DNA from: Thermofilum pendens Hrk 5
Lineage (GTDB): Archaea; Thermoproteota; Thermoprotei; Thermofilales; Thermofilaceae
Assembly (NCBI RefSeq): GCF_000015225.1
Contig: NC_008698.1
Span: forward strand, 150,001-182,000
Length of the DNA stretch: 32,000 nt
Direction: 5' to 3'
A model generated the notes under the pieces. The model saw only the letters and a program-made list of their open reading frames with translations, did not search any database and was not told where the DNA came from. The translations under genes were made by a program, and so were the position numbers. Shown one piece after another: positions 1 to 32,000 of the stretch. Position 1 is the first letter of the stretch; each line of letters opens with the position of its first letter.

Positions 1-500
1 GTCCCCTGCCGGCGGTGTTCTCGCATGTCTCGAGAGAAGACGTGAACCAATGGTTAAGCCTAGAGTTCCTGCCGATTTTCCGCGTATCGGTAAAGGATAG
101 TTGTACTCTGTGCGGCGCCTGCGCGAAGAACTGCCCAGAGAAAGCCTTAAACGCCGTTGCTTCGAGCGGGAGGGTCGAGCTACGCTTCTACCCCTGGAGG
201 TGTATTGGATGCCGGGAATGCGTAGAGGTGTGCCCAGAGGACGCGGTAGAGATAGACAGGGCGGCTAACCCAGCGCTAATGTCGAGGCACGAGCACATTG
301 TTCTCTCGTCCTCCGAGATGGCACGTTGCTCTAAGTGCGGTAGAGAAATAGCGCCCGAGAAGCTCGTAGCGTCGCTCGAGGCTAAAATGACGCGGAAAGG
401 TTTACCCCGAGAGGTCGTCTCAAGCCTCAGAATATGCGACGAATGCAAGCGTAAAAGCATGGTGGAAGAGCTCGAGAAAAGCCTGGAGATAGCCGGGTAA
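1..500 (+). CDS. HycF/NuoI-like 2x[4Fe-4S] ferredoxin with C-terminal Cys4 ribbon; 5' end probably outside the window
   Basis: Two CxxCxxCxxxCP motifs (CTLCGACAKNCP, CIGCRECVEVCP) are followed by CSKCG...CDECKRK, the same layout as the HycF-like ORF at 6712-7296. The frame is open back to nt 3, so the GTG at 15 may not be the true start. Confidence 0.6.
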   Translation, partial: PLPAVFSHVSREDVNQWLSLEFLPIFRVSVKDSCTLCGACAKNCPEKALNAVASSGRVELRFYPWRCIGCRECVEVCPEDAVEIDRAANPALMSRHEHIVLSSSEMARCSKCGREIAPEKLVASLEAKMTRKGLPREVVSSLRICDECKRKSMVEELEKSLEIAG

Positions 501-516
501 AAGAAAAACAAAAAAT
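498..516 (-). terminator. Oligo-T tract directly after the aor stop codon
   Basis: The minus strand reads ATTTTTTGTTTTTCTTTT immediately downstream of the TAA at 517-519. Archaeal termination typically occurs at oligo-T tracts. Confidence 0.4.
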
Positions 517-2373
517 TTAAGGTTCGATTCCAAGCTCCTTCAGCTTCTCCTTGGTTGGCACTCCGTTGACCCAGCCTCTGATCTTGTAGTACTCCTCCAG
601 CATCTTGTCGAGCTCGACGACCTGTCCCTTAGCAGGCCCCTCGGGCATCGGCTCTTTGAGGAGGCGCGGGGGCAGCGTGTCGTCCTTGGCAGAGAAGCCG
701 TACAGCGACATCATGTACCTCTCGAGGTTGTAGATCCTTTCACCTATTGTTAGCACGTCCTTCTCCGTGAAGTTGAATCCCGCGATCGTGTTGAAGAGGT
801 CGGCGTAGTCCTTCGCGCCTATCTCGAAGGTCGTGAACAGGCAGTTAACCGCCGAGTTAACGACGCTCGTGAGGTCCTGGAAGACTTTAACCCACTGAGC
901 CTTGCCTTCGGGCGTTAAGGGGTCGATTTTCTGCGGGATACCAAGGATCTCCGGGGATATGGTGTAGCCAGTGACGTGGCAACCTCCCCTGTTGGCGGTG
1001 GCGTACTCGAGTCCTATGCCCTTCGCTCCTCTCGGGTCGTAAGCCGGCATTTCGAGGCCTTTCACGCTCATAGAGAGTTCCGGTGCGCCGTACATTTCGG
1101 CGAGTCTCCTGCTACCGAGCGCGAGCTTCGCTCCGAAGCCGGACTTGTAGGCAGTCCTCCAGACAGCTTCTACGAGCGCCGCCGCGTTTCCGAACCTGAG
1201 GTCTAGGCCCTGGAGATCCTCCTGCGGTATGTAGCCCTTTTCGTAGAGCTCCATTGCGGCTGCAATTGTGCTTCCCATGCTGATGGTGTCCAGCCCGAAC
1301 TCGTCGCAGTAGTGGTTAGCCTTGATTATCGCCGCGAGATCCATTACTCCCGTAGCGTTTCCGAGAGCCCAGATGGACTCGTACTCTGGTCCCTCGGAGT
1401 ACAGTATCTGGAAGGGTCCCGAGGGCACCTTGACTACTCTACCGCACCCGATCTGGCAGCCCCAGCACGGCCTCCTCGAGATTAGGTAGGTCTTCTCGAG
1501 CGTCTCCCCGCTTATCTTGTCAGCCTCTGGGTTGTAGCCGAACTGCCAGTTCTTGTATGGAAGCATTCCCGCCTGGTTGATTATGTTCACGAGGACTGCC
1601 GTACCGTACTTGGGCAACCCTCCGCCGGTGACCGGGTTCTTCCTTATCCTCTCGATGAGGCTCTTGGAGAGCTCCCGGAACCTCTCGGGGTCCGCTACCT
1701 GCGGCTTGCCCTCACCCGAGACGACTATAGCCTTCAGCTTCTTGCTCCCCATTACTGCTCCTACTCCGGTACGCCCCGCAGCCCTGTGGTCGTCGTTCAT
1801 TATGTTCGCGAATAGCACTAGGTTCTCTCCTGCCGGGCCTATGCACGCGACGCTCACGTTTTTACCCTTAACCCTGGACTTGAGCACCCTGGTGGTATCG
1901 AAGACGTTTTTACCCCAGAGGTCGGACGCGTCCTTTATCTCCACGTGTCCGTCGACGATCTCGATGTATACAGGCTTCTCGGATGCACCCTCGATGAATA
2001 TCATGTCGTAGCCCGCGAACTTCAGGTAGGCGCCGAACTCTCCCCCGCTGTTAGCACTGGCTATAGAGCCCGTAAGCGGTGAGCGCAGAGCCATCACGTG
2101 GTGCCTTCCCGGAGAGGGGACCCCGGCGATCCCGGTTATCGGGCCTGTCGTGAACGCTAAGACGTTCTCGGGGCCTAGGGGGTCTATGTCTTTCGGCGCG
2201 ATGCCTTTAGCCATGTACTCCTTGAGGTACTTGTAGTAGAAAACGTACAGCGCGTAGCCCTTCCCCCCTATGTATTTTTCAGCCACCGCGGGGTCTATGG
2301 GATCTTCGCGTATGGTCTTATCGGTTAGGTTCACTGTGAGAATCTTGTTTACGTAGCCTCCTTTTATTGGCAT
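517..2373 (-). CDS. aor: Tungsten-containing aldehyde:ferredoxin oxidoreductase (AOR family)
   Basis: The 618-aa ORF appears, from memory, collinear with Pyrococcus furiosus AOR along its whole length. Matching segments include GKGYALYV, NSGGEFGAxLKFAGYD, GPAGENLVxFAxIMND.HRAAGRxGVGAVMGSK, GGGLPKYGTAVLVN, CxxCxIGCGR, EGPEYES and NRGGCH. Confidence 0.95.
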   Translation of the reverse strand: MPIKGGYVNKILTVNLTDKTIREDPIDPAVAEKYIGGKGYALYVFYYKYLKEYMAKGIAPKDIDPLGPENVLAFTTGPITGIAGVPSPGRHHVMALRSPLTGSIASANSGGEFGAYLKFAGYDMIFIEGASEKPVYIEIVDGHVEIKDASDLWGKNVFDTTRVLKSRVKGKNVSVACIGPAGENLVLFANIMNDDHRAAGRTGVGAVMGSKKLKAIVVSGEGKPQVADPERFRELSKSLIERIRKNPVTGGGLPKYGTAVLVNIINQAGMLPYKNWQFGYNPEADKISGETLEKTYLISRRPCWGCQIGCGRVVKVPSGPFQILYSEGPEYESIWALGNATGVMDLAAIIKANHYCDEFGLDTISMGSTIAAAMELYEKGYIPQEDLQGLDLRFGNAAALVEAVWRTAYKSGFGAKLALGSRRLAEMYGAPELSMSVKGLEMPAYDPRGAKGIGLEYATANRGGCHVTGYTISPEILGIPQKIDPLTPEGKAQWVKVFQDLTSVVNSAVNCLFTTFEIGAKDYADLFNTIAGFNFTEKDVLTIGERIYNLERYMMSLYGFSAKDDTLPPRLLKEPMPEGPAKGQVVELDKMLEEYYKIRGWVNGVPTKEKLKELGIEP

Positions 2374-2494
2374 GCTTTGTCGACTTATATTTTTAGTGAG
2401 AAGTATTTAAGCTACTCGTTATTTTTAACCGAAAATATCGACTTTAAGCATCGAGAGACGTTACTTTTATATGTAGACACCGGGCTCCTCTGCC
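2374..2494. promoter_or_regulatory. Divergent AT-rich promoter region between aor and the M42 peptidase gene
   Basis: TTTTATAT at about 2464-2471 lies roughly 27 nt upstream of the GTG at 2495, suggesting a leaderless-type transcript. On the minus strand, CTTAAATA (plus-strand 2403-2412) lies roughly 34 nt upstream of the aor ATG. Confidence 0.4.
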
Positions 2495-3514
2495 GTGGTC
2501 GAAACTAGCCTGTTGTCAAAGTTGGCTAACGCCCCGGCGCCTAGCGGCTTCGAGAATAGAGTTCGAGAGATAATCGCGGAGGAGCTTGAAGAGCTGGGCT
2601 ACGAGCCTGTAACGGACTCCCTTGGAAACCTGTACGTGGTGCTCGGAGAGGGTAGGCCGAGCCTGGTTTTAGCGGCGCATATGGACGAGGTAGGCTTTAT
2701 AGTCACGCACGTAACGGAGGACGGGTTCTTGAGGGTAGCCCCGCTAGGCGGGGTAGTCGCGGAGGGGCTTCCCGGTCAGGAGGTGGTCGTGCTGACGGAT
2801 GAGGGGCTTGTCGAGGGGGTTATAGGGGCTACTCCTCCGCATCTACGGGGGGCTACCCAGAAGGAGCTAACAGTGGAGGAGATTTTCATAGATATAGGAG
2901 TCTTGTCCCGGGAGGAGGCGCGCTCCAAGGGTGTGGACGTTGGTTCGCCTGTAACCTTCGCGGGGAACTTCAAGGAGAGAGGCGATGCAGTGATAAGCAA
3001 GGCGCTCGACGACCGCGTCGGGTGCTACGCGTTGCTGGAGGCCCTGAGAAGCGGGGCTACTCCGAAGAAGGGTAGCGTCGTCGTAGCGTTCACAGTGCAG
3101 GAGGAGGTCGGGCTGAGGGGATCCTCCGCGCTCGCGAAGGCTCTAGAGCCGAATTTCGCCGTAGCCGTCGAGGGAACCATTGCTAACGATACCCCGGGAA
3201 CTCCTCCAGAGAAGGTTGTCACCAGGCTGGGCAGAGGTCCCGCCGTACGCTTGATGGATAAATCGATGATAGCAAGCATGGAGCTTTACAAGCACATCAA
3301 GGCGCTAGCGGAGTCGAAGTCCATTCCGTACCAGGTGCAGATATCCCCCTATAGCGGGACGGACGCTGGGAGCTTCGCCGTTCACGGCGCCGCTGTCAGC
3401 GCAGTCTCCGTGCCCGTAAGGTACATTCACTCGCCAGCCTCCCTGGCCTTGAAGAAGGATGTAGACGCCACAGTAGAGCTGTTGAAGGCTCTGATCGAAG
3501 AGCCGTTCCCCTGA
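2495..3514 (+). CDS. M42 family metallopeptidase (TET/FrvX-type aminopeptidase, 'endoglucanase' family)
   Basis: The 339-aa ORF has typical M42 segments: AHMDEVGF, an aspartate-containing metal-ligand segment (ALDDRVGC), FTVQEEVGLRG and the SVPxRYxHSP C-terminal motif. Confidence 0.9.
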   Translation: MVETSLLSKLANAPAPSGFENRVREIIAEELEELGYEPVTDSLGNLYVVLGEGRPSLVLAAHMDEVGFIVTHVTEDGFLRVAPLGGVVAEGLPGQEVVVLTDEGLVEGVIGATPPHLRGATQKELTVEEIFIDIGVLSREEARSKGVDVGSPVTFAGNFKERGDAVISKALDDRVGCYALLEALRSGATPKKGSVVVAFTVQEEVGLRGSSALAKALEPNFAVAVEGTIANDTPGTPPEKVVTRLGRGPAVRLMDKSMIASMELYKHIKALAESKSIPYQVQISPYSGTDAGSFAVHGAAVSAVSVPVRYIHSPASLALKKDVDATVELLKALIEEPFP

Positions 3515-3519
3515 AGGGG

Positions 3520-4146
3520 TTAGACGCTCCCACAAAGCTTCCTAGCTTTCTCGTAATCCTCCGGCCTATTCAGGTTGAACGTCTCCCTCTCGGGATCAGC
3601 GAAGACTTCGCCGATTGGAATGAGCCTGACGTTCAGTTTTCCGAGCGCATCCATAACCCTAAGCCTACCCGAGCTGAGGGCAGAGGCTACTGCCGTGAGG
3701 ACTCTCGGAACCCTGTAGACGGCTATCAGAGGCTCTACGTAGCCGTTAGGCCACACCGGTACTGCGCCGTCGTAGCCCTCGGCAAGGCTCCTCAGCTTCA
3801 AGAGCGAGGATCCACGCAGGAACGGGGTATCTGCAGGGGCTACGCCTAGAAACTCGCTCCGCGAGTTTCTAAGAGCAGTGTAGAGCCCTGCTAGCGGCGC
3901 CCTTACCGGCACCTCGTCGAGCAACACCCTGTAACGGGTAGCGACCGGGTAGCGTGCAAGAACATCCTCGAGAACTCTTTTCTGGACCGAGTCGTGCACG
4001 ACCAGGATGAGAGAGGACGCTGCTTCGCCCAAGTTCTCCGCCAGAAGCACTACCGCCGGCTTACCGCAGACCTCTACGACTGGCTTGTAGACACCGCCGA
4101 GCCTCTTCCCAGAGCCTCCAGCCAGTATGGCTATGTCTAGTTTCAT
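3520..4146 (-). CDS. mobA: Molybdenum cofactor guanylyltransferase
   Basis: The N-terminal segment LAGGSGKRLGG is a nucleotide-binding loop. ADTPF, EPLIAVY and the C-terminal NLNRPEDY are also typical of MobA. The size of 208 aa fits. Confidence 0.85.
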   Translation of the reverse strand: MKLDIAILAGGSGKRLGGVYKPVVEVCGKPAVVLLAENLGEAASSLILVVHDSVQKRVLEDVLARYPVATRYRVLLDEVPVRAPLAGLYTALRNSRSEFLGVAPADTPFLRGSSLLKLRSLAEGYDGAVPVWPNGYVEPLIAVYRVPRVLTAVASALSSGRLRVMDALGKLNVRLIPIGEVFADPERETFNLNRPEDYEKARKLCGSV

Positions 4147-4502
4147 CGCGTCGACCTACTCGGGCACTCGTTAAAGAAGCCCCCATCATTCTGTTTCTTT
4201 AGTACCAACACGACGTAGCCTTCACCGGAAGCGTCACTCCACTGAAGTGTTTCCAAAATTTTCCTGGAAGCCTCTCCTCTAAGAGCTAGCTCGCCGTATG
4301 CCGTTAGCTTTCTCAAATCCTCTTCTCTGAGAAGGAGCTTTACTCTGTCAAGCGGCAGTTCCCCAGCCTTTTCCAGTACATCGTACATAGACTCTTCATG
4401 CAACACCTTTATCATGAAGTCATCAATTGCTGTGAAACTTTTCTCATCTAGAAGCGCTGATCTCTCAACAAACACGTAGACCTCGACCACCTGTACGCTC
4501 AT
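4143..4502 (-). CDS. Hypothetical 119-aa protein, translationally coupled to mobA
   Basis: The ORF has a non-repetitive, protein-like composition. Its TGA overlaps the mobA ATG (ATGA at 4143-4146). It sits just behind the T-rich tract that ends the hydrogenase operon. I recognise no family motif. Confidence 0.6.
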   Translation of the reverse strand: MSVQVVEVYVFVERSALLDEKSFTAIDDFMIKVLHEESMYDVLEKAGELPLDRVKLLLREEDLRKLTAYGELALRGEASRKILETLQWSDASGEGYVVLVLKKQNDGGFFNECPSRSTR

Positions 4503-4518
4503 GCCTTCTTCACCCAGT

Positions 4519-4546
4519 CAAAAATAAAATAAAAAATAAAAATGTT
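4519..4546 (-). terminator. Long T-rich tract ending the fdh-hyf operon; it probably also carries the TATA box for the 119-aa/mobA unit
   Basis: The minus strand reads CATTTTTATTTTTTATTTTATTTTTG directly after the stop at 4552 and 17-45 nt upstream of the ATG at 4502. Confidence 0.45.
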
Positions 4547-4551
4547 TTAGT

Positions 4552-5985
4552 TTACAGGAATGGCGTAGCCAGGAACGGTGCGAGCAACGACATTAAGGCC
4601 AGGAAGTACACTGTCATCTTCATTGTTGTAGGCTCTCTTTGCATGCTTTTCACGGCATCCGAGGGCTCGCCTCCAACGCATTTCGTGAATACTCTGAGGA
4701 ACCAGGCGAAACACACTATGGACTCGCAGAGCATCGCCGTAGCGATGATAGCTGCAACAATGCTACCGGCGGAGTAGCCTCCTAGTATGAGCAGGATCTT
4801 GCTCCAGAAAAGTCCGAAGGGCGGTACGCCCGTCACGGATAGCGCCGCCACGGTAAAGCCTACAGCTGCGGTTCTTGCCGCTCTCAACCCGCTTATCTTG
4901 TCGAGCATCCTGGTGCCTGCGGAGAACGATATCAGCCCGGCTACTAGGAAGAACAGTTCCTTGGCGAAGCCGTGGGTAAATATGTGGAGTTCTGCTCCCT
5001 TTAAGGCCATTGCTGAACCAAGAGAGGCCAAGCCTGCTCCCATGAATATGTAGGAGAGCTGGGTTATCGTCGAGTAAGCCAGTAATCTTTTCATGTCCAG
5101 TTGCGGGAAGTACATCGCACACCCGTAAGCCATGGAGACCACACCCACAGCTAGGCATGCGAGCGCGACTGTATGCGTGTATCCCGCGTCGACGAGCACT
5201 CTAAGCATTAGGTAGGCTCCTAGCTTGACCATTGCCGCCGCATGTAGGTAGGCGGAAACAGGTGTAGGCGCAACCATGGCGTCCGGCAACCACCTATGGA
5301 AGGGTATCTGGGCCGACTTTCCGGCCGCCGCTACCAGCAGGAGGAGCTCGGCTATGGTCTTCAGCTCCTCGGGCATCCCTTTGAGTGCTACCACCTCGAC
5401 GCTCCCCGTGCTCGCATAGGTCAAGCCGGCCGCGAGGTATAGACCAAGCGCGGCGATGTGTGTTACGATGAAGGCTTGCAGGCCTGATCTCCTGGACTCT
5501 GGGTCCTCGTAGTAGCTTATCAGTGCGTACGAGCACAGGCTTGTAAGCTCAAAGAAAGCCACCATCGACAAAAGGGTCGACGAGTAGACAAAGCCTAGAG
5601 CTGATGCCTCGAAGAGAAGGAGCCAACCGTAGTACCTCGGGGTTTCCTCGAGGCTTACCGGGTGTTCTCTGTTCGACGGGGACATGTAGTGCTTCGAGAA
5701 AACAATCGTGGCCAGACCGTTAAGAGCTACCATCAGGCTTACCAAAACACTCAGGGAATCATTGACGAAGCCAAGCGCTAAGCCGTTGTAGTATGCGAGT
5801 ACGTACTGGGAAGGTCTCATCTGGCTAGAGAGGTAGAGAGCAGCGTTGCACACTACGCCTGCTAGAGCGACCAGGGAGCCTGCTACCGCTACTTCGAAGG
5901 CCTTTCTCCTCGTGAAGGCAAACACTCCTAGGAGTAGGGGGGCGGCTATTGAGATTACGAGTAGAAGAGGAACTACGCTTATCAC
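4552..5985 (-). CDS. Antiporter-like (NuoL/HyfB/HyfD family) membrane subunit; extra fourth copy at the operon end
   Basis: The protein is polytopic and carries FELTSLCSYALISYY and KSAQIPFHRWLPDAM motifs of the proton-pumping NuoL/M/N-MrpA/D family. A GTG at 5985 gives a GTGA 4-nt overlap with the upstream stop. An alternative ATG at 6015 would give a 34-nt overlap. Confidence 0.85.
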   Translation of the reverse strand: MISVVPLLLVISIAAPLLLGVFAFTRRKAFEVAVAGSLVALAGVVCNAALYLSSQMRPSQYVLAYYNGLALGFVNDSLSVLVSLMVALNGLATIVFSKHYMSPSNREHPVSLEETPRYYGWLLLFEASALGFVYSSTLLSMVAFFELTSLCSYALISYYEDPESRRSGLQAFIVTHIAALGLYLAAGLTYASTGSVEVVALKGMPEELKTIAELLLLVAAAGKSAQIPFHRWLPDAMVAPTPVSAYLHAAAMVKLGAYLMLRVLVDAGYTHTVALACLAVGVVSMAYGCAMYFPQLDMKRLLAYSTITQLSYIFMGAGLASLGSAMALKGAELHIFTHGFAKELFFLVAGLISFSAGTRMLDKISGLRAARTAAVGFTVAALSVTGVPPFGLFWSKILLILGGYSAGSIVAAIIATAMLCESIVCFAWFLRVFTKCVGGEPSDAVKSMQREPTTMKMTVYFLALMSLLAPFLATPFL

Positions 5986-6719
5986 CTTCCTACCACCTCT
6001 TTGAGTTTTAGGCATGAGAGCCTAACTGCCTCGGTTATTCGGGCGTCGTGGTACTTCTCGGAGACCGCTTTCTCGGCTTTTGCGGCGAAGTCGTCTAGGT
6101 CCTTGCTCCCCTTAGAGATCCTTAACAGGTCGCATAAAACTCTGTAGCCGATCCTGTACCCGAGGTGCTTGTAGAGCTCTAGCTTCAAGGCCCTGTAAAG
6201 CTCCCAGCTGTTAATGGCGCCCTCGAGGCTCGGAAGCGCGGGTTTAAAGCTCTCTGCATCAGCCTTCGTTTCCGATCTCTTCACCTTCTGCTCTAGGATA
6301 TCGAGGGCAACAGCCACCCCGTGCAGTATTGCGTGAGGCCTGGGCGGGCAACCGGGAATATACACGTCGACGGGAATCACTTTGTCGACCCCGCCTGCAG
6401 TCCCGTAGGTGTCGTACCATATTCCGCCGCCGCAGGCGCAAGCCCCGCACGCAACAACTACACAGGGCTTGGGCGCAGCTTCGTATGTTGCTTTGAGCAC
6501 GGGTAGGAACTGCCTAGTGACAGGGCCTGTGACCAGTATGACATCCGCCATCCTAGGTGAAAGTACGAGCTTTACACCGAGCCTTTCAACGTCAAAATAG
6601 GGGGTCAGGGCGTCGAACACCTCTATGTCGCAACCGTTGCAGGAGCCCGAGTCGACTCTAAGTAGGTAGACCGACCTCTTCAGGGCGTCGTAAGCCTTCT
6701 GCTTAGCCAACCTACTCAT
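5982..6719 (-). CDS. hyfI: [NiFe] hydrogenase small subunit, HycG/HyfI (NuoB-like)
   Basis: The [4Fe-4S] ligands are present (CNGC, GACACGGG, PGCPP). A C-terminal tail of roughly 95 aa resembles the tail of E. coli HycG as I recall it. The ATG at 6719 is preceded by GGGAGG and overlaps the upstream stop. The ORF-track start at 6746 is probably too long. Confidence 0.9.
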   Translation of the reverse strand: MSRLAKQKAYDALKRSVYLLRVDSGSCNGCDIEVFDALTPYFDVERLGVKLVLSPRMADVILVTGPVTRQFLPVLKATYEAAPKPCVVVACGACACGGGIWYDTYGTAGGVDKVIPVDVYIPGCPPRPHAILHGVAVALDILEQKVKRSETKADAESFKPALPSLEGAINSWELYRALKLELYKHLGYRIGYRVLCDLLRISKGSKDLDDFAAKAEKAVSEKYHDARITEAVRLSCLKLKEVVGR

Positions 6720-7296
6720 GCCTCCCACCCTCTTCCCCAGTAACACTCAGAGGCTTTACACCCGGTCTTGCGGACTTCACTATAGATAGCACGGTTCTCC
6801 TACGCTTACACTCGGGGCACTCCACGCCGTTCTCCAGGAGCTCTAGCACCGAGCGAGGCAGAGTCTTCGCTTCCGCCAGTATCTGAGCGGCCTGCGCAAC
6901 TTCCCTCTCTGTCACAGGGAAGTACTTTCCGCACGTGCTACACCTCGCCAATGGCGTCTCTACGACTACCTCCAAGTCCTCGCGAGTCTTCGAGGCAAGT
7001 TCGTACTCCTTGCTCTGCCTTATCGCTGAAAGCGGGCATGCCTCTTCGCATCTCCCGCAGAAGATACACCTTCCGTAGAATATCTTCCAAGTTCTCAGTC
7101 CTCTCTCAAGGTCATCCACGCAGGTTATAGCGTCCGGTGGGCACACGTTAGCACAAGCTCCGCAACCCATGCATATGCTCGGGTCTATCTCCGGCTTTCC
7201 TCGAAAGTCCTCGGGAGCCTCCTCCGGCTTAAACGGGTACTCAAGCGTTGCTACTCCTTCCCTTAGGGCTATTTTTAGGATCTGCCTTATGCCCAT
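6712..7296 (-). CDS. hyfH: Hydrogenase 2x[4Fe-4S] subunit, HycF/HyfH (NuoI-like)
   Basis: FRGKPE, CMGCGACANVCP and CIFCGRCEEACP are followed by a CSTCGKYF...CPECKRRR ribbon. As I recall it, E. coli HycF has the same layout. Confidence 0.9.
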   Translation of the reverse strand: MGIRQILKIALREGVATLEYPFKPEEAPEDFRGKPEIDPSICMGCGACANVCPPDAITCVDDLERGLRTWKIFYGRCIFCGRCEEACPLSAIRQSKEYELASKTREDLEVVVETPLARCSTCGKYFPVTEREVAQAAQILAEAKTLPRSVLELLENGVECPECKRRRTVLSIVKSARPGVKPLSVTGEEGGRHE

Positions 7297-8990
7297 GGCT
7301 TACCACCTTTACGAGAGAGAGAAACCAAATACTCGTACGGAAAAACGCGGGTCCTCCCACTCTTTACGTCCACAACGATCACTCTCTCCGTACAACTATA
7401 GCAGGGGTCAATGCTCCCAATTATCAACGGGAGATCTGCCAGCGTATAGCCTCGGCACATGTAGGGTATTGCCGGCCAGTTATTGTACGTTGAGGCTCTC
7501 ACCCTCCACCTGTAAACCTTGCTGTGCGGGCCGGTTATGACAAAGTGCACGTCTTCACCTCTCGGAGCTTCAACGTAGCCCAGTCCCCTGGCGTAAGGTC
7601 TGTACTCCTTCACCTCGGCTTGTATAGGTCCTCCCGGCATGTTCTCAAGCACCTGCCTAATGATACTTATGGTTTCGAAAGTTTCCTCGGCTCTTACGCT
7701 GAGTCTCGCGAGGACGTCTCCCTCGCTGTGCACTGGGACCTTAAAGTCCACCTCGCTGTACGCGGCGTAGGGGTGATCCTTCCTCGTGTCCCTCTTTATC
7801 GAAGAGCCGCGGGCAACCGGTCCAACCACGCTGACCTTTCTTGCGACGTCCCTAGGCAGTACTCCAACGTCCTTTGCGCGGCTTACAAGCGTAGACGTGC
7901 TGAGAACAGCGTCTAGGACAGCCTTATACTCCTTTTCCACTTCCTTCAGGATTTCGAGGGCCTTCTTCGCTCTGTCCTCGGTTATGTCCCTTCTCACGCC
8001 CCCGACCACGTTCATACCGTAAGTCTTCCTGCCGCCCGTGAGGAGCTCTGCCATGTACATTACTTTCTCTCTAGCCTTGAAGAAGGCCATGAAGCCCCAG
8101 TCGAAGCCCGCGAGGTGGCATGCTAGGCCTAAGTTCAGCAGGTGGCTGTGCAGCCTCTCCACCTCCAGCATGAGCGTCCTTATGTACAATGCCCTCTCTG
8201 GAACCTCTATGCCTAGCGCCTGCTCGACTGCCTGGCAGTACGCGCACGAATGAGCATACCCGCATATGCCACATATTCTCTCCGCGATGAACGGTACTTG
8301 GTTGTAGGTCAGCCTGCTCTCCGCGAGTTTTTCAATGCCGCGGTGGACGTAGAACATCCTGTAGTCGACGTCGACTACCTTCTCTCCATCAAGGAACACT
8401 CTGAACTGCCCGGGCTCGTCGGCAACGGCGTGTACGGGGCCTATAGGCACTTGCATTATGCCTTCTCCTTCTACGCTCGGTCTAAACTCGCACTTTCTAG
8501 CTACGCTAGGAGGCCTCTCCGTGTACGTGAACTCCTTTCTAAGAGGATGAACACCCTCGGGCCAGTCGTCGGGCAATACCAGTCTGCGCGGATCCGGATG
8601 GTTCTCGGGAACTAGCCCTAAGAGGTCTCTCACCTCCCTCTCGTACCAGGAAGCCGCGGGAATCTTGGGCGTTACTGAGGAGAACTTCGTATCGTGGGGC
8701 GGTATATTCGTTACTACCACAACCCACGGTTTCTTGCCATCTTCGTAACCCTCCTCTATGGAGAAAACGTAGTAGAGTCTATACGCTCCGTGCAGGCTCC
8801 TCTCGTCACTTCCGGCCATGGTAGAGAGGAAGCCTCCCAGCTCGTAGTAAACGTACGAGCAGACTTCTGGGAGCTTCGTCCTCTCGACGTATAGGTATAG
8901 CTGATCGGGATAAGGTTTCTCAACTCCTAGTAACAGCCCTCCGATTTCCTTTCTGATCTTTTCCTCTAGTCTCTCCATCCCATTGTTCAT
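7287..8990 (-). CDS. hyfG: Group 4 [NiFe] hydrogenase large subunit, HycE/HyfG type (NuoC-NuoD fusion)
   Basis: The N-terminal Ni-Fe ligand motif is RICGICGYAHS and the C-terminal motif is DPCYSCTER (7383-7409), followed by a 31-aa tail. The ATG at 8990 forms an ATGA overlap with the upstream stop, giving 567 aa. The 641-aa ORF-track version runs into the upstream gene. Confidence 0.95.
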   Translation of the reverse strand: MNNGMERLEEKIRKEIGGLLLGVEKPYPDQLYLYVERTKLPEVCSYVYYELGGFLSTMAGSDERSLHGAYRLYYVFSIEEGYEDGKKPWVVVVTNIPPHDTKFSSVTPKIPAASWYEREVRDLLGLVPENHPDPRRLVLPDDWPEGVHPLRKEFTYTERPPSVARKCEFRPSVEGEGIMQVPIGPVHAVADEPGQFRVFLDGEKVVDVDYRMFYVHRGIEKLAESRLTYNQVPFIAERICGICGYAHSCAYCQAVEQALGIEVPERALYIRTLMLEVERLHSHLLNLGLACHLAGFDWGFMAFFKAREKVMYMAELLTGGRKTYGMNVVGGVRRDITEDRAKKALEILKEVEKEYKAVLDAVLSTSTLVSRAKDVGVLPRDVARKVSVVGPVARGSSIKRDTRKDHPYAAYSEVDFKVPVHSEGDVLARLSVRAEETFETISIIRQVLENMPGGPIQAEVKEYRPYARGLGYVEAPRGEDVHFVITGPHSKVYRWRVRASTYNNWPAIPYMCRGYTLADLPLIIGSIDPCYSCTERVIVVDVKSGRTRVFPYEYLVSLSRKGGKPWA

Positions 8991-10450
8991 ATTCTCACAC
9001 CCCCTATTAGGTAGAGGGAAACAAACCCGGAAACCACGCATAACAATACCAGTACCAGTAGTCCTGCAAGCATGGCCCGCGGACTCTTCCCTCGAAGCTT
9101 CTGCATAGCCTCCGAGGGCTCCCCCATTACGGCGTGCTGTACTACCCTTAAGAACCAGGCGAAGCACACCACTTCGATCGCTAGAGAGGCAGAGGCAGCT
9201 AAGGGCGCCCATAGTCCCAGAGCCGGGTTAAAGCCCGAAAGCACGATGTATGCCTTGCTGAAGAAGCAACCAAAGGGCGGTAGGCCCATTATGTCGAGTG
9301 CCGCCGCAAGCAGTACTGCTGCTACAAGTGGGTTTGCATCCCACAGCCCCCTAATATCGCTCAGCCTCTTTGTACCTGCGCAGTAGAGCAGTAGACCGCT
9401 CAACGCGAAGAGGGCTCCCTTTGCGTAGGCCTGGTTCACCACGTGCATTAGCATAGCCTTTAGACCTAGTTGCGACCCGGCTAGATAGTAGGATAGCGAC
9501 AGCGATGCTAGCCCCATCTCCACGATGCTCGAGTAGGCGAGTAATCGCTTAAAGTCCATTTGTGCAGGCATGCACAGCACCCCTACTGCTACACTCAGCA
9601 CGGCAAGGATGGCGATCGCCGAGTACCACCATTCCATGTTCGCCTGTAGCGCCAGGCTGATTCTCGTAAGCCCGTAGAGCCCCATCGAAAGCATAACTCC
9701 GCTTAGCAACGCCGAGACATTGCTCGGAGCCGCTGGGTGTGCCTCGGGAAGCCACACGTGGAGAGGTACAAGACCGAGCTTCATGCCGAAGCCGATCAAT
9801 GCCAAAGCGAGTATTGCTGTCTTCACGCCGGGCTCGATCGTGTGAGGATCCACCTTAAGCAGGCTCCACGAACCTGAGGTCAGAACTGTAAGTACAAGCG
9901 ATACTGCTATGCACGCAAAGCCTACGTGCATGAGTATGAAGTAGAGGTAGCCAATCCTTCTCACGTCCGGCGTGTCCTCGTATATGACCAGGAAGTACGA
10001 GCTCGCAGTCATGAGCTCCCAGAAGAACAGGAACCAGAGTACGTTGTCCGTGCAACACGTCATTATCATTGAGAAGATGAAGGCATTGTAGAAAGTGCCG
10101 AAATAGCCTATGCTCCTCTCACCGTAGAACATCTTGAGGTAGCCTACGGAGAATATCGAGATAGCGAAGGTTAGGGTCGCCACAGCGAAGACGAAGGACG
10201 CCGAGAGAGAGTCTATGTATACCGTTAGGGGGGCTTCGGCTACTACCACCCTGTAAGGACCCAGGACCACAGGCTTCCCTGTCTCCATGACTATCGCGCT
10301 TGCACAGGCGACGGCAACGGATGCTATCGCCGAGGAAGCCATCGACACCACGTTGGCAAGCTTTGGCTTTGAGTCAAAGAGTAGCGCAAGGACTGCTGCC
10401 GCTAGGTAGGCGGCTAGGCCTATTACAAACAACTCGACTGGAGAAATCAT
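8987..10450 (-). CDS. hyfD: Antiporter-like membrane subunit, HyfD/HyfB (NuoL) type
   Basis: WELMTASSYFLVIYE and GLVPLHVWLPEAHPAAPSNVSALLSG are characteristic motifs. The 487-aa protein is polytopic and overlaps both neighbouring genes by 4 nt. Confidence 0.85.
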   Translation of the reverse strand: MISPVELFVIGLAAYLAAAVLALLFDSKPKLANVVSMASSAIASVAVACASAIVMETGKPVVLGPYRVVVAEAPLTVYIDSLSASFVFAVATLTFAISIFSVGYLKMFYGERSIGYFGTFYNAFIFSMIMTCCTDNVLWFLFFWELMTASSYFLVIYEDTPDVRRIGYLYFILMHVGFACIAVSLVLTVLTSGSWSLLKVDPHTIEPGVKTAILALALIGFGMKLGLVPLHVWLPEAHPAAPSNVSALLSGVMLSMGLYGLTRISLALQANMEWWYSAIAILAVLSVAVGVLCMPAQMDFKRLLAYSSIVEMGLASLSLSYYLAGSQLGLKAMLMHVVNQAYAKGALFALSGLLLYCAGTKRLSDIRGLWDANPLVAAVLLAAALDIMGLPPFGCFFSKAYIVLSGFNPALGLWAPLAASASLAIEVVCFAWFLRVVQHAVMGEPSEAMQKLRGKSPRAMLAGLLVLVLLCVVSGFVSLYLIGGVRI

Positions 10451-11922
10451 GGCACACCACCCCCTACAATACTCCTACCGGCATTCTCAAGGCATGAACG
10501 TAAAGGCTCGGGTATATATACGCCCAGGAGCAACGAGAGCAGTAGCAGAATGGTTATAGGAGCTTTCAGTATGTGTGGATACTTCTCTGTGCTCGATGCT
10601 GGCTCCCCGAAGACCATGTTTGTGCAACTAACGAGCAGCGCGGCGAAAGCCACCACTATCGCTGCGAGGAAGAGCACCAGGGCGAAAGGATTCCCGGACT
10701 TCACTCCAGCCATTATCGCCAGGAGCTCCGACTGGAATGTTCCGAAGGGAGGACCCCCTATGATCGCGTATGCGCCGGCTAGCACTAGGGCGCCGAGCGC
10801 AGGGTAGGACCTCATCATGCCTCTTATCCCCTCTATTTTCCGCGTGCCGTAAGACAGCGTTACGAGGCCCGAGGAAAGGAAGAGGGCAGACTTCACGAGC
10901 GCATGGTTTACTACGTGGAAAACAGCGGCTAGAGCGCCCAAGTAGCCGCCAAACCCCAGTGCGCAGGCAATGATACCCATGTGCTCTACGCTCGAAAGTG
11001 CGAAAAGCCTGTTAACGTCGGTCACAGCGAGCATGTGCAACGAGGAGATGAAAAGTGAGGCTATACCTACTACTAGCAGTACAGTTTGAGCAAAAGCTCC
11101 CACCCCGGCCAGCACTGAGACACTGTAGAACCTCACCAGAGTGTATATCGCGCAACCCTCCAGTATGCTGGCCAGAAGTGCTGACACGTACGGCGGGGCT
11201 TCGGAGTAGGTATCCGGGAGCCAAGTATGGAAGGGAGCTAGCCCGGCTTTCGTGCCGAAGCCTACAAGCGCAAGCGTAAAGGCTATTTTTACCATAGTCG
11301 AGTGTGCTTCAAGCATCTTTGCATGGTCGACTAGGCTTGTCCAGAGGAGCGGGGCAGGGATGCCGGCTAAGTAGGCTGTGTAGTAGAGTGTGACCACACC
11401 GTAAAGCCCGAAGGCTATACCCGTCGAGCACAGAATAATGTACTTCCACGAAGCCTCGATGGCCTCCGCCGTGCGGTAAGTAGCGACAAGGTGTGCCGTC
11501 GCTATCGTCGTGGCCTCCAATGCAACCCACATTATCGCGATATTGTTCGTTGTCACTACTAGAATCATTGTGAAGATAAAGGCGTTGAGCAGGACGTAGA
11601 AGAGGACTACTTTCTCGCGTGCAACGACTCCGCGTTCAACCTCGTAGGCTAGGTATTTCGGCGAGTACAGCGATACCATTAGTGACACGAATGAGATAAC
11701 GACCAGCATTAGCGAGGTCAGCGAGTCTACAATGAACTCGTCGCCCAGGAGCAGGAACTTTCTGCCCGTCGACGTTTCAACCATGAGTAGACATGAAACC
11801 GCGGAGAGGAGGAGCGTCGAGACCACTGTGAGAATCTCCCCTACTCTGGCGTTTCTAAGTAGAGCAGTAAACGCTGAAGCGCAGAGAGGAGCCGCAAACA
11901 ATACGAGGAGGTATGCCTCCAT
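10447..11922 (-). CDS. hyfF: Antiporter-like membrane subunit, HyfF (NuoM/N) type
   Basis: WVALEATTIATAHLV and GLAPFHTWLPDTYSEAP are motifs typical of hydrogenase-4 component F. The protein is 491 aa. Confidence 0.85.
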   Translation of the reverse strand: MEAYLLVLFAAPLCASAFTALLRNARVGEILTVVSTLLLSAVSCLLMVETSTGRKFLLLGDEFIVDSLTSLMLVVISFVSLMVSLYSPKYLAYEVERGVVAREKVVLFYVLLNAFIFTMILVVTTNNIAIMWVALEATTIATAHLVATYRTAEAIEASWKYIILCSTGIAFGLYGVVTLYYTAYLAGIPAPLLWTSLVDHAKMLEAHSTMVKIAFTLALVGFGTKAGLAPFHTWLPDTYSEAPPYVSALLASILEGCAIYTLVRFYSVSVLAGVGAFAQTVLLVVGIASLFISSLHMLAVTDVNRLFALSSVEHMGIIACALGFGGYLGALAAVFHVVNHALVKSALFLSSGLVTLSYGTRKIEGIRGMMRSYPALGALVLAGAYAIIGGPPFGTFQSELLAIMAGVKSGNPFALVLFLAAIVVAFAALLVSCTNMVFGEPASSTEKYPHILKAPITILLLLSLLLGVYIPEPLRSCLENAGRSIVGGGVP

Positions 11923-11934
11923 AATCCCACCACC

Positions 11935-12573
11935 TCAGTACCTTAGTAACGAAAGCCTCCCGGTATCGAGTGTTCCAACAACTTTCTTCATCTCCTCTGC
12001 AAGCAGGCAACATACGAGCACAAGTAGAACCGCGTCCGTCAATACGCCGACTTCGACTGTTTCTGGCAGACCTGGGGCCATAACTGCCAGCGTAAGGTGC
12101 GAGCCGTTCTCGAAGTGGCATATCCCTAGGATTTGCTTTAACGCGTCCCTACGTGTAACCATGAGGTGTAAGCCTATCAGGAACAGCGCAACGGAGACCG
12201 AGAGGGGTACGCTCTCCCAGCCGGAGACTATTCTCGTGCCAATGGCGAATCCTATGGCTATTAGCGCGCCCAGGAGTATATGGCTCGCCCACCCGCCGAG
12301 GTACGGCTCCTCCTCGACAACGGCATCGACACGCTTCGTGGTTCTAAGTATGAAGTAGGGAACTAGGACGGCCTTTGTTAGTATGGCGGTGAGGCCCCAC
12401 AGTGCAAAGTACCACTCAACTGTTGAAAGCATGAAAAATATCGAGGCCAGCAAAAGCGTCTGAACGCAGTAGGCATAGGTCGCCCTCCTTAGATTCCGCT
12501 CCTCGTTAATGTAGCTCGCTGTTAGCACCATTAACGCCGCACAAGCTCCTATACTCTTCTCCAAACCGAGCAT
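11935..12573 (-). CDS. hyfE: Hydrogenase-4 membrane subunit E-like (NuoK-related)
   Basis: A 212-aa multi-TM protein of the size of HyfE (about 216 aa), in the matching operon position. The assignment rests mainly on size, hydrophobicity and context. Confidence 0.65.
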   Translation of the reverse strand: MLGLEKSIGACAALMVLTASYINEERNLRRATYAYCVQTLLLASIFFMLSTVEWYFALWGLTAILTKAVLVPYFILRTTKRVDAVVEEEPYLGGWASHILLGALIAIGFAIGTRIVSGWESVPLSVSVALFLIGLHLMVTRRDALKQILGICHFENGSHLTLAVMAPGLPETVEVGVLTDAVLLVLVCCLLAEEMKKVVGTLDTGRLSLLRY

Positions 12574-12576
12574 TTT

Positions 12577-13515
12577 TCACCACCCCATAAGGTAGAATAT
12601 AGTTGCGCATACCACGAGAACGAAGACGAGTGATAAATTCTTGTGAAGTTCCACAACCTTATACCTGGCGTTCCCAGCGATCACCAACGCGGCTATAGTA
12701 ACAAGTGCCAAGAGCTTGATCAGGTAGCTTGCTACACCGACTAAGATTCCGAGAGGTTCAAGTGTCAATGCTACGCCGTAAGGCAGGAAAATATCAACGA
12801 AGAGTGTGAAGAGCACTGCCCTCTTCACCATCATGGATAGTTGCATAAGAGCGAGCTGCCTCCCCGAGTACTCTTGAAGCAAGCCCTCCTGTATTTCCTG
12901 TTCAGCCTCGGCTACGTCGAACGGAAGTACTCCCGCCTCTGCCAGCATGCACACGAAGAAGGCCAAGGCCGCAACGATGTAGGAAGGCCTCGCGATAAAC
13001 GTCTCCCAGCGCAGGCACGTGTGACTCACTACGGCATAAAGGCTTGAGGAGCCACCCTCCAGAGCCGGTAGGAGCGCCGCGAAGAGCATGGGTACCTCTA
13101 TGACTACGGCTGCAGCATTCTCGCGCCATGCTCCGGCTGCGGCCAGCGGCGAGCCTGTATCAAGGCTGGCTATTGAGAGTACGAATCTTGCGAGAGCGAG
13201 AGAGTAGATTAGGAGGAAGATGTCGGCTAGAGGGATGCCCATGTTTACAAACACTGGGATGCTCATGGCAATGACTACTGTTATCGCTAGGTAGAGCAGC
13301 GGTGTAGCCATGTAGATCCAGGAGCTAACCTCGGGGACTGAGAGCTTGTCCTTTGACCACAACTTTAGCAGGTCTCTGTAGGGCTGTATCACGGGTGGAC
13401 CTTTACGTAACTGTAGCCTGGCGATTATCTTTCTTTGTATGCCATAGGCTAGTGGCGCCAGGAGTACTAGGCAGACCCCCTGGACGACACCCACCAAAAT
13501 TTGCAGGGGTATCAT
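12577..13515 (-). CDS. hyfC: HyfC/HycD (NuoH-like) membrane subunit
   Basis: The 312-aa polytopic protein has an N-terminal RKIIARLQLRKGP motif and a conserved EAEQEIxEG loop typical of NuoH/HycD. It overlaps the upstream gene by 4 nt. Confidence 0.85.
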   Translation of the reverse strand: MIPLQILVGVVQGVCLVLLAPLAYGIQRKIIARLQLRKGPPVIQPYRDLLKLWSKDKLSVPEVSSWIYMATPLLYLAITVVIAMSIPVFVNMGIPLADIFLLIYSLALARFVLSIASLDTGSPLAAAGAWRENAAAVVIEVPMLFAALLPALEGGSSSLYAVVSHTCLRWETFIARPSYIVAALAFFVCMLAEAGVLPFDVAEAEQEIQEGLLQEYSGRQLALMQLSMMVKRAVLFTLFVDIFLPYGVALTLEPLGILVGVASYLIKLLALVTIAALVIAGNARYKVVELHKNLSLVFVLVVCATIFYLMGW

Positions 13516-15725
13516 GGTAAAACCACCCCCAGAACCAGGAGTAAAACTACCATCACGAGTATGTAGAACATGTAAATATGCAGAGCTCCGGCCTGAACCT
13601 TTCTAACGAGCAGCCCGAGCTTGAGAGCGAGCTTGGCGAGTGGGGCGTAGGTAACCTTCTCCTTGTAGGCAGGTCTCGCTTCTAGGATCCCTGCAATCGG
13701 TTTTGCGAAGGGAGCATAGAGAGAGTTCTCGAGGAGGGTGGCTAGGCGAGCCAGCGTACCCTGGGTTGTGGTGGGCGGTCCCTCCACCTTTACGTAGGCA
13801 TACGCCTCGATCTTCGGGCGCATCTCAACTTCGTAGCTGAGCTTTCGCGTATATATCGGTGGGACGCTGTATTCTCTATGCTCCTTAACGGTCACCCCGT
13901 AGAGGCGCGCAAAGAGCCCTCTCACCTGGGAGGCATACGCGGTCGCCGTAGGCTTCATGGCTTCTGGCTCATACTCCACACCGCTTACCCATGGCGGCGT
14001 CCTGGTGATTTTCAGCCTTCTGAGCCCGAGCGCCAGTCCAGCGGCAGCTACCAAGATTACGAGAGCCGCGGCTAAGCCGGGCAAGGATACCTCGCCACGT
14101 AACAAGTTGGACTCTAAGACTAGGCTCAGCGGGCTTGGTGCGGCAAGCGGTGCCGGCGCTCCTGTGATCTGCCTCGATGCTTTATCCACGAAGACGGCTA
14201 CGTAGGGCATAGCTACGCCCAGCACTATGCATGCCGCCGCCGGGATAGCCATTCCGATTTTCATTGTGAGAGACTCTCCTCCCTTGGGCTTCACACGCCC
14301 TAACGGGCCCAGGAATGTTACACCATAGACCTTGGTGAAACAGAGCACAGCGAGCGCGCCGGCAAGGCCCAGCATGAGGGCTGAGAAGAGAGCTGCGAGG
14401 GAGACCCAGGGAGCCTTGCCTGCGGCTTCCTTCACGACTGCGAGGAGCGACTGATAGGTTAACCACTCGCTGGCAAAACCGTTGAGAGGCGGCACTCCTG
14501 CGATTGCCATCGCGGCTATTAGGAAAGTCACAGAGGTCCAGGGAAGATATTTCGACAACCCTCCTAGTAGCTCGAAGTTTCTAGTCCTACAGCTCTTAAG
14601 CACGGAGCCCGATCCTAGGAAGAGCAGGGACTTGAACACCGCGTGGTTCAGTAGGTGGTACAGCGCGGCTGTGAGCGCTAATGCTGCAACGTCCTTAAGA
14701 CCCTCGGAATAGAGTATTAGCGAAGCTCCTACGCCCAGCAATATTATCCCTATGTTCTCAATACTGTGGTATGCCAGTAACCTTTTAAGGTCGTGCTGTA
14801 CGACCGCGAACTGTACTCCAATTATCGTCGAGAAAGCAGCTATGATCATCACGGCGCACCCCCACAAGCCTCCCTCGACCCCGGATGGTTTGAGGAAATC
14901 GAAGACAACCCTGATTAAGCCGTAAACCGCTACTTTTAGCATGACTCCGCTTAGCAACGCCGAGACGTTGCTCGGAGCTGCCGGGTGCGCCTGGGGGAGC
15001 CACGCGTGCAACGGCACTATGCCAGCTTTCGAGCCGAAGCCTACCAGGGCAAGCAGGAATATCAGCGATGCTATGCCTGGAGGCACGCCTCCCTCCCTAA
15101 AGGCATCGAAGGAAAGCGAGCCCTTGATGAAGTACAGCAGCGCGTACGATAAGAGAATGCAGGCCCCTCCCGCGTGTGCAATAATAAAGTAAGTCTTGGC
15201 TGCATCCCTACTTTCCTCGCTACGGTGCTCATAGCCCACCAGCATGTACGATGAAAGAGTCATTAACTCCCAGGAGAGGTAGAAGGAGAGAGCGTCGTTA
15301 GCTGTTACCACCAGAACCATTGAGAGCACGAAGAGAGCGTAGAAAAACGTTAAGTACGAAATGCTGTACTCTCCTGCGTACATCTCCGAGTACCCGATGG
15401 AGAATATAGACGAGTAGAGTGCAACGAACGATATCACTAAAAGCAGGAATGCGGAGAGCTTGTCTACGTAGAGCGCGAAGAAGCCATGCGCGCCGAACTG
15501 ATCCTGGAGCCCCGGTACCCTGATCCCTTCCACAATCACCGGGGCTCCGGGGCTTAAAAGCGCGTCCAAAGAGTACAGCATCAGTAGAAGTGACGCTAAG
15601 GCTGTTAGCGCATAAGTGAGACGTATGTTCTCCTTAGGCTTCGACCTTAGTATAAGCGAGAGAACGATTGACACTACGTACAGGGCAATGGAACCTAAAA
15701 AAAGAAAAATATTTCCCTGCAACAT
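13512..15725 (-). CDS. hyfB: HyfB/HycC (NuoL-like) antiporter-like subunit with a long C-terminal region
   Basis: WELMTLSSYMLVGYE and GIVPLHAWLPQAHPAAPSNVSALLSG are characteristic motifs. The ATG at 15725 lies 13 nt after the upstream stop. The TTG at 15746 used by the ORF track is less likely. Confidence 0.9.
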   Translation of the reverse strand: MLQGNIFLFLGSIALYVVSIVLSLILRSKPKENIRLTYALTALASLLLMLYSLDALLSPGAPVIVEGIRVPGLQDQFGAHGFFALYVDKLSAFLLLVISFVALYSSIFSIGYSEMYAGEYSISYLTFFYALFVLSMVLVVTANDALSFYLSWELMTLSSYMLVGYEHRSEESRDAAKTYFIIAHAGGACILLSYALLYFIKGSLSFDAFREGGVPPGIASLIFLLALVGFGSKAGIVPLHAWLPQAHPAAPSNVSALLSGVMLKVAVYGLIRVVFDFLKPSGVEGGLWGCAVMIIAAFSTIIGVQFAVVQHDLKRLLAYHSIENIGIILLGVGASLILYSEGLKDVAALALTAALYHLLNHAVFKSLLFLGSGSVLKSCRTRNFELLGGLSKYLPWTSVTFLIAAMAIAGVPPLNGFASEWLTYQSLLAVVKEAAGKAPWVSLAALFSALMLGLAGALAVLCFTKVYGVTFLGPLGRVKPKGGESLTMKIGMAIPAAACIVLGVAMPYVAVFVDKASRQITGAPAPLAAPSPLSLVLESNLLRGEVSLPGLAAALVILVAAAGLALGLRRLKITRTPPWVSGVEYEPEAMKPTATAYASQVRGLFARLYGVTVKEHREYSVPPIYTRKLSYEVEMRPKIEAYAYVKVEGPPTTTQGTLARLATLLENSLYAPFAKPIAGILEARPAYKEKVTYAPLAKLALKLGLLVRKVQAGALHIYMFYILVMVVLLLVLGVVLP

Positions 15726-15738
15726 ACCACTACCCTGA

Positions 15739-16281
15739 TTATACAATTATTCCTTTAATCTCGGATTCCCTTCCGCTTCCAGCTATCTTCAAAGCTGTGG
15801 CGGCGCGTTTCGCGCGCTGGTACTCTTCTACGCTTTCGTACACGAGTGCGTCGGCCGGGCATGTCGCTACGCACGCAGGCTCCAATCCGCGTGCCCTCCG
15901 CTCGGCACACATGTCGCACTTCACCATTATCTTCAGCTCCTTGTCGACCGTGGGTATGCCGAATGGGCATGCGAGAACGCAGAGCCTACACCCAATGCAC
16001 CTAAGGGAGTCTACGATTACAGCTCCTTCGGCGTCCCTCTTGATTGCCTTCACCGGGCAGACGGCCATGCAGGGAGCCTCCTCGCAGTGTCTGCAGTTCA
16101 GCGGTACGCACATCCTGGCCTCCTCTATTAGGTATACGTCGATAAAGGACTTGCCACCGTGCTCTATCTCGCAGGCCACCTCGCAGGCTCTACAACCGAT
16201 GCATCGCTCAGGGTATATGCACACTAGCTTCTCGATAGCGGGATCCTTCTCCTCAACTACCGGGTTTCTTCCAGCCGCCAC
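15739..16281 (-). CDS. HycB/HyfA-like 4x[4Fe-4S] electron-transfer subunit
   Basis: Four cluster motifs are present: CIGCRACEVACE, CRHCEEAPCMAVCP, CIGCRLCVLACP and CDMC...CVATCP. The 180-aa ORF sits between the FDH and hydrogenase genes. Confidence 0.9.
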   Translation of the reverse strand: MAAGRNPVVEEKDPAIEKLVCIYPERCIGCRACEVACEIEHGGKSFIDVYLIEEARMCVPLNCRHCEEAPCMAVCPVKAIKRDAEGAVIVDSLRCIGCRLCVLACPFGIPTVDKELKIMVKCDMCAERRARGLEPACVATCPADALVYESVEEYQRAKRAATALKIAGSGRESEIKGIIV

Positions 16282-16287
16282 ACCCCA

Positions 16288-18345
16288 TCACCTCTCCTCC
16301 ACAGGTACAACTTTACAGGCACAAACTTTCGTCTCCGGGATTTTAGCCACGGGATCCAAGGCGTCGTTCGTGAGTACGTTTGCCCCGAAGTGCCACGGCA
16401 CAGCTACTACATCCTTCGCTATTAGGTTCGTGACTTTAACTCTGCACGTGTACTCGCCGCGCCGCGTGATTATCTTTATAAGTCCCCCGTCCCTCACGCC
16501 GTACTTCCTGGCGGTCTCCGGGTGGATCTCCGCCACGGGCTCTGGCCACCTTTTCCTTAAGTGCACGCTCCTGTGGGTCATCGTCGCCGTGTGGTACTGC
16601 CCGACGTACCTGAACGTTGTGAGAATGAGCGGGTACTGCTCGTCGGGCTTCTCTGCCGGGTCAGTGTACTCGGGTGTCTGCGTATTGAACTTGCCGCTTG
16701 GCGTGGCGAACTTCTCGACGTGTAGCCTCGCAGTGCCCGGGTGGTCGGGCGAGGGGCACGGCCAGAGAATGCCGCCGATACTGTTCTTCAGCCTCTCGGC
16801 CGTTATCCCGGCGTACTGAGGGACAACCTTGTTTATCTCGGCCGTGATGTCCTCCACGCGCGTATACGGGAAGAAACGCTCCAGCCCTAGGGCCTTAGCA
16901 ATCTCGGTGATTATAACCCAGTCCGGCTTAGCTTCGCCTGGAGGCTCTACGGCCTTAAAGCTCCACTGAACCCTTCTCTCGGTGTTCGTGAAGGAGCCTT
17001 CCTTCTCGGCCCAGCACGCCGACGGCAACACGATGTCGGCCAGTTGTGCCGTCTCCGTGAGGAAGATGTCCTGGACTACCAGGAAGTCTAAGTGCTCTAA
17101 GGCCTTCCTAACGTGGTTCGCGTTGGCGTCGCTGATCAGGGGGTTCTCCCCCATTATGTACATAGCCTTTAGCTTTCCTTGCTCCGCTGCATACGACATC
17201 TCGATCACCGTGTAGCCAGGCTCAGCTGGGAGATCGTCCAGCCCCCACGCCGACGCGACCTTCTTTCTTTTCTCCGCATCAATGACCCTAGCATAGCCTG
17301 GTAGAAAGACGGGAAGAGCGCCCATGTCGCAGGCTCCCTGTACGTTGTTCTGACCCCTAACCGGGGCGACCGCGCAGCCCTCCTTGCCGTAGTACCCGCA
17401 GATCGCGGCAAGAGTGGCTAGTCCTATGACATTGTTAGTACCTTTAGTGTGCTGCGTGATACCCATGCACCAGCATATCGACGCCTTACCCGCCTTGGCG
17501 AATTCCCTGGCAACCTGCCTTATGAGGTGCGCCGGAGCCCCGCTCACGGACTCGGCGTACTCCGGCGTGTACTTCGAGACGAAGCGCGCGAGATCGTCGA
17601 ATCTCTCAACCCTTTCCTTCACGAACTTCTCGTCATAGAGCTTTTCCTGTATGATCACGTTTATCATGGCGTAGATAACCGCCAGGTCCGTGCCGGGCTT
17701 GATAGGTATGAAGTAGTCTGCGTGCCAGGCTGTCCGGGTGCAACGGGTATCCACGACCGCTATTTTCGCTCCCTTCTCCTTCGCCTTCAGTATGTACTGA
17801 CCCATGAGTATGGGGTGCGTCTCGGCGGGGTTGTAGCCCCAGATCAGGATGAAGTTAGAGGCTGCTATGTCCTCGAAGGGCGCAGTCATCGCGCCAGCCC
17901 CTACAGTGGCCGAGAGGCCTGCAAGCGAGGGGGCATGACACAGTCTCGCGCAGTGGTCGATGTTGTTCGTTCCGAATACCCTTGCCAGCTTCTGCATCGC
18001 GTAGTTCTCTTCATTGAAGACCCTAGCCGAGGCGAGGAAACCCACCGCTTGGGGACCGTACTCCTTTCTCACGTTGTTAAGGTTCTCTGCAACCTCCCTT
18101 ATGGCGTCGCTCCAGGAGATTTCCTTGAACTCTCCGCTCTCAGTCCGCTTGAGGGGCTTCGTTAAGCGGTCGGGTGCGCGTAGGACGTCGAGCGCAGACC
18201 GCCCCTTGGGGCATAGCTTCCCCCTGTTGACCGGGTGTTCGGGCATATGCTCTATGCCTACGGGGTTGCCATAGTCATCTACGGAGATGTAGAAGCCGCA
18301 TCCAACCCCGCAGTAAGGGCATATTACTTTGACCTTTCGGCCCAT
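16288..18345 (-). CDS. fdhF: Formate dehydrogenase catalytic subunit (FdhH-like bis-MGD enzyme), Cys type
   Basis: The N-terminal segment CPYCGVGCG is a [4Fe-4S] motif. GTNNIDHCARLCHAPS aligns with E. coli FdhH GTNNVDCCARVUHGPS, with a TGT Cys codon at 17938-17940 in place of Sec. The protein is 685 aa. Confidence 0.93.
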   Translation of the reverse strand: MGRKVKVICPYCGVGCGFYISVDDYGNPVGIEHMPEHPVNRGKLCPKGRSALDVLRAPDRLTKPLKRTESGEFKEISWSDAIREVAENLNNVRKEYGPQAVGFLASARVFNEENYAMQKLARVFGTNNIDHCARLCHAPSLAGLSATVGAGAMTAPFEDIAASNFILIWGYNPAETHPILMGQYILKAKEKGAKIAVVDTRCTRTAWHADYFIPIKPGTDLAVIYAMINVIIQEKLYDEKFVKERVERFDDLARFVSKYTPEYAESVSGAPAHLIRQVAREFAKAGKASICWCMGITQHTKGTNNVIGLATLAAICGYYGKEGCAVAPVRGQNNVQGACDMGALPVFLPGYARVIDAEKRKKVASAWGLDDLPAEPGYTVIEMSYAAEQGKLKAMYIMGENPLISDANANHVRKALEHLDFLVVQDIFLTETAQLADIVLPSACWAEKEGSFTNTERRVQWSFKAVEPPGEAKPDWVIITEIAKALGLERFFPYTRVEDITAEINKVVPQYAGITAERLKNSIGGILWPCPSPDHPGTARLHVEKFATPSGKFNTQTPEYTDPAEKPDEQYPLILTTFRYVGQYHTATMTHRSVHLRKRWPEPVAEIHPETARKYGVRDGGLIKIITRRGEYTCRVKVTNLIAKDVVAVPWHFGANVLTNDALDPVAKIPETKVCACKVVPVEER

Positions 18346-18512
18346 GTAACAACCCCTTTTACGGGTTTAATCGTTCAACGCCTGTCGAAATAAGCTTCGT
18401 TTCAACACGACGTTAAAACGGCGAGGGACACTGCTAAACCTCTTGCCACTTCCGTTTAAGCAAAGTAGGTAGTCGGAGGAAACTTTAGACATTAAATCCA
18501 GTAAATAGTGCT
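18346..18512. promoter_or_regulatory. Divergent fdh-hyf / focA control region containing a repeated CGTT(T)CAAC motif
   Basis: This is a 167-nt non-coding spacer. On the minus strand, ATTAAAC lies about 25 nt upstream of the fdh ATG. An imperfect inverted repeat sits at 18398-18420, and a third half-site at 18372-18379. Confidence 0.45.
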
Positions 18513-19661
18513 ATGGCAACCGAAGAGAAATTCACCCCATACGCTGGGGTTGACGAAACCGTTGACGCCGCGGCAAGCGCAGCGGTCGTAAAGGCCTTTC
18601 AGCCCCCGGGCCGCCTATTCCTGATGGGCATAATGGCGGGTATATTCATTGGGATAGGCTTCTGGCTGGCAGTCACTGTTTCCTCTGCGTTCTGGACAAC
18701 GAAGGTTACGGGCTTCGACGCCGCCACTCATAAGCTTGTCACTGAGCCTTTCAACGTAGCGTGGCCCCTCAACCCCTCAGCAATGATGAAGTTCCTGCTG
18801 GGCGCCGTGTTCCCTGTAGGCTTAATCGCTGTGTGCATCGGCGGGGCGGAGCTCTGGACCGGGTGCGCGAACGTAATACCGCTGGGCTACATGCAGAAGA
18901 AGCTCAAGCTGAAAGCGCTAATCTACAACTGGGTTACCGCGTACGGAGGCAACTGGGTGGGTAGCGTATTCCTAGCGTTCCTCGCCACTTACGGCTCGAC
19001 GCTACTCCTGGCCTCACCGTTCCGCGACGAACTGATCTCCGTAGTTTGGGCGAAAGTTAACCTCTCGCCCTGGGAGGCTTTCTGGCGCGGCGTGGGATGC
19101 AACTTCCTAGTAAACCTTGCGATATGGCTCTGGCTGAGGTCTAAAAAGGGAGATTTCATGGGACAAGCCTTCCTGATATGGTTCCCGATATTCACCTTCG
19201 TAACCATAGGCTTCGAGCACAGCATTGCCAACATGTTCCTAATACCTGCCGCTATATTCGCCTCCCCGCTCGCCCTCAAGCAGTACATAATAACATACTA
19301 TGACTTCTTCTTCAACAACCTACTCCCGGTGACTTACGGTAACCTTGTAGGAGGCTTTGTCTTCATAGCGCTGGTTTACTGGTACGTAGGAATGGTTAAG
19401 GGCAGTAAGTACGGCGAAGCTACGCCCACCGACGCGCTCAAGTACGCCGCCGAGATACTACTCTTGGCGGGCATCGTGCACCATGTACTCGAAGTCGCTG
19501 TCCCCGGAGCTATCGCCGTAGCCGTAGAGAAAGCTTTAGGGCTTAGTGCAGGCATAAACCTGACGAACGCGGGTATGGCTCTCATACCGGCAGTGATCAC
19601 AGGTATTTACTACGCTCTACTACCCTTTATAGTATACAAGGCTCTGAAGCCATTAAAGTAA
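18513..19661 (+). CDS. focA: Formate/nitrite transporter family channel (FocA-like) with a C-terminal extension
   Basis: The FNT signatures GGAELWTG and GFEHSIANMF are present. At 382 aa it exceeds the roughly 285 aa typical of FocA. It is divergent from the formate dehydrogenase gene. Confidence 0.9.
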   Translation: MATEEKFTPYAGVDETVDAAASAAVVKAFQPPGRLFLMGIMAGIFIGIGFWLAVTVSSAFWTTKVTGFDAATHKLVTEPFNVAWPLNPSAMMKFLLGAVFPVGLIAVCIGGAELWTGCANVIPLGYMQKKLKLKALIYNWVTAYGGNWVGSVFLAFLATYGSTLLLASPFRDELISVVWAKVNLSPWEAFWRGVGCNFLVNLAIWLWLRSKKGDFMGQAFLIWFPIFTFVTIGFEHSIANMFLIPAAIFASPLALKQYIITYYDFFFNNLLPVTYGNLVGGFVFIALVYWYVGMVKGSKYGEATPTDALKYAAEILLLAGIVHHVLEVAVPGAIAVAVEKALGLSAGINLTNAGMALIPAVITGIYYALLPFIVYKALKPLK

Positions 19662-19670
19662 AACTCTACT

Positions 19671-19687
19671 CTTTTTTTTATTCTTTA
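19671..19687 (+). terminator. Oligo-T terminator after focA
   Basis: CTTTTTTTTATTCTTT begins 10 nt after the focA TAA. Confidence 0.45.
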
Positions 19688-21271
19688 TGCTTTTGCGAGT
19701 AGTTGCGGTAAACCATCGGCTCTGAAGACTCCTTTTTCTGCAAGCTCCAGTACGCGCTTTACCAGGATCTGCCTGCCACCTGCTATTATAAAGTCCGAGG
19801 AATCTATATAGTAGCCCTTTACTCCGTTTACCGGGGTTTCTTCAAGAGAAGCAACGATTTCAGGAATAGGTAGCGGGTTTCTCAGAGGAGTTACGCATAG
19901 CTTTTCAGTGCTCGCGAAGAGGGCTCCAGTTAGAACCTGCGTTAGAACCCCTTTTCCAAAATGATCTTTTAGCACTATGAAACCCTCCGGGAAGGAGCAT
20001 AGCGCCGCATCCGTAACCATGACGTCTGAGTCTTTGCTGAGCACTAGTATTACCTCAAGCGGTTTAAACGATGCCTCTTCAAGCGCTACGCGAACATTAA
20101 CATGTGTGTCACTAGAGGAGCCCTGAGCTAGAAGTATTACAGTTCCTTTCTTGGAATGTTCGCAGACACTGTTTGAAAGCCTGCGCTTTATATCTATGTA
20201 TCTTCTCGCGAGAGCTTTTCCAAAGTTGTTTACGCTGGTTTTGCCGTGTTCCGCTCCGCCGCGCCTACACTCCACAAGCCTTACTCCTATCATTGATTCT
20301 TTCCTTGTAAGCTTTGCGTAGATGTTCTGTGGGCGTGCTCCTAGGAGCCTCGAAACCGCACTGAGGGACTTTGTATAGCAAAGCAAGGCCAGAGCCAGCA
20401 ACTCCTCCTCGCCTAAGGGTACACCGTTTACACTTAGCACTATGCGCGGCTCCACGGTTACTCCCAGCTCCCGGAGGCTGTAAGCCTCCGCATAGTCGCC
20501 CTTCAGCAGGGTTCTAAGCACTAAGAAAAATTTCTCGCTACTTTCTACTGCCTCACGGAGGTTAAAGCCCTCCCCGCTGAGCGAGGAAGATAGAATATTC
20601 CCTGGCCTCACGACCAGCGTTGAGAAGGGCTCCGGGGATAAGGACGCAACTCTAACGATATAGCCGTTATAGTTGTAGCCCTTCACGAGAAGCACGCCCT
20701 CTCGGAGCGAAAATACAGCCTTACCCAGATCCACAGGGCAAGAACTGGTGTCAGAGCCCTCTTCGCATGGCAGAAGGACATAGAAAGGTATTCCTAGCCG
20801 GTACGCTTTATCAACCATGTACAAGGAGTTCTTCAAACATTCTTCGTCATCGCATACGGTACCGAGTAAAACATTAAAGCCCAGGGAAAGCGCCTCTATT
20901 ATCTTACCTTCAACTTCCTGGAAGCGTGCCGGGTGATCCACAAGGCAAAGTATCTCTATTTTCTCCAGCCCATTCTCGAAGGCTAGCTTTGTAAACTTTC
21001 CCAGGGAATTCCAGGGAACAAACACCCTGAGTTTTTTTCCGAAGCTATTAAACAGAGCCTTTAAAAGCTCGATACCCCAGCCCTTCTCAGTTACGTCGGG
21101 GCATAGCACTACAGCGCTTTCTACCTCGACACCCGTTTCTCTGAGCATAGCCAGAAATGCCCTTATAACCTCTAGGCTTAGCTCACTGCTATCCCACCGG
21201 GCCCACATGCAGTTAGAGCATTTACCGCGACAAGATCCTGGCAAGAGTACCGCTAGAGCTGTAACCTTCAT
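19685..21271 (-). CDS. Multidomain putative regulator: N-terminal CX3CX2C Fe-S/radical-SAM-like module, central ModE-type winged HTH, uncharacterised C-terminal alpha/beta domain
   Basis: CRGKCSNC occupies aa 14-21 (nt 21209-21232). Residues about 276-365 (SLSAVSRLLGARPQNIYAKLTRKESMIGVRLVECRRGGAEHGKTSVNNFGKALARRY) are, from memory, collinear with the N-terminal DNA-binding domain of E. coli ModE. The C-terminal 150 aa begins TVILLAQGSSSD. Confidence 0.6.
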   Translation of the reverse strand: MKVTALAVLLPGSCRGKCSNCMWARWDSSELSLEVIRAFLAMLRETGVEVESAVVLCPDVTEKGWGIELLKALFNSFGKKLRVFVPWNSLGKFTKLAFENGLEKIEILCLVDHPARFQEVEGKIIEALSLGFNVLLGTVCDDEECLKNSLYMVDKAYRLGIPFYVLLPCEEGSDTSSCPVDLGKAVFSLREGVLLVKGYNYNGYIVRVASLSPEPFSTLVVRPGNILSSSLSGEGFNLREAVESSEKFFLVLRTLLKGDYAEAYSLRELGVTVEPRIVLSVNGVPLGEEELLALALLCYTKSLSAVSRLLGARPQNIYAKLTRKESMIGVRLVECRRGGAEHGKTSVNNFGKALARRYIDIKRRLSNSVCEHSKKGTVILLAQGSSSDTHVNVRVALEEASFKPLEVILVLSKDSDVMVTDAALCSFPEGFIVLKDHFGKGVLTQVLTGALFASTEKLCVTPLRNPLPIPEIVASLEETPVNGVKGYYIDSSDFIIAGGRQILVKRVLELAEKGVFRADGLPQLLAKA

Positions 21272-21432
21272 GGTCTCTACACACCGCTACACTTGAATGC
21301 AAACCTCCAACTACCTGTCTTATCAAGTAAATATAAAAATTTCGATACATATTTTTTAGACAAAACAATGTCAGTATTTCACATGCGAAATTAATTTAAC
21401 AGCAGCTACACATAACGAGATTTAGGGTTACC

Positions 21433-21858
21433 ATGGAGAGACGGGTGGCTAGGTGGTCCCAGCTTTTCATTACAGTGCTGGAGCTCGCTATCGCGATCAT
21501 ACTCGGCGTTGCCGTTCTCTTATCGCTGTACAAGCTCGCCTCTGAGGCGGTGAAAATAGCGGTCACGGCGACGTTCGACAGACAACACTTTGTGACCTTC
21601 CTCGACGAGTCCCTCTTAATGATTGTCTCGATAGACCTTATGCGGACGCTTGTAGGCGGTATAGTGGAGAAGAGGATATCGGTTATAATTGTACTCGAGG
21701 CGGCGCTGATATTCATAGTCAGGGAGATTATCACCATGGAGTTGAAGGCTGTCAGCGAGACGAGGCTCCTACTCTACGTCGTGGTCTTCGCTGCGCTCTT
21801 TATCTCGTGGATTTTCGCCGGCAGGCAGGCGAAGGTTTACGGGCAGGACGAGATATAG
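21433..21858 (+). CDS. Small 4-TM membrane protein, PsiE (phosphate-starvation-inducible E)-like
   Basis: The 141-aa size, helix pattern and a central charged segment resemble PsiE-family proteins. This is a weak, memory-based assignment. AAATTAATTTAAC lies 35-45 nt upstream of the start. Confidence 0.45.
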
Positions 21859-22406
21859 TCTCGTAGTTTTTCGAGGAATACGCTGCGGAAAGCCTCGTAC
21901 GCCTCGGACCCCCAGAGACAGACTAGAACTGTTCTCAGGCTTTTCAGCTTACCCGCAGTTGCCAGGAATACGTCGGCCATTATCTCTGCGCATCTGCGGT
22001 ACGGGTACCCGAAGACGCCGGTCGAGATTGCAGGCAAGGCTATGCTCTTCAGGCCCAGCTCCTCTGCTTTAAGCAACGAGTTGGAGATCGCTCTTGCTAG
22101 CTTCTCGTCTCCTAGGGGGTCGCCGTACTTCGGTCCCACTGCGTGGATCACGTACTTCGCTTTAAGCTTCCCGGCACCCGTAACCGCGACTTCCCCTTCG
22201 GGGACCGGGCCGTACCTTTTAACCCATTCATCGCTTTCACGCTGAATAACGTCGCCCCCTTTCCTCACTATAGCCAGAGCGACGCCGCCTCCGTGCTTAA
22301 GGTAGCTGTTTGCGGCGTTCACTATTGCCTCAGTGTCTGCCTCCGTAATGTCGCACTGCGCCAACCGTATGCTCAGCCCGCGAACCTCGAAGCAGGTTGC
22401 CTGCAT
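21837..22406 (-). CDS. Macro domain protein (ADP-ribose / O-acetyl-ADP-ribose binding or hydrolysing)
   Basis: The motifs [37 protein letters not shown] and [13 protein letters not shown] match AF1521/YmdB-like macro domains. Confidence 0.9.
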
Positions 22407-22455
22407 AGCTATGAGAGAACCCCGGCGCGATGCTTAAGAGCTTAACGCTACATTC

Positions 22456-23751
22456 TTGTCTAAGCGAGACGGACCGGTGGTGAGTATGCCCAGGGTTTCC
22501 ATCCCTGCCGACTACACGCTGATTGTAGAGGGGGACGCCGCCTTCAGGGTTCTCAACGGAGAAGTGGTCACTTTCGGCGCAACGCTAGAAAGCGGTAAGG
22601 AGTACAAGGTCGACCCTTTCCGAGCGATCCCTCTCTACGCGCTTAGAGACTCGGAGGTAGAAGTAGAGAGTGGAAAGTTCTCGTACGTAAAGGGTAACAC
22701 TGTACCCCAGAGCTGGGAGGCCGCCGCGGAGAGAATAGGGAGCCTGGGAGCTAGGAGAGTGATGGTGGTAGGCGGAGTCGACTCCGGAAAAACGTCTTTC
22801 GTAACGTTCTTGGCGAATAGGCTAAGCCAAGCTGGAGAGAGGGTTGGCATCGTCGACGCGGATCTGGGGCAGAAGAGCATAGGTCCTCCCGCGACTATAG
22901 GCTTGGGGGTCGTGGCGTCCCCGCTGGTATCCCTCGGAGAAGCAGAATTCGTGGACGGCTTCTTCGTTGGGAGCGTTACGCCGTCCGGGCTTCTGCACAG
23001 GCACGTCGTGGGAGTACGGCTGATGGTAGAGGTTGCCGAGACCAGGATGGGTGTCCGCAGGGTTGTCGTAGATACGACTGGATGGGTCAGCGAGCAAGGC
23101 GGCAGGGAGCTAAAGCTCTTCAAAGCGATGGCGCTGGAGCCCGACGTCGTGGTTGTAGTGTCGAGGGGGGACGAGTGCTTGCACATAGTTAACACACTTG
23201 GAAGGCTTTTCGAGGTAGTCCAGGTGGAGGCGCCCAAAGCCGTCAGGCTTAGAGGGAGGATCGACAGGCGTGAGTACAGGAAAGTGATGTACAGGAAGTT
23301 CTTCGAGGGCGCAAAGGAGTACGAGTACGACTTCTCAAAGGGAGTACTCTACTCCACGGTTTTCACGGGAAGCGAGCTCCCGGAGGATGAGCGCAGACGC
23401 GTTGAGGAGTTGCTCGGTGTGAGAGTTGTGTACGCGGAGAAGTCCGGCGACCACGTAGCATTCTTCACCGAGAGGAGCGTAGACGAGCAAGCCGCATCCC
23501 TCCTCAAGGCTATCTACGGCTCACGCCAGGTGAAGCTACTGACTGGCTTCGAATTTCTACACACACTCGTGGGTATCAGGAACAGGGAAAAGTACCTTAA
23601 AGGGGTTGGGATAGTGACCGGGGTGTACCCCCAGAGGAAAGCCCTAAGAGTGTTGAGCACTGCGGCTCCGAGTGGCGACGAGACCTTGATGCTAGGGCTC
23701 GTAAAGGTCAACCCGGTGAGCTTCGAAGAAGAAGCTATCCTCGAAGGCTAG
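22456..23751 (+). CDS. Clp1/Grc3-family polynucleotide 5'-hydroxyl kinase-like P-loop protein
   Basis: The Walker A segment GGVDSGKTS is followed by IVDADLGQKSIGPPATIG, typical of the Clp1 P-loop domain. The start is uncertain: TTG at 22456 or ATG at 22486. Confidence 0.8.
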   Translation: MSKRDGPVVSMPRVSIPADYTLIVEGDAAFRVLNGEVVTFGATLESGKEYKVDPFRAIPLYALRDSEVEVESGKFSYVKGNTVPQSWEAAAERIGSLGARRVMVVGGVDSGKTSFVTFLANRLSQAGERVGIVDADLGQKSIGPPATIGLGVVASPLVSLGEAEFVDGFFVGSVTPSGLLHRHVVGVRLMVEVAETRMGVRRVVVDTTGWVSEQGGRELKLFKAMALEPDVVVVVSRGDECLHIVNTLGRLFEVVQVEAPKAVRLRGRIDRREYRKVMYRKFFEGAKEYEYDFSKGVLYSTVFTGSELPEDERRRVEELLGVRVVYAEKSGDHVAFFTERSVDEQAASLLKAIYGSRQVKLLTGFEFLHTLVGIRNREKYLKGVGIVTGVYPQRKALRVLSTAAPSGDETLMLGLVKVNPVSFEEEAILEG

Positions 23752-23780
23752 GGAAAAAAAGACAATTTTTAGGAGAGGAA

Positions 23781-24887
23781 CTACTCTGCCTCCGCGGGTA
23801 CAAACCTAGCCTTAAGCTTCTCCAGCACGGATGGAAGGGTCGTGTACTCCATTTCTTCGGGGCCAAGCCTGTGCGGCATGAATGGGCCGTGGCGTCTCAT
23901 GTAGTCCGCTACTTCCTCCGCCATTCTCCTCGTCATTTCGAACGCGGGGTCGTCGAACAGGTCAACGGGTCCCTCGAGTCGACCGTCATGAAGCTGGAAG
24001 CCGAGCCCGACGACTCGCGGCGGCCCGTCGAAGCGTGTGCACTGTGCGTACCTGAGCGGTACGGGCATCAGCGGACCAGTGTGGCTACCGCGCATCCACC
24101 CGGCGACCAGGTGCGGGAAAGCGAACGCCTCTAGAACCTCGCCTGTAGCCGGGAAGCCGTGCTGAGCCCTAATTATGAGTACGGGGTCGTCCTTCCCAAC
24201 GTACCTTCCGGCTATGAGGCTCAGACGGGTCGCCGAAGATACCGCGGCTATCTCCCCGTCGGACTTCCTGTAGACACGCTTCACCACGTATCGCCCGGGA
24301 GTGCCTATCAAAGCTAGGAGGTCGTAGCTCTCTTCGGGCGTTGACAGCTTGACTGATTTGTGCTCGTAGACGTCTACAACCTCGAATATAAAGCCGCTGT
24401 GCATAGCTGGGTCTATTATCAGCCCAGCAGTGTTAAACGGGTCAGCGAAGATTCTATAGAGCTTGTAGTTCCACGCCCCCGGCTCTGTCTTATCGGCGGA
24501 GAACACTAGTATAGGCTCACTCCTCCTCTCCTCGAACTCCATCTCCGCGCAACCGGGCCCCATCCCCTTGATGTTTCCGGAGAACGTGTCCTTGAGAAGG
24601 TCCTGCCCGGCCCCGTACAGTTTGAGCGGCTTGCTAACCTTCTCGGTTACCTCGACGAATATGTCCCAGGCTAGCTTGTGTATCTCGGCGTTATTCTCGC
24701 CCTTCGTGTGCGTCATGAGCAACTGGAGGTCGTCGCCTACATGGTACACGTAGAAGTCTATGAGGAGACCTGTTTCGCGGGCCTCCTCCAGTCTTTTCCT
24801 CGCAAGCTCTTCGAGCTTGGGGTGAACTACTACGTGTCCCGCCAGCCCTCCAACGTCAGCCTTTATTAAGCTAACTGTTATTCTCAT
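23781..24887 (-). CDS. fbp: Bifunctional fructose-1,6-bisphosphate aldolase/phosphatase (class V archaeal FBPase)
   Basis: The N-terminal signature ITVSLIKADVGGLAGH, the 368-aa length and overall collinearity match the archaeal FBP aldolase/phosphatase family. Confidence 0.93.
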   Translation of the reverse strand: MRITVSLIKADVGGLAGHVVVHPKLEELARKRLEEARETGLLIDFYVYHVGDDLQLLMTHTKGENNAEIHKLAWDIFVEVTEKVSKPLKLYGAGQDLLKDTFSGNIKGMGPGCAEMEFEERRSEPILVFSADKTEPGAWNYKLYRIFADPFNTAGLIIDPAMHSGFIFEVVDVYEHKSVKLSTPEESYDLLALIGTPGRYVVKRVYRKSDGEIAAVSSATRLSLIAGRYVGKDDPVLIIRAQHGFPATGEVLEAFAFPHLVAGWMRGSHTGPLMPVPLRYAQCTRFDGPPRVVGLGFQLHDGRLEGPVDLFDDPAFEMTRRMAEEVADYMRRHGPFMPHRLGPEEMEYTTLPSVLEKLKARFVPAEAE

Positions 24888-24915
24888 GCATTATTCATGG
24901 TTTGTTATTAATGAC

Positions 24916-24925
24916 TATATATAAA
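24916..24925 (-). promoter_or_regulatory. TATA box candidate for fbp
   Basis: The minus strand reads TTTATATATA, centred about 34 nt upstream of the fbp ATG (24887), inside a 190-nt AT-rich spacer. Confidence 0.45.
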
Positions 24926-25077
24926 CCTGTTCGTAGCGGCGCTTAACAATGTTTTTAAAAACTTCCGTTATTACGTTGTATTATGTCTAAATAGGGGATT
25001 TATAACCTGGAGTATTGTCAAAAACCTCCTTTAATATTGCTAAAATAAAGACTTGCTTTTCGTACTCTCATTGCGCG

Positions 25078-27744
25078 CTACTTCCACTTGGAGAGCAGGT
25101 ACTTGAACGCCTCTACCGACACGAACATCGCCGCGGTCACTAAGGCAGCGTAGATGATATCGTTAATCGTCACGGGATGAATTTCGAGGACGTGCATAAC
25201 GTAGGGCGAAGCGAAGAACGCTAGTTGCAGAGTAACCGAGAGGATTATTGAGACTACTAGCGGCTTGTTGTCGAGGGGGCTTAGCGTAAGGGAGGGTTTT
25301 CTGAGGGAGCGCCACGCGTACGCCATTGCCAGCTCGGCGACAACGAGGGAGGTGAAGATAGCCGTTCTGGCTTCTGCCTCGGGTTCTCCGAGGCTAAGCA
25401 AAGAGCTGAAAGCGTAGGTGAGGAGCACTGTGAAGACAAGCGGGACGGCGACGAGGAACAGGAGAATCTCCTTCTTACTGAAAATAGGCTCTCCTGGTTT
25501 CCTGGGGTTCCTGTATATCAAGTCTTTCTCGCCTTTCTCGAGGCTTAGCGCGATCGCCGGCGGCCCGTCTGTTACGAGGTTGACCCAGAGGATCTGCGTT
25601 GCCGTGAAGGGTAGCGGTAGGCCTAGAACCGAGGAGACTAGTGGTAGCATGAGCTCTGTGACGTTCGCAGATAGGAGGTACACGAGGAACTTCTTTATGT
25701 TCTCGAATATCTCTCTACCGAGCTTCACAGCCTCGACTATCGTCGCGAAGTTGTCGTCCGCGAGCACAAGGTCCGAAGCCTCCTTGGCGACCTCCGTGCC
25801 CGTACGACCCATTGCCACCCCGACGTCTGCCGCCTTGAGGGCTGGCGCATCGTTAACCCCGTCGCCCGTCATGGCGACGACATGGCCCCTCTTCTTGAGA
25901 GCTTCGACGATCCTTAACTTGTGCTCCGGCGATACTCTAGCATAAACCCTGATCTTCTCAACCTTCTCGTAGAGCTCCGCGTCGCTCATGGAGTCAAGCT
26001 CCTTGCCCGTTACGACTATGTCGTCCTCGCCTAGCATGCCCAGCTCTCTGGCTACAGCCACCGCTGTGAGCTTGTGGTCTCCGGTTATCATTGCTACCCG
26101 GATTCCCGCCTTTTTACACGTCTCCAGAGCGTCCTTGACTTCAGGCCTCGGAGGATCGATCATGGAGACTATTCCCAGTAGTACGAGGTCTTTCTCGTCG
26201 CTCTCCGTTATTGTGCTACGCCCGTCGTCGAGGTACCTGTAGGCGATCGCTATGTTCCGCAACCCCTGCCCTGCCAGCTCGTCGTTCACGGCGAGTACGA
26301 GCCTCTTCGCCTCCTCGGAGAGCTCCTCGACACGCCCATCCATCGACGAGATGTACCTGCAGAGGGGTACCACTACCTCGGGTGCTCCCTTGGTGAATAC
26401 TACTCTCCTCCCTCCAAGCTCGTGTAGCGTGCTCATCCTCTTCCTCTCAGAGGAGAACGGGACCTCTCCCAGTCTGGGTAGCTCGGCGTTGACTCCAGCC
26501 TTCAGCGCGAGAACCTTCAAGGCTATCTCGGTGCCGTCACCGCTTGTAACCCATCTACCGTCCTGGTAGCGTACCTCCGAGTCGTTATTGTTGAAGGCGG
26601 CTAAGAGGAGTAGCCGCAGGCCCTCGTACCCGTTTGGATCTACTTCCTTAGAGCCGACGAGTAACTTGCCCGTGGGCTCGTACCCGGTACCTGTAACCTC
26701 GATTGTGGCATCCTTCATCCAGACCTTTACGGCGGTCATTTCTCCCTTCGTTATCGTCCCCGTCTTGTCCGAGCAGATGTACGTAGTGGAGCCGAGAGTC
26801 TCCACGGCGGGTAGCCTCCTTACTATGGCATTCTTCTTCGCCATGCGGTAGACGCCTAGCGCCAGGGAGCTCGTTACAACGACGGGCAGGGCTTCCGGGA
26901 CTGCCGCCACCGCGAGGCTCACTATCCAGAGGAGCAGGTCTATGGGAGAGTACTTCTTGACGAAGAAGCCTACCAGCGATACGACCACGGCTACGACTAG
27001 CATGAATACGAGTATCCACCTGCTCAGCCTGGAAAGCTCCCGTTCGAGCGGTGTCTCCCGCTCTTCTACCGCCTCCAGCGTAGCGCTAATCTTTCCCAGC
27101 TCGGTGTTCTTACCGGTGGCGACGACAACAGCTTTCCCCCTGCCGTACACGACGACTGTCCCCGCGTAGACCATGTTGGCTCTGTCCGGGAGGGGCGTGT
27201 CCTCCGGTATTGGGTCCACCATTTTCTCTACGGGCGTGGATTCACCGGTCAAGGGGGCTTCGTTTACCCTGAGGTTCACCGATTCGACTATCCTTGCGTC
27301 CGCGACTACCCTGTCGCCGGCGCTCAGGAGGAGTACGTCTCCCGGAACCACTTCCGATGCGTTTACGACGACCTTCTCGCCGCCTCTGAGCACCGTCGCC
27401 TGCGGGGCTACCATCTTCTTAATCGCTTCCAATGCTTTCTCCGCCCTGTACTCCTGGTAGAAGCCGAGAGCGGCGCTGGCGAGTACGAGCGCGAGAATGA
27501 CTATAGAGTCGAAGGCTTCTCCCACAGCATAGGACAGTATCGAGGCAAAAATCAGGAGAAGGATTAGCGGGCTTTTAAACTGTCTTAGGAATATCTCTAG
27601 CGGGTGAACCTTCTTCTCCTCCTCGATAACGTTGGGACCATATACTTGGAGCCTCCTCCTGGCTTCCTCTACTGGAAGGCCTTGTAGCGACGTTCCAAGC
27701 TCTCTTAACACATCCTCTACCTTCATCGCATGCCAGGAAGGCAT
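25078..27744 (-). CDS. P-type cation-transporting ATPase (type II, Ca2+/Na+-like)
   Basis: TGES, the PEALP TM4 motif, CSDKTGTIT (phosphorylation site), MITGDH and TGDGVNDAPALK are all present. The protein is 888 aa with about 10 TM segments. Confidence 0.93.
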   Translation of the reverse strand: MPSWHAMKVEDVLRELGTSLQGLPVEEARRRLQVYGPNVIEEEKKVHPLEIFLRQFKSPLILLLIFASILSYAVGEAFDSIVILALVLASAALGFYQEYRAEKALEAIKKMVAPQATVLRGGEKVVVNASEVVPGDVLLLSAGDRVVADARIVESVNLRVNEAPLTGESTPVEKMVDPIPEDTPLPDRANMVYAGTVVVYGRGKAVVVATGKNTELGKISATLEAVEERETPLERELSRLSRWILVFMLVVAVVVSLVGFFVKKYSPIDLLLWIVSLAVAAVPEALPVVVTSSLALGVYRMAKKNAIVRRLPAVETLGSTTYICSDKTGTITKGEMTAVKVWMKDATIEVTGTGYEPTGKLLVGSKEVDPNGYEGLRLLLLAAFNNNDSEVRYQDGRWVTSGDGTEIALKVLALKAGVNAELPRLGEVPFSSERKRMSTLHELGGRRVVFTKGAPEVVVPLCRYISSMDGRVEELSEEAKRLVLAVNDELAGQGLRNIAIAYRYLDDGRSTITESDEKDLVLLGIVSMIDPPRPEVKDALETCKKAGIRVAMITGDHKLTAVAVARELGMLGEDDIVVTGKELDSMSDAELYEKVEKIRVYARVSPEHKLRIVEALKKRGHVVAMTGDGVNDAPALKAADVGVAMGRTGTEVAKEASDLVLADDNFATIVEAVKLGREIFENIKKFLVYLLSANVTELMLPLVSSVLGLPLPFTATQILWVNLVTDGPPAIALSLEKGEKDLIYRNPRKPGEPIFSKKEILLFLVAVPLVFTVLLTYAFSSLLSLGEPEAEARTAIFTSLVVAELAMAYAWRSLRKPSLTLSPLDNKPLVVSIILSVTLQLAFFASPYVMHVLEIHPVTINDIIYAALVTAAMFVSVEAFKYLLSKWK

Positions 27745-27849
27745 AGCGTCTCCAATGTACCAGGCTTCCAGTTAAATACCTTTGTATGCCGACAAGAAGG
27801 GGCATGCAGGAAGGCATGACCCCACCTTTCATCGCTCAATATACACATT

Positions 27850-28623
27850 CTACACGTACCAGCTTGGAAGAGATTCTCCCTCCTTCTGGCGGGCCGTTTC
27901 CAGGACCTTCTCCATCTCTTCCTCCCGTCTGCGTATCTGCTCGATCGTTTTCTCGAGATCCTCGAGGCTCACCTCAAACTCGAGTAGTTTCGAGAGAACT
28001 CTTATCAGCTCCCGGGCGGCCACGAAGTTAGGCTCGGGGGTTTGAGTGCTACCCATGAGAACGTAGGCCTTCAAACCCCTAAGCGCAGCTAGCGCCGGTA
28101 GAAGCCCGCAGGCCCCCGTTATCGTACCCCCCGTGCTACGCTTTGCTCCGAGCGCTTCCAGCTTCTTGGCGCAGTCCTCCGAGGCGTAAGCGTAGTACAC
28201 CCCTACGTGTTCACTTTCCTCGGCTGTCGTGCCGCATGCCCCTATAACCTCCCTCCCCCCTATGGATACGAAGAAGTCTAAAACTTTCTCGGCGACTTCG
28301 TACTGGGCCCAAAGCGCTGGCTGAGCTTCACTCGTAACGAACAGGATGTCCCTCGACCCCCCGTTGAGCAGGTAGAACTTGTAGGACGGGATCTGCAAGG
28401 CCCCTTCATTCGTCACGTAGACCCCCACGTTGCCAACAGGGAGGATGATCCCCGGGCCTATAAGCTCCGCTACTTTCCTAAGGTTTAGCGTGGAGACTAT
28501 GTAGTCTACAGCTATTTTCCCGACGAGCCCTATCCCCGGTAACCCCTGAACTAGCACCCCGTCTCTAAGCTTCAACTCCTCCGCCAGGATCAGCCTGTAC
28601 TGGTCGAGGCTCAACACCCTCAT
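27850..28623 (-). CDS. PAC2 family proteasome assembly chaperone (PbaA/PbaB-like)
   Basis: The N-terminal segment QGLPGIGLVGKIAVDYIV is typical of PAC2/COG1938. The C-terminus ends in WYV, an HbYX-type tripeptide. On the minus strand, TTTATAT (28655-28661) lies about 35 nt upstream of the ATG. Confidence 0.8.
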   Translation of the reverse strand: MRVLSLDQYRLILAEELKLRDGVLVQGLPGIGLVGKIAVDYIVSTLNLRKVAELIGPGIILPVGNVGVYVTNEGALQIPSYKFYLLNGGSRDILFVTSEAQPALWAQYEVAEKVLDFFVSIGGREVIGACGTTAEESEHVGVYYAYASEDCAKKLEALGAKRSTGGTITGACGLLPALAALRGLKAYVLMGSTQTPEPNFVAARELIRVLSKLLEFEVSLEDLEKTIEQIRRREEEMEKVLETARQKEGESLPSWYV

Positions 28624-28728
28624 GAACTACCCAAGCAGTAAGCCAGTTAACCAGATATAAACGTGGCGAAACTTTCTCATGAGGCAACCTGCGTAAGACT
28701 TATCGCCTTGAGCGTGCACGAGGTACCC

Positions 28729-28777
28729 GTGATGACCGCACGCGAAGCTGATACGTGATGTGTACCAAACCGGCTGA
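28729..28777 (+). ncRNA. C/D box sRNA (2'-O-methylation guide)
   Basis: The architecture is canonical: C box GTGATGA (28729-35), 12-nt guide CCGCACGCGAAG, D' box CTGA (28748-51), 3-nt spacer, C' box GTGATGT (28755-61), 12-nt guide GTACCAAACCGG, D box CTGA (28774-77). A 7-bp helix (28714-20 with 28785-91) flanks it. It lies in a 295-nt gap with no credible ORF. Confidence 0.7.
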
Positions 28778-28820
28778 CCATACACGTGCGCCGAGCAAGC
28801 TTTTACCACTCAATGGGTTG

Positions 28821-28870
28821 TCAGCAGGGTAAGTTCTCTTCACCGAATCCCAGCCGGGAGTACTCATCAC
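28821..28870 (-). ncRNA. Second, more degenerate C/D box sRNA candidate
   Basis: On the minus strand: C box GTGATGA (28870-64), 12-nt guide GTACTCCCGGCT, degenerate D' box GGGA, 4-nt spacer, C' box GTGAAGA (28843-37), 12-nt guide GAACTTACCCTG, D box CTGA (28824-21). A 10-bp helix with a 3-nt bulge (28791-28800 with 28878-28890) brackets it. Confidence 0.5.
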
Positions 28871-28918
28871 CGTATATGCTTGCTTGCCGGACCTTTTAGG
28901 TTTAACGCGCGCGAACAC

Positions 28919-29647
28919 TTAGGCCGTGAAGACGCGCGTAAAGTTTCGGTAGATTGCTCTCTCTAGCTCGTCAACGGCTAAGCCTTTAATCTGCGCGATG
29001 ATTTGGAGCGCCTCCGGTATGAGGCTTGGGCTGAGCGACAGCCCCCTGTACTCGTATGGACCGTCGCTTTCCGTTAAGAGCGCATCAAGAGGGGCCTCTC
29101 TGGCTATCACCCTGGATTTCTCTTGTACTTTCAGGGCGGCGTTCACACTTACGAAGTACCCCCTCCGCGAAAGCTCCAGTAGCAGGTTGAGAGGTCCAGT
29201 CCACCAGTGGAGTACTACCTTCTTGGCACCGAGCTCCCCGAGAACCTCGAGAACTTCTCTCCAGGCTCCAGCAGAATGCACGTTTAGAGGCACCCCCCTC
29301 TCGACGGCTCTTCCGGCGAGCTCTCTAAACACTGCCAGCTGCTGGTGGAACGTTTCTGGTACAAACTTCTTGTCGAGACCAACCTCGCCTACGCAGTCGG
29401 CATCCGGTAACAGCTGGGACACTAGCTCTAGCTCGCGGGTGTAGTCTTCGAGGTTGCGCAGGCTCCACGGGTGGATTCCGACGCATGCTTTAACGTTTTC
29501 AGGGTAGGAATCCCTCAGTTCAAGCACTTTCAGCGAGGTTTCGTAGTCCTCGGCTACGCCTACGAGTATGTAGCCGCGGGAAACAAACTCCTCTATTTTC
29601 TCCCTAGTGAACTCTGCTAGATGAATGTGGACGTCCACTACGGTCAT
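28919..29647 (-). CDS. TatD family metal-dependent hydrolase
   Basis: The N-terminal segment VDVHIHL is the HxH metal motif. Further conserved histidine/aspartate-containing segments (NVHS, VLHWW, ESDGP) are present. It is 242 aa, and its ATG forms an ATGA overlap with the upstream gene. Confidence 0.85.
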   Translation of the reverse strand: MTVVDVHIHLAEFTREKIEEFVSRGYILVGVAEDYETSLKVLELRDSYPENVKACVGIHPWSLRNLEDYTRELELVSQLLPDADCVGEVGLDKKFVPETFHQQLAVFRELAGRAVERGVPLNVHSAGAWREVLEVLGELGAKKVVLHWWTGPLNLLLELSRRGYFVSVNAALKVQEKSRVIAREAPLDALLTESDGPYEYRGLSLSPSLIPEALQIIAQIKGLAVDELERAIYRNFTRVFTA

Positions 29648-30516
29648 CCTTCAACCCCAAAAGCTCTGAACAGCTCCTCGATAGGGTGCCCGAGGCTCTC
29701 CTCGTAGATTGCGGCTACATGCTCGGCGAGTATTTTGCTCGAAGCTACGAGTATGTAGAGCCGCTCGTCCAGCGAGATCCTGGGAGGCGTGCCGAGCCTA
29801 CCGCCAAGAACAACGTAGGCGCCGGCCTCCCTGGCTACCAGCGTCGCGGCGGCTACGTCAACCACTCGCATTGTCCCCCACGCATCGATGTAAGCGTCCA
29901 CGCCTCCTGAGGCAACCATGGATACCTCGAGGCTTGCAGATCCTAGCATCCTAACGACGGCACCTCTCAGGGACAGGTTTAGCGCGAATACATACGGTAG
30001 AAAGAAAGCCTTAGGGGTCGAGCTTATGGCTACGACTTTCCCCTCAACTGCACCGGTATCTCCTCCTGGGGGTACCCTGAGCCTCCTCCCGTTGAGGAAA
30101 GCCCCTCCCCCTGCTAAGGCGTAGAACTCCATTCCAAGAAGGGGCGCGTAGACAGCCCCAGCTATCACGTCCTCTAAGGTTTCCCCTTCCGCTGCCGCTA
30201 CGGAGACTGCGAAGAAGGGAGTCCCGCGTTTGTAATTCCTGCTACCGTCTATGGGGTCTATGATGAACCTGTACCCTCCTCCTTTGCCGTAAGTTTTCTC
30301 CCCTATCTCCTCTGATACGACGCTGAAATCTCCGATGCGCTTCTCCAGGTACTCAATGGCGCTACGCTCTGCAAGTATGTCTCCCCGGAGCGAGATGTCT
30401 CCGCCACTTCCTCTACCTTCCTCTCTGGCTCCTACGCCTTCTTCTAACGCCTTGATGGCCGCCTCCGCCGCTACTTTTGAGGCTTGCCTTACGACGTCGA
30501 GTATCTCCCGGCTCAT
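29644..30516 (-). CDS. Inositol monophosphatase / FBPase class IV family phosphatase (SuhB-like)
   Basis: The motifs IIDPIDGSRNY and VVDVAAATLVAREAGA (the WD-AAG equivalent) are present. The protein is 290 aa. Confidence 0.85.
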   Translation of the reverse strand: MSREILDVVRQASKVAAEAAIKALEEGVGAREEGRGSGGDISLRGDILAERSAIEYLEKRIGDFSVVSEEIGEKTYGKGGGYRFIIDPIDGSRNYKRGTPFFAVSVAAAEGETLEDVIAGAVYAPLLGMEFYALAGGGAFLNGRRLRVPPGGDTGAVEGKVVAISSTPKAFFLPYVFALNLSLRGAVVRMLGSASLEVSMVASGGVDAYIDAWGTMRVVDVAAATLVAREAGAYVVLGGRLGTPPRISLDERLYILVASSKILAEHVAAIYEESLGHPIEELFRAFGVEG

Positions 30517-30525
30517 GTGCGCTCC

Positions 30526-31032
30526 TCAAAGCTCTACTATCTCTGCCTCGAGCTTTTCGAGATCTACGATTGCGAACGTACGTTTCTCTGCCAGGTACCC
30601 GGAGAGAGTCCCGGGATTCACTACGAGCGCGTCGCCTATCCGCTCTACGTCTACCCTATGTGTGTGCCCGTACACGACTAGCCTGAACTCGCCGCTCTTT
30701 GCAAGCGCCCTTGCAAGCCGCCGAGAGACGTCGAGCCCGTCCACCCCGTGCAACACAGCTATGTCGAAAGAGCCCACCCGGACAAGCATTGGTTGCTCAC
30801 TCAGCACGGCGCCTATCTCGTCAGCCGTTTTCTTCAAGAGTAGTTTTTCCCCGTCGTTATTGCCGAAAACCGCGTAAAGTCTGTAGCCGGAAAACATCCT
30901 CAACGCGAACGGCGAGATAATATCCCCCGCGTGGATGACAGCCTCCACGTTCTCGTTCTTCAGGCTGTTCACAAAGAGCCTTATAGCCTCTAAAGAGTCG
31001 TGAGAGTCCGAGACCACGGCTACTCTAGCCAT
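30526..31032 (-). CDS. MJ0936/YfcE family metallophosphoesterase
   Basis: VVSDSHD, HAGD, GNNDGE and the GHTH motif are present in a 168-aa ORF. Confidence 0.85.
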   Translation of the reverse strand: MARVAVVSDSHDSLEAIRLFVNSLKNENVEAVIHAGDIISPFALRMFSGYRLYAVFGNNDGEKLLLKKTADEIGAVLSEQPMLVRVGSFDIAVLHGVDGLDVSRRLARALAKSGEFRLVVYGHTHRVDVERIGDALVVNPGTLSGYLAEKRTFAIVDLEKLEAEIVEL

Positions 31033-31144
31033 TCCAACGCACCCGGACCACTCATAGTGCGAGTAGTATTAATTTTTCGCGATATGCGCCCCCCACTCTC
31101 GTGTGCTTAAAGTATTAATACTCGCGCTCTTCAAACGCAGTGTA

Positions 31145-31480
31145 ATGACGACCGATAAAATCATGGAGGGGGGCAGCGCGACTCCTCAGAAGGCCTTCGA
31201 GAAGATGGTGAACAAAGCAGCCTGGCTTCTGAGCGAAGGTAGGGTTGTTAAGATCAGCCCCTACCTGTACTACGTAATAGGGAAAAACAGCAAGCACCTC
31301 GTGAGGTACGAGAATGGAAGGTTCATCTGCACGTGTAAGGGATTCGAGGAGAAGGGTGTCTGCTCCCACGTTATCGCCGTAGCCACCCTAAGCGAGCTGA
31401 AAGATGTTAACGCCTTCCTCGATGAGAGAGTCAAGGAGAGAGTTAGGAGAGAGCTTCGAGAGCTCTATGGGAAGAAGTGA
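31145..31480 (+). CDS. Small SWIM-type zinc finger protein
   Basis: CTCKGFEEKGVCSHV matches CxCx(n)CxH. The ATG at 31145 lies about 30 nt downstream of AAAGTATTAATA, so it is preferred to the GTG at 31103 used by the ORF track. Confidence 0.7.
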   Translation: MTTDKIMEGGSATPQKAFEKMVNKAAWLLSEGRVVKISPYLYYVIGKNSKHLVRYENGRFICTCKGFEEKGVCSHVIAVATLSELKDVNAFLDERVKERVRRELRELYGKK

Positions 31481-31489
31481 GTAATTATT

Positions 31490-32000
31490 CTAGCCGGTAC
31501 TAGAAGACTCGGAAAACGTGTACGCGAAGCCATACTCTGCAGCTGCCCTCTTGATGCTTTCCTTCAGTACGGATATGTTTCTAGAGCTAAAGACCTTCTT
31601 GGCGAAGAACATACCTATCGGGTAGATCACGAGGAGCGACGTGAGTATAGTTACGCTTCTCCCTATTATCGTAGCGGCGAGCGCCTTTTCCCTCGGTACT
31701 CCGAGAAGCAGGTACAGCGACAGCAGTGCAGCGTCTATGCTTCCAACCATGAACGGTATGCCTATGGACGCTAGTGAGTACAGCGTTAGGATAGTGTAAC
31801 CCGGTCCTATCAATGCTAAGTTAACGTTGGCGCCCACGGCCCTCAACGAGAAGAATGGAGTAAGTATCCCGCTGACCCACTGCAAGAATAGGAACGCCAC
31901 GGCCCCCCAGAGGTGAATGTTCCTGAAGTTGAAGTCCCTAGAAGCCTCCGCTACGAGGCTTAGAAAGTTCTCTAAGTCCTTTTCGAACTTCTCCAAGCGT
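31490..32000 (-). CDS. C-terminal part of a UPF0104 / LPG-synthase-TM (flippase-like) family membrane protein; the start lies beyond the window
   Basis: The polytopic sequence includes GSIDAALLSLYLLLGVPREKALAATIIGR, reminiscent of PF03706-type proteins. The frame stays open to the window edge. Confidence 0.55.
   Translation of the reverse strand, partial: RLEKFEKDLENFLSLVAEASRDFNFRNIHLWGAVAFLFLQWVSGILTPFFSLRAVGANVNLALIGPGYTILTLYSLASIGIPFMVGSIDAALLSLYLLLGVPREKALAATIIGRSVTILTSLLVIYPIGMFFAKKVFSSRNISVLKESIKRAAAEYGFAYTFSESSSTG

Follow-up and report, generated by a model that had tools for sequence, protein, structure and literature searches.

A candidate Fe-S-based regulator with a ModE-type helix-turn-helix encoded beside the formate hydrogenlyase-type operon of Thermofilum pendens Hrk 5

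Gene organization of the locus

The stretch of DNA analyzed here (32,000 nt of the T. pendens Hrk 5 genome, hereafter the window) contains a formate hydrogenlyase (FHL)-type operon, a gene for a focA-type formate/nitrite transporter and, convergent with focA, a gene for a putative regulator whose stop codon is separated from that of focA by 23 nt (Table 1). In addition to the genes listed in the table, the operon includes those for Mrp/Hyf-like membrane subunits, for the large and small subunits of a NiFe hydrogenase, and for a 119-aa ORF of no assigned function. The FDH-hydrogenase operon, mobA and AOR lie beyond focA, and this neighborhood was found as given in a preliminary description of the locus. 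The putative regulator gene is located upstream of the FDH-hydrogenase operon and in the same direction but outside that operon, and adjacency is therefore the only link between the gene and formate metabolism. No Rfam family was detected in the 32-kb window.

Table 1. Positions of the genes, protein segments and intergenic regions in the window
Feature	Position	Strand	Basis
Putative regulator gene, 528 aa + stop (T. pendens Hrk 5 ABL77602.1)	19685..21271	-	translation, database match
Radical-SAM-like (partial TIM barrel) domain, residues 1 to ~232	20576..21271	-	AF2, Foldseek, profile matches
CX3CX2C motif (C14, C18, C21), putative [4Fe-4S] site	21209..21232	-	direct reading of sequence
C57 of Leu-Cys-Pro motif, at the radical SAM GGE position	21101..21103	-	alignments
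Cys-rich stretch specific to this protein, C140-X3-C144 ... C169-X8-C178	20738..20854	-	sequence; low-confidence part of model
ModE/LysR-class winged helix-turn-helix (HTH_1), residues 276-368	20168..20446	-	profiles, Foldseek, AF2
Orphan C-terminal domain, residues 369-528 (~160 aa), predicted alternating beta/alpha	19688..20167	-	codon usage, null searches
focA-type formate/nitrite transporter	18513..19661	+	Pfam Form_Nir_trans E 1.4e-69
Formate hydrogenlyase-type operon	3520..18345	-	annotated window ORFs
FDH-alpha, in the operon	16288-18345	-	
4Fe-4S subunit, in the operon	15739-16281	-	
mobA, in the operon	3520-4146	-	
Divergent promoter region, putative regulator gene / psiE	21272..21432	.	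TATA-like box, inverted repeat
Divergent promoter region fdhA / focA, candidate target of the regulator	18346..18512	.	inferred only

Reading frame and start site

The 528-aa frame recognized in the preliminary description was translated without an internal stop, and its product is a three-part protein consisting of an Fe-S domain, a ModE-type helix-turn-helix (HTH) and an orphan C-terminal domain. The GenBank product name of ABL77602.1, "transcriptional regulator, Fis family", is unsupported, because HTH_8 gave no match in Pfam at E ≤ 10. In RefSeq (WP_052884987.1) the start is placed at M42 (nt 21148), by which the Cys triad is removed from the protein. Residues 1-41 are homologous to the N-terminus of the protein family described below, with L6, C14, C18 and C21 conserved in alignments, and the codon score of the gene is best in frame 0; for these two reasons the long start was adopted, and the M42 start, which leaves the triad outside, is worth revisiting. 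By codon scoring, the coding signal was confined to frame 0 in each of the three segments. The GC content of the gene (48-51%) is below that of its neighbors (55%), and its codon score is lower too.

The gene is present in two T. pendens assemblies. With the protein as query, a word-indexed protein search returned the self-match only, and neither this search nor an HMMER scan of 1.84 billion representatives gave an orthologue outside T. pendens; a scan with its peptides against genome contigs gave no match. The search for orthologues, which had been proposed in the preliminary description, thus yielded relatives of the first two domains, which recur in a family, but no orthologue beyond T. pendens.

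N-terminal radical-SAM-like domain

In the AF2 model obtained with alignment A1, pLDDT was ~70-90 at residues 31-150; residues 1-150 were modeled confidently and residues 153-215 with low confidence. In a Foldseek search of the PDB with the alignment-based model, MoaA (1tv7) was ranked first (E 1.7e-6, TM(target) 0.60), followed by SkfB, BlsE, AbmM, SuiB and viperin, with SpeY also among the top matches. Weak profile matches of the N-terminal domain were obtained to PylB, SuiB, YydG, SpeY and anSME. The domain has in common with MoaA 1tv7, SkfB 6efn, SuiB 5v1t and SpeY 7wzv a partial TIM barrel and an N-terminal CX3CX2C loop. Pfam Radical_SAM (PF04055) gave no match to the protein even at E ≤ 10; its homologs score 16-31 bits.

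The CRGKCSNC motif lies at residues 14-21, where it had been placed before, and C14, C18 and C21 are conserved among the closest homologs (10 of 10, one of them with the spacing CX2CX3C); conservation of the triad had been named as a point on which the first interpretation could fail. The triad is missing from a four-member Cys-less subgroup of the family, in which the HTH, the neighboring V4R gene and the CODH surroundings are nevertheless kept. At the position of the SAM-binding GGE, LCP is found in this protein and in all close relatives, and the family "LCPdP" was aligned by HMMER to "LGGEP" of SuiB. C57 and P58 are invariant in alignment A5, and the LCP Cys occurs in every triad-bearing sequence and in no triad-less one; we infer that C57 is a candidate fourth cluster ligand. 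SAM chemistry by the N-terminal domain is doubtful, judging from the sequence, because GGE is replaced by LCP. The radical-SAM-type Fe-S module originally proposed for this region is supported by its fold as well as by the CX3CX2C motif.

The Cys pairs further along (CDDEEC and a CX8C pair), which had been thought to hold a second cluster as in MoaA, exist, but they are specific to this protein and unconserved in homologs, with the exception of a partial "CPVD" in the homolog P0015. The Cys-rich stretch gave a weak match to Fer4_23 (E 0.012-0.03, below the cut-off). The conserved second Cys motif of the family, C..CRxLxxxPxGxxxKCP, is absent from the T. pendens protein in the alignments. A twitch-like C-terminal Cys motif, a point in common with the MoaA/SPASM-twitch group, is present in family members other than this one.

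Central helix-turn-helix

The ModE-type HTH proposed for the center of the protein was borne out by sequence and profile comparisons, so that, with the triad conserved as well, neither of the two sequence-based grounds on which the first interpretation could fail applies. NCBIfam ModE_repress (TIGR00637) matches residues 291-369 (E 2.9e-4, below the curated cut-off), and PDB 2ijl, a putative ModE, matches residues 283-370 (E 0.075, also below the cut-off) over a segment that spans RRGG...G...G..L..RY. A family profile that includes the T. pendens protein matches the structures of 2ijl (E 5.5e-10) and E. coli ModE (E 1.8e-5). TIGR00637 is matched by the homologs at E 2e-16 to 4e-8, and the Pfam HTH_1 match of the protein itself is weak (E 0.16). 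The ModE structures 1b9m and 2ijl were also found by Foldseek with the model, in which the pLDDT of the HTH region is 80-90, and the invariant HTH residues of the family (L294, S302, E325, L332, G338, G339 and G343) are all present. From these sequence comparisons, residues 276-368 are assigned to a ModE/LysR-class winged HTH, the match being weak for the protein and strong for the family; the HTH is closer to ModE models than to LysR models.

The winged-HTH subtype is that of ModE (E. coli 1b9m/1o7l; Agrobacterium 2ijl), including the RRGG-x3-G-x7-G-x2-L-x2-RY wing. ModE differs in its N-terminal HTH and its di-Mop/TOBE domain, whereas the T. pendens protein has its HTH elsewhere, has no di-Mop/TOBE and gives no sign of oxyanion sensing. 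In agreement with the earlier observation that Mop domains are absent, neither the full-length protein nor its C-terminal segment gave a Mop or TOBE match in Pfam or NCBIfam at E ≤ 10. A LysR-type regulator was also considered and rejected, as the HTH is central and no LysR_substrate or PBP match was found.

Relatives and their gene neighborhoods

The same N-terminal Fe-S domain, here followed by a C-terminal HTH, is found in a small family of Thermoproteota proteins of 335-385 aa that carry the annotation "LysR family transcriptional regulator". The scan of 1.84 billion proteins gave 11 full-length representatives over query residues 5-369 (E 1.7e-10 to 6.5e-4); by phmmer, P0002, P0003, P0006 and P0008 align to the same residues (E 1.7e-10 to 5.3e-6) and P0007 aligns in two stretches. 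Identity of the T. pendens protein to family members is 21-28%, and it scores 334 bits against the family HMM, of which it is itself a part. HTH_1 is the only Pfam match above threshold in the homologs. A scan of genome contigs with the family pattern returned only 3 loci, in Desulfurococcales MAGs, and not Thermococcus; 7 family loci came from a metagenome scan.

A V4R gene lies directly upstream of the family gene in 10 distinct loci according to the V4R HMM, the Zestosphaera homolog (L012) being without one. Wherever the locus sequence suffices, cooF-cooS(-cooC) adjoins the family gene, except in L015, where the V4R gene and the family gene come after an Mrp-type gene at the end of the contig. 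In the 32-kb window of T. pendens, no ORF matches the V4R HMM, and no Prismane-family ORF (Ni-CODH) is found among the annotated window ORFs, the FDH-hydrogenase and focA genes being present instead.

Kim et al. are said to have described CorQR of Thermococcus onnurineus NA1 in 2015 as a CO-responsive activator. According to passages in PMC4791640 and PMC6557876, which cite Kim et al. (2015, Appl Environ Microbiol 81:1708) as the source, CorQR pairs a V4R protein with a second protein whose DNA-binding domain is of LysR type, and flanks and activates the T. onnurineus CODH cluster TON_1016-1031. CorR belongs to the TON_1016 region. The homologs of the T. pendens protein are encoded in a like order: V4R gene, HTH_1 protein, cooF-cooS-cooC, and Mrp/hydrogenase module. 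The family is therefore referred to as CorR-like, a label coined here that follows synteny and the domain description.

As in the CorR-like homologs, the T. pendens gene precedes an operon for an oxidoreductase and an energy-converting hydrogenase and is read in the same direction, and its product likewise combines the N-terminal Fe-S domain with the HTH. The protein differs from them in the ~160-aa C-terminal addition, by which the HTH becomes central instead of C-terminal, and in the loss of the CRxL...KCP motif; it differs from CorQR-like systems in having no V4R (CorQ) partner and in having FDH and focA in place of CODH as neighbors. Because of the low identity, the lost CRxL...KCP motif and the lack of a V4R neighbor, its signaling logic may be different from that of the family, or decayed. 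What had been taken for an undescribed chimera therefore recurs, as regards the pairing of Fe-S domain and HTH, in a family syntenic with V4R genes and CODH clusters; on sequence grounds, the first two domains are no unique chimera and the orphan C-terminal domain is unique.

The V4R partners of the homologs match NCBIfam MsvR, the V4R redox regulator of methanogens (E 3.7e-13), and this match suggests that the two-protein systems of the family sense redox state through thiols or metals; the T. pendens protein differs from MsvR in having no V4R domain, fused or adjacent. In HTH_1 + PBP_like regulators (TunR/ModE-like; P0012-P0014) the same ModE-like HTH is followed by a C-terminal effector domain; these lack the N-terminal Fe-S domain, and the T. 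pendens protein lacks PBP_like similarity.

C-terminal domain

No homolog of residues 369-528 was found when 1.84 billion representatives were scanned exhaustively with HMMER, and the isolated segment gave no Pfam, NCBIfam or PDB sequence match, PDB phmmer included. Its pLDDT was below 50 in AF2 with and without an alignment. Codon usage of the segment is coding-like in frame. Compared by hhalign with V4R, PBP_like, MobA and family profiles, the domain scored at the level of shuffled sequences. A fused CorQ/V4R was rejected, since the V4R score was no better than that of shuffles, and so was PBP_like, for which 53 of 100 shuffles scored at least as high as the real sequence.

A MobA/MocA-like C-terminus had been suggested previously. 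By hhalign, residues 40-113 of the domain are collinear with MobA 44-120, with "TPLRNPLP" on "APADTPFL"; against a small MobA profile the hhalign probability was 1.3%, and 7 of 200 shuffles scored as well. An unrelated control profile gave a similar level (6 of 100 shuffles). BLASTP against the MobA of the window found a non-collinear stretch only (E 0.11), the MobA motif positions LAGGxxxRMG and DxP are altered (LAQGSSSD and RNP), and NTP_transf_3 gave no match in Pfam or NCBIfam. With no family match and an hhalign score at noise level, the suggestion is not borne out.

Promoter regions

In the region between the putative regulator gene and psiE, a TATA-like TTTTTATAT is located at ~21328-21338 (minus strand), within an imperfect palindrome at 21316-21367. 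The inverted repeats in the promoter regions are AT-rich and overlap the TATA-like box. No operator motif common to 18346-18512 and 21272-21432 was found beyond chance; the 8-mers TTTAGACA and AGTAAATA are common to both regions, yet present elsewhere in the window. The count of k-mers common with the cooF-upstream regions of homologs equals the shuffle expectation.

Proposed function

On balance, we consider it more likely than not that the protein is a one-component archaeal transcription factor, a divergent and partner-less offshoot of the CorR-like family, which would switch on the formate hydrogenlyase genes; judged from its sequence, it is probably an Fe-S-based regulator of formate hydrogenlyase. 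In the proposed mechanism, C14, C18 and C21 together with the LCP C57 would hold a [4Fe-4S] cluster, and this cluster would serve as a sensor of redox state or of a small ligand and not as a SAM-cleaving catalyst. The ModE-like HTH would dimerize and bind one or both of two promoter regions, that of fdhA/focA and that of the regulator gene itself, and the formate hydrogenlyase genes would be activated where they are of use, in the presence of formate or under reducing conditions. The activator role is assumed from the example of CorQR, which regulates the CODH-hydrogenase cluster positively. The C-terminal domain may provide the signal input or partner function for which the relatives have a separate V4R protein. 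From the comparison, one scaffold seems to have been put to use again, without V4R and with a new domain, for another C1-oxidizing hydrogenase module (FDH versus CODH). A second precedent away from CODH is P0011, a more distantly related protein that combines a radical-SAM-like domain with the same HTH type and is encoded divergently from a molybdopterin oxidoreductase operon; radical-SAM-derived regulators of metalloenzyme operons may thus form a wider class. To our knowledge, hardly anything has been reported on how archaea regulate formate hydrogenlyase.

It is rather unlikely, among the alternatives the one that keeps most ground, that the gene is a decaying or neofunctionalized CorR-type relic which lost its CODH cluster and V4R gene and acquired its C-terminus by fusion or read-through, with no specific role in formate metabolism and only coincidental adjacency. 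The protein is a singleton of low identity to every relative, without the second Cys motif and with an ORFan C-terminal domain; its gene has no V4R neighbor, has GC content and codon score under those of the neighbors, and is convergent with focA under a promoter of its own. Decay is opposed by the intact 528-codon frame with all three segments coding in frame 0 only, by the retention of the triad, the LCP Cys and every invariant residue of the HTH, and by conservation of the gene in two assemblies; as is usual in the family, the gene precedes an oxidoreductase-hydrogenase operon and is read in the same direction.

A more specific form of the Fe-S regulator is unlikely as a whole: the radical-SAM-derived domain would be a new type of Fe-S small-molecule sensor in which the unique iron of the CX3CX2C cluster is capped by the LCP cysteine in place of SAM. 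Displacement or modulation of this ligand, by CO in the CorR-type relatives or by formate or redox state in T. pendens, would switch the ModE-like HTH; the orphan C-terminal domain would stand in for the V4R partner and make the regulator self-contained, an FHL regulator without a counterpart in FhlA, CooA or RcoM. Should a degenerate radical SAM Fe-S domain be present in CorR-type regulators, the conserved Cys at the SAM position would be a concrete candidate for the site of signal perception.

Quite unlikely is a ModE-like regulator responsive to molybdate, tungstate or Moco, with a C-terminus of degenerate MobA/MocA-type nucleotide/pterin fold, by which expression of the W/Mo enzymes would track metal or cofactor supply. 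In E. coli, ModE acts as a secondary activator of hyc, the FHL operon, and the closeness of the HTH to ModE rather than LysR models, the collinearity with MobA and the FDH, AOR and mobA context are in line with such a regulator; these are countered by the missing Mop/TOBE domain, by a C-terminus without NTP_transf_3 or other family match, by a MobA score that shuffles and an unrelated profile equal, by the lack of a meaningful BLASTP match to the MobA of the window, and by the closest relatives, which regulate or at least flank Ni-CODH and no molybdoenzyme.

Least likely is a bifunctional radical SAM enzyme-regulator, comparable to BirA- or PutA-type enzyme-repressors, in which a working MoaA-like or maturase domain would serve the W/Mo-pterin FDH or the hydrogenase and the HTH would couple its activity to transcription: the CX3CX2C motif is intact, MoaA is the best structural match and FDH, AOR and mobA are in the neighborhood, but LCP replaces GGE throughout the close relatives, Pfam Radical_SAM is undetected in the protein, the auxiliary-cluster motif is missing, and the triad-less subgroup with its HTH, V4R partner and CODH context fits a sensor scaffold better. 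Differing from radical SAM enzymes in the LCP motif and in the fused DNA-binding domain, the radical-SAM-like domain of the T. pendens protein probably serves in sensing and not in catalysis. The enzyme-regulator finds a further point in its favor in the distant relative P0011, which retains GGE, shows a MoaA-like motif match and is encoded next to a molybdoenzyme operon.

Target gene and reading frame

The best-supported reading of the 528-aa protein is a one-component transcription factor that would hold a sensory [4Fe-4S] cluster in a degenerate radical-SAM domain. The frame was open over 528 codons, with CRGKCSNC at residues 14-21 (nt 21209-21232), and focA, the FDH operon, mobA and AOR were all found around it as in the preliminary description. 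The product is identical to ABL77602.1 (T. pendens Hrk 5, 528 aa; GenBank label 'transcriptional regulator, Fis family'), and its RefSeq model, WP_052884987.1 (487 aa), starts at M42, by which beta-1 and the CX3CX2C triad (21148-21271, minus strand) are cut off. The homologue P0002 was shortened likewise relative to P0020 and to a longer ORF in locus L003; since its triad was visible only in the longer form P0020, the start calls of CorR-like genes seem to err systematically towards the 3' side, and the RefSeq model of the target is one such case.

By codon scoring, each of the three segments coded in frame 0 only. The segments had 48-51% GC (55% for the window) and a codon score below that of neighbouring genes, and the low GC and weak codon adaptation would fit a gene that was acquired horizontally or is expressed at a low level. 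Identity to any relative was only 21-28%, and neither a protein search nor HMMER run exhaustively against 1.84 billion representatives found an orthologue outside T. pendens. Set between this composition and the open frame, a drifting relic is an unlikely reading.

DNA-binding and C-terminal domains

For the target alone, NCBIfam ModE_repress (E 2.9e-4, residues 291-369), Pfam HTH_1 (E 0.16) and PDB 2ijl, a putative ModE (E 0.075; the aligned part includes RRGG...G...FG..L..RY), gave weak but consistent indications of an HTH. A family profile including the target matched 2ijl (5.5e-10), E. coli ModE (1.8e-5) and then many LysR DNA-binding domains, and ModE_repress was the best NCBIfam model in the homologues every time (2e-16 to 4e-8). 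The AF2 model from the alignment had pLDDT 80-90 in this region, and 1b9m and 2ijl were among its Foldseek matches, so that the proposed ModE-type HTH was borne out. Mop/TOBE, LysR_substrate and Fis-type HTH domains were absent from the target in Pfam and NCBIfam searches, in agreement with the reported lack of Mop domains.

For the 160 additional residues beyond the HTH, searches of Pfam, NCBIfam and PDB sequences detected no relative, and AF2 confidence was <50. The MobA resemblance suggested earlier was reproduced by hhalign (segment residues 40-113 to MobA 44-120, TPLRNPLP on APADTPFL) but only at control level, the score being equalled by 7 of 200 shuffles and by an unrelated profile in 6 of 100, and a MobA-like tail was not upheld. 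Profile comparison also gave no similarity to V4R or PBP_like. Because the MobA score was at chance and the other two profiles were empty, the domain is treated as an unassigned alpha/beta domain. That the protein senses a metal or cofactor in the manner of ModE, through a tail related to MobA, is a decidedly improbable account, which the HTH accommodates and the tail does not.

N-terminal domain

AF2, given an alignment of 13 sequences, placed beta/alpha repeats at residues 31-150 (pLDDT 70-90). Foldseek ranked MoaA first in the PDB (1tv7, E 1.7e-6), followed by SkfB, BlsE, AbmM and SuiB and, lower, viperin and SpeY, all radical SAM enzymes; a profile built from the first 170 residues matched PDB sequences only weakly, but 8 of the 13 matches were radical SAM proteins, and homologues scored 16-31 bits with Pfam Radical_SAM. 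On these grounds the fold and cluster loop are radical-SAM-like, with GGE replaced. The SAM-binding GGE position is occupied by an invariant Cys-Pro (C57-P58 in the target), and in the SuiB alignment the family L-C-P-x-P falls exactly on L-G-G-E-P. An active enzyme-regulator is therefore very unlikely.

For the preferred one-component factor, the Fe-S module described before held up: the Cys triad was kept in 10/10 of the closest homologues in the combined alignment, once with CX2CX3C spacing. Neither the triad nor the LCP Cys was present in the subgroup P0004, P0005, P0009 and P0010, so that the two are kept or lost as one, and together they may form a four-Cys cluster site. A second motif, C..CRxLxxxPxGxxxKCP...C, twitch-like by analogy, occurred in every family member except the target, which has instead a CX3C and a CX8C pair of its own within residues 140-178, neither of them conserved; the second cluster envisaged as in MoaA was not upheld.

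CorR-like family and gene context

The HMMER scan returned 17 proteins besides the target, 11 of which (335-381 aa) have its N-terminal domain and a C-terminal HTH, and for these first two domains the architecture can no longer be called undescribed. P0002, P0003, P0006 and P0008 aligned continuously to query residues 5-369 and P0007 in two stretches; the rest of the 17 were HTH + PBP_like or stand-alone ModE-like HTH proteins. Named homologues, from Desulfurococcales, Acidilobales, Pyrodictium and Zestosphaera, are labelled 'LysR family transcriptional regulator', and more members came from scanning genomes and metagenomes.

A V4R-domain gene lay directly upstream of the CorR-like gene in 10 distinct loci, and cooF-cooS(-cooC, CooT, Mrp/hydrogenase) adjoined wherever sequence sufficed. 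CODH genes were present without V4R in L012 (Zestosphaera). On L015, a metagenomic 8.3-kb contig with no CODH visible, the pair (L015:23-2899) lay at the contig edge, where it adjoined the 3' end of an Mrp-type (Proton_antipo_M) gene and was followed on the opposite strand by a ZnuABC-like transporter. V4R partners matched the NCBIfam model of the redox sensor/regulator MsvR (3.7e-13). They share a conserved Cys-rich C-terminus, YECxSCSG...C.FEAG...RE..CWG.G...C.F.

According to PMC4791640 and PMC6557876, CorQR of Thermococcus onnurineus comprises a V4R protein and a second protein bearing a LysR-type DNA-binding domain, and is a positive regulator that heads the CODH-Mch cluster TON_1016-1031; the names CorQ and CorR are exchanged in PMC6557876. 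The homologue loci share this layout, a V4R gene and a CorR-like gene beside a CODH cluster, and 'CorR-like' is a label by synteny and domain description.

The more distant P0011 (335 aa) has the same two-domain plan, keeps GGE, has the triad reduced to T-x3-C-x2-C and matched the MoaA motif weakly. Its locus, L023, had no V4R gene, and P0011 may stand for another lineage of these regulators, one not associated with CODH.

Proposed regulation

The target differs from its CorR-like relatives in its FDH/focA context, the missing second Cys motif, the residues after the HTH and the absence of a V4R gene (V4R search of the window ORFs). It precedes, on the same strand, an FDH-hydrogenase rather than a CODH-hydrogenase operon, with focA between. 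On the model of CorQR, the protein would govern the oxidoreductase-hydrogenase genes next to it, which in this case means formate hydrogenlyase and focA, and the orphan C-terminal domain would substitute for the V4R partner. Domain anatomy, family and synteny are observed; that the protein binds a cluster, what C57 does, which DNA it targets and what signal it answers are inferred. Its interest is that it would link a radical-SAM-derived sensor scaffold to hydrogenogenic clusters of archaea, those for CO as well as formate, and that it offers a specific, testable residue-level hypothesis.

The 8-mer TTTAGACA occurred at 18484-18491 (fdhA/focA), 21355-21362 (target/psiE) and 24984-24991 (upstream of the FBP aldolase/phosphatase gene), all intergenic promoter regions, and AGTAAATA at 18500-18507 (fdhA/focA), 21326-21333 (target/psiE) and 19604-19611 inside focA. 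With each recurring at a third window site, and k-mers shared with the homologues' cooF promoters at shuffle expectation, no operator was identified; both look less like a specific operator than like generic AT-rich promoter elements.

Neighbouring features

Coordinates of the target, its neighbours and homologue loci
Feature	Position	Strand	Remark
Target	19685-21271	-	
focA	18513-19661	+	convergent with target
psiE			divergent, other flank of target
Formate-hydrogenlyase-type operon	FDH-alpha 16288-18345 to mobA 3520-4146	-	Fe-S subunit, Mrp/Hyf-like hydrogenase subunits
487-aa Mrp-type ORF	8987-10450	-	upstream of large subunit
NiFe hydrogenase large subunit, 641 aa	7287-9212	-	fused NuoC/NuoD-like
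119-aa ORF	4143-4502	-	operon 3' end, between last hydrogenase/Mrp subunit gene and mobA; no Pfam match
AOR	517-2373	-	tungsten-type aldehyde:ferredoxin oxidoreductase
161-aa ferredoxin-like ORF	15-500	+	2x[4Fe-4S]; adjoins AOR, convergent
125-aa ORF	31103-31480	+	SWIM zinc-finger match, E 9e-5
V4R partner genes	L002:83-706, L003:5334-5912, L007:4552-5112, L009:618-1190, others		
P0011 gene	L023:7001-8008	+	
Operon divergent from P0011	L023:526-6801	-	TAT-signal molybdopterin oxidoreductase, Fer4_11, NrfD, TorD-like, rhodanese

mobA lies near AOR and the ferredoxin-like ORF, so that several pterin enzymes are grouped in this part of the window. The hydrogenase large-subunit and Mrp-type ORFs share 226 nt, and the large subunit probably begins downstream of its listed start.
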